Positions 1-64,000 of a DNA stretch of 64,000 nucleotides are shown piece by piece. A program made the position numbers and the translations under genes. The stretch is from Lytechinus pictus. Its lineage: Eukaryota. The DNA lies in contig NC_087245.1 of assembly GCF_037042905.1 (NCBI RefSeq), positions 22,446,001 to 22,510,000 on the forward strand. Reading direction: 5' to 3'. Within the stretch, counting starts at the first letter, position 1, and each line of letters begins with the position of its first letter. The notes under the pieces were generated by a model, which was given only the letters and a program-made list of their open reading frames with translations, ran no database searches and was not told the origin of the DNA.

Positions 1-630
1 TAAAAAGGGGGTTTTAAGTAGTTTGTTATAGAATTAATATAGAGGTACATATAACCCATCAATCAAAATGCGAGCACACAGCGCTACGCTCATAGTGCTA
101 CGTTTTGACCAAAGTTTTTGACAATCAGACATCCGTAAAATGATATTTTGAGAACTTATGGAAGACACGACAATAGGTAGTCCTACTTGGCAAATCAAAT
201 CACGCGAGCGCACAGCGCAAGCTGAGAATGTTGATATTCACACTATAAAACGGACATTTTAAAAAGCACGTAAAAAAATCAATTTGTAAATCAAACAAAA
301 TAATGAAAGCTAGATGTCCGAGCTGAAATATGTTTTGCATATTGGCTTCAAAACTTGATATTTTAAGCTACATATTGAGCAAGATATATATCTCATCAAA
401 CAGGCAATGCGAGCGCGAAGCGCGAGCGAAAATTTAATGCAGTGACATGAAAGATATTTTTAAACATTATCCAAGTCTTCCCATCACCTTATTTTATTCA
501 CTCGTATTCCTCCTTTCTTTCCCCTTCTTTTTTTTCTTTCTTCCCCCCTTTTTGTCATTGTTTTTGCTCCGCCCATGGGGGGGGGGGGGGGGGGGGGGGT
601 GGCCCCTCAGGTCCCCTTGGATCCGCCTAT
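1..630. mobile_element. Right part of a hAT-like non-autonomous element
   Basis: Internal GCGAGCGCGAAGCGCGAGC repeats, poly-G tract and ...GGATCCGCCTATG end; architecture shared with 41225-42110. Confidence 0.6.
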
Positions 631-1429
631 GCTGTATCACATAATTTCATACCGATATATGAACGACTTTACAGATAATATTTAATATTAGGAAGTGATT
701 ATTTTTATATTATGACAAAGGAGTAGATAAATTATCGTTTATAGGCAGATATTTTGAAAACGATATACAATTTTTTTGGCGAAGACTAGGCCTAAACCGC
801 ATATCATGGACTATTTTCGACTGAATTTCAATAACTGTTGAAAATAGACATTGGTAATCTTAAAACTAAATCATTGCGGTGTTTATTTTTGGAAATATCC
901 TTTATTTTATCTTACTTCTGTTGTTCTGTACTGCCTGATATTTTTTCTGTTCCCATGATTAATTGGGCATCAATAAGTGTAAAGAAACATTTCGCCTTTA
1001 TGATGGCGCTATATCGATATGATATAGCTTGCGGGATTAAATTAGCTTCATAAATAAGAGAAATATCTCTTGTCAATGATTAAAGCATGATACAAATGAT
1101 TTTATCAAAACATGGGTGGTGGGCTATATGGAACGACTTGAGGAAGTATAAGGGGGCTGAACATGTATCGTATAAAATCTGAATTTGAAAATTGGTGGGC
1201 GGGGACGGAGGGGGGGGGGGGGGGTGGGGGAGAGGTGTTAATCCCCCGGCTCCAACCCCCGCTTTCGTGGCCCCTGCATAACTCGCCTATCCATTGATTA
1301 TTAACAATTTTTAGTTGTCCCTAAATATCATAAGGTTTTTTTCTATTTTATTTTATTCTATTACTCTGTAAAATTTGTTATTAGAGATCAAGATATACTT
1401 CTGCTGCTACTGGCTTCTCCCGTGGCTAC

Positions 1430-2090
<661 letters not shown>

Positions 2091-2459
2091 CTACTATTAC
2101 TCCTTCTAATACTCCTCCCACTGTACTTCTAATATAAGGAAAGTGAGGTAAGGTGAGACATTGGTTTTTTTTTATATTTGGCACATAGGTGATAGGCCTG
2201 CAGTTATGGCTTATATTCATAGTTTCAAATTCCGAAATCAACTTCAAATTCAAATTTCAAATTCATTTATTTTTACATTTGTAAAGAAAAATAATTTAGG
2301 CCCACACTCATCGAGAATCAAATCATATATACAGAAATGGCATTTTTTGTTTACAAGGTATTATGTGCTTGTCCTCTATGTCTGTGGTCTCATCTCGATT
2401 TCAATTATCACAATTGTTTTCTCTTTTATTATTTTTGTTCACCGAAACGATATGCTTAA

Positions 2460-3054
2460 AGGGAAATCCAGCTTTGGCCATAAAATGTTGTGTTGGAAAG
2501 GAAAAAAATAAATTAAACAGAATGGCGAAAGTTTGAAAGAAATCGGACAAGCAATAAGAAAATTATAGCTGCTTTAAAATTGAGATCACTAATAGTATGT
2601 AGATTTCAAATTGGCAACTGGGTAAGTAAATTATGACAAGGGGCAAGGACAACTTTCCCATAAGCCATGTACTTTATTATCAGGGATTTGTGGTTTTCTT
2701 CTACGTACCCATTCCCCTGGGGCAGTAATCTAATTATAATCCAGGTAGTATATTGTTTTATGTCCTCATGAAAGAAAAATATAATTTGAAATAAAACTTT
2801 TGGGGAAAATGACATTTTAGCCATAATATGTATTGGAGTACATGGAAGAGTAGTCCTTGCCTTACATCACTATGACATCCCATATGCGGCCAATTTGAAG
2901 TCTCCATGGGTATAGTGATTACCAATATTTACAACTTTTAAAAATTCATAACTTTCTTGTTGTTTGTCCAATATTGTTCAAACTTTCACCTATCAACTTG
3001 TCTGATTTTTCTTTTTCTTATAAAAACAAGTTTTTATTTGGGTTGGATTCCCCT
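2460..3054. mobile_element. Kolobok-like MITE
   Basis: TTAA duplication at 2456-2459 and 3055-3058; AGGGAAATCCA...TGGATTCCCCT ends. Confidence 0.8.
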
Positions 3055-4241
3055 TTAACTTCAGGATCATTTTGAATGGTATAATTGAATTATCAAAGAT
3101 AAAATGTAAGAAGAAAAAAAAAAAAAAAAAAAAGAGACATTAAACCTTTGACCAGTAAGTTTTGAAAATATGAAAATTCTCAATTATTTCACCACCAGGG
3201 TATCTTAGTTTGCTTCAGAAGTGATTTTTGTTGTTTAATGATCAATTAATATTAAAAGATTCTTTACTAAAAACCAATGAAATATTATGAAACGCACAGA
3301 GTCAACCCTAAAAAACGAATTAGAAAGTAAAAAAGGGGCCTAAGCTTTCGATCCTAGCAGAATCTTCGTCGGAGGCAAAATGACAAACATATAAAGTGGA
3401 ACAACCATAATATAGACCACAAACAAGCTACAGCAACACTAGAAACAAGGAGACAAAAGGGGCATTAGTGAGTAGAGAAGACCAATCAGGTTAGTGAAGG
3501 GGATGAAAGAAAAGGAGTAGGCAGACACAAAGGGAAGTTAGTGTAAGTAAGGCCAGTAAAAGACCTCAAGCCAAGAGGGATTAAGATAATGATAAAATGA
3601 TAATAATAAAAAACAAATGGCAAAACCCTCATTTGACTTTATAAATTGACAGTTTGAGAGAGAGAGAGAGGGGCCTTAGGACACGCCTGAGTGTTTTCTG
3701 TAACGATTTTTTATTTTCAAAATAAAGTCACTTTGAAGCATGATAATTACCCTTTATTTTGATACTTATTCGTCACTGTGTTTGAAGAGCATAAGTGAAT
3801 ATTGTAAATGACTGTAAAAAATATATATATGAAGCAACCGATTGTTGTATTTGTCCAGTTTCTCGCCCCCAAAATATGATCGACCTCTACCCCAGTCATC
3901 GGGTAATTGATGACTACTAGTATATTATTAGGTAATTTGATTGTACATGAAATGCAATAAAATTCAGCTTTTCTTTTTTCCTTTTGGTAAAATTTTCTTT
4001 CAGCTACACGAACTAAAAGAAAATCAACATATCAGCGAAAATACAAAACATACAAAAATGCTCATGTACTAATTTTTTTACCCCTATTCCCCATTTTTTT
4101 TTCTCGAACTAGGCTGTTTTTACGATACCATATCGGGGTGTGTACTATTTTAATTTTGGGGTCGAGTAAATTTACCCTAATAAAAAGGGTATTTCTGGCG
4201 GTCATTCTTCTCAGTTTTTATCATTTTTATCTATATTCATC

Positions 4242-4319
4242 ATGCTTGGTGAGGACTTTGGAAAGGCTGAAATAGATGCCATTGAATCGGCTTCTAAACG
4301 TGTTGAAAACATGTTAAAG
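4242..4319 (+). CDS. EXOC3: EXOC3 coding exon 1 ([26 protein letters not shown])
   Basis: ATG at 4242; donor GTGAG at 4320; phase 0 joins exon 2. Confidence 0.85.
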
Positions 4320-7300
4320 GTGAGACACGAAAACTTTGTATCAGCCATAATCGGCACACAGGTATCACAGGCGCACGCGATTCTTGTGTGCACTGGTCGC
4401 ATAGTCTTCTGACACATTTTCGTGATAGCATAGTGCTAAATGCACATGAGCTTAGTCGCTGGATATTTTGCATTGGTTGTGCCACGTTGTAAACAAGGGT
4501 AGCAGTTATGGCGTTGGTCTGAAAAGTAGGATTATCCTTTATAATATATACAATTTTACGATGATTTCTCCACATATGGCAATTAAAAAACTGGGATTTT
4601 CCAGGCCAGGGCACCCACGGCTACATCTCAGCTGCCGACTACAGAATAATTGAAGGCACGGCGCATTATTTCAACAAATAACGTTAATTTATGAAAAATT
4701 AATACGAGGACTTACAGAATGAAGTCCTCCTACGAAACTTACAAAACGATGTGAAGTCAATTCCTCATAATTTGATGAATATCCCTCAAAATGTGTCATT
4801 TAACTCAAGCGTTGATTTTTCTTCTCGTTGACAAAATACGAAAGCCACCTTTCTAGCTCTCAAATTTTTCGTCTAATGAGCGAGAGAGGGCGCGCGATTT
4901 ATCTTCATATCAAAGACACTACAATTGAAAGACTAGACACAGAAATTATCTTACACGTAAATCGATGCAAAGCATTACGCGAAGTCGGCAAAGTTTCCAA
5001 TCTTTTTACTGTAAAGACTTTGGTGGAACGTTAATTGACAAACGAACGGTAGCACTTGCGGGGCTTTGTTCAAGGTACATAGAATTTTCTACATTTTTTG
5101 TTTAATTTGTCATCGTTTTGAATATTTTCCAAAAAGTATTATCGTCAGCAAAAATAATAAAAAAGTATGTTTTTTAAGTTATTGCATTTATTGGGGTCTC
5201 TATTTTATCAAACAATTATTGGAATTGCGCATACAATAAATCATGAATCTAGTTTAAAAAATACCACCAAGCTGAATTAAGGTTGCGAACTGTATTAGCG
5301 CCACCAACGACCTTCCTTTTATTTCCGTGGAAGAGACGTGCGAAGCCACTTTCCAGGCGGAGGTAAGCGATTTTGCTCTTTTTTTTTTTAAAATTAAAAA
5401 ATATGTTAAAAATTGATAAAGGAACGCTTTCTACCAGAAAAAGCCCTGGTGAGTAGCGGAATGGTTTCGGCTAATATCATTCACGTTATGAAGCGATGTT
5501 AACGACAACTCTAAAATCCACTACAAAAACACGTTGGTTGTGCGAGGTTCGTAAAGCATATATACTAACCTCGCAATAGTGTGAGTGGGCCAGGGCTCTT
5601 TTTTAATTTCAAAATCCAGGCCTGAGCCAAGGTAGCCTGGGGTAGTCTTGGGTAGCCAGGAGGCTTCTTGAGAGTAAAAATCATTTACTAACGTATGCTT
5701 ACTCTCAATGAAGCCAGGGACTCCTTCCTATTCATCTGCGTGTACCGCCAAAAAATCTGAAACTTTCGCCCCCAAGATTTCTACTTTCCTTCTAAAACAT
5801 CTAGCCATAAATCATGTACATGGGATAAAACTTCATTTCCGACATTTCTACGCTCTCGGTTTTATTTTTAAACAAGAATTCATGAAAAAATGAATAAAAT
5901 ATTGTGAAAAGACGGAAGAGACTTGCCCGATGTTTACACCGCCATCTTGTTTCTTATTGTACTTCCCCAACGTTACGCGACGCTAGCGTCCGTAACTTTG
6001 GAGACAGTGTTTCATCTTTGTTTTTCCCTCAGTGTTGCCATCCAGCACGAATCACAGATCAGTGAGTCTGACTTAGCCAGGCGGCTTCTTGAGAGTAAAA
6101 ATCATTTACTAACGTAGGCTTACTCTCAATGAAGCCAGGGAGTCCTTCCTATTCACCTACACGAAGGACCCCAAAACCTGAAACTTTCACCCCCGAGATT
6201 TCTACTTTCCTTCTAAAAGATCTAGCTCTAAATCATGTACATGGGATAAAACTTCATTTCCGACATTTCTACGCTCTCGTTGTTATTTTTAAACAAGAAT
6301 TCATAAAAAAAATGAGAAAAATATCGTGAAAAGACGGAAGAGACTTGCCCGATGTTTACGCCGCCATCTTGTTTCTTATTGTACTTCCCCAACGTTACGG
6401 ACGCGAGCGTCGCGTAACGTTGCAATTGACAAATCAGGGGGAAATTGAATCAATACGAAATTTGCAAAAGGCCAGTTGACTTACATAAGATAATCCGTCG
6501 GTCATGAGAGCCAATCGGACTAATGTGTAAAAGTCAGGACAGCTTAAATTTGACCGAACTCGCGATCGTTACTTCGGGTCATCGCAGTTCTAGTTTCCAA
6601 CAATCCCAATTCCTAGACTCTTAGCAGGTCTCTTGATTGCTAATAACCTCTGTGAAATTACATGTTTCAAAGTGAAAACACGCAGTTTACGTCTGGTCGG
6701 TTAGTCTACTAACTATTGCTCAGCTATACAGTCGACCTCCCAGACATAACGGCGTCTATTACATAAAACTCCCAGGCATGCAGCCAAGTGAAAGGCTTGA
6801 ATTCCTTCTCTGTTCTGAGATTAGCCTTGATTTCCCCATTATTTGTCAATGAAAGGTCGCTTTAAAGGGGAGGTTCACCCAACAAAAAGTTTATTGTGAA
6901 TATAACAGAAAGAAGTAATGAAAAATATTGGTGAAGGTTTGGGGAAAATCAATCAAAGATTTAAAAATTTATTAGAATTTTTTATTTGTGATATCATATG
7001 TGAGCAGATTCCCATGTATCGTGAATTGAAAAATGTCATTTTCTCAGAAAAATGAAATGGGTTTTAATGTACATACATGTACCTTCAGTCTATCAGCAGA
7101 CAAATTATTTCACACCTGCTCCGGACTGAAGAAAGTTTTTAGTCATTATGAACCATTGAATAATTGAATTTAATGCATTTTATATTACATAACATATGGG
7201 ACAGCTCCTTGTACATGTATTTGAATAACTTAATCTTAAATGGATTTTCCTCAAACCTTTACCAATGTTTTAAAATATTTTTTCTTGTACTTTTGCAACA

Positions 7301-10300
7301 ATCTTATTTCTCTTTATGTTGTCTGTAAGCATCTACATGTACTGTTGAAAGGAGGAGGCGCGGTAACTCAGTTGGTAGAGTGGGGGATTCGTATTCCGGT
7401 GACTCGGGTTCGATTTCCACTTGGTGCGCTAGTGCCCTTTGGTAAAGCATTAATCCTCAGTACCAAGTCCTTTGGAGAGGACCTTAAGCCGTCAGTCCTC
7501 TGGTTGCTTGCTTACAAGCATTCATGCTTTCTTAGCAATCAGGTAAAAAATCACCACCAAACCAAACCAACCTATAACCTTGAACTTGTTTTTGTTCATC
7601 TCGAAGTCACCCATGAATAAAGTAATTACTCAAGTAATCATGTCTGTTTACAGAGGCCAGATCAACTGGAGAGGGTGGAGCAGTTCAAGAGAAGGGAAGC
7701 GAGGAAGAAGGCATCGGTAGAAGCCCGTCTAAAGACTGCAATGCAATCTCAGCTTGATGGGGTTAGGACAGGATTGACGCAGCTGAGTAGCGCCCTCAAT
7801 GGTGTCAAGGAGATCAGGACATGGTAAGATTAAAACATCTTCTAATGTATAGGCCCTACTCAAGTCAATATACCAAAGGGGGTGGAATGATTCTACTGGC
7901 TCTAAAGATAAATGTCAGTTGTGGTAAAAATTTAAAAAATGATTTTGTACCAAATCCAATAAAATGACCACCCGAGTGTCAGTATAAATTAATAAAAAGA
8001 TAGGTGCCAAAGAATTCTGGAAGGGATTGTGTAATTGCTGAGAAATTATCCCCCAGATTTCATGATTTCACAAAGTTCAGTTTTGACCAGATCTAGATTT
8101 AGGATGATATGGAGACAATTGATCTTGTGTTTACAGACTTTCTCATGCTGTCAGTGTTTAATGCAACTAGTTTCATTTATCTTTAACTGTACCTCTGTAT
8201 TCTCTTCTACATGTATGTATATTTTTATTTTGTCATATGTACACAGGGTCCTTGAAGTTGATGCAAAGTATAGAGAGTGTGCTGAGTTGACATCGACATT
8301 AGGTGAGGTCAAGGAAGTAGCAAGCCAGCACAGTCAGGTAAATAATTTACCCTCATTGAACCACAATATCAATGAAAAGCATTTATGGAGTTAAGATAAG
8401 CTTTCGCTATTTCATAATGGTCAGATTTCATACGTATTTCCTGCTGTGGAGACGTCCATAATGCTTGCTTTTTGCTGCCAGATGCTTGGGATTACTACAT
8501 GTACTCGCTCAGCAAATGTGAAATGTCTCGTACTTAACCCACCCACCCCTATAATACTAATAATTGGAGGCATCCATGTTATACGACACACATACAAAGA
8601 ATGAAATAACAGTTAGACGAAGAAAAGGATTAATTCGCTGGGATAAGATAATCATTAGATTAGATTATCTTGGGTTCAATACTTTCACACAGAAAGAAAG
8701 AGACATTTCTTTGAATCATGAAACTGCTTTTGTTGGAAAAAATTACAACCCTTTTCATATTTTTGTTGATCCCTTTACAATCTAATATCAACTTGTGCTG
8801 CAAAAGTCTGTGTGCTCTTAAAGTTAATTTATAATGTAGAAAACTGTTTATTCATGTTTGCACTAGATGGTAAAGTGCATTACATTAATGTACAGTACAA
8901 GTCAGCAATCTCTGAGTACACGCCAACACACGGCGAGCCATCCAACCCGGATGCGTGTAACACGCACGTGTACACTCTCACAGGCGCCAATATTTCTCCT
9001 TGTGTGTCATTTTGTTCTCGTGTCAATAGCGTGTTACGCTTCAATAATTTGATGATGATGATGGAGATGACAGTGATGGTGATGATAACCCTATAAACAA
9101 TGATAATGATGCTCAAGGATGGTGTGACAATAATGATAGTGTGATGATAAGGACGATAATGTTAATGCTTTGCTGATGATAAAGTGATGGTTATAATAAT
9201 GGTGGTTACTTATATAGCACACAGGTCCATTTTCTGAAAATGTGAATGAAAAGTATCTTTTATTTTAGGTTCAAATTAACTGTAAGAATACTAAAAACAA
9301 TTTTGAATGATTAAAAGCCTTTATTTTGTGTAAAATCCAAATTAGTTTCAATCGTAGCCAATCGTATGATTGCTATGATGTACGTCATTACGACTAGATA
9401 TTAAATCCGCTTTTATTCTAATAAGGGTAATAGCTTACTTGTAGTCACAGATTTGAACATACATGTAGGTATTCGTTTGATGATTTAGAACATTACACAA
9501 TAAGATATTCCATGTCTCAATGTTAGCAACAAATTCTACTTCGTTTTATTCCAAATCGGGTCGCAGACCAATCGTAAGGTGTGCAATGGCCCTTAGGTAA
9601 CTGATGACAGCATCGTAATAAATTCAATTCAATTAAAAAAAATAAGTGGTAAATGATTTCTCATCAAGACAAACTCAAACCAAGACTTAAAGTGGATCCA
9701 TTTACGGCCTTTCCACCTATGAATTGTCATCCAGACGCTGGATATAAATGACGGAGCTGCAACTCTCTTCAGTTTGTGCAATGTTCGACCCCTATACTGA
9801 GAACAAACGGCCAATAAATCAGGTGATTGTACGCCTCCATATCCATGGAGAAATTTGCCCCCTTCATCGTAAAGTTGCTGACATCATAATGTGACCCCTG
9901 CCATGGACATACCTTTTCCATGCTGGTCTAAGTCTATCCTGAACTAGCATTCACCTTTCTCTCTGAGATCTGCTATTTTGTTTGATACTTACTTTCCTTA
10001 GCATAATGTTCTGATCCACACACAATATACACATTATAATATGATAAGAGACATTATCTCCATCTCTCAATTATAGATATCGATTAAGCTATTATCCCTT
10101 CACACCCCAACCCTGCATATTTCCTTCTAATTTAATACTCAATTCTGAACTTGAGAGTTGATATCTAATCTTCTAAAATAATTGCCAAAATCCCCCACGG
10201 GGGGGGGGGGGGGGGGGGGGGGGCACTTCCAGTCTTACATTGACGAGTGGATACCAGGCGTGACCAAAGAAATGCGTTACAAGGATTTTTTTCAACATTG

Positions 10301-13300
10301 GGCACGTTACGCACTTAACGTAATAAGGGTGTCAAAAACACTAAAATACCGAAAAAGGGTATATATTTTGCTAGGAAAGCTACAGTCAAATTTGGGTAGA
10401 AACAAGACTAAAATTCTTTATAAAGGTTGTACTTTTTGACACATGCGTTTAGAGTCCGACTTGAGCGAGGTCATAGTCGCTTCTGGTATCCACTCGTCAA
10501 TGGAAGTGCCTGCCCCCGGGCGAAAATCTCTATTGTCTGTCTGTAAAGGTGAAATGGGGACTGTAGGGAGGGGAAGGAATTGGCTATATTAACTCCTTGT
10601 TCTAAATTACATTAAAAATTGCTCTCGAAGAGGAATCAGGCGTGTACCCAGTTTTTTTTTTGGAGGGGGTCGTCTGAAAAAAAAAAAATTAGGGAGGGAG
10701 CGTAGTGACCGCGGGTAGGGGAAGCTAGTGTTTTTGCTTTTCATATAAAGTGGAATCATGTTTGGTGCAGACTCCATACCAGAGGGTGTTTTCTCTTCTA
10801 TATATAGATATATATTCTCATGGGCGGATCCAAGATTATCCAAGGGGGGGGGGGGGCACATTTTGCCGAAGAAAATTTGACATTAAAAAAAAAAGGTCCT
10901 TGGTTGTGTATCAACAACACCTTCCCATTAAAATATTTCCTGTGACTTTCAGGGGGGGAGGGCACACTTGTGTAAGAATGGCATATTTATTGTACATTAA
11001 AAAATTTGATTATGGCTCTCAAAGGGGGGGGGGGGGGCTGGGCGCATGGCTCAGATGTGCCCCCTGGATCCGCCACTGAACAAAGAACACTTTCTTTTGA
11101 GGTTGCCCAAAAATAGGGGCTGGCTTGCCCCCCCCCTTGGACCCACCCCTGATTCTGCCAAAGAAAACTTTGTTTCTTTTCATGTCTTATATTTAAAAAA
11201 GTCATTATCTTATCGTCACCATCATCTTCATCCTCCTCGCCATCATCGTCATTACCATCACCATCATCCAATGGCTGACCAAGGGACATGTATGTCGGTT
11301 TGGAAGGGGGGGGGGTATTCATAGAGTGTATTATTCACTTAAGCCATGACACAATAAAACATCCTTCTGTAACTGCGGTCTATTCCCATTGTTAGCTGCT
11401 TATTGTAAACGTGGGAGATGGTGTTGTCACAAGCAATTCATTTTTTATTTTAGCACAAAAGCCAAATTCTAAAAAAAAAATATTTTACATAAAAAAATTT
11501 CAACAGGAAAAATTGATAAATGGTGTAATCCTGGAAGTTTTGTTTAAATATAGAAGGAAATAAAAATGTACAAGGTACATGTAATGATAAATGACTAATT
11601 TTGCCCTTGTGATGGCAGTATTACTGAATGAGTTGTTTAATAAATCCTATGTATTTGATTACTTTAAATAGGAAGGGCTATAAAATATTCAGCTCTTGCA
11701 GGTCCTTTTGTTGTAGGTTCCAGGTTCTATTAACAGGTGGAATAAACACTTAGCATTCCAAGACCCGCCTGAGGTCTATTGAGTGTACAGTGCACCAAAT
11801 TGCTGTGCACAGAGAGTAGGATCACTATCATTTTGTTACTCTTTGAGAGAGGTTGTGTTCTGAGGAGCAAGGAAGAAATGACCTTCAGTTTTTATTAATT
11901 TTGGAGGAGTTTTCCTCCCCACAATGTTGGTGAGTCTACATGTACATGTATTTGATATTTTATCAGTATATTTCAGCTAAAAAAGGAGGAAATATTAGAT
12001 TTTTCAATTCTTCAATGAAAATCTATCATTGTATTACAGATAGTTACATGACACAAAGTACAATTGGCATACAACTGGCTTAAAAAACTGACATATGACA
12101 GATGTAATCGCCTGAGTTACATACAAATGTATTACAAAACTAAGTATTCCCACAAAGTAATAGTCGGCAAACTCGATCAAAATTATTGTTTCATCTCGCA
12201 TGGGTAATTTCCAAGCAAATTATATCTATTTTGTAAAAGTTGTATCGTAATTCACATATAAAATGATTCAATTATTATCTAATGTCTCTATCATTTCCTG
12301 AAATAATTCAATTGTATTGGAATACGCAGTGTGTATTTCACTTTATTAATATTGCTACACAAGACGATGTACAGCACTTTAAAGTTGGCAGATGACGGTT
12401 AAAATCACCTGGGCAACATAAAGTGGCAGTACATGTACAAAACTAAGTATTCACACAAAGTATTGATCAGCAAACTTAATAAAACATATTGTGTCATCTG
12501 GTATGGACTATTTCTAAGAAGATTTTTTATCAAGAACAAAATTTTACATGAAAATGTTAAGGTAATTTATTTATATACATAATTGATTACTTATGACCTA
12601 GAAAGGGCTGGCTTAATTACTTCCTCATAGAATTTGAATTGTATGGGCCTATTTATATTTCACTTTAATAAATGTTGTTGCACATGAAAAAGTACAACAG
12701 TCTAATAATTGGCATATGATGATTACATGAAAAATCAAGTTACGTAAAATGGCATTACAAAAGTATTCACACAAAGTAATGATCAGCAAACTTTATAAAA
12801 ATATATTGTCATTTGATATGCTATTTCCAAGCAGATTATATTTTTTTTATCAAGAACAACAATTTAGATAAAAACTTGTAAGGTAATTTATGAAAATAAA
12901 TGGGTTAACTATGACCTAAAAATTGTATATTGTGATTAGAGTTTCTCTATCCAATGAAAGTCACACTCGGCGTCACATTGTATGTCTTTTAAGGTTCTGG
13001 TTTTGTGCATCAATCCTTTTCACGCACCTCTTCCAGACTTGTTCCTCGCATTCCCCACCTGTCGGGCACAGAGAAAATGTTGCACGCCGAATGGCCCCCA
13101 TCCTTTCTGGGTCCATAGAAAGATTCCTTACGCCCATCACATTTTTGTTGATGTGTTCTTCTTTCATGAACAGCAGGCTCACAAGTCTCCTAGAGACATT
13201 TCTGTGGCAAGGAGCAAATGGAAGCATAGAATCCATCACCTTCCTTGTTACTTGCATTGTTCTCTTGTCGTCAACTGTGACAAGCTCCCGCCGCCTTGTG

Positions 13301-16300
13301 ATCTCATCCCTAATACGGACCTGGTTTGATCTGGAATTAGTCTGGCTGTGTAGACTCTTCAAGTGATTCAATTCCATCTCCAAGTGGTTGATCTGTAGGG
13401 TTTTCCTTCTGTCATTCTCCTGTAACTCCACAATCTTGTCCCACAAAATACCCCCAGCCAGGTCTTCAGCAATGCGCGATTGGACTGCAGGGGGTATGGG
13501 TGCTTCCTGTTCAGGTGGTGGTGGTGGCGGCCGTTGAGGTGCTGGTGGTGGTGGCGGTCCTTGAGGTGGTGGTCCTCGAGATGGCGGTCGTCTGGGTGGT
13601 GGTGTTGGTGATCGAGGAGCTGGTCGGAGTAATGGCCCTCTGTGTGGTGATGGTTGTCGCCGAGGTGGTGGTAGTGGTCGTTGGGCTGGTGGTGGTGATC
13701 GAGGAACGGTTGCTGATGCTGCTGGTTCTCAAGCTGGTGGGGGTGATGGAGGTGGTGTTCCTGATGCAACCAGTTCTCGAGGTGCTGATGGGGGTGGTGG
13801 AGGTTGACGAGGAGCAGTTGCAGTTGGTTTTGGCAGTACTGGTACTGTTGGTTGATCTGAAAGTGATGCCAAAGTCTGAGGTGCTGGCATTGGTCCCATT
13901 TCCTCTCTACTTTCCCTCATCTCTTCCAATCTCTGTAAGCCCAATGTTACGTGGTCTTCGATTGGTGTTGTTTTGGTGTTGTACATCATAGCACTTTCTT
14001 TGGAACTGACAGAAGGACGTGGGGCCTGTCCGGCGATCATGGTTGCTTTCTGTGCAAGGAGACAATGAGAGAAGTAGAGTAATCAATTAAAGATGTTATA
14101 TGAATTTTCAAACACAGGTATGTTATTACCACAATTAACCTCCCTTTAATCGATATAAATATCTAAATTAAGTGTATTTATATATCACTTTATTTGCAAA
14201 TCTGCACATTAAACGAATACAATATACGCCCAGGACACTTCCCTTTGAGAGAAAATGCAGGGCAATAACATTCAATACAGAAGAAAAAAAAATCTTACAA
14301 TACAACACAATAATCAACATATCACATATATCTAGAAACACCAGTAGGTGCCTCTGGTGGACCGGAACAGGCACGACGCAAGCTGAGACCGGTCAAACGC
14401 CAGCCAAAGAGCCGCTGATGTCCTTGAAAAAGCGTCATGTATGGCGCCGTCCCTCATAGCACCGAGGCATGCAGCCTCGACAGTCGTTGCAGTAGCAGAC
14501 CATGTATAAAAAACAAATGAAGGCCAAATGTAAATAATGACTTATTTAAATGAGTGGGGTATACCAGGAAATGCACCGATGTGAGCAGAGGGAAGGAAAA
14601 TGGAATCCGTCTATGCACTCGAAACACGGAGAGGGAGTTTGTTTTCCACATATTCAGATATTTTGAGTAGTAAATGACAAAAGATGACACAATGGCCAAT
14701 TTTCATATATTCTCTGAGAATCCTTTGTGCGGTGTGGCACTTTTACACTTAACACTCGGCTAGAGCGAGCGGACATACAAGCTCCGATCACTTGTCACTT
14801 TTACACTTGTCACTCAATAAACAATGCACACACCCCGCGTGTCAAAGATCAGAATACAGGAAAACATGACAGAGTGCGTTCTGGTGTGATGTTCGAGTGT
14901 CAATACGCTGCGACGGCCGGAAATGGCTCGCCGCGTGTTGGCGTGTACTCAGAGATTGCTGACTGGTACTGTATGTGGTATACTGCACTCCTAATTGTTA
15001 ATGAATCCCTATTACCATATTTTCTATATAATAACTAACTGAGAATCTTTCTATTTGAATTAACTTCTTTTTTTTCTATTAGCTTGCAGCTGCTGTTGAG
15101 AATTTAAAGCACATTTTCACTGTCCCAGAAAATGTCAAGAAAACAGAGATGTACATTCAAGAAGAGAGGCTGTTGCATGCTCATAAGGGGTAAGACCTTT
15201 CTATCTGAAGACTTTTCCTTTCGTTTGTTGTTTACAATTAGAATGTTGAGTTTCGATGAATTTGAAAATGAAGTTTGATGAAGAGAGAAGTAGATCATCA
15301 GATAAGTTCCATTTTCTAGTACTGCAAGATACTTAAAATTGTATGTATTTTTTAGGTTGATGGAGCTAGAGAGTTCACGTGATGACCTTCTGTATGAATT
15401 ACACAAACAACCATCAGACAATCCGACTGATAACCATGTAAGTTTATATCAAGATGTTATACATGTAAATCCATCTTTCAGGAATTTCTTGCAGATGTCA
15501 ACTGGTAGAATTTATTAGCCTTTAATGATTAAAAAAATGTGTTTTTGGATCATTGGTTTAAAATCATGGTTTATGCAGATTTCATGTATTTCTCTTAAAT
15601 CATGCAATAAAATCTTATCCACAGGATGTTAGATTCATGCTTGAGTTGAGTCCACTCTTTTTTATTTGAATAAAGAGTAAACTCATTAGTTCAAAATTGT
15701 TGGGTCACTAATTCTCATACCATAGTTCATACCATAACAGCAAGTTTGAATTCAATGCCCTGCGATAATAGTGACTGTTCATTATAGAACATATCCACCC
15801 TGAATCAAGTGTGATTAATGCATGATATCTACGTCTACCATGGTTTCAAGCCACATATCATAAACCACTTTTGTTAATGCAGGCAATTTTATCTTGTTGG
15901 AGGCCTTGAGCAATGGTAATTAAAAAAAAAATGTGAAGCATTTGCTGCAGCACTTTTGTCATAGTTTTGACAGTAAATTGTGATATTTTTGTGGTATTGT
16001 AAAAAAATATCATAAAAATTCACATTATGCTGAATATTTCCAAACTCATGTCCTATTGATGATGTACATTTAAATTTTCATTTCTCTTTATCCTTATTTA
16101 CAATGAAAAAGTGTACTAATTGCAATGTAATTGTTGATTGATTCTTTTTATAGATGTGAACATTTTATATCCCATTCCTTCCCTTGTCATGACTTTAGAA
16201 AAATTGTTCTTTTCTGTTATTTCCTAATTTTATTTTCTTTGTTTAATTACAGTTACTGCAAAGATATTTCTCAGAAGTAGAGAAGCTATCAGTAAGTGCA

Positions 16301-19300
16301 AGAGATTTTATAGAATTCATTATAAACTGTTTTGATAGTACTAGAATGTTTTATACTTGCCATTGTTTTCTTCCCAAACGTGATAAAATTTTGTAAAAGA
16401 TTTATGGTGAACCATTGAAATATGTGCAAATGCATTTTTGGAATACTATGATTGTTATTACATTGTTTGGTGTAATCATTACAGATTTGAGATTTTTTTT
16501 AATTTTCTGTAAACAAAAAGTACAACCAAAATACAATAAAAGAAGCAATACATAGTCAAATATCACAAGTACAATGTTAATCACGATAATACATGACATT
16601 TAAAGATATGATAAACAGGAAATGAGGTGAACTCAAGTGACTTTGGCTAATGATAAGAATGGATTTGATGTAATTGTAATACCTAGATGAACAATTCTTT
16701 CTTTCTCTTCCCATAGGATATGTTGTTTAAGCAGATTAGATTGGTCCTGCAGCGTGTTTTACTCATTGCCAGTAGACAGCCTCAGCTGGTGGTCACATGT
16801 GTACGTATCATAGAAAGAGAAGAGAGGTGAGTGACCTTGTAAATTCATACCTCTCATTGGGATGTAGGCTTGCTAAGTCTTGACACATTGGTTCACATCC
16901 TCAGAGGTTTCAATAGACCAGTTCGAAGTTACTTCATGGACAATTTTGGTCAAATGACCTTTCATTTCTTTCATTGTGATAGGCAGATTTCAAAAGAAGA
17001 TATTTCGTAAGCATGCCTTACATAGCAGGATGAAGAAATTGAATAGACCAGGTGACTAGAATAGCACACAATGAACGCTCTCTGAAGGTATTTGTTGCAT
17101 TTCTACTTTGAATGCATATTTTCAGTATGTTGTACAATGTACTTGGCAAACTGTGAAATACCAGTCGTTCGTGGACGCATTGTTGTTTTTTGTGGATGTA
17201 AATGAAAGACACAATTCAAAAGAATATATGAATAATCAATCAATCAAAGTTGGTGCTTATCTCATTGAATTTTAAACCACCATGCTACTGAGTACCAATG
17301 ACCTTCCTCTGATCATGGGCAGAATCTTCTGATCATGCGCAGAATCTTCTGATCATGCGCAGAGTGGAACTACGAAGTGGCTTATTGTACTGTGGTACAA
17401 AACAATGGACTATGCCTATTTCTTGTACTATTGCGCTTCAATTAGACCCCCTTTGCCAAAAGAACGAATTTATAATTGGACTTTCCTTAGCGTACATAAT
17501 GAAATAAGTGTCATTATGTACATGATTTTGTACCATGGTACAATGACTCTTGATAATATGGGCGAGTAGTGTTACGATACTGCAACAAATAACAATGAAA
17601 ATTTAGTTCTAAATTTGATTCCTTTTTTTATTATAGGAAATAGATCAATCATACACTTAACAAAACAAAATCAAACATCTTACATGTCTTGAAGAGTTAG
17701 ATGTGCAATCCAAAGTTATGATAGTTCTGTATTCAATCCAGATAAAATCCAAGTTGGCTGGCCAAGATTCCTTAAATTAAAGTTCACAATGCTGTCGATG
17801 ATGAAATTGATGTTGAAACATGATGAATAATAAAAGTCACTATACCGAGTTGAAATGTCCGTTAAGACAAAGTTGGTGATGATAAACAGTCGATTTCAGT
17901 AATCGATGGGTCGAAAAGCATTCATTAAAACAGGTTGATGATCTTGATGAGAACTGAGAATTCCTCTCTCAAAATAACTGCAAACAGTTCATTAATGCTG
18001 TGCAAATAATTCCATAGAAGATAAATGTATTCCAGTCGGAAATAAACTAATAAAAATAATAATAATAAAAAATACAAAAAAATTACTCTATCTCATTAAA
18101 TATGTGTACCTTGCTAAGCTTAATTGAGGCATTCTGGAATATTCTTATTATGCAATGAACTTCCTGAGAGAAAAAAAATAACTAAATGACTGAATATACA
18201 TGTAATGTCTTACAACTCTTCTTTATAATAGTAGGTTTGAGACGGCCCTTGATCCTCCTCCCAAATCTCATTTTATGTCAAAGCCCATTCCAAATTGATG
18301 TACATCTATGAACTAGCTATTTCATGCCTAGTCATGTTTAACTGCTTGAACTCTTATGCATTGCTGGTCTTTGAACTTGGCACCTTTGCCTTTATAATCT
18401 GAACCCATTCATGTGTACAAATTTTTAAAGAGAGTTATATCGAGTGGTTTTAATTGTATTACTAAAAGCTGGCCCCACAAAATACATGTTAATGTAAATT
18501 TTGATAATTGTGAAAATGACTCGAGTATGCATATGTTACGTGTATTTGCTGTAGTAAAGAAATCTATATAATCTGATCAGAATGTATCTGAGCTTTTTGT
18601 AAACAGAGAGGAATATAAATGACATAACTGTGGAAGTGAAAAAGATCAGTTCAAATATAGATATATTTTTCTCTCTAATAGCTACGTTCTATTTTTGTAT
18701 TGTTCTTCAGAACCATATTAAGGCATTTTAGTCTCTCTCACTCTTGTTAGAAATCTTTGTATAATTTTTTCTCTATGATATTAACAGGATTGATAAGAAG
18801 ATGTCAGATAGAGAGAAAATGGCCGGTTTCAAGGCACCAGGAAGGCCTAAGAACTGGAGAAAGAGATGCATTGATGAACTTCAGAAGGTAGTTAATATCA
18901 AGTAAGTTGAAGACTATGCTTTCATTTGAAATTTGACACCCACTATATCAGCTGGTAAATTCATGAATTGCTGGTGAGATCAACTTTAAAAACACAAAAT
19001 GATAATAGCGTGTTTTGGCATGCACTTCAAATACTCCTTACAGCAAAGCATAGCTATCTATAACATGCTATGTAGTCAAGAATATACTATGCTCTAATAT
19101 TGCACAGACAAATCATGATGACCAAAATTTAATGTACCACTAAAATAGACATGTAGTTAATGATTAACTGTATTTTATGTCTTTTATAAAGCATCATTGT
19201 ATAATATTAATTCAATTCTATTCAAATCAGGGTGTTCAATAATAAATAATTTTTGAAATTTTTAGAATAAGAATAGTCCTGAAAAGAAAGCTTACAAAGC

Positions 19301-22300
19301 TTAGCATGGATGTCATCTTTCATAAATGATGTCGAATATTTCTGTCTCTCAGAATTGAAGCGAGCCAGCTTGAAGATCGTACAATGGAACGGATGTGGTT
19401 AGTGCGCCATCTAGAGTTGATCAGGCAATATATGGTGGAGGATCTTCGTATTGTCAAAGTAAGTGTTCGAAGATAACAATTTCTGTGTCATTTTCAAACA
19501 CCATGAAGATGATTTCAGTTTTGTTTGATATGTTGTAAATGTAGACTGCTTTCAGGGACACAGTTGAAATTGTACTTTTTCAAGACATTGGGCCGTATGC
19601 ATAAAAACAAGCAATTGCTTGTGCTAGCCTTTTGCTTGAATCGGTATGCACACAAACAAGCAATTGCTTATAAGCAAAAGCTTTTGCTTACAAGCACAAA
19701 CAATTGCTTACTACTCGTAAGCAAATGCTTACCAAACAAGCAATTGCTTAAAACCGTATGCATAAAACAAACCTTTTACTTGTCTTGATAAGCAATTGCT
19801 TGCGTTTTTTCAAGCACCTCCGGACCAGCTTGAGCTCTTGCTTACTCATGGCATTCTCGTTTAAGGATTAAATTTTCATACCGTTTCAAGCTCCATATTC
19901 CAGAGGTTATGTTGTGATTTCATATCTAATCAAATTCCTGTTATTTTAGACTTTTTACGGCAATTTTTGTCCATCGATCTACACAGAAACCCCCCTGATG
20001 CTCTGCGCTGTTTTCCCCCTATTTGCGTAATAAAAAATACTGCTACCAGGCCGGGCACGAAGCGTTGTTGTCCTACAGTGCGATGTTCGCACAACCGTAA
20101 CGATCCTTTGTCCAACACATAAGCAATTGCTTAGGCAGTGCAAGCAAAAGGTTTCAGCACAAGCAAAAGCTTGTGCATTCGAATTTAAGCAATTGCTTGA
20201 ACTTGCCCTTTTGCTTGACCAGCTCTTGCTTTTGCTTAAAGCATTTGCTTATAAGCAATTGCTTGTCTTTATGCATACGGCCCAGTGTGTGTGCAGGCAC
20301 AAGATCACGAAGATGAATATTTACCTCAAACTTGTTTATTTTTCTGTTTAACATCCTCCTTTATTTTGTGAAGGGTAATTATTTTCACATGACTCCATTT
20401 TCAGTTAATCCAGACTGGTGATGTGAAATGTGAAAGAATGTTTTTTATGTATTTCAGGGCCAAAGTAAGTCACTGCAACCATTTGATTCTCCAGATATTT
20501 ATAAAAGTAACATAAAATGACCTTTGAATATGCTACTAGTGAAGGGGGGGGGGGGGGGAGAAGCCATATATGTAGGATAGAATGGATATTTGTTTAAGAG
20601 ATATGTTGGCAAATAAAACACTTTTTCATCACTAAAACTCATCATTCATCACTGTATCTATCAGAGTCTGCCAGTCAAACTGAAAGGCCCGTATTCTGAA
20701 GTCGGGTTTAACTTAAACTCGGGTTTAAAGTTGTGGTTTAAGTATGGATAGCCAATTGTTACATAAATCACTAACAGTAGAGATATAATATTTCACCTCA
20801 TTTGGCTCTCAAATCATTCATAATTGTGTAGGAAGTATAAAAAGATGATTGTCTTCACCATCGATGAATCGGGAAAGAGCGCAGTAAATATAAGAAACAT
20901 ACAACTTAAACTTTTTTTGACACTTTTGGCTTCCCATAATTTTAGCACAGAGTTAGACCATGGTCTAAGATAAACCTGACTTCAGAATACGGGCCAAATT
21001 GTTAATTTTATATACATTATGCAATCATCTTTTCCATGAACTAACAGGACACTTTATTTTTCATATTTATAGCACCTGTGTGTACCACTATTCCCACCTG
21101 ATTACAAGATATTTGAATTCTTCATTAAGACCTACATACAGCATGTCTCTCAACATGTAAGTACTCAAAACAGATTTTGTTTTAACTTGGTAGTGTATAT
21201 TAGCAAATAGATATTAATTACATTTCAATACAAAACCTTTTGAGTACTTATATATAGATGGGTTTGTACAATTTGGATCTTAATGATATTCTATGTGTAA
21301 TGGTTATGGTTTGAATATATATAGAAAAGAATAAGTTATATATTTCTTCGCTCCATATGTAGACATATTTGTAATATTCTAATGGCCAGTGGCATTGAAA
21401 ATAATTTAGATCGGAAAATCATTGAAATAGTGAGTCCCTTTACAATTGTCGTCTTCACCAAATTGTCAGCTTTTATAGGGTTGTAGTTCAAAAGAAAACT
21501 TCCTCACGCATACATGATATTATGTACTGTTTAGCATGATAGACAATCGAGGGTTCAAATTTAAGCAAAGAAACAGGAAATTTTGCCCCTCTCCCAATTT
21601 TAAAGCAATTTTTGGAATGCGAGACAAATTTTTGAAGCTTTTAAATCATGTATACAAACTATAGTTTTATCCCTATTCCTGATTTAGCTCACTTCTAGGA
21701 ATACAATACAAAATTTTAAGCTTTAAAATCATTTAAGCAAACTATAGTTTATATCTCTGCTGACATTAGCTAGCTTTTATATTCAGAGATAATACATTGA
21801 TATTTTCTTGTTATCTTCAGCTTCAAGACCTAATAGGTTCTGGACTGGAACACAATGAGATCATTCAGATGCTCACATGGATTACAGAATTCAAGTAAGT
21901 CAACATCACATCAAGTTTTATAACAATATATGTCCTGTATACCATGTTACATATGTACTGTGAATTGACTGGTTTGACTCAATTTGAAACCTAAAACGAC
22001 TTGAATTGACCCCAAATTAAGTGACTTGTTACGATCCTACAATATCAAGAAGATATTAGTAGTATTATCAAATGAAGTATATATTGTAATGTTATATAAT
22101 TTGTGTTTTGCAGAGGTCTGATGCTCCTAGGTAATCTTGATATTGATATCAAGAAGATAACATTATACTATGAACTATGAATTGTTATGTTATATGAATG
22201 CTCTTCCTAATCCTAGTACTGATATAAAGGAGATATTATCATACTCTGAAATATAATGTTATATGATGTATATGATTTGTGTTTTACAGAGGTCCATTGC

Positions 22301-25300
22301 TGCTAGGTCATATCGATCTTAGTATTGATATTTAGAAAATATTATACTATGTAGTATGAATTGTAATGTTATATGATTTGTGTTTTACAGAGGTCCAATG
22401 CTGCTAGGTCATCCTGATCTTGGTATTGATATCAAGAAAGAACCTGATGCACTCTCGGATCAGATGGTAGAAGACCTTCAACAAGAGTAAGTCAAGTTTA
22501 CCATCTCATCACAGCATTTCTGTCACATTCATCTCCTCATGCAATAGCCCTTCCCAGTATGACTTCACAATTGTGCAAGTGTTGCACCAGTTAGTTGAAT
22601 AATTTCAAAGTTATGTCTCTTGTTCATCAGTGTTAGGTTTATCCTCTTATTGGAAGATGGAAAATAAACATTGATTGATTATCTATGAAAAAAATGTGTA
22701 CATATGATATCCTGAAAGATAAGAGCAGTGATTACAAGTTATGGAAATAAAAAATTGGACATGCAATATATTCTGTGCCATCTAGTGTATTTGAATTCTA
22801 AACATCCTGTATTTATCTGTCACATCAAATTAAGTGGCACCTAAGTCGCATTTTAAGAAATATTTACTTCATGACGTAAAATAAATGATCATATATTTAT
22901 ATGTATAGAATTGTTGGTGATACATTTAAAATAATATTTTCAAAATTTGTTTTGTTTTTTTCTTTACAGGTACATGAAGACTCTACACACTAATATTCAA
23001 AAGTGGATGTCAAATGCTATGGAAACAGACACCAAGGTATGATATTTGTGTAATGTGGTTGGGGGGGGGGGTGAGTTATGTTTTCATTCAATGAACTCAA
23101 ATAAAAATAGGCAGAATTGATTGAGAGAAATGAAAGATCAAAAATTCATCACAGAACAAAATGACACAAACCTGGAATCTGGAATTGAATTTCAGACAGA
23201 TGAAATCATTCTTGTCATTATTTCCATTTTTGAATCATTTCAGTTATAACAAACATTGTCAGAGGGCTTGATGACAACATCCATCGTTTGTATTATGTAT
23301 CAATATTGACAGTTCTTTTACTATGTCTTTGTTTATTCCATGCAATGAAGATAGTGTGGGTGGTTAGAGCAGAGAGCTTAATTGACACTTACAATTACTT
23401 GTGCCCTGATAGAAATCTAGCTCGCAGAGCATGCCCCTGTAATTCAGCAAACCGACTTGACTTTTGAAAACTAATATTTTTTTTATGCTGATATTGATAG
23501 AAGTGTGTAAAATATTAATTTATATAGTCTTGTGGCTTTATCAAGATTCAACATAGGTCTGGGTTTGATTCAGTACATGATCCCCGTTGACAGCTAATAG
23601 TTTATGTACTAGACCCTGTAAATGTGTCTAAATGGACCGATGTTGGAGTAAGAGGTTGCTGTTGAATATCTGTTTTTCTTTATAGGATTGGAATGGTGAT
23701 ATGGAACCTGATGCCGATGGAGAGGGTTATTTCAGGACACAGCTAGCAGTTATCATTTTCCAAATGATTGAACAAAATGTGAGTTCCATCTCGATGTGAT
23801 AAAACATTATAAAATTGATAGGAAATAAAAAATGCTGTGAAATTCTACAGTCCTCATTTTGAAATATTGCAGTGTTGGGTTTATATTTGACAGTTTCATT
23901 GCCTTATGATTTTGGATTTTCTTGATAAAATGCCAGACATTGTGTGTGACGCTATGGACTTAAAGATGGTTTACTGTTGGGTTATGAAAAACATGCAAGC
24001 CGTAAGCATTGCTATTTACCACACATATGTAGATAAAAAGTAAAAAATTTCCATTCCTATAAATTGATAATACAAGTTTCCTTAGAATGATGATTTGACT
24101 ATTGTATGCTCTTGCTTTTATCTTTTTCCTCCCTGACATACATGTAGCTTCAAGTATCCAATCAGATTAGCAAGGATCTAACAACCAAAGTGGTTCTCCT
24201 GTGTGTGGAAGAGCTTCAGCTATTCATCGATACATACAGAGGTCAGTTTGAAGACAAATATTCAATTCAAACTTCTGAGTAGCATTGTTACAAAGGGTGA
24301 AATGTGATACAAATTTGTACCTGAATTCCCGGTTTGCATGTAATAGATAACATATCACTGATTTTTTTTTCAGGGGCTCATTGTGGAAGGAGTTGGGTGT
24401 AGTCGCAACTCACAAAATCAAACACAAGTTTCAGACTTGCACTGCAAATCAAACTGAATTCGATTTTCCTGATCTTACCCTCCCAAATGCTTTTTCTTCT
24501 CCTTTTTTCTATCTAACTTCTCTAACCCTGTACTATTTCCTTTATTTCTCCTTTCCAAATTTTTTTCTTGATACTGACAATATACAATTATGCATGAATG
24601 TAATTTTAATAGTTTTAATTGTATCAGAAGATCAATGGTATACAGTATATTATCTACTTTGCACACTTGAACATTGTATTGTAAAATGTATTCAATGAAA
24701 TGTATACTTGTATTTTTAACTTTGTAATTCTTATGCAATTCAGTTTGTTAACTGCAATATGTGGAGAATTTTACAAATTATCTATCTATCTATCTGATAA
24801 TTTGTCCCTTGTTTAATGACTTGATTGTGTGTAGGGGGGGGGGGGGTTGCCGGATGGAAAGTTATGTTTCAGGAAAGAATGGTAATACTATTGATCTATA
24901 TACACACTGATACTTCAGTTTGAAATTTTAGCCTTTTGTTTTATGTAGTCAATTAGCAAATAAGGAGATGAAAGGAAAGTTGGTGCCTGAGTGAATGTTA
25001 ACTTATTAGCCGACTGCATCACCATGTATGGTATAAGTGAGCATTCAGTTTTGGTGGAAGGTGATCAATCAAGTCAAGTTTACCATGGAACAACCGACTC
25101 TGAGAGACAGAGGCTTTTGATCGTGTAAAGAGTCAGTGTTGTTTCCATGTGTCTCATGCTTCCCCTTTTGTTCTCCCTCAATCAGATGCCATCAGAGACT
25201 ATAAGACCAGTCACATGGCCGATAGGAGCCAACCAAGATTCTTCTTCCAATACATGGTAAGCCGGTATGGTGGTTCAGTGGTAGGGTGCCCATCTCATGA

Positions 25301-28300
25301 ATGGGAGGTTGTGGGTTCAATTCCTTATTCAAGCCATACAATGCCTTAAAAAAGGTGACCTAGGCATTCATCATTTGTATTAAAGATGAACAGCATGTGA
25401 AGAAAATTCCAGGGCCCCGTCTTACAAAGAGTTACGATGATCCGATCAATCACAACTATCAACGGCCAGCAACGTTAACATCGAAAATGCATGTTTGTTC
25501 AAAATATTTTCTAACTATGATGTATTTTCATGCATTCATTGTTTTCTTGAAAATTTACTATGCTCCTCTCTGTTTACAAAGGACATTGTTCAAATTTCAT
25601 GGAGAAAAAAGGTTATGGTATGGATGGATTTCCATAGAGTTACGATCGATTGGATCAATCGTCACTCTTTGTAAGACGGGGCCCAGGTATACTAATGAAC
25701 TCAAATACTTTTACAGCCACAAAACTTATGAATATTTTGTGAATCACACATTTGACTTACTTTATAGTCACAGCCCATTTTATCTGTTAAGTCGATGTAG
25801 TTATGTCTTAGTAGTACGGCCACTGAATGCAACAGTTCACTTAATTTGACTTTTCGATTCAAAGAAAAATGCCACAAAAATGCAATTTTTGTAGAGTTTT
25901 GAATAATTCTGTGCAAAGCTGTGTGTGGAAATGTTCATTCTAGCTTAATACAAAGTAGTTAAAATATTGGACCAACTCTCCCATTCCTTAATATTCCGTA
26001 AAGTTCCATTCATATTCATCCTTCTCTATCCAGGTTGCCATTGTAAACAACTTCCATTCCTTCATTGAATTCACCAAACAGCTTGAGGTACGTAGAACTA
26101 TTTTACCAAACAATGGTTCAGATGAAATGGAATATATTCAATACATGATTAAAATTGATGAGGAATTGTGTATTTTTGTTATGTTAGAATGATAATATTA
26201 ATTCGATAATTTATGATTAAAGGAATGATGATGACAAGCGATTGAAAGTGCATGAACAGATTCAAAGTTTGTATTGCACACATTAAATATTGAATTAAAC
26301 ATTGAATAAGTCATACGTAACTTTATAAACAGCTTCCTGAAACAGACCCCTGCTCTGAGATGTCAAATAGTATCAATGACTGTTTTTGTCATTAATTTTT
26401 GTTTTCTCATCAGAGAAGGCATCTGAAGCTACCGGTAGGAGAGACGGGATCAACCTCAGTGTTCCAGAGTTTGATTGGTGCATTCAATAAACTAGCAGGA
26501 GAGAGGTAATAGATAAACAATTCTGATTGGTTGATATTGTGTTTATTGAACAACATGTGCATGCAACTGTGTTTCTGATGGGCTATTTCAAGTTTGTGTG
26601 ATTAATTCCTACTTTCTAGTTATGAAGACCAGGGGTGGTATTCTGAAAACGTTCTTATCTTTGTTCTTATCTTTTATCTTATCTCATTGAGATAAGAAGA
26701 CGCTAAAATCATTGCAAATTGGTATTCTGAAAATCTTCTTAACGCGTTCTTATCTTTGTAAGGACTGCCTCCTTCTTATCTTCAACACGCCCATTTTTAG
26801 GATATTACCAATCAAAATGCGCTTTATATTGGCAGTTTAACCAATAGAAGCGTTCCTTATGTCAAGAGAATATCATGGGCGCTGCGCGTACACTGTTTCT
26901 GGCGCATTGCGCGAAATAGGCAATTTATACGCAATGACTGATTATTAATTCGAGACACGTGCATAAAATAAAAAAAGAAAGTAAAGAAAAAAGTAAATAA
27001 AGCAGGTGGGTGTTTCATAAAGCTGTTCGTAAGATACGAATGACTTTACGAACGACTGGTGATCCTTTCTTGTGCTCTGTGGTATCCCTATGTAATTGAG
27101 TTATGACCTAAGAAGTAAGAACATGTTTCAGTCGTGCGTAAAGTCGTTCGTAACTTTACGAACAGCTTTATGAAACACCTACCAGGTAAGAATAAAGAAT
27201 GAAATATGAAGAAAAGAAAAGAAAGTAAGTAGGTAAGTAAGAAGACAGAAAAGTGTCAGAATGAAGCAGAAATTTAAAAAAAAGATGAAAGGAACAAAGC
27301 AGAAAATAATGAAAGAAATAAAGAGTAAACAAAAGTAAGCAAGCAAAAAAGCAACAACTTAAAAATACAAAATAAAGAAAGAAAAACGAATGAATAAAAG
27401 AAGGAAAAAGAAATAGAACGATTATCAATGATAAAGCGAGGAAGAAAAAATAAAGAAAGGAAAGAACCTTAAAGGAAAAAAAGTAAAAGGACAAAATAAA
27501 AAGATTAAGAAAGGATAAATGAAGTAATAAAGAACCGAAAAAGAAAAAATTGTTAGAAAAAACGAATGAAAGACAGTAAGAAAGAAAGAGAAAAAGAAGG
27601 AATAAAAATGTAAAAAGTGAAGGAAAAGAGAAAAAAGGAAAATGAAACAAAGAAATAAAGATTAGAGAGAAAAAAATAAAGGAAAATTAAAGCAAAAATA
27701 AAGACTACAGAAAGATAAAAGGAAAGAAAGGTAAATTCAAAGAAAGAAAAGGAACGAAAAGGAAAAATAAAAAGTCAGGAAAAGTGAAGAATAAATAAAA
27801 ACAAAAACGAAAAATATTAATGGAAAGAATAAAGAAAAAGATTTTTAAATATTAATAGAAGAAAGACACAGAAAAGAAAGTAAAGAAAGAGAGCAAATAA
27901 AGAACGAACAAAAAAAGAATGAGCAAAATAAAGAATAAAATAAAAGAAAGAAAGTAAATAAGACACAAGAGTGTCAGGAAGCAGAAATAAACAAAATGAA
28001 AGAAAGAACAAACGAACGAACGAAAACAGAAAAAAGAACCCAAAAATAAAAAGAAAAAATAAAAGAAAGAAAATTAAGGGAAAATACAAATGAAGGGAAG
28101 GAAGAAAGTAAGAAAAAGGGGGAAAGGGAAAAGCATATATAAAGACGAAAGAAAACAAATAAGGAAGAAATAAAAAGATAAAAAAAAAGTGAAGGTAGAA
28201 AGAAAGAAAAAAGGAAGGGATGAGAGAAAAGGGCAAAGAAAAAAAGCACAAAGGGAAAATAAAAAAGGAAGAAAGATGAAGAATAAATGAAACAAAGCAA

Positions 28301-31300
28301 AAGAAAATTAAAAGATTCACAAAGAATAAAACAAAAGATATAAATGAAGAATGAAAGAAAGGAAGAAAGACAGACAAATAGAAAGGAAGAAAAAGAGAAA
28401 ATAAATAAAGAAAGAAAGAAAAAGGGATAGAAAAAAGAGACGGGCAAAATAAAGGGTGAATGAAAGAAAGGGTGGGAGGAATACTTGTGGGTACTTGTTA
28501 CTACTAGTGACCATCGAGTTTGAGCAAGAAAGAAAGTGGACATCGTGAGATGTGATACCCCTCTAGCTATCTTAAATATTATCATAAATATCGTGAAAGA
28601 TAAGAAAGAGAAAAGATAAGAACGTTTTCAGAATACCACTTATCTTCATTTTGTTATCTTTTTAGCGCGCTTTTGTATTATATGCGCGAGTAATACATTT
28701 ACGCGCTCAGCATAGGATGTTTAGCAAGATAAGAAAAAGATAAGAACATTTTCAGAATACCAATTTGAGATCGTGACGTAGATAAGAACAAAATTAAGAT
28801 AAGAACGTTTTCAGAATACCGCCCCTGGTCATTAGATTGATTTGTGAAAGAAATTGTATCAATGTGGTCAATTTTAGTTTTAAAAAAGGAGGAAAGATTC
28901 ATTGACAGTGCAGTATTGTGTATTGGCATCAGAATATAGTAATTCATTTTATTAAAAAAAAGTTATCTAGCATTCTAAAAAAATCAATCATTTACAGAGA
29001 ATAAATGTGATTTAAAAGTTACAATATATACAAAGGGATAGCGAAGATTATGAACTATACTATTGAATGAACTGTATACAAAGGATTAGGTAAAATATAA
29101 AATTAAATTTTAAATACTAGTTGTATGATTTGTGTTTAAAGATAAAAACCAGTTGTTGTATCGATCTCAAAATGAGTTCAAACAGAATCCAATTAAATTA
29201 CCACCAAAGTGTTTGTACAGTATGTATATATGTGCCAAATGGCTCTGGAAGAAAATGCGTTATTGCTGAGAAATGAACAATATAAGCACGGAATTTCATC
29301 AAATGCTGGCTATTTTTTAAAGCAATATTAATACACTGTCTCACATGCTTTCCTGAGTGAGTGATCATCAGAATTATCAGTTTTAAGCTAAGATTTCATG
29401 ATTTCACAAAGTTTACATTAATGTTCCAGGTCTATATATATGATAATATGGTGACAATTAACCTTGGTTTAAAAAATACTTTCTCATGAAATGATTGTTT
29501 GCTGCAACTACTCTCTTTTATCTTTAACTATGTTTCAGAGGCAAAGTATGATGCTGACTATAATTCCTTTTTTTTCCTTTTTACAGTCTTGGAGATCTTT
29601 TATGGGAGATGTTTTTAGATCTTGAACCTCATCTCAATCAGATCATTACAAGACCATGGTAAGTTTAGCTCTCACACTTTTGATGAGATAATAGAGGTAC
29701 TTTAGTGGTGGTACTATCATTAAGTTATGACTGTTAAGTAAGACCACACTTTTCTGATGTGCCATGTAGATTTAGATATGCCAACTCATTCACCACATAC
29801 AAATTTCTCCAGTAAAAAAATTATCACTTCCAAATAATACTAAAAAATAATTTTGTTAAAATGACGAGAAAGAGGTATTGTGAGTAAACAATAAATTTCA
29901 ATAAGTTTCTAGTGTAATATTGTTTTATTCATGAATGATAATAATTAAAGATAAATTATAGCATTACACTGAAATTTTGACGAAAATTTCTATTTTTTTT
30001 AATAAGTATTTTTGTTTAACCCACTGGGATGGTCTTTGTTTTCTCTATGCTATACAGGTTTCAGCACCCTGGTTCCCCTGCCCTTGATACTGTGTGTATC
30101 ACCATAGAAGATTACTACAATGATTTCATCCATCTTAGACCTAACTACCTTGAATCACTGGTGAAGGAACTAGAGAAGAGAACTGTTACTGCTTACGTCA
30201 AGGGGATGCTGGAGAGGTAAAGCCTCAATCAGATATTGTGCACCAAACCCCAGCAAATTGTTTTTATTGTGTTGAGAGATGAATTCCCCCACTTACACTG
30301 GACAAAGCTTCAAGCTTCAAGAATCACAAACAAATTGCCCGCAGTTTCGCAGAAAAATATATGATTTGATTTTTTCCATTATAATGTTGTGATTTGTGTT
30401 ACATGTATATGATCATAAGGATTTCATTTTGAAGCAAGAAGTCACGTTGAATGACTCAGGAGTTTCTCAGTGCAAATTATTTTGTTTGTACTGTGAATTT
30501 TATTGGTATTCACTTTTTTGGCATCTTTCGTTTTAAAGATCAATAATGAATCCTGAATTTAATTGTAAACTTGGTATTGATTACTTAGACTTCTTGAAAT
30601 AGATATTTGAATTATATATTGATCTATCAATTTATAATTTTCAATTGATATTTGCAATCGAGTACAAATAGATTTTGTAAAACACCCCTTCTTCCTGCTA
30701 ATATCATTTCAGACGGATGACATTTAAGCTGTATGAGGAGCGTAAGGAGGCTGCTGAGAAGATTACCAGAGAGAGTGATACACTGGAGAGGCTCTTTGCA
30801 CGTCTTAAACGGTCTGAGGATAGAGATACGGTAGGTTACCGGGAACCTGTTTCATAGAGCTCTTTGTAAAGTTATGCAGGAATTTATAAACGACTGGAGT
30901 ATGAATTGCTTAATTGTGAGCCCAATTTTTGTTAGTTTTTGAAAGATGTGATTGTTCCTAATAATCTCTTCTGAAATGTGGCAAAGTACATCAACATAGT
31001 TGCTAGCTATGAAGCGTCATTGTTATAAGGTTTTTCTCATGCATTATGTCCTCCCCCTCATCCACAAAACATCCTCAAAATCCAGAATGCTTTTAGAAAT
31101 AAACTTGTATAAAAATATGCTTCTTCTTGTCGGACAGCTTTTCTTTCCTTCTTTGTTCTACTTCTTGATTGTAAAGATAACTATATTTCACATTATGTTT
31201 GTGTGCAATGATATTCATATTTTTATAGGCCCCTTCCCAATGTGAGGTGATTCCCCTGATGACAGAGGTCATTCGTATGGAAGATACATCCATGCTATCT

Positions 31301-33110
31301 CTTGAGATATCGGTGAGTTCATTTTGATCCTGAAAGGTCAGGGCAGGATATCCCCAACAATTTGCATGGTTTTTGCCAGAATGCACAAATTATTTCACAA
31401 AATAAAATGACTTTCTTTGCTTTGAAGTGTGGCTAAACTTTTTACAACGTACGGATAAAGCATTGCTGCACTACATGTCTTTTAAAGGGGTAATTAGTTA
31501 AACCCAGATGTAAGTCCAGTCTGAAAATTTTTCGTCCACATTGTTATGGATGCTTGATTTCAACTTCCTTGTATAATATTTATGACAGAGGTGAAATTAC
31601 CAATAAACTGAAATCATTTCATGCACTCAATCTAATTTTCCTCTTATTTCATTGTCAATTTCATTTAAAAATTATGTGACACTCTTCTCTGCAGGGTTAA
31701 AATGAGTACTTAGCAGTGAGTCTGTGAGAGTGTACAGTCTAAGTTAACCTACGGTTAACCTCATCAATTCTGTTTGAACGCCAACCATGTATGACATGTT
31801 TTCTCCTTATAAATGTTATTTTTGCGCTTTATTTTTTCCAGACTTTGGTTCATCGTTATGCAGACATCAGAACTGATCATCTTGTCAACCTTCTTGTCTC
31901 AAGAGGTGACTTCACTGTAGCAACTGCAAGACAGGTCAGTTTGTCTGCAATCTGGGTCCCGTCTTACGAAGCGTTACGATTGATCCGATCAACCTCAATT
32001 CTATGGAAATCCATCATTGTCATCATATTTTCTACAAGAAACTTGAACAATGTCCTTTGTAAACAAAGAGAAGCACACTGAGTTTTTAAGAAAATAATGT
32101 ATGAATACAAATATTTAGAAAATACTCAAACAAACATGTGTAATAGATGTTGACGTTGCTGGCTTTCCATAGTTGTGGTTGATTGGATCAATCGTAACTT
32201 CTTGTAAGACAGGACTCTGAGCACATCTGTATCTCATCGAATTTCATAAACCAATGTTTTTAGTATTGGTTTCCAATTATATTTTTGTTACATAGCGTGT
32301 TATTTTTCTTACTTTTACTCTTCATTACCATATACTGTATTATGATTGTTATATGTACATGACACTCTCAAAAAGCAGTTTTTATGTACTTGTGAATCAC
32401 CCTATCCTTAAAGGAAACAAGTAAATAAATGATGAATATTTCTTTCTATATTATAAAAGGATTTTGGCGAGATGGTTCTCTAAAGCATTCTGTCATTTCA
32501 AACACATATTTTTTAAAATATGCTTTCAGGAAATACATATGTTTATAATTTAACATAATATTAGGTATGCTGATATATTTCAACAGTATTAAGTGTAACA
32601 ACAAGATATTTTCATTAACCATATATTAATTGTTGACTTTGATGGATTTCTAAAAGAGCCAATTTCTTGTTCAAATGTCAATTTATTGTCATATGCATTT
32701 TTTATCACAGCCTTTGAGGGGATAAGTTATTTTATATAATTTCTACCCATTTTCTTAAATTTATAGGTTATTACTAAATAGGTTCATTATTGCGGACTGA
32801 AATAATCGCTAGAGGGTATTCATTTGTCTCGCAATCTACTATGGTCAACAAGGAAATTCGTTGAATACCCTCTAGCGATTATAGGTTATTGTATTGACTT
32901 TTGTGCTAATTCGCTTCGTTTATGGACAAAAACGCTGTAAATGCTCTGTTCAGTCATAATGAATTGGCAATTTGAAGGTGTTTCATAGTGTTTTAAAAAT
33001 ATTTATTCTGTTTCCATTACTTTCCTCAGGTTGTGGTAGATACGCTAGGCGAAGATGACCAGAGGCAGATGTCTACCAGAAGTATCTTCTCAGATATACC
33101 AGCTAAATAA
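4242..33110 (+). CDS. EXOC3: Exocyst complex component 3 (Sec6), complete 24-exon gene model, 742 aa
   Basis: Manually spliced exons (listed below) join at GT-AG sites with compatible phases into a 2229-nt ORF. Peptides such as [59 protein letters not shown] and [14 protein letters not shown] match Sec6/EXOC3 as I recall it. Confidence 0.96.
5653..6422. repeat. Direct duplication, two ~350-bp copies at a 421-bp period
   Basis: TAGCCAGG.GGCTTCTTGAGAGTAAAAATC... occurs twice; ORFs 5708 and 6129 are near-identical. Confidence 0.92.
7357..7572 (+). mobile_element. tRNA-derived SINE
   Basis: A box TAACTCAGTTGG, B box GGTTCGATTTCC, unrelated body and (ACCAA)n tail. Confidence 0.8.
7654..7823 (+). 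CDS. EXOC3: EXOC3 exon 2 ([12 protein letters not shown]...EIRT)
   Basis: tttacag acceptor, gtaag donor, conserved N-terminal peptide. Confidence 0.95.
7903..8187. mobile_element. Kolobok-like MITE, internally deleted (AAAGATAAA..CAGTTG family)
   Basis: Homologous to copies at 29137-29527 and 34234-34626; ends in ATCTTTAA. Confidence 0.65.
8247..8337 (+). CDS. EXOC3: EXOC3 exon 3 (VLEVDAK...SQHSQ)
   Basis: acacag acceptor, gtaaa donor, phase-compatible. Confidence 0.92.
10194..10520. mobile_element. MITE with CCC..GGG ends nested in the BEN element
   Basis: Inverted GCACTTCCA..TTGACGAGTGGATACCAG arms; imperfect 8-9 bp flank duplication (CCAAAATC/CGAAAATC). Confidence 0.7.
10819..11078. mobile_element. 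hAT-like MITE (CATGGGCGGATCCA...TGGATCCGCCACTG)
   Basis: Inverted ends and poly-G tracts; no clear TSD. Confidence 0.7.
12050..12925. repeat. Three degenerate ~300-320-bp tandem units downstream of the BEN ORF
   Basis: AAGTATTC.CACAAAGTA.T..TC.GCAAACT recurs near 12142, 12446 and 12761. Confidence 0.75.
12973..14503 (-). pseudogene. Two-exon gene for a CxCxxC / Pro-rich / coiled-coil / BEN-domain protein with three in-frame TGA stops
   Basis: Exon A 14503-14342 ([11 protein letters not shown]...) joins in phase 0 to exon B 14049-12973 (polypyrimidine-cag acceptor). ORF-track entries 13729..14040 and 12973..13446 share one frame separated by a single TGA. The C-terminal [16 protein letters not shown]...[10 protein letters not shown]...[10 protein letters not shown] fits the BEN-domain pattern. 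Exon A is less certain because its donor is weak. Confidence 0.75.
15083..15189 (+). CDS. EXOC3: EXOC3 exon 4 ([12 protein letters not shown]...HAHK)
   Basis: attag acceptor, gtaag donor, conserved peptide. Confidence 0.95.
15356..15437 (+). CDS. EXOC3: EXOC3 exon 5 ([14 protein letters not shown]...)
   Basis: tttag acceptor, gtaag donor. Confidence 0.95.
16253..16291 (+). CDS. EXOC3: EXOC3 exon 6 ([13 protein letters not shown]), 39 nt
   Basis: ttacag acceptor, gtaagt donor, phase 0-0. Confidence 0.88.
16717..16826 (+). CDS. EXOC3: EXOC3 exon 7 ([13 protein letters not shown]...RIIEREE)
   Basis: ccatag acceptor, gtgag donor. Confidence 0.95.
18788..18901 (+). CDS. EXOC3: EXOC3 exon 8 (IDKK...PGRPKNWR...)
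   Basis: taacag acceptor, gtaag donor. Confidence 0.93.
19353..19458 (+). CDS. EXOC3: EXOC3 exon 9 (IEASQLEDR...MWLVRHLE...IVK)
   Basis: tctcag acceptor, gtaag donor. Confidence 0.95.
19591..20282. mobile_element. Harbinger-like MITE with many AAGCAATTGCTT subterminal palindromes
   Basis: GGCCGTATGCATAAA.ACAAGCAATTGCTT TIRs at both ends. Confidence 0.85.
20686..20995. mobile_element. Harbinger-like MITE
   Basis: TIR GGCCCGTATTCTGAAGTC; 3-bp AAA duplication. Confidence 0.88.
21073..21156 (+). CDS. EXOC3: EXOC3 exon 10 ([14 protein letters not shown]...)
   Basis: ttatag acceptor, gtaag donor. Confidence 0.94.
21821..21894 (+). CDS. EXOC3: EXOC3 exon 11 ([20 protein letters not shown]...)
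   Basis: cttcag acceptor, gtaag donor. Confidence 0.93.
22391..22486 (+). CDS. EXOC3: EXOC3 exon 12 ([13 protein letters not shown]...QQ)
   Basis: tttacag acceptor (third of three tandem copies and the only one followed by an open frame), gtaag donor. Confidence 0.9.
22970..23036 (+). CDS. EXOC3: EXOC3 exon 13 ([12 protein letters not shown]...DTK)
   Basis: tttacag acceptor, gtatg donor. Confidence 0.93.
23686..23778 (+). CDS. EXOC3: EXOC3 exon 14 ([18 protein letters not shown]...FQMIEQN)
   Basis: ttatag acceptor, gtgag donor. Confidence 0.95.
24148..24241 (+). CDS. EXOC3: EXOC3 exon 15 ([11 protein letters not shown]...)
   Basis: atgtag acceptor, gtcag donor. Confidence 0.92.
25186..25256 (+). 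CDS. EXOC3: EXOC3 exon 16 (AIRDYK...FFQYM)
   Basis: aatcag acceptor, gtaag donor. Confidence 0.92.
25261..25345 (+). mobile_element. Truncated tRNA-derived SINE head
   Basis: A box TGGTTCAGTGG, B box GGTTCAATTCC; no intact acceptor stem. Confidence 0.6.
25413..25683. mobile_element. Harbinger-like MITE
   Basis: TIR GGCCCCGTCTTACAAAGAGT; CAG duplication. Confidence 0.9.
26034..26087 (+). CDS. EXOC3: EXOC3 exon 17 ([18 protein letters not shown])
   Basis: atccag acceptor, gtacg donor. Confidence 0.92.
26414..26505 (+). CDS. EXOC3: EXOC3 exon 18 (RRHLKLP...AGE)
   Basis: catcag acceptor, gtaat donor, phase-compatible with neighbours. Confidence 0.85.
27006..27182. mobile_element. Nested Harbinger-like MITE
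   Basis: TIR GTRGGTGTTTCATAAAGCTGTTCGTAA; CAG duplication; second copy near 36565-36750. Confidence 0.88.
27190..28480 (+). repeat. ~1.3-kb A/G-rich low-complexity tract
   Basis: Direct reading; source of the spurious Phe/Leu-rich ORFs on the - strand. Confidence 0.95.
29137..29527. mobile_element. Kolobok-like MITE
   Basis: TTAA-AGATAAA...TTTATCT-TTAA ends. Confidence 0.78.
29587..29658 (+). CDS. EXOC3: EXOC3 exon 19 ([16 protein letters not shown]...)
   Basis: ttacag acceptor, gtaag donor. Confidence 0.94.
30058..30216 (+). CDS. EXOC3: EXOC3 exon 20 ([23 protein letters not shown]...)
   Basis: atacag acceptor, gtaaa donor; overlaps ORF-track 30029..30220. Confidence 0.95.
30713..30830 (+). 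CDS. EXOC3: EXOC3 exon 21 ([17 protein letters not shown]...)
   Basis: tttcag acceptor, gtagg donor. Confidence 0.94.
31229..31312 (+). CDS. EXOC3: EXOC3 exon 22 ([28 protein letters not shown])
   Basis: ttatag acceptor, gtgag donor. Confidence 0.92.
31842..31934 (+). CDS. EXOC3: EXOC3 exon 23 ([14 protein letters not shown]...RGD...)
   Basis: ttccag acceptor, gtcag donor. Confidence 0.94.
31955..32216. mobile_element. Harbinger-like MITE, same family as 25413-25683
   Basis: GGTCCCGTCTTAC...GTAAGACAGGACT ends; CTG duplication. Confidence 0.85.
33030..33110 (+). CDS. EXOC3: EXOC3 terminal coding exon 24 ([26 protein letters not shown])
   Basis: cctcag acceptor, TAA stop at 33108-33110. Confidence 0.9.
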   Translation, partial: VVVDTLGEDDQRQMSTRSIFSDIPAK

Positions 33111-33638
33111 GAAGATTATGGGGGAAATTATGAAATGAGAGAGAGTGAGGGTGGGGGGGGGGGGGAGAGAGAGAATGTGGAGAAGGGGGGGATAATGAGA
33201 GAGACAGAGACAGATGTCTACCAGAACTTTCTCCTCTGATATACCTGCAAAATAGGAGAATTGAAAGAAAAGGCTCTCTACATGGGATGGGGAAATGCTG
33301 AACAGAGAAAGAGATGGGGAGAGGGAGAGAGATAATGAAGAGATGGAGACATAATGGATTGAATTCATGAAAGGAAATGATGAGAGAGAGAGAGAGAATG
33401 GGTATGAATGGATTTTAAAGAATAATAGATTGAGAAACAATGGATTTTCAGAAAGAAAGAAAAAGGAGAAATAGTGTGAAGTTGTATGAAAACTGACCAG
33501 TTTGGATAAATAAATGCATACTCAGATAAATGTATATTGATATATATGACATTTTTTGTAGACGCAACTCCATGTGCAATATATTTCTAAAAGTGCATGC
33601 TACAGTAATTATTTTTTCTGTAAAATAAGCCATATTAA

Positions 33639-34211
33639 TCATGAGTATATGTTTCTATCATTCATCAAGTCCATTGAATGCTTGACTGCATAACTTGGAT
33701 TCGCATCATTCTTTTCCATGAGATGTGTGACAAGTGCATTCACTAATACTCTGAGTTCGGGTGGACTTGCAGCATGGTTTCTTTGGATGTCTGCAATTGT
33801 TCTTGCACCCTTTATACCCCTTTTGTCTTGGAGATTATGCCTCTGATATAAAAATAAGGCTTTTGTGCCTTTCCTTAACTTGTATTTTCATTTAGTTCTG
33901 TACTTGCACTTTCTCTTATACTTACTATCATTTTCCTCTTTAACTGCATATGAGCGGTTTGGTTCCAACCTCGGGTGAGCAACTTGATCTTCATCTGTAC
34001 CTCCTGCAGCAGCCTCCAGACTTGTCTTATATTCCTTGTACTTGCCAAGGAACTTGAATCTTGTACTTATTCTAGTTAAGACTTGTGAAATAATATCCAC
34101 ATCACCAAGGTCAAAGGCATCGTCATCTATTCTACGATCTTGAAATCTGTTTCAAAACTCCTCCAGACCCCTGAGCCGAAGTCTTTCAACAACAGCACCA
34201 CCGACGAGCCA
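33639..34211 (-). pseudogene. Decayed SAM-domain / SAMD3-like gene fragment, probably transposon-derived
   Basis: One frame with two internal TGA stops (34152-34154, 33888-33890). It reads ERLRLRGLEEF*NRFQDRRIDDDAFDLGDVDIISQVLTRISTRFKFLGKY (SAM-like), then ...ELRVLVNALVTHLMEKNDANPSYAVK (SAMD3-like helix pattern). Confidence 0.55.
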
Positions 34212-34233
34212 TGCTGATCACATGATGATTAAT

Positions 34234-34626
34234 TTAAGATAAATGCCAGTTGTGGTAACAATCTCAAAATGAGTTCGAACAGAATCCAATCAAATGACAA
34301 TCCAAGTTTTTGTATACAATAAAAATATGTGCCAAATGGCTCTTGGAAAAACTGTAATTGCTGAGAAATTAGCAAAATAAGCATGGAATTACATAAAATG
34401 TCGGGTATTTTTCCAACCAATATTAATACTCTGTCCCACATTTGCAATTTTGTGTTAGTGATCATCAGAGTTATTGGTTTTCAGCCAAGATTTCATGATT
34501 TGACAAAGATAAGTTTATTTCAATATACCAGATCTAGATCTGAGATAACATGGTGGCAGTTAACCTTGATTACAAAGACTTTCTCATGAAATAATTATTT
34601 GCTGCAACTACTTTCTTTTACCTTTG
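34234..34626. mobile_element. Kolobok-like MITE, same family as 29137-29527
   Basis: Collinear similarity throughout. Confidence 0.75.
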
Positions 34627-35561
34627 ATACTTGAATCGTACTCCCGCCTTGTATGTTCAATCTTGAATTTGCTGCACCCCAAAAGCTATATCATCAGCTG
34701 TCCAGAGTGGAAGTAACAGTGGTTGTGTGTGTATATGATGTGCAAGTAAAGAAGCAAGACATTTGTAAAGGTGAAGACCCGGCTATAAGCCAAGAATTGT
34801 TTCAAATCTGTCTATATATTGAAGATTTTTTTGTTCAAGTTCACAGGGAAATCATTCAAATACATTTTGATCCCAGTTGACTGCTTTCTGAACTGGTGGT
34901 ACGTTGTAATTTGCAATTATAAAAAGTGAAGGTGAACCTTATAGATTAAAATCAAATGTAAATCTGTACAAGGTATCATCAATTTATGGTCGACTGAAAG
35001 TAAATTTATTTAATGAGATATAAATGACACAAAATTATAATTGTATACTGCAAATGATTATGTTCAATGGCTTGCATGCTAATAAATGATTAGAATATTT
35101 ACATTACGAGTGTGCTGTGTTTTGTATTACTAAATGTATGAATGTGAAGTGAACTATTTATTGAAACGTGTCCATGTTATTTTCATTTATCAGTGATTTC
35201 ATCTATTGAGTCATACAGAGAACGTTGTATAAATAGATATAGAATGACAGGTAATATGATAACTAGCACGCCAGGCATCTCTAAATGAATCACAGTTTCT
35301 ATTACCCCCACCCCCTTGCAATGAAGCAAGTTTGTCAGTTAAAGATCAATGCATCAGCCTCATGAATCCCTGGAACTTTTCTTTTTGACAAAAAGAAGGA
35401 GACGGGGGAGGGGACAGGGATTGCTTACGAGTGTGTTTGTGAGAGAGAGAGAAAAAAAAAAAATTACTTCGCTTTTGTAGTGTGTGGGGGTGTGTTCGTA
35501 CTAGACGTTGGAAAGAGAGAGGGAGTAGGTGGATTACAATTTTTAAATAATTTATTGTTAA

Positions 35562-36144
35562 AGGAGAATGAAACTCTTGGAGCAAGTTAGCTTTTGTGAA
35601 AGCAGAAAAATCAAAGAATAAGATCAACAAAACTTTGAGTAAAATAGGACTAGCAATAAAAGAGTTATGAGCATTTGAATGTCGAGATCACTAATGCTAT
35701 GGAGATCCTCCCATTGGCAATGCGACCAAGATCTGTGATGTCACACACGTACAACTCTCCCATTCGGACACTGAAAATATACCCCAAAACATCTCTTTTT
35801 GCTCATTCTAATCATATGACAAACGATTCATCAATGATATAATGTTGTGAAACCTCTGTACTTGTCATCTCATAAAGAAAACACCTAACCTTGTGATAGA
35901 CTCTATAAAAGTGAGAATATAAGTGAAATAAGTACTAAAGTAATGAGGGAGTTGTACGTGTGTGATATCACAGATCTTGGTCGCATTGCCGATGGGAGGA
36001 TCTACATGGCACTAGTGATCTCAATATTCAAATGTTCATAACTTTCTTATTATTCATTCAATCTTCCTCAAACTTTCAACAATATGTTTCTTTGATTTTT
36101 CTCTTTGATATGTTGTCAGCTAGTTTCAAGGGTTTCATTCTCCT
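35562..36144. mobile_element. Kolobok-like MITE with long inverted arms
   Basis: TTAA duplication; AGGAGAATGAAAC TIR; ~200-bp inverted arms. Confidence 0.88.
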
Positions 36145-36564
36145 TTAAAATGGGGTAAAATTTCCTACAAAAATCTCCAAGACTTAATCGCAAGCATTCT
36201 TGCCGATAGAATTTTAGCACAAACACTTCACAGCTGGGATCCTTGTCCATTGAATCAAATCCAATAGACGTTTTTGTTTATATAACGCCTTTTCCTTTCG
36301 TTTACAAAGTACTGCACACACACACACACACACACTACTCCATATTTGGGCCACTAAAACAATGAATAATTGAACCATTGGGATGTAGTGAAGAACATTC
36401 TAAATATTCAAGAAAGGGGAAAGGGAAGTAATACAAATCGATTGATATGCTGTAGTCAAACATATTCACCGTCACGGGTGACTTGACAATCCCAAAACGA
36501 TTTATTTCTGTCATTTCCGTGTATTATATGGTATTTAATCTCATAAGCCATTTCCTTTATTCCC

Positions 36565-36750
36565 GGTGGGTGTTTCATTAAAGCTGTTCGTAAAATAAGA
36601 GCGATTTTAGGAACGACTGGTGATCCTTCTTGTGGTAAATGGTATATTCATTGGCGATGGTTAAGCGCGTAAGAAAGGATCAGCGGTCGATCTACGGTCC
36701 TAACTCCTAGCTCCTAACTTACGAACAGTACAGCTTCATGAAACGGCCCC
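36565..36750. mobile_element. Harbinger-like MITE, family of 27006-27182
   Basis: GTGGGTGTTTCATTAAAGCTGTTCG...CAGCTTCATGAAACGGCCCC. Confidence 0.75.
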
Positions 36751-37298
36751 CTGGATAGATACACACTTCTTATTCGAGCCCGTGGAATAATAGACCAAAC
36801 TTTGCTTGATATTCTAATGAAATTCTGTTTATCAAAATAAAAGTAACATTTTGATAAACAAAAGGATGTTATTGAATTTTCCGCGGTTGTTTTTCTTCTT
36901 AAAATCGATACTCATCAAGCCAAATAGTAACCATGTACGAGCTATTCAAGAAAGAATTTTAATAGTAAATGTCACATAGATAATAATAATGCTTTAAATT
37001 ATGGATCGCTTGAATGAGTGTCCTGATCGCCTAATCCAATTCTTGGACATTCCCCGCCTATTGCACAATTTTCAGGTTCTTCCCACTCCGCGGTGACGAT
37101 ATTCGAAATACAATATTTATTCCAAAGAATATCATGTTGTCTGCAGAAAACTTAAGTTTGTTTGAATAGAATGAAATAAAAAAGCTCAACAGTAAAGAAT
37201 ATTTCTTTATTATTTGACTTTGGCGGCGCTACAAAGAAGACCACCCTATGGAGTTCTTAGATAGTGTTTCATTTCAAGTGACATAATCTTATTTATCG

Positions 37299-38270
37299 TT
37301 TTTTGTCTCACCTGCATAGCAGAGTGAGACTATAGGCGCCGCTTTTCCGACGGCGACGGCGGCGGCGGCGTCAACACCAAATCTTAACCTGAGGTTAAGT
37401 TTTTGAAATGACAGCATAACTTAGAAAATATATGGACCTAGTTCATGAAACTTGGCCATAAGGTTAATCAAGTATTACTGAACATCCTGCCTGAGTTTCA
37501 TGTCACATGACCAAGGTCAAAGGTCATTTAGGGTCAATGAACTTAGACCATGTTGGGGGAATCAACATCAAAATCTTAACCTAAGGTTAAGTTTTTGAAA
37601 TGTCATCATAACTTAGAAAATATATGGACCTAGTTCATGAAACTTATACATATTAAGGTTAATCAAGTATCACTGAACATCCTGCATGAGTTTCACATCA
37701 CATGACCAAGGTCAAAGGTCATTTAGGGTCAATGAACTTTGGCCGAATTGGGGGTATCTGTTGAATTACCATCATAACTTTGAAAGTTTATGGATCTGAT
37801 TCATGAAACTTGGACATAATAGTAATATAGTAATCAAGTATTACTGAACATCCTGTGCAAGTTTCAGGTCACATGATCAAGGTCAAAGGTCATTTAGGGT
37901 CAATGAACTTTGGCCAAATTGGGGTATTTGTTGAATTACAGCCATAAATTTGAAAGTGTGTTGGTCTAGTTCATAAAACTTGGACATAATAGTAATCAAG
38001 TATCACTGAACATCCTGTGCGAGTTTCAGGTCACATGATCAAGGTCAAAGGTCATGTAAGGTCAAAGAACTTTGGCCACGTTGGGGGTATTTGTTGAATT
38101 GCCATCATATCTCTATAAGTGTATTGGTCTAGTTCATAAAACGTGGAAATAAGAGTAACCAAGTATCACTGAACATCTTGTGCGAGTTATAGTAGTTTTC
38201 AAAATCAGCACTGCTGCTATATTGAATCGCGTGATGCAGGTGAGACGGCCAGAGGCATTCCACTTGTTTT
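37299..38270 (+). mobile_element. Helentron/HINE (DINE-1/Tsp-like) non-autonomous element with internal tandem repeats
   Basis: Sits between T runs; subterminal IR GTCTCACCTGC (37305) / GCAGGTGAGAC (38236); (GGC)n microsatellite; ~5 core repeats of 160-195 bp; CTTGTTTT end. Confidence 0.8.
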
Positions 38271-39212
38271 TAATTTGATTATGTGAATTGTCAACCGGAT
38301 TCGCTGCTGATCTTTTTCATTTGTCATTTGTATCATACAAATTGTATGTATTCTTTTATTGCCTTTATTCTAATAAATTATATTTGAATAAATTAACGAG
38401 TAAACATTGCGAAGGGAGATGAATATAAATAAACTTAGTAATGAGAAAAGGGAATAAGTAATGGCCGGGAATTTCTGTAAAATAGAAAACAACTATTAGA
38501 CATAGTGGTATAATTATGTGAACACACGCTTCTAAAATTATTTTTCATTAACGTGTGCATCTTTTGTAGTTGAAAATGGTAACTTCTGTGAGTAGTAAAA
38601 CACAAAAATCTAATGAAACGTGAGTGAATCACTACCGCAATTGTTATCATACTATTTATATTCAAACAAAATTAAATTTCATATATTTGATATACGATTT
38701 TAATGAAATGTTTAAGTAGTGTTTTTCTTTTTCGCTTGTAAGAGAAACAGGATAGTAATGTCAACGTTGTCTTTCATGCAAATATTCAGATGTGCCATGC
38801 TGCCATTTACTAATTAGTCTATCATCTATGAATATTCATGATTCATTACAACAGCATCGACATGCCGTGTTTGGGACGTTAGTCATAAAATCACACAACC
38901 CATAATTAGATCTTATCATACACATTGTATGACTATAATGCAGTCTTAGCTTTACATTAATGTCTGCTCATATTGATTATTTGGAGAAATATTCTAATAT
39001 CGAGTGTCAGTTAAAAAAATGGGGGCGGGGTGGTCGGAACACAGAAAGTTGATCAATTTTGTTTGGAAGAACCACTCTCTAAAAGGATGAAATTGTCTTC
39101 CTCAAATGACAAAAAACCCACAAAGGCCATCAAAACGAGCACAGTAATTGTCTCTCTCAAAAATCGGTATAGTACGGGGGGGGGGGGGCACTGTGGTGAT
39201 AGTGAGATCATG

Positions 39213-39368
39213 GGGCCTGTTGCATTAAACTTTTTACCTGAGAAAACTCAGGTATTTTTTACCTGAGTTTTTGCCCTGTGTTAAAGTCAATGGCAGAAAT
39301 CAGACTAACCTTAGGATTCAGTTTTTACCGGAGTTTTCTCAGGTAAAACGTTTTAATGCAACAGGCTG
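39213..39368. mobile_element. Small MITE
   Basis: GCCTGTTGCATTAAA / TTTAATGCAACAGGC inverted ends. Confidence 0.75.
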
Positions 39369-39884
39369 CATAATTTGATATCCTGACTATTACCGAAATA
39401 TGATATTGGGCACAGAAGAAAGGAATATGTCAACATTTTTTTTCTTCTATTCCTTTTCAAATTCTTGGTCATGCATATACATGTATTTCTTTGAATGTAT
39501 CAATGTTAGTTTAATTGAATTGAAGGTTTTATTATCATTTCATCGCAGCCAGTGGTTGAATTGATAAAGATTTACAGAGTAAAAACATAATATATAAACA
39601 TAAACAGTGAAATATGTAATGAAAATAACTACAACAACATTATGGAAGTATACAGATATTTTGACGGAACTGTCCAATAACAAATTAATATTCTAGTAAA
39701 CTATGAAAACATAAAATTAATGTTTAAACCAGATTCATTAAATCCGTCTGCTTTTGAGAAAACACGGTATAGCTGAAGTGTGTATAGGCTACCGATGAGT
39801 ATATCATGCACCGGGGGGGGGGGGGGAGGGGGAGTAGATTACTGTAATAGGGACAATTAATTACTTCTATTAGATGGTGATGTA

Positions 39885-40048
39885 CACTGCAAAACCTCCA
39901 ATGTAACACCAAATAGGTGTTTATACAACACAAATTAATATTAAAACAGCATCGGTTTGATTCCAAACTGGTGTTGTTTCAATACTTCTCTGGTGTGGAC
40001 ATATAGATTTCGGGCTGGTGTTAAATCAACACCGGTGTTTTTGCAGTG
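39885..40048. mobile_element. CACTG-ended MITE (CMC/EnSpm-like ends)
   Basis: CACTGCAAAA...TTTTGCAGTG; related ends at 52473-52684. Confidence 0.7.
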
Positions 40049-41224
40049 CATCTGTATCTACCATAGATAGAATTGCTCTTGTTCGGTTGGTGAATCAAAT
40101 AATTTAAGTTAACTATAATACTGAATATACCTTTAAGACTATTTTTTCCAAACACCCGCCTGATCTTAGATTTTTTTCTCCAGATTTCACCGAATGATGA
40201 AACAGACGAGAGAAAATAATGACGTATCCTACTACTGTTTCCGACTCTATTTTTCATATCACATGTCAATACAGCAGCACTTTGAACCCGACTTTCAAGT
40301 CGATACGAAATGAAAAGAAATCCCTATTATTAGTCATCGGTTAGATGGCATTGGAACTTTACTTTAGGTTAGGTTATTATTGTGACTAAAGAGTTTGAAC
40401 CCAACCCTGAATCACTCACAATACGTCATTACATGTCACAAGACTGATTGCCGGTGACATGAGTAAGATTCAGCAGTCTTTGAAAGAAAAATAGCGTAAC
40501 GTATATAGCTTTGTAACCGGCGAGGGGAATGAGGGCATCAGTTTTCAAGTAATCAGAATTTAACAGATGACATAGGCGGATCCAGCTTTTGGCGAAAGGG
40601 GGGGGGGGCACACTGCCGAGCGGCGTACATATTTTTGCACTTCACCGGCGCCATAAAAGAAAATGTTGAAAAAGGGGTACAGTCTGACCCTGTCAAATGC
40701 TCTTTTCAAAATGTAGGATTTCTAGTCATGCCATTTTGCATGACCACACGCAGATAATATTTCCGGGGGGGGGGGGGTAAGACTCGAACTTATTTTAAAA
40801 AAATAAAATAAAAACGATAGAGTAAACGGACCGAGCTGCTCCGTGGGGCGATTATTTTTTAAACAAGTGTAATAAAAGTATTTGGTGCACATCTCACATT
40901 TGCACATTTTTCATAGTTTTCATGAAATGTTAAGGAAAAAAAGTGTTTTCACAACAGCTGATCGGGAATTTGCCCCCCCCCATCCCCTTGCTGCGTACGA
41001 TCATTCCCTGAAGTCCACTCAAACATATCTCATTATAACAGAAAATATACATCAATTTTAACATTGAAAAACTTATTAAAGAAAGAAACAAGCAAAAAGT
41101 AACAAAAATTATGCAATTTATGTGCGATTTCAAAATCTCGTGAACTAACCCTTTTATTGCGATGAGGCCAATACTTTTGTATATTAATTGAGATACAAGT
41201 TTTTTTTAACCATATATATATACA

Positions 41225-42110
41225 CAGGGGCGTCGATCCTTTTTTCAGATTGGGGAGGGGGGCAAAATCATGAATCAACTTTCCAAAGGCGCTCGATCAC
41301 ACAAAACAAACAAACTCACACACACAAACACGCACACACACATATGCATATATATATATATATATTTATTTATATGACTCATGAGATAGAGACACATATC
41401 TCACCAACAAATTAATGCGAGCGCGAGCTGAAATTTTTTAGTATACTGACCTGAAAACAGGAAAAAGGTGCCTGTTTATAGGACTGTTTGTAGTAACTCA
41501 TGAGGAGGATACATATCTCACTACACAGATAATGCGAGTGCCGAGGGCGAGCTGAAATTTCTTTATATTCTGACCAGAAAGCTTTATATTCTTAGCATTT
41601 TTGGTACCAATGATTAAGATGGGTATCTAAAAAAAAACAATAGATGCGAGCGCGAAGCGCGAGCTTAAAATTTTGATAATTCAATCTAAAAAAAAAGACA
41701 GTTTAATGGACGTTTTTAATAAAGAACAAGATTATATCCAACAAAAGATTATTGCAAATCGAAGCGGGAGTTCTTTTGAGGTTTAGAACTGAAAACGGGA
41801 CATTCTATTCACCTATTTAATCATGAAAAGTAAGGGGTTTTGCTACAGAAATGATGCGAGCGCGAAGCGCGAGCTGAAAATTTTTATATTCCAATCTGAA
41901 AAGCAGACAATTTGAGTATGATTTTAAATAAAGAACGAGTTGTGTAGCTCAATCTCGCTTGCTGATTTCTGTGTAACATTACCATCTTATTTTATGTTTG
42001 CACATGCGGAATCATGGGGGGGGGGCAAAACGATATGTTTGCCCCCCCCCCCCAAATATTTTCATTGGTGGGGCGATCGCCCCCCCTGCCCCCCAGGATC
42101 GACGCCTCTG
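41225..42110. mobile_element. hAT-like non-autonomous element
   Basis: CAGRGGCGTCGATCCT TIR; perfect 8-bp TSD TATATACA; internal GCGAGCGCGAAGCGCGAGC repeats. Confidence 0.92.
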
Positions 42111-42944
42111 TATATACAATGATACTACATCATGAATCATTTGGAATACATCACCAATCCAGGTTTATATATTATCATTCAATTTTCATGTACATGATGT
42201 ATATAGGCCTATATACATAATTTGGTATTTATATATATATATATATTGTGATGCTTTTCACTAAATATAATGCAATTTGTAATGATGAGTAATTTTTATC
42301 TAATCACTTTGATGAAACTGGATATAATGCTTAAGACCTGAATTCAGAAAGAGATCCTTCAAGACAGAGCTTTGGAAATAGTTCTCCAGTTTTACAGGTA
42401 TCGTTATCTTTGTTTTTAACTTCTTTCTGAGTGATCAGATGAATAATATTTAACTTAATTGAAGATGTAAATAAATCAAATTTTGTGGCGTAAACATTTA
42501 AACGTTAAAACAAAGGTATTGACAAACTGTATTTATACATTGAATATTATATTTAGTGGTTTAAGGTCTAACGAATATACGTCTGGTTGCGTAATTATAC
42601 ACTCCCGGTATTAGCTACGGGTTTTAGCAAAGTTTTGGACTAAAATATCTAATCATCTTCATAAAAGACTATAGTAGCTGTCTTACACTAAAGGCCATAG
42701 AGGTGACACAATGTGGAATGTGTAAAGAAGAAAAGTGACTGACCTTTTTTTATTAAAGCATTGGAAAATAAGATCAAAATTAAAGGATTTGCTCTACACT
42801 TTTGTATGATTCTGGGATTTTTTAAATAACGAATTAAAGATTTCATGAAATCTGTGGGCAACTGCCCCGCCCAAGTCCACTCTGTACATGCTGTAAGGGC
42901 ATGCGATAAACTTTGTTATGACCATTCAACAATAAAATGTATAA

Positions 42945-43585
42945 CCAGGTGCCGCTGATCATTCTTGACCGGCGCCGATCTAGATTTGGTTGGCAATAGG
43001 CCCTTCTTCATTATTCTACCGGCGCCTATTTATTGGAACCAGGGGACGCTGATTATTCTTGACCGGCGCCGATTTAAATTTAGGTGGCGCCGGTTAAGAC
43101 AAAGGCAGCGCCGATTTGTCTTGACCGGCGCCGATTTAGAACAAGTAGTGCTGATTATTTTTTACCGACGTCACGTAAGATTCAGGCAGCGGCAATTCAT
43201 AATCAACTGGCGCCGATTTAGAACCAGGAGGCGCCGATTTTTAACTAGGTGGTGCTGATTATTCTTGTCCGGCGCCGATTTAGATTTAGGTGGAGCTGAT
43301 TATTCTTGATCGGCGCCGGTTAAGACTCAGGCAGCGCCGATTTATAACCAGATGGCGCTGATTATTCTTGGCCATTCCCGATTTAGATGGCGCTGATTAT
43401 CCTTGATCGGCGCCGGTTAAGAACTCAGGCAGCGCCGAGTTTTTCTTTACCGGAGCCGATTTATAACCAGATGGCGCTGATTATTCTTGTCCGGCGCCGA
43501 TTTAGATTTAGGTGGCGCTGATTATTCTTGATTGGCGCCAGTTATATGCAGGCAGCGCACTGCTGATTATTTTCAACCGGCGAAG
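42945..43585. repeat. Composite GC-rich minisatellite (GGCGCTGATTATTCTTGA.CGGCGCCGATTTA modules)
   Basis: Direct reading. Confidence 0.9.
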
Positions 43586-46500
43586 TTGTTGGGAAAAGGG
43601 TAGTTAAAAGAAAAGATAATGAAGATGATATGATTGTGCTTTGCTGGGGGAAAGTCTTTTCTTTACTGTTACTACTATTATATAATTTTTCTAAGCGGCG
43701 CCTTTTTCTTTTCTTTCCTTTATTTTTATTTTTTCAAGCGGCGCCTTTTCTTTCTTTTACTTTTCTTTTATTTTTTTTGCTCAAATATTAGGGGGGGGGC
43801 GCGCCCCCTGTGTCCCCCTGGATCCGCCACTGGATGAGAAAAGGGAGACAAACAAACATGAATAGTTTGAGGTAATGTGACGGACCTAGATACACGTCAC
43901 GATATTTAAGGGGGGTGTTATAGTTAGATAACCCCACACTTGTATTCCGTGACGCCATGCACGTTCATTATTGTGTACATCTATCTATACAAGTGGACAT
44001 GCTTAACTATACGAAGATGATGAAAATGGACATGTTTAACTATGAACGCCCCTATTTTTTATTATGGAAAACCAATTAAATCACCAGTAAACTACCCCAT
44101 AGCTCCCATAGCTCCATCAAAATACCATGGCGTTGCCCCTTATAGATCACCCGTGTCAATTTTCTCGATGAAATAATGGAGGTTCATGTAATTGTTATCA
44201 GCAACGAAACCAGCTTTAAAAAAAATCTTACCCTATCCGGATAACACCCAGCTATTTCATTGCCAATCTTGTTTCTTTCGAGAGCGATTTTCTCACACTT
44301 CTCTGTTTATTTGTAGGAGACGGTCCAGTGTATGTCTTTTCGGTATTTTCCGTGCCAATAGTTTACTTTCTTCCCAGCATCATCATCTCCCTATACCCTC
44401 ATGCCCAGAATTTCTTTACATCATTTCGCATCAATAATAATTTCGTATCTACGCTCGCAAATTACGGTCGAAATCGATCTCCAATTGCTTTCAATTTCGT
44501 TCAATGCCTGGATGCAACCATGATCAACTTATTCACGGGCACCATGGACGTTTCGGAGCTGCTTCATGCAGCGAAGCATTAATAGTTTCTTCTTATCATC
44601 GTAATATGCATCTCTATCGTTCTCTATCTTTCTAAAAAAGGGTAAAATTTTAGCTCTTCATATTTTCTCTCCCCCTCTCTCTTTTATTTTCTCTCAGCAG
44701 TTTTGAATTTTCGACTTCTTCAACATCGACGATACCAGATCCTCGATCCTATGTTGTCTCTTTCTCTCCCATCTGTTTGTATGTATGTCCACCCTCCCTT
44801 TGCTCTCTCCTGGGCTCTCTCATTGTTTCTACCTTCCTTCTCATTTTGTCTTAGAGAAGTAGGGCTTATAATAATGATTTCTAGCTTCGGGACGGTGATC
44901 TCTTAAGAATTAACTTAGCCATCTCCTCCCCAATTTACCAAAATAATGACAGTGCCTAATGTACAAATCAGATCGTAGAAATGCCCCTGTCTCTCTCCCT
45001 CTCCACTCTCTGACCGTACCCAGGCGCAGGACCCCACCCTATCCGGTTATTCCATAATCTTCGAGCAGCCTAGCTATATCATGAGTCAACTACACGATCA
45101 CACAAAGGATTGCATATCGAGCTACGTCTCATTTCTCCCTCTCGACCAAGCTGTGCCGCCCGGTGGACGCTTCATCGCCTAGCCCTTCTTCATTCAGCGA
45201 CGGAAATCACGGGAATTTATCGTCGCTCCGTGCACCCTTCCGTACACCGACTTGAAGATGGTTCCGCCAACGGCACACGACGCCGCGCTTAGTCCACCGC
45301 ACGGGAAATCTCATTAGAAAGCCGAGATGAAAAATGCAAATGTTCGTCGCTGCGCGCCCGATGAGGTGTCTCCGCACTGCGATATTTACGTTGTCGCCTC
45401 GCGTCGATCGTTCGCTAACATGCCCGCGGGGAGTATTGTATGCTTAGCCCTCGCATGCGCATTACCATTAGATATGAAGTGACGAATTAACATTTACCAT
45501 GAAGCAGTTTGCCCAACTTAGCATCTCGAAATATGTCGTTTTTTTTCGTTAATTTGAATATTGCATTATTACGGATAATACATCTGTATGTTTTCGACAT
45601 TCGCTATAAAGAAAGGCTTTCCTACCATCGACACACCCATATCCTCCAATTCCTCCTTCCACTATATCGTTCTCTCTGTGGTCAGCTTTTTGCACACTAC
45701 GCCTGTACTATAGTATAAATTCATACATGACAAGGCTCTGAACAAAATGTGTTTAATTCAAGTAATTTGATGATTATCAACTCTTAAATAATCAGAAAAG
45801 GTCTATTAATAAACATCTACGGTAGATCTAAGAACGGCACACTGAGACAACGACAAATTTATGCAAACAATTACAGCCCGGGTTGCATATTATGTAGCCT
45901 CTCCGGTGTTTGAGGATTCCTTTTGCCGAGCTAGCAATCTTGAAAATATGCTACTTGGAAGGTTTTAGGCAATATAATTGTTTTACAATAATCATATAAC
46001 ACATACGACCATAAGTTCTTAACGTTAAGCCACATCAGCATTTTCTGAAATGTCACTGAACACGCAAAGCAGGTTAGAACATAAAAATTTGCTTGATCTC
46101 GTCATTAGGGACAACGGATCTAAAAAAAAAAATAGAAACCATAAAACAAGCATTAGCATTAGCTGGTATATCCTCGAACTGTATAAAATTAAAATTATTC
46201 ATACTCGCAATACCAAGAGTTAGTGACATCAGTCAGGGAAAGCGCAATGCCCTGCATCAGTCATAGAACAATGGACAGAAAGTGTTTTTTTCCGACTCAT
46301 GCCGTGAAAATCAACAACATGGAATGTGGTAGCGTTTCTAACTTGCATACAACAATAAAGATGGAATCCAGTAGCGTTTCCGCATGCAAATTTGATAATA
46401 TTCAATCTTTAATTTTTTTGTTCAACATTTTGTTTTCGTTGTCGTCCGATCCGTTGTCAGAATTTAGTTAGTCTTATTTTGAAAAGTCCATGAATAAACT

Positions 46501-47139
46501 GAAATTTCTTATTAAGAAACGATGTTTCACAATGTAGGGTTTTATTTTTTGCCAAGCCTTTTTACTAATCAAAATTCACTTTCCTAGACTTGCAAATTCT
46601 ATTCAGAAATTAAAACGTCTATCTCCTTCGGCATTTTGAATATTATTTGATTTAATGATCCGGCTTGTAAACACAGGTCCGGTCACGACTCTCTGGATTC
46701 GATAACATTTTCTTCAAGTTGGTCATGAAGTGTAGACCAGGGAGACCACAGCGACGGAAATGCACTCTACCTCCTTTCCAAACCCGTCGGTAGAAGATCA
46801 CCTAGCAACAATGACGTCATCAAGGCGGAAAAGTGAGAAGACTGGTTTGTGTGGTGATGTGAAGATAGTTCATGATGGAGTGAATGATATAAGGAGTCGA
46901 GCTTGGGCGAATAGTGGGTTGATTTGAGCTATTTACTCGTCGAAACCTATGAGAGTGGAAATATCAAAGATCAATTTGTAGATCATTCACTAGCTCATTC
47001 AAAAGAAGAATATCACAGTAATTTATGAAACGGGAGCAGGGACTGAAAGAGATCGAGAAAAAAAAAGAATGTGAACGGTTTATGACACTCAAAATATGGC
47101 ACAGTGTTCTTAAGTATCGTGGGTTTTTTTTCTCTTCCA

Positions 47140-48500
47140 GATCCAACCATCATTTTTGTTTCCATCATAATGGTCAACTTCCTAGTAACTCATTAAACTT
47201 CTTAGCGCCGATTTCATCATTAATCATAATTATCAGTATGCTCCGCCTCTGCCGTCGCTGTCCTCACCGTTATCATAACCTTCATTTCCATAACTGGAGA
47301 AACGGAAACATCGTCAACATCATATTCATCATCAATGTCATTAAACATTACTATGACAACCATCACTCACCTCATCAACGTGACTTCTAGATCACGTGGT
47401 ACCAACAACATTTTTTTTTACAATCATCGAATATCAGATATAGACAAAGCATTCGTCACGATATCTTGGAACAAAGGCTACGGTTTCATATTCTACAATG
47501 AATATCTAATCAGAAATAGTTGTACATATTCCTGCCGCTCCTCACCCAGGTGAAGTGAGAGGGCAATCTTGTTGGAAGGGAGGGGGCGGTCACTTGAACG
47601 CTGATAGTCGAATATCGGTGTACGTATTAATATTAGGATGAGTGATTTCCATGTACAGCAGCAATGGTAACATTTTGGACTCCAAAAACATCATCGCTGA
47701 TCATGATGATAGCAACTTCTACCATCGTCACGATCAACGTCAGCATTAGACAGGCCTACCATCCATTCGCCACCGCTATTGCCATCATCATTGTCGTCGT
47801 GATGGTCATCATCAATGTTTATCATCATCGCGAGCTCACTGGCCCATTCATCACTTGTTACTATCATCATGATAACTACGTCCAACGTCATAATCAACGT
47901 CATCATCGTCATCACCACCGCGTTCATCACCTTCCCATCATGATATCACCGTCACAACCACCACCACCATCAAATCAATCAATACTATTGTCATCACAAT
48001 AGTTAATATCATCACCCCATCACGATCACCACAACTACCACCACCATTACCATCACAATCATCAATATATGGCTCTGGGAACTAGGGGTGCTGAAACGTC
48101 CCCCCCCCCCAAAAAAAAAAAAAAAAAAAGCCGAGGGGGGGGGGGGCTGCGTGTATTATTTTCCATAGGCAGCACCCCCTGGTATTCAAGAAGATGTGTA
48201 AAGATTGAAAATGTAACCAAAATTACCTCATTTTTTTAGTGAAAACCTTTTTTTTTTTTTTTTTTGGGGGGGGACATTTTCATTTTTTATTTATTTACAT
48301 CACCCCCAGTCAAAAAATCGTTCCCATGGCCCTGCATCAATATCACTACCACTGTCATTACAGTACACAACCATCAAGAACCTCACCACCATCATTGTCA
48401 CCACTATACCACTACCACTTGACAAGACCATGATCACAATAAATGATTTTAGCCACCAGTTCCACCATGAATGGTTTACATCCACCTCCATCCTTGCCAT
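47140..48500. repeat. Degenerate (CAT)/(CAC)-rich low-complexity region
   Basis: Direct reading. Confidence 0.7.
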
Positions 48501-51500
48501 TTCCAACATTCATTCATTTCGTCACTGCTCATTTTGATCTTCGTCACTATTCAATGTATTAACCCTCCTCATTTTTTTTGGCAAATAAAAGCCCGTTCTC
48601 TCGGTTCGCATCGCCCCTCTTTCTTCGCTTTGAATGAAAGAAATACATTTCTAACCTCCTATGAATTTATATAGCAGTAGTCACAAGATTGGGAAATCGA
48701 TAACCATTTGCGAAATGTCGTTGGTAAAAGAAAAAATGTTTTCAAATTATTTCATTTTTTGAATAATCAATGTTGGGGAAGCAAAATACAGAGAGTAAAA
48801 AAAAATGGGAGAAAAAAAGGAAGAACCTTGTTCATACGATACCTTGACTATTGCACTTTAAAAAAATGTTGACTCAGTGTTGGTTAAATAATGAATATGT
48901 ATGTTAGGAGAAATGATACCAAACAATGTGTAAATATTCCACAAACATTTAATACACAAAGTTGTGAGGAAACATATCAATGTACATACATGTATATATT
49001 TACCTAATAGTTATATGGAACAGTGTTTCACCGGCAAAACATACATGTTGCCTTTTTACCCATTAGGTAAAGTTCTATTCAACAGTTGTTTTTTTTCTTT
49101 TAGAATATGTTTAAGAACTTGTGTAGGTGAATGAAAGCCCTTTCATTTGAATTATTTTTTAAAAGTGTATACATTATGCTAAAATATTTAATAGCTGAAA
49201 AGATATTGACGAGAGACATCAATGGCCAGAAATTGCTCTTCATCAGTTCCCCCTTTCTTAAAATTCTTATTTAATATTTCTATATATGATCATATTTTTA
49301 TACAAATTATGTGCTTACTTAAATTCAAAATTTCAAAAGAAGTGAAGTTAGTTCAATTCTTTATTTCATTCCCATTCAAATATAATATACAAAGTGATGT
49401 AAATCACATACAAATGAACGGATTTACATTATAAAGAAAAGTAGTAAAATATTTTAAAACAAATTCTATATTTGGAAATGATTTATTTATGCATATTGCT
49501 AAAAACTAGGATCCATAGCTCCACGTGTGAACGCGTCGTAGGAATCATTATACGACTTCATCTGAAAAAATGGAAGATTTTATTCAGGAATTCAGGAATG
49601 AATCCCTCATGCACTAAATCATGAATCAGCGCAATTTTAACCATTCACGTCTATATTATAACATGACAGATTGGCAGCAGAGTGGTTGAGCATTCATTTG
49701 GCAACATTATAAATGAATAATATTTCAATGGGTCCATTGAATAAATAAATTGTCAGTGGAGATATTTTATGTCTATCCGCAAGATAGTTGCTGCGCTGAT
49801 TACTGTGCAGGGAATGCAATTTCACTTTCAATGCGTTTTCAGGATTCTTCCGGGCTCCCTTTTGTTATCATTTATTTATTTATTTTTCTTTTTATTTATT
49901 ATTATTTTTTTTTTTTTTGGGGGGGGGGGGTTGTTATCATATTGTTAGGTACGCTAGTGCTTCTGGGCAAGGTGGGTGAGGGAGTTGGTGGAATAGCCCT
50001 GAGCCCCCTGACAGCGCACCCTGAAGTAGTTAGGAAACAGTGAAAATGGACTCTCAGAATGGCCTATGCCAACAAATAAATGAATAAAGATACACCTTAT
50101 TCAATATTCTTTTTTCGTTATGTCCTGGGTTAGATTGGTTGAGTCTGTCTATTAAAAAATCCTAATCATTCATTTTTTTTAAATTTAATAAAAGATCGCT
50201 TAACATTGAATGTAACCGTGAGACGTTGATGACTGAATACCCTGTTGCGGTCTATTTACACTGTCATGTTTTCTAAATGAAGAATTATAAAGCTATATAG
50301 GAAAAGGATGGGAATTGAATGTGATGGGATATTTTTTGTATTGAAGATCTCTGACTGAGATAGATAAGTGGGCGGAGAAATCGATTTTTCTCGTATTCAA
50401 AAGGTTTTCTTTACCCTGACCATAATTGAACTGAGCATGATATAATAACGAAGAAAATTTATGTCTACAAATCAATCACTATTTTTAAAGAGATGGAGAC
50501 CGTTGATATATTTCCAGTCCGTTTAGCTAGCAACAACATGATTTATATACCAGTGCCTGGCTGAATAAATTCATTGAAATGCTTGTGCGCTGTCGAAAAG
50601 GCTTGCCAGACTATCTACATGTCCATGTATATCCGAAGTCCCTATGTGCTATACATGTATTATATACAAGAAATGAAAATTCGTTTGTTTATTATTTTGT
50701 TGAGACATTTACATATCTTCTTATTTGTTTGGTAAATCATTTATTCAATTATTAAATTAGTTATTCATTTAGATTATTCTAATACCCCTACTCATCCCCT
50801 TTCTCTCTACTTCTTTTACGTATGGTAATAAGTTTAAATGTTATTTCTGAATTTTTGGTTAGGTAATTGATTGATTGAATAAAACATTCATTACTCAATT
50901 ACTGATTTGTTTCATATACATACTTCATTTATTCATTCTCAAATTTTTCATGATTTGACTTTTGTGATCTGTATGATTTTTAATGCTTGAATGAAGCAAA
51001 CTAAACTGAGTTGATAAGTTTAAATGTAATTCTATCGAGCATGTTGAAGAATAGATATACGCTACATAAATCGTATTTGGCTTGTGTGTTTTTAATGAAC
51101 AAAATCACATGTTCTCTTTATAGATATAATTTATATTTTGTTACTTATTTCTTATATGATTTGGGGGTATAGTAGCACCCCCAAGAAAATCCCAGGACAA
51201 TACACCAGCGTGTGTAAGTTGGCATCCCATATACTGTGTATTCTTTATACATGGTCCATATCAATTTATTCGTTGGTCACGTTTTCTTCTCTCATTAAGA
51301 GCCCAATTATCATTTAATTAAGGTCGGTTGTCTACCGGATGTATGGCGAGTAATTTCACCATAATAACCACCGATTCTTTCCTCCTTGATACATCCGCTT
51401 TATACACGGCGTCCATGCAACTTTATATGCAAAACAACACGTAGTCTTTTTTTTATAATGATATCTCATGATCTCAATTATTGCTTGAATGGTACTTTCG

Positions 51501-54337
51501 GTGGAAAGAAATAGTAATGTTGGTAATTCATTTCAAGATCGTTTCGCAGCATGCGATGAATAGAACAGAATGAAAGCATAAGTTATGGAAACAGTAACAA
51601 AAATTCATATAACAATATACAAATGAAAAAGATGACTATGTACGCGTATTCTTCTATTTATTTTATTCAGGTATCGATAGTCAAATTCTGTTGTACTTGG
51701 GGGCCCTGTATAACATAACATAACATAAAACAAAACAAAATACATGCATATGTACAATACAAATCCTAAACATAAACAGATGGAAATTTGAGGTCTAATA
51801 ACGGAAAATTGTATATGAAATTGAGAACAATAATTTAACCCAGGGCTACAAGTAAAAAAGCGATAGGGGAAAGAAAGATATGTTGGGATGAGATGAGGTG
51901 AAAAAGAAAAATAGGGAGCTAGATCAGAAGAAGGCGGCACATGACCATACTTTTACACTATAATATAACATTATATAACAACATATTAGTATATTGACTT
52001 CCGACTCAGCTTGGTTATAAAATACTTATATGAACAGACTAAGATAAAGAGTGTGAACGACTGTCGGCGGAAGGGGAGATATTGCAAATAAAATAAAGAT
52101 TCGAAAAAAATATTGAAAAACACCGAAAACTTTCAACTATACACAATTCAATCAATGTTAGATTATATCCATTGTCGATTTTTTTTTTAATAAATAGATT
52201 GAAATATATAAGTTTGAAGATGATGTAGAGGCAGCAATCGAAATCGGGTACATCAACAAGATTCTTATTTTTTGAGTCGGAGTGAATTGGTGAAGGTAAT
52301 CAACAAATTCCCTCATATCCTCCACAGACACGCCCACACGATAAGGACAATCTTGTACAGGAAAAATCCTTCTCAAGCATCCCAAGGCATGCATGGTAAC
52401 AGAAAAAAAACACGTTTTTAATGAATGGCATATCTTCAAGCATAAATACAATTCCCTGTTAAAAATGACGTACACTGTAAAAAAACATTGGGTAAAATTT
52501 CAACCAGCACGAGGACGTGGAGCATATTGTCCAGTAAGGTTAAAAAACAAGCAGCAATTACAATAGAATGGGCAAAATTTTCATCACATTGGATAAATGA
52601 AAGTGCCCCAAAGAAATGCCCAATGTATAGGTTGGACACATAATTACCCTCATGGACCACTTTTACCCAATATTTCTTCGAGTGTGAATAAAGTTTCACA
52701 ATACTTCTATCAGACAGTGTTTTTTTTTCATTTGTAGGGCATGATTCAAGTATACATTGGTGTTATACCACACAGGTGGAAGTCAAATTTTAGTGGCCTA
52801 TTTGGGCAGCACAGGAAATTTCCTTTTGACAGTCGTTTTTGAAACTTTCTTTTTAATTGTGTGTATCTTCCGATATCGGGAATTCTCACTTTCTCTCACC
52901 TGTATCCAACAGACTAAGAAAAAAAGGTTAACTTACGAACCCTTGGGTAAGGGGGTTAGGTACATTTTGGCACAATGCTATGCAACTTTGGGCCCCTTTG
53001 GCATGTTTGGGCACCATTGATTATGAAGTTAGGTACACTGTGAACCTAATAGTGTGCAGAGTTTTACCCTTTATAAGAAAGGTGAAGGTGCATAGTTGCA
53101 CCTTTTAGGGTGTTGATGAGCATTTCCGAAATTAAACAAGAACAAAAAGTAGAATTTTTGCACCACTTTTAACTTAGGGGGCAAGGTTTTACCCCATACG
53201 TGTGGCTATGATGTTGCATGTAGGATGGAAACTTGAGCCGTTATTTTTTTAACGTGAAGGAAGACCAGACACAGCTCCTATGTAGGCGCTTGCATACTGA
53301 GACAACTAACCTTTGAAAGTAAATGAATCTTACAATACTTGAGCGTTCCGACACAAATGCTTCTGATTATGCGTAAAAGAACTTTCAATCGATTTCCAGG
53401 CATCAAAACTGAACAAAATATATGAACACAAAATATATATGAGAAAGCTTCAAAGATCCTTTGTATCATCACATACATGAAATACAGGATATAATATTCA
53501 TGATCAGGAAATACTTCAGTCGTTAAAAATGAAATTCATCAACCCCGCTCCCATTCTTTGCACGCATTCAGCCTACGGTACCCCCAACTAATAATAACAT
53601 ATCTATGTCCATAATAACCTATGTATTTGCTGGCGGTCATGCATAATGTTTTTATTCACGATTGTATTGCAATAGCGTTATAATATTAATCCGATATTAC
53701 GCTTAGTCGCCCCGTGGTGCGATGGTTTTTGACCACAAGGTTAGGATAAATCTGTATCACGTGTTGATCCACTAGGCCTAATATTTTCCTAAAACAACCG
53801 CAACCAGTAATTTCTGAAGTAAGAAAAACAGTTGGTTTATGTTATATTATGTGAAATCGCAAATGGGGAAACTGACTGACTGGTAGGCCCTTTAGCTGTT
53901 GGCAAAAGAGGTAAAAAGGCCGGGTGATTTTCCACTTCATTAATGTTAAATTAGAATTACACCTTAAGGTAATGTTTGATCATTGATACGGGTTAATGAA
54001 GCTGAATATTCACACACAGAATAGTTTAAATAAACTCGGATCAGTGATCATCTAATATATATCCACTGGTGCAGTAAACTTTATGCACCCTCCCCTTTCC
54101 AGGTCCCGGTCGCTCGTATAGCGCAAGTTTGGAAGTGGAACATTGCATTCGACACTTTAAAGGGGACTTTTGGCGCTGTTTCATAAGGTTGTTTCCGAAG
54201 TTCGTAAATAATAAGAGTCGCCCAAACAGTAATCATCTATTTCCCATGATATATTTACAAACAGTTACTTTATTTCAAATAATTTCATTCATATTTCAAA
54301 CAAATATATAATATTTACCTGAAAATAGGGGTGTCGC

Positions 54338-55185
54338 CAGTGGCGTAAAAACGGGGGGGGGGGGGGCATGGGGGCACGTGCCCCCCCCCCCCCCATCGGC
54401 TGGCCAAAACAAAACGGAGAAAAGGAGAAAAAGAGGGGAAAAGAAAGAGAAACGTAGTAGGGAAGAAGAAATTACTGTACATTATTATGTTACATATTAT
54501 ATATGTTATGTTATATGACATAAGAAATATTTTTTTCATAACTTTATGAAACATAATTTGCTCAGGGCCTATTTGTTCATCATTCCTGTACTCGCATTGT
54601 CTGTTTAACGAGATATATAATCGTGTTGTACTTAAACGTCCTGTTTTCAAGTCAATATATTTCCTCGCAGTTCCTCGCAGAGTTCTTATTTATGTAATGA
54701 CATAACATGCTTCTTTTTCATGACTACTTAAAGTGATTGCCCCATTTTAAGGTCTGTATATAAAACATTTCCTGTCCGTGCTTACGTTCGAATTAGTGGA
54801 TTGGTGAGATATGTCTGCTCTTCATGAATTCCTAAAATCAGTCCTTAAAATGTCTCTTTTTCTAATCTAAATATAAAAAAATTTCAGCTCGCGCTTCGCG
54901 CTCGCATCATTTGGTTAGTGAAATACGTATGGTCTTCGTAAATTCCTACAAACAAGCCTTAAAATGCTTCTCTTCAGGTCTGAACTTCCTAAATTTACAG
55001 CTCGCGCTCGCATCATTTGATCATAGAGATACATTACATATCCGTTTAATGGTACAGTCCTTAAAATGTCTCTATTTAAGGTCAATAGGCCTATACCTGG
55101 CAATTGAGCGCGCTTCGCGCGCTCACTGAGTGACTCAAATTTTTGCTGGTGCCCCCCCCATGCCGTGACCCACGGTACGCCACTG
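54338..55185. mobile_element. hAT-like non-autonomous element
   Basis: CAGTGGCGTA / TACGCCACTG TIR; 8-bp TSD GGTGTCGC/GGCGTCGC (7 of 8 match). Confidence 0.88.
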
Positions 55186-55918
55186 GGCGTCGCTAAGAGG
55201 GGTGAGGGTGGGGCAAGACGAGCTAAAGATGACGTCATTTTTCCTCAATTAAACGATAGGGGCATAAACACGTAAACATCCCTAAACGCTTGTTTATCGT
55301 CTCCTTTTTTTTGTCTTCCTTCCCTTTTCATGCATTTCCTTTCCTTTTCCCTCCATTTTTCCCTCCTATTTTCACTACTTGGATCATCATAGGATGCCCC
55401 TCTGCCCTCGTTTATCTCACCCCTGCCTACTAAAAAAAAGTACCTCCACAGTAAAACAAGTTTATCACTCTCTATTGATTTAAATTTACTACTGTGATTG
55501 AAAAGCATTGAGACAAACCACAGTTTACTGGCATATTCCAGTACTAACTTTTCCAACTGCTTTCCGACGATACACTTCTATATAGCTACATGAGTTTTCT
55601 TCTTCTTCCTTCTCTTTTGTCTTTTCTAAGGCCTCATTCCATACCTCATTAACAATGTATTTACAATATTTAAATATATCATCAGTGTAAGGCATAGTTG
55701 CAAATATGTGACGAATTACAATATTAAACTACCATTGCAAATAAGTGGTGAGAGGATGACAAGATACCAAAAAAGGCATAGGAGTTGCTTGCCTTGAGTA
55801 TTGGGTGAATTTTTGGTGAAATTAAATCTCACAAAAAAGGAATAGGGGAATGGCGTTGTATCGATAAACCCCTAAATGTCAATTCTGTACAGGATTGAAA
55901 GTTTATTGTCTAAGCCAG

Positions 55919-56065
55919 GGGAGTGTTTCATCAACATTTTCATCCGACAAGTTGACAGATCTGACATCTTTCCCTGATGTTGATTGGCTGAGAGGCACTG
56001 TTTCTATGGTAACTGTCGGATAAAGGGAACTTGTCTGATAAAACGTCCTTTCACGAAACGCTTCC
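55919..56065. mobile_element. Harbinger-like MITE
   Basis: GGGAGTGTTTCAT / CACGAAACGCTTCC ends between CAG and CTG. Confidence 0.65.
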
Positions 56066-58529
56066 CTGGACTAAGTTTTCGCCACCCCCTTTTTGCTCAA
56101 TATGACCACACGTGTTTCGAATAACCCCCCCCCCATTGGTACCCCCATCCTTTTTTAAATTGACCCTAAAATGGGTTCGGATATGGCGGTTTACACGACA
56201 CATCCCATTGACACCTAGACTCAGTATAGCACCGTCTCCCTCTGTAGCTATCATGTACTTTCCTAACCCTTCCAAATTTGTGCTACCATCGTCCACCCTT
56301 GTCTTGTCCTCTCACAGTCTTAACTCGATCATAACCCCCGCCCCGACTGTCGCGGGACCTATAAGCGTGCTAAGCGTGACCTTAATTTAAGTTTACTGCT
56401 AAGTCACGCTCACTCTAATTCGCCTCAAATGGATTTGACGTAGGCACAGTTCCCATTGCTGCGTCGTTCCATATCACGAGACGTGAAATCACAGAAAAAG
56501 CACGCATGCTGACATTCAGACCGATACATCTAGGGTAGTACGAGCGGTCCCTTTTAGTATAAATGACTCACGTTTGGACTCTTATCTCTAGAATGAATCG
56601 TCAATAATTCTCAATCTTATGATGACGAGCTAATGTGAGATTGCAATAAACCTCAAGTGCTCGAATGTCCGCATTTTGACCAGTTTGTAATGGCTGAAAG
56701 AGACTTTTGACATCGATGTTTTTCATTGTTTCATTTCCTTTATTTCCTTTATTTCATCTCATACCTTTCTTTTTTTGAGGGGGGGGGTCGGGGAGTATGT
56801 TTTAAAAATAGTGTTTTCTTGATGTCGATTTTGCCTGCAAGAAACTTTCAGGTTGTGATCTTTCATGTAGATGAGAGAAATATCGCTTCCAAGTGCATGG
56901 GGAGTGGAGAGTGAATATATTGTGTGCGGGCAAACCACATTATACCCACTACTTAGCCATGGATTTTTAACAGTGGAGGACTGGACGAGGAAGCGAAGCA
57001 ATTTGCCATGCAGGGGAACATGTAGGAGGGGTAGTCAGCAACCTCCCACGGCAAAGGTGTGATTTGACAGACTGGTATAGGAACAATGCATGAAGTTTGT
57101 GATGGTTAACCATAGAATGGGGGGGGGGGTACGGTGTCGCCCTTAGGTCGCCTTGTCCCCCATAAGAATATCCCGTCACTCCCCCTGTACCCCATCTCTC
57201 TCTGACACCGCCATTATCCAACAGTCGATCCTCTTGTAGTACTTTAAGCCACGCCTCTTCTAAGGCAGCTCACCTGGTGTCCGTATTTACATCGAAAATG
57301 AAACATTGGCTATCCATGTATTCTTCCATTGAGAGAGAATTACAGTTTGCCAGGGAAACCACATATGCATGCAGCATTTATGTGCGATCGATCATTCTTA
57401 CAGCGTATATCGCTATTAATATGAGTACTCTTTACATTTCCGCGTTGCAAAGTACTCCACAATAAAGAGATTAATGAGAAAAATGTCCCGGGGAAAATGT
57501 TAACAAGGACCAATTGGCAAACATTAAGAAATGATGTTTTAATAAAGTGCAATGATTGATTGTATGGCAAATATACCAGCAAATTTAATCATTTTAATAT
57601 TTAAGGACACAAAACTGTATTCATCTGTAAACTATAAGGAATGCTGGGTAGAAATAGTAACATGCTATTGTTTCCGTATTATACGGTAATAGAGCAGATG
57701 CCGCGCATGATGGAGCGCGATTTCGGGAAAGAGCTTAGAGTGTTGCCAATTTAGCAGGTCGTTTTGCGAGGACAATGATTGCATTCTCAAAATATACATG
57801 TATATCATCAAAGGGTTGTTTTGTGACCATCAGACCATACTGCGTTCGGAGTGGTGTAGGATTCAATTCGATTCCGCATGATCAATAAATAAGAAACAGG
57901 ACAAAATTTCCGCAAATCTTTGTTATTAGTTGGTTGTTCAACTGCGACTGAGTCCAAAGTGGGACGAATCCATAATCTGATATTCCAACGTAATCCTCTC
58001 ATCCTGTCACCCCGCTCTCTCCAACAAATTATTGATTATGATGACGATGAGATACGAGTTCGCTTGTCCTCGGCGCGGAAATGATAGCAGTTCTCCTCGA
58101 TTGAGTTTTATTTCTGTCTCTCTCCCCTTTCTCTCCCCCTCTCATCTGTTCTCTTCCTCACTCCATCAGCATGTTCAGACGTCTGCGTCGATAATCCTAT
58201 TTCTCTAAGAAATCGGGAACATTCATTAATTTGCAAGAATTGCTTCTTCTCTTCTGGAATAGGTCTCCTTCGTCAGCCTCACTACATAACATTATCCATT
58301 GTTTGTGGATTCCGTATTGAATCATGATAATTCACGTCTTCTTCTATTTCTCCGCACCATATAAAGTATAATAATGGAGATTTCATGCTCGATGACATAT
58401 TTTCTATTCCAGGAGCGAATAATGTTTTGATTCTGTAAATATAGGCTGTCAATGCTAGGCGTTCGGTTGAATAACAAATCGTCTCGCTCTTGATTACACG
58501 AGTGCTGGGAAAACATGAATGCTTGTAAT

Positions 58530-58925
58530 AAATGTAGACCTACCAATAGTTTACGTATGCTACGATCATCGTACGATGGACTCTTCCACGATTTTTCGGG
58601 CACATCGTAGATTGATGCGGGCTACGTTTTTCTATGTTTACATTCTGTACTGTCATCGGACGATTTAATTTGTCGGGCATCGTATAGAAGGCAAAAGACA
58701 AAATCATCGAGGCCGTAACATGCCACTGTGCTGATTGTACGATGATTGTACTTTGCACGATGCTACTGCGCCGATACTACGATGTCCCTACGATGTATTT
58801 GATGGCTAATATCTTACGATTTTAAAAAACTTTGTAAATGTCTCCACGCTATGCAAAATCGTAGACCCTACGATGGTCGTAAATCCATACGAAAAATCAT
58901 ACGATCATCGCACCACACACCAGGA
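58530..58925. mobile_element. Degenerate MITE rich in ATCGTA/TACGAT subterminal repeats
   Basis: Dense repeated hexamer in both orientations; ends not well defined. Confidence 0.5.
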
Positions 58926-59019
58926 CCTATTGGACTGAGGGATCAACACAGTTTAACCTGAAGAAAATTATCACGATAAACAGGGATAATAGTGCATGGG
59001 CTTACATATGGCATAATCA

Positions 59020-59098
59020 ATACCAAAGCGCACCAACTGAGTTTTGAACCCCGACTGACGAGTTGTGTTCTTACCGCTTTATCAACTGAGCTGTCCAG
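59020..59098 (-). mobile_element. Degenerate tRNA-derived SINE head, related to the 7357 copy
   Basis: Minus strand reads CAGCTCAGTTG...GGGTTCAAAACTCAGTTGGTGCGCT. Confidence 0.55.
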
Positions 59099-62000
59099 CA
59101 ATTCACAATTCACCATGAGTGTCATTGATCCCAAGGACCACTTTTCATGAGCCGAAATCGGGATCGTAATTCATGGCACCGAAGAAGAGAGACTTATTTT
59201 GATATACATCGATGATCGCGAATCATAAGGGGCAATATTCATATTACGTTATTAGGCTTGCTAGTCATGAATGGAGAAAATTGTTTATATTAATAATGTG
59301 AGGAAAAAAAATAGTGGCCCCAATGTCTGTTATGAATAGCAACTCTTATGAATATGAACAATGACCCTTTTCCCCCAAAGCCATATGATTAACAAGTCCT
59401 TCTCCGTTAACACTGGCGGTGACGAACAGATTGGGGGCCTTGGTGGCGCTTGCCCCCCCCTTCCCCCCAAAATAACGACCACGAAAAAAAGAGTAAAGGA
59501 AAGAAAAAGTAGAGAGAAGGGTGAAATATATAATTTTCTTAATATTTTTTAAAAAATCTATCACATAATTTGATTTTTGTAATGAAAATATAAAAATTTT
59601 GCTCGCTCAAAAGAATTAAAAAAAAAATCGACCGATACGCCATATCTGGACCCTCATTTTGTTTGCCTTATCATGACACTGTAGACTAGCGTTTGTCTTT
59701 TTCATTATGAATAGCAAGCTTTATGTCACAATGACCATAGAAATGACCTTATGTCGGGGGGGGGGGGGAGTTACGCCACAGACCCCCACCCCCTTTTCCG
59801 ATCGCCAATTTTATCTCCTCATCGTAATATGAATACTCGCTCCCACTGAGAGACAACATCGCAACATATCATTTGTTATCAAATCAAGTCATTCATCTAT
59901 GACTCTCTTTGAGGATGATTATAATGACTATAATTAAAAACACTGAATTATCAACATTTAAAAGAATAACCTTGATTTTATTCAAATATTGCTCACGAGG
60001 TCCATGAACGTGATGACTACTCAAGGCAAAAGTAATGCCCAGTGTGATGAGAACTTATCATAAAATATCATACCTTTGCCTATCTATTTAGACTTAGTGC
60101 AACTATCAATGCAACATAGATCATCAGCCAATCAAAATCAAGGTTATGTCATGGTATCAACTAATAGTAGTTAATTGTGCATTATCACAACTGAATCATA
60201 TTCAGAACCAAATGAAACATATCTCTCCTTTTTAAGAAGAATATTTGTCACTATTATATGATTGTATTCAATTTGACAAGGGGAACACTTTGATGCATAT
60301 ACTCGTAAATACATTTTCTTCTAATTTTGCTTATTTTCGTTTGAACGTAAATTGTTCATATTTCGATGGGGGGGGGGGACGTTTGTTCTTGCCATACTAT
60401 GAGTCAGATGGGTGCTACAGACATGACAGTGGACAGAGGGTCGACTGCCCCTTTATGGTTTTCAAGTAGTGACAAAAAAGGAAGGAAAATTCGAAAAGGA
60501 GGAATGATAGGGCAAGAATTTGAAGATAGAAGAAAAAAGAGGCCTCGGTCGTCGTGTAAGTCTGGTACAATCGTAATACAATTGAGAAAGAATATGACGT
60601 CACCCTTTGGCCGACTTGCCCCCCCCCCCCCTGCCCGCGCCAACCTGTCAAATGCTCTAGCATAGCACATGTAAGTAGTAGAACACCATCTGAAATAATG
60701 ATAAAAATTAATTGATCAAGGTTAGTGAACGATTAATACGGTGAGTTGACCACGAAGTGAATGAGTTGGTCAGCAACTGGCGCTATATTTGCCTCATTGA
60801 GTCAACGGCAAAACTTATCTATCCATTGATAAAATGACATGCATATCCTGTTGAAATGGAAAATATAGAATCAAAAATAGAAAAAAAGGAAATTGATATT
60901 TTTAATGGTACCTGAGTGGCGCCGCTTTGCAAAAACTCAGACCAACTCCAAACTAACTTATTTTCGCATTTAAAGTTTCAGAGTGCATGGTCAAACTCTT
61001 GCCGGACTTATGCCGGCCCTCTGCCGATCTTTCGTCAATGACTGGTGACGGTCTAATACCTTAAGGTACATATGCGATGAGTCAAGTACAACAAAACAAA
61101 GATTTGGGGCAGAATGCCTAATCGAGAAGACACCGCATGAAGTCTGCTAGATCATAAAGTTTTTTAACGTTCATTTATCTGCCAACACCATCATCACAAT
61201 AGAGAGATGGGGGGGGGGGGGGGTGGGCAACTAGACATTTGACTAATCAAGTCTACTGAATCGTCATTGAGCCATTTTCTCTACATGTATTATATAAGTA
61301 CCTTTTAAAAGAGTACTCGTCTCGGCTGACATAACTTTTATAGTATTGTAAAGATTATAGTTTCTATAATTTAATAAGGATAAGGGTCGCAAAGGTGACG
61401 ATGTGGCTCGATATTTGTTAGTGTAGTCATTGTCAGAAAAGTTCAACATAATAAAATGTGCAGTGAGATATCCATTGACAAACAAAATTCTGACACGCAT
61501 TTGACTTATCGCGTTAAAATACTTAGTTATATATTTGTGTGAAAAGAAAAAGCGGAATAAAAATAATGTAGGTCACACTGCGACCTTTATATTCTCGGCG
61601 TCCCTATCTGATTGCAGCTTGTCTGAATACAAGTCTTGGTTAGATTTCAATCAAACTTTTTCATAAATTTTATATCGCATTCAAAAGAATATGATTCGAT
61701 TATACAGTCGAGGTACAACTCAAAATAAAGCAAAGCAAAAAGGAGAAACAACCTCAAAATCGATTCGCCAGTCTGCTAGACGATTTTGAGGTGGATTATG
61801 GAAATAAGCTTTATACCAGGGAATTCGGGGAGTATGGGATAAAATGGGTGGTCAAATCAATTTGACGCAATCTTCGGATTGATAAAAATTGGTAACCGTA
61901 TTGGCTGTATATTATTGTGGTTTGAGAATGACTAATATTCACGTTTATCAGATTGGTCGATAAAGAAATTTTGAGAATTATCATTAGTTTATGGAATCAG

Positions 62001-64000
62001 CCGTACGCTTACAGCATGCATAGGGTAACGATGCTGTGATTTCAAACGATTTGAAACATTACAACACTTTCGAAGATGCGAAAATGATGGATGGAGAAAA
62101 CTTCCGAAGTAGACTTAATATGTTTAAGACATGTAAGATGAAAACAATAAATTGTTTCTTTGTTTCTGAAATTTGATGGCCTAATTTGTCTGAAGTTTAG
62201 GCCTGTGGGCTGCTACACCGAAATGCCCCAAATAGGCCTATATACGTTGGGACAACATCCATTCTTCGTCAGCCCCACCCTGGAAAAAAACTCGAGAATA
62301 TCGGCCTTCGTGGGCACACTACAACAATAATCCTCAACAAAGAAAGATGAACAGAAGACGAAATGCGGGCAGAGGAGGTCGAGCAACCGGTCGCCCGTCC
62401 CGGCAGCAGCCCGACACCTATCTCTTGAAAGGCCGTTGGCTGACAGCTGTCTTGGTCGTCCGTATTCAAACAACATAAACTCTTTTTGATTTTCTCCTCC
62501 AAATAGGTGCGCTGTACAAACAGATTTTCCGTTATTTTGGGCAGCTGCTTGGTAGTCTCATGTCACCCTTCACTTTACAGACCCGTCAAAACTCCATCAA
62601 TGACTCCGTACTGGAATGATCCCACTCGACGCTTACAATGTTCATGCCTGTACTAAGTTGGCTCTCGAGAAAACAAATGCTGATAAAATGCCTTAAAAAG
62701 TTGGTAACGCTCATCGTCAACAGGCGATGTTTTCTGTCAGAAACCAACCAACTTCACAAGAATAACAAACTTTCATTAAAAACTTAAACAAAGATTAAAA
62801 ATAGAACGACGGCAAATATGGTATAGCATGAACTTCTCATAAACAATAAACATCGTCACCAGAGCAGAGAATGTTCACTTTTTAGCTCTTCAAAAACTCT
62901 TTAGATTCTCAATCATAACGTTAATATCTTGACAAGGATTTTACCTTCAGATTTTCGCAATATAATAAAGACAGGTAAAGAAATGCCACATAAATTTGAG
63001 TGAGACGAAACAAGTAAATAGAATTAGCGGGAAACTTGCAGGACATAAAATTATTAGGACGCCCGATACTAACGCTACGTGGGCAAATGCAATCATGTCA
63101 GAAATGAACAATGGTGGAGCGCGACGCCATGCCATCTGGAAAGCGTTTCATGAATACTTTATCATGTTTATAGTAATGGATTTCGCTGACAACTGTTAAA
63201 AGCGACTGTAATCATAGATTCTGATTGGCTGATAGGAAAATACGAACATTTGCAGAAAAAACTCTTTATGAAAAGCTCCCCATAATTTCATGTCGATACG
63301 AGTCTTATCGTATTACCGATGAGTGCAAGATGCAAAACGTTGAGGTTGCCGTTCAAACGATTTCATTTCGCTCGATCTAGAATCGCGGTAACGTGGACCT
63401 TACTGTTTTCAAGGTGTCATCAATTTGCGAAAAAAAAACCCATAGATTAAATGAAATGACAAGAAACCCGACACTGATTCCAATTATGATATGATTCCTA
63501 TATATACCATCCCATTCAACTAGTTCGTCAAACAGAGGAAAAATATTTTCCATTTTAAGTTATTGACGGCTATCATAGTAATCTGACGCTACAGGTATTA
63601 CATCGATGATACTACCTCTTTCAAAAGTTCTGAGGGTCACATGACTCTGTCCCATTTGCCTTTTTCTAGTCATCATATTATATATTAATGTTGACGAATA
63701 TGATTGCGTTTGAAAAGAATATTGGCAGATGACGTTCCAATAAATCCAATTCAATCACAAAATCATCCGATATCTAAACCGTGTTATTTGCTGAATTAAA
63801 AACACACTTTATCATACATGCCATCTCATTCTTGGTCGGTGAAGGTGTGACGAGTAGATACAAATGACACCAATAGCGTGAGCGATCATGTCCAAAATAG
63901 TGTGACGTCATCTGTATTTGTCGTTTGTCCATGCGGGTGACCAAGGGCGCTCAAGGGCAAACCCGCGGTCATCGAGGTGTCCGTGCCATTGTGGACGAAG

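Follow-up and report, generated by a model that had tools for sequence, protein, structure and literature searches.

An apparently decayed BEN-domain gene inside a 6-kb terminal-inverted-repeat insertion of Lytechinus pictus

Introduction

CAGT as the first bases is typical of Tc1/pogo transposons, whose transposases are of the DD(x)D/E type; C(2)C and H(3-4)H motifs mark the transposases of the CMCT clade. EnSpm/CACTA elements carry subterminal repeat arrays at both ends, and En/Spm encodes in its second gene the DNA-binding protein TnpA, the model for the BEN helper proposed below. PIF/Harbinger elements use a Myb/SANT helper, and canonical Harbinger elements duplicate 3 bp. Non-autonomous Tc1/mariner and pogo elements (IS630-Tc1-mariner) show a TA duplication (PMC7325037) and short, near-perfect terminal inverted repeats (TIRs); the extra open reading frames described for this group in the literature consulted are those of the ciliate Tec and TBE elements, and none of them encodes a BEN protein. 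The CMCT clade, broadly taken, has 5'-CA..TG-3' ends and target-site duplications of 2-5 bp, and includes the ESTA elements, described from rust fungi, which duplicate TA (PMC12730594), as does PHISTA (PMC12730594 section 3.1.4). EnSpm and its animal member ENS1_Cis have CAC..GTG ends (PMC12730594, PMC6004678), and Kolobok combines a TTAA duplication with RR..YY ends (PMC9587614).

Several animal transcription-factor families arose from transposon DNA-binding domains, including CGGBP1, BED, CENPB/Brinker, Myb/SANT, MADF and FLYWCH, and BEN is not named among them in the corresponding portion of the Codebook source (PMC11601247). The TnpA of Tn3 recognises transposon ends through a BEN-like fold (PMC9579193). 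The literature searched, with Repbase Reports outside its scope, yielded no description of a BEN gene within a eukaryotic TIR transposon, and we did not find an earlier description of a BEN gene paired with ends of the type found in the window analysed here (the whole stretch of 64,000 nucleotides from L. pictus).

Results and discussion

Terminal inverted repeats and target site

The element spans positions 8893..14971 (6,079 bp) and is bounded by 49-bp TIRs (Table 1). The length, two mismatches and CAGT start given for these repeats in the first-pass annotation were confirmed: left and right TIR are identical at 47 of 49 positions, or at 49 of 51 once the flanking TA is added, and the longest inverted match with at most 2 mismatches measured 51 nt, far above the best of 25 nt (mean 17.5) in 100 shuffles of positions 8001-16000. 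No further TIR copies were found within the 64-kb window, and the ends folded no better than shuffled sequence. TA, claimed with them as a duplication, is present at both ends, but the flanks read ..TAATG/TACAGT on the left and ACTGTA/TGTGG on the right; since TG adjoins TA on both sides, TACAGT ends with a TG duplication are equally compatible when judged from one site. Among 15 of 197 joints no empty site was seen, the flanks being barely covered, so that this speaks neither for nor against one.

Table 1. Features of the element and its surroundings (positions in the window)
Feature	Position	Strand	Remarks
Host exon upstream of element	8247..8337	+	GT follows at 8338
Left TA, probable target-site duplication	8891..8892	.	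Alternative: part of a 51-bp TIR, with TG duplication at 8889-8890
Left TIR	8893..8941	+	49 bp, begins CAGTAC
Nested high-copy repeat	9228..9584	.	Approximate bounds set by loose ends (9228, 9584) and depth; summed X4 depth reaches 52,094
Nested MITE-like repeat	10195..10520	.	Contains an inverted repeat (10238-10257 / 10483-10502); approximate bounds
Cluster of nested G-run repeats	10636..11140	.	Common in genome; bounds approximate
Nested dispersed repeat	11598..11882	.	Occurs also within longer unrelated contigs
About three diverged direct repeats of about 305 bp	12115..12922	.	Downstream of BEN stop; 68-75% alike; also in organism B contigs
BEN pseudogene, long exon	12973..14049	-	Acceptor AG 14051-14050; first in-frame ATG 14040; stop 12975-12973
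BEN domain with N-terminal helix and beta-hairpin extension	12976..13323	-	Pfam match about 13191-13006
In-frame TGA	13729..13731	-	Breaks BEN gene upstream of BEN domain
Candidate upstream exon or 5' leader	14341..14503	-	Recurs in related copies; putative, without protein match
Two short repeat pairs, right end only	14738..14814	-	11-bp pair, 14814 and 14799; 13-bp pair, 14808 and 14750
Right TIR	14923..14971	-	49 bp, 2 mismatches to left TIR
Right TA, probable target-site duplication	14972..14973	.	Directly outside right TIR
Host exon downstream of element	15083..15189	+	Same strand as Sec6 match; RNA depth present

Transposase and superfamily

No transposase family was matched by any of the 114 stop-to-stop reading frames of at least 30 aa in the element, bearing out the earlier statement that none was recognisable; BEN was the match of one frame, another hit an unrelated family weakly (E 0.018), and the remaining 112 had no match at E 0.02. 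A transposase domain was likewise absent in 92 of the 94 protein matches (93 proteins scanned, P0002-P0094 minus P0086, plus P0095), and the related, viral, metagenome and prokaryote contigs examined held neither an autonomous partner nor a second TIR pair. The description of a TIR element whose sole recognisable cargo is a BEN gene is supported, with the correction that this gene is broken.

The ends look like Tc1/pogo, and the cargo looks like CMC/EnSpm. The near-perfect TIRs (47/49) and their CAGTAC start, matching the CAG(T) expected of Tc1/mariner/pogo, agree with the non-autonomous members of that group, as a TA duplication would under the TA reading; the 6-kb length, the BEN gene and the missing transposase do not. 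TA with CAGT ends had been called typical of Tc1/mariner-type elements; TA with CA..TG ends is not enough to identify Tc1/mariner, as the CMCT clade holds the TA-duplicating ESTA elements (PMC12730594). The CA..TG ends and, under the TA reading, the 2-bp duplication are shared with the CMC/CMCT clade as well, but are not diagnostic of it either. Unlike EnSpm and ENS1_Cis, the element has CAG..CTG ends, and it differs in the same base from ESTA, for which 23 of the 23 sequences shown begin with CAC. EnSpm/CACTA is further unlike the element in its subterminal arrays: neither end has one, and the two short repeat pairs at the right end are not shared with the left. If the parent did combine two genes, one of them for a helical DNA-binding protein, it would resemble PIF/Harbinger, and PHISTA would share the TA duplication, but the putative helper is a BEN protein without a Myb/SANT match, no transposase is present and the duplication is 2 bp rather than 3 bp. 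Kolobok differs in both duplication and ends. Overall, we give Tc1/pogo-type ends about an even chance, CMCT a smaller though still substantial one and any other origin a low one.

The BEN gene and its fold

On sequence and modelled structure, the cargo carries a BEN domain with the BEN fold. The Pfam BEN model (PF10523), a check proposed in the first-pass annotation, matched the translation of 13260-12985 with E 2.2e-06 and 28.2 bits, above the curated cut-off of 23.2, and a profile built from relatives matched the BEN4 domain of BEND3 (E 1e-05). A first folding attempt with 5 sequences (pLDDT 66) produced no usable structural match; the BEN domain model reached pLDDT 96, and its five best structural matches among 48,161 chains were all BEN chains, with BANP at the top (Z 11.0, rmsd 3.4, 105 aligned) and the next match at Z 5.1. 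The exon encodes, in order, a Pro-rich linker, a predicted long helix and the BEN domain before the stop. In its fold and in the C-terminal position of BEN after a low-complexity region, the gene is like host BANP, BEND3, BEND6, NACC1 and Insensitive/Elba, from which it differs in its sequence (about 17% identity to BANP), its location inside a TIR element and its broken frame. Of the antisense spliced gene proposed earlier, the antisense BEN domain was recovered; what could be delimited is a single long exon (14049-12973) with an in-frame TGA, and its splicing, which the strong acceptor at 14050 suggests, is unsupported by RNA.

The BEN gene of this copy is, as its sequence reads, a pseudogene that is evolving close to neutrally. 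The 24 BEN differences listed come from the 40 best-supported of about 1,140 entries and are not a random sample; 9 of them are silent and 9 lie at third positions, against a silent fraction of 0.26 under neutrality (P 0.14). The end branch of this copy in the tree is 0.19, compared with 0.044 for the closest relative, and no RNA reads covered the BEN domain in the one RNA run compared (X10). Given the broken frame and the lack of RNA over the domain in that run, a working BEN gene is apparently not being spread by this copy now. The same in-frame stop and missing RNA speak against a conserved host BEN gene that is nested in the intron and merely flanked by two unrelated MITE ends, a reading we regard as very improbable. 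A conserved starfish two-BEN gene among the more distant matches would suit it, but close protein relatives come only from L. pictus and a few short contigs, the private letters of this copy are missing from the organism B contigs that cover the domain, and TA lies immediately outside both TIRs.

Related copies

The sequence comparisons support membership of the BEN gene in a dispersed family that is not tied to one host locus. Two of 89 candidate proteins passed, both L. pictus models (75% and 74%), which may represent one locus, since P0002 and the DRAP1 model lie on contigs of identical length (49,738,939). In one of them, the gene model fuses the BEN exon to residues 71-241 of DRAP1 (87% identity; DRAP1 locus LOC129265208, LOC135154599), the pattern of a copy sitting in the intron of another gene. 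The subgroup that contains this BEN copy is linked to echinoderms and is marked by an additional helix and beta-hairpin. In the tree, the sister group (98/96) includes a Patiria multi-BEN gene with two models that are 97% identical and lie on separate scaffolds; an LSM domain is fused to one of them.

On the right arm, organism A contigs align to 13768-14356 (92.7%) and 14191-14546 (91.6%), and organism B contigs to 13612-14110 and 14232-14546. Contig counts for organism B are 8 (14357), 11 (14605) and 3 (14890), compared with 2 over the BEN domain, and coverage rising toward the right end is what deletion derivatives would give. The left-end bin is covered in organism B; in the organism A runs it has zero depth, and the right-end bins reach only 3-9. 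No single contig among those related joins the BEN domain to a TIR.

It is improbable that ends and gene are unrelated, the TIRs being those of a small MITE that later received a distinct element with the BEN gene. The interior does gather insertions (summed depth above 1,000 in 9 of 24 bins in X4), and organism B sequence covers the ends far more than the BEN domain, but the window contains no other long inverted pair around the BEN gene, and the sequence from gene to right TIR is common to related copies with no obvious break. A genuine but lesser possibility than joint descent is that a Tc1/pogo-type non-autonomous element acquired its BEN gene either from the host or from a CMC element that bore one, as a passenger without a role in transposition. 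Such capture would agree with the TA (PMC7325037) and the CAGT ends typical of Tc1/pogo, with the movement of cargo genes between superfamilies in fungi (PMC12730594) and with the near-neutral decay along this branch. The related copies also match less well over the BEN region (81-85%) than over the 5' and intron portion (86-93%). This points to different paralogues or to a mosaic, and later capture would fit it too. Against it stand homology of the related copies that extends from coding exon through intron toward the TIR in two species, the short branch of the closest relative, and two alignments of related copies that end precisely at the stop codon (12973), a hint of past selection on the coding sequence.

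TIR patterns had no match in viral or metagenome contigs, and their only prokaryote match, a single 21-mer from a Neisseria bin, was taken as chance. Protein-scan matches at 31% identity comprised one viral locus, an unrelated phage-like region, and three metagenome loci whose match statistics equal those of the viral one; tblastn found no match in phages.

A proposed two-gene origin

The interpretation that we prefer, at roughly even confidence, is that the 6,079-bp TIR insertion is a dead non-autonomous element, which probably arose through internal deletion in a family that carried two genes, one of them for a BEN helper. A cut-and-paste transposase supplied in trans would have recognised the 49-bp TIRs, with TA as its insertion target. 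The BEN gene, whose transcription would start a short way within the right end and head inward, would be an old component of the right arm, and the parental BEN protein may have bound element DNA, by analogy with TnpA of En/Spm, pairing the ends or controlling promoter or chromatin. With the transposase lost, the BEN gene would have decayed and the copy gathered small insertions. The absence of a subterminal array as binding site counts against a TnpA-like helper.

We consider unlikely the more specific proposal of a two-gene Tc1/pogo-type family with TA target and CAGT ends, in which the BEN protein would help the element by binding its ends or by regulating it. If true, BEN genes would occur in at least two superfamilies of DNA transposons and, by landing in introns of host genes such as EXOC3, DRAP1 and possibly a starfish Sm gene, would seed lineage-specific echinoderm BEN transcription factors. 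Should the ends belong to the Tc1/pogo group, a helper gene would be added to a group normally without one in animals. Transport inside TIR elements would offer one tangible explanation of why BEN genes are spread so patchily; the single locus is of limited value here because the copy is dead and its parent unseen.

Interior of the element and host intron

Beyond the nested repeats (Table 1), the interior had no Rfam match, and searches of Pfam, the protein collection and the Atlas with the candidate upstream exon brought no match. A Cys-rich transposase N-terminus considered for this exon was dropped, as one cysteine is altered in a related copy. Recurrence of a TIR 8-mer twice inside the element was within chance (P 0.49). 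The motif TCTCWGAG, which recalls the BANP palindrome, occurred 8 times compared with 2.7 expected (6 in the element), but was chosen post hoc and failed a fair test.

The element occupies 6,079 bp of a GT-AG intron of 6,745 bp, which would measure 664 bp without it. The host gene is likely Sec6/EXOC3, a sea urchin exocyst gene: a Sec6 match at 30020-30217 (28.1 bits, slightly below the 29.7 cut-off) was the sole strong match in 55 frames, and the name also leans on what we take to be the EXOC3 sequence. The host exons searched one by one had no match in Pfam or PDB. The intron position and the nested high-copy repeats are both additions to the earlier description of the element.

Element ends and target site

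The insertion in the window is real: a TIR element, likely dead and non-autonomous, that holds a family-borne BEN pseudogene. Its TIRs are identical at 47 of 49 bases in inverted orientation, against a best inverted match of 25 bases in 100 shuffles of an 8-kb region, which bears out the 49-bp TIRs with two mismatches described in the first-pass annotation. This divergence (2/49; 95% interval 0.5-14%) constrains the insertion date just loosely, and the element is old-looking. The flanks read TAATG-TA/CAGT on the left and ACTG/TA-TGTGG on the right (slash, element end). The annotated TA duplication thus stands as far as TA lies outside both TIRs, but because TG stands outside TA on both flanks, the sequence of this single site may reflect either TA with CAGT ends or, fitting equally, TG with TACAGT ends. 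No empty site occurs among the joints listed (15/197), where the element flanks are barely covered. The window contains 19 occurrences of TACATGTA, of which 11 fall within 7074-15467, five of these in the element; TA+CA+TG+TA could be a scar of a CA..TG-ended TA element.

Coordinates of the element and neighbouring features in the window
Feature	Position	Description
Host intron	8338-15082	GT-AG
Element	8893-14971	6,079 bp
Left TIR	8893-8941	49 bp, directly bordered outside by TA
Right TIR	14923-14971	49 bp, directly bordered outside by TA
BEN pseudogene frame	14049-12973	antisense, preceded by strong acceptor
In-frame TGA	13731-13729	breaks BEN frame
TCTCWGAGA palindromes	9960-9968, 14711-14719	8 bases common to TIR
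Sec6-matching frame	30020-30217	same strand as host exons
Inverted pair	25438-25686 / 31952-32190	~250 bp each, ~80% alike
Inverted arms	35604-36102	161 bp, 82% alike, spacer 177 bp
Tandem array	37379-38165	unit about 170-195 bp
Minisatellite	42937-43557	21/41-bp spacing

The BEN domain and decay of its gene

The antisense frame encodes a Pro-rich linker and a predicted long helix followed by a genuine BEN domain, as the Pfam match (PF10523, scoring 28.2 bits where the cut-off is 23.2) and the fold of the predicted model (pLDDT 96, built with 51 sequences) confirm for what had been annotated as BEN-like. Among 48,161 chains, the five best structural matches are BANP, BEND6, Bsg25A, NACC1 and BEND3 (Z 11.0 to 8.6; sixth row 5.1); Foldseek also ranks BEN chains on top, yet none at E 0.001. 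None of the 114 element frames of at least 30 aa matches a transposase family, in agreement with the earlier failure to recognise one.

The BEN gene is dead in this copy. In addition to the in-frame stop, 24 differences (the best-supported subset of those found) distinguish the BEN region from that of related contigs, each holding across the three contig sets. Silent changes make up nine of them, a share compatible with the neutral 0.26 (P 0.14), and nine fall at third positions, far from 0.7 (P 0.001). The end branch of the window copy measures 0.19 compared with 0.044 for its nearest relative. In RNA set X10 (one sample, ~6% of reads examined), depth across 12959-13480 is 0, compared with 5.0 and 2.6 in host exon bins. 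The Pro-rich bin shows a depth of 5.2, read as cross-mapping because the adjoining bins lie at 0 and 0.07. The window copy itself is present in two contig sets of organism A (99.6% and 98.7% identity over 12104-13615).

A dispersed BEN family

The BEN gene belongs to a dispersed family, and a host BEN gene residing within the intron is very improbable. The two closest proteins are L. pictus models. One, XP_054759196.1, joins a BEN exon (residues 1-119) to the C-terminal part of DRAP1 (residues 120-306; 87% identical to L. pictus DRAP1), and a related copy therefore probably lies in a DRAP1 intron, the chimaeric model probably being an annotation artefact of intronic insertion. XP_063957402.1 may represent the same locus, as its contig has the same length as that of DRAP1.

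Related copies are 81-85% identical in BEN coding sequence (12973-13559) and 86-93% in the 5'/intron part (13612-14546). In organism A, identity is 84% for a BEN paralogue and 92-93% for 5' regions; in organism B, BEN contigs reach 81% and 85%, and 5' regions 86-92%. Organism B contigs number 2 at the domain, 8 at 14357, 11 at 14605 and 3 at 14890, with the left-end bin covered. Although summed depth does not equal copy number, this increase toward the end is the pattern expected of internally deleted derivatives. Depth in organism A is low at both element ends. No contig joins the BEN domain to a TIR. That ends and BEN gene stem from separate, nested insertions is unlikely.

In a tree of 103 domain rows (phmmer score ≥30, ≥55 matched columns; weaker rows omitted), the urchin BEN clade has a sister group (98/96) to which a multi-BEN gene of Patiria miniata belongs. 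The three-BEN models of this gene, P0004 and P0095, are 97% identical on different scaffolds, which suggests another mobile BEN gene, although they may instead be uncollapsed haplotypes. P0095 carries an LSM domain N-terminal to its BEN domains, and the gene is possibly mobile and seated in an Sm gene intron. The two-BEN proteins P0008, P0009 and P0096 (Asterias, Patiria) are kept across starfish genera; their N-terminus may resemble PRCC, and they could represent a domesticated BEN exon.

Relation to known transposons and possible mobilisation

In its proposed mode of action the element resembles En/Spm and Harbinger, TIR elements that carry two genes, one of them for a helper that binds DNA. 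EnSpm and ESTA have CAC ends (PMC12730594, PMC6004678; for ESTA, 23 of 23 sequences listed in the former), which the element lacks, so that it is a member of neither; it differs from Kolobok in target duplication (PMC9587614) and from Harbinger in duplication and helper type (PMC12730594 section 3.1.4). Under the TA reading, TA and TIRs are compatible with Tc1/pogo (PMC7325037) and CA..TG ends with broad CMCT (PMC12730594), both as candidate affinities, no transposase of either being recognised in the element. Repbase uses the first 11 bases of such elements, together with the length of the duplication, to class them (PMC4455052). A literature search, with Repbase Reports and the founding BEN papers outside its scope, found no paper that places a BEN gene within a TIR transposon of a eukaryote; BEN does not occur in the examined text of bioRxiv 2021.09.26.461848, and 'transposase' in PMC9233729 refers to ATAC-seq.

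The favoured reading, held at about even odds, is that the element was mobilised in trans and that its BEN gene is an old helper binding parent-element DNA. A transposase supplied in trans would recognise the TIRs and direct insertion at TA. The BEN gene, oriented inward from a point just inside the right end, would be an ancient family component, and in the parent its protein would bind element DNA and aid end pairing or control the element promoter. This role is likened to that of En/Spm TnpA, a DNA-binding helper. DNA binding is a property of BEN domains (PMC3510454), and a BEN-like domain recognises the inverted repeat in Tn3 TnpA (PMC9579193). No BEN binding site is demonstrable, because the element ends contain no subterminal repeat array for helper binding and a TIR motif recurring inside the element was rejected after failing a fair test. 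Passive capture, with the BEN gene carried as cargo, is a somewhat less likely alternative to such a helper. The only two TCTCWGAGA palindromes in the window both lie in the element, which is not significant in a fair test.

Host intron and neighbouring repeats

Without the element, the host intron would measure 664 bp; the left half of the element is largely later or foreign material, with summed depth above 1,000 in 9 of 24 bins across the element as a whole (read set X4) and five TACATGTA occurrences inside it. The flanking exons presumably resemble EXOC3 sequence, and a downstream frame matches Sec6 (E 9.6e-07, slightly below the cut-off). The inverted pair encloses this frame and therefore probably represents two separate dispersed-repeat copies, not a single element. 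Further along, the window contains MITE-like inverted arms, a tandem array and a GC-rich minisatellite.
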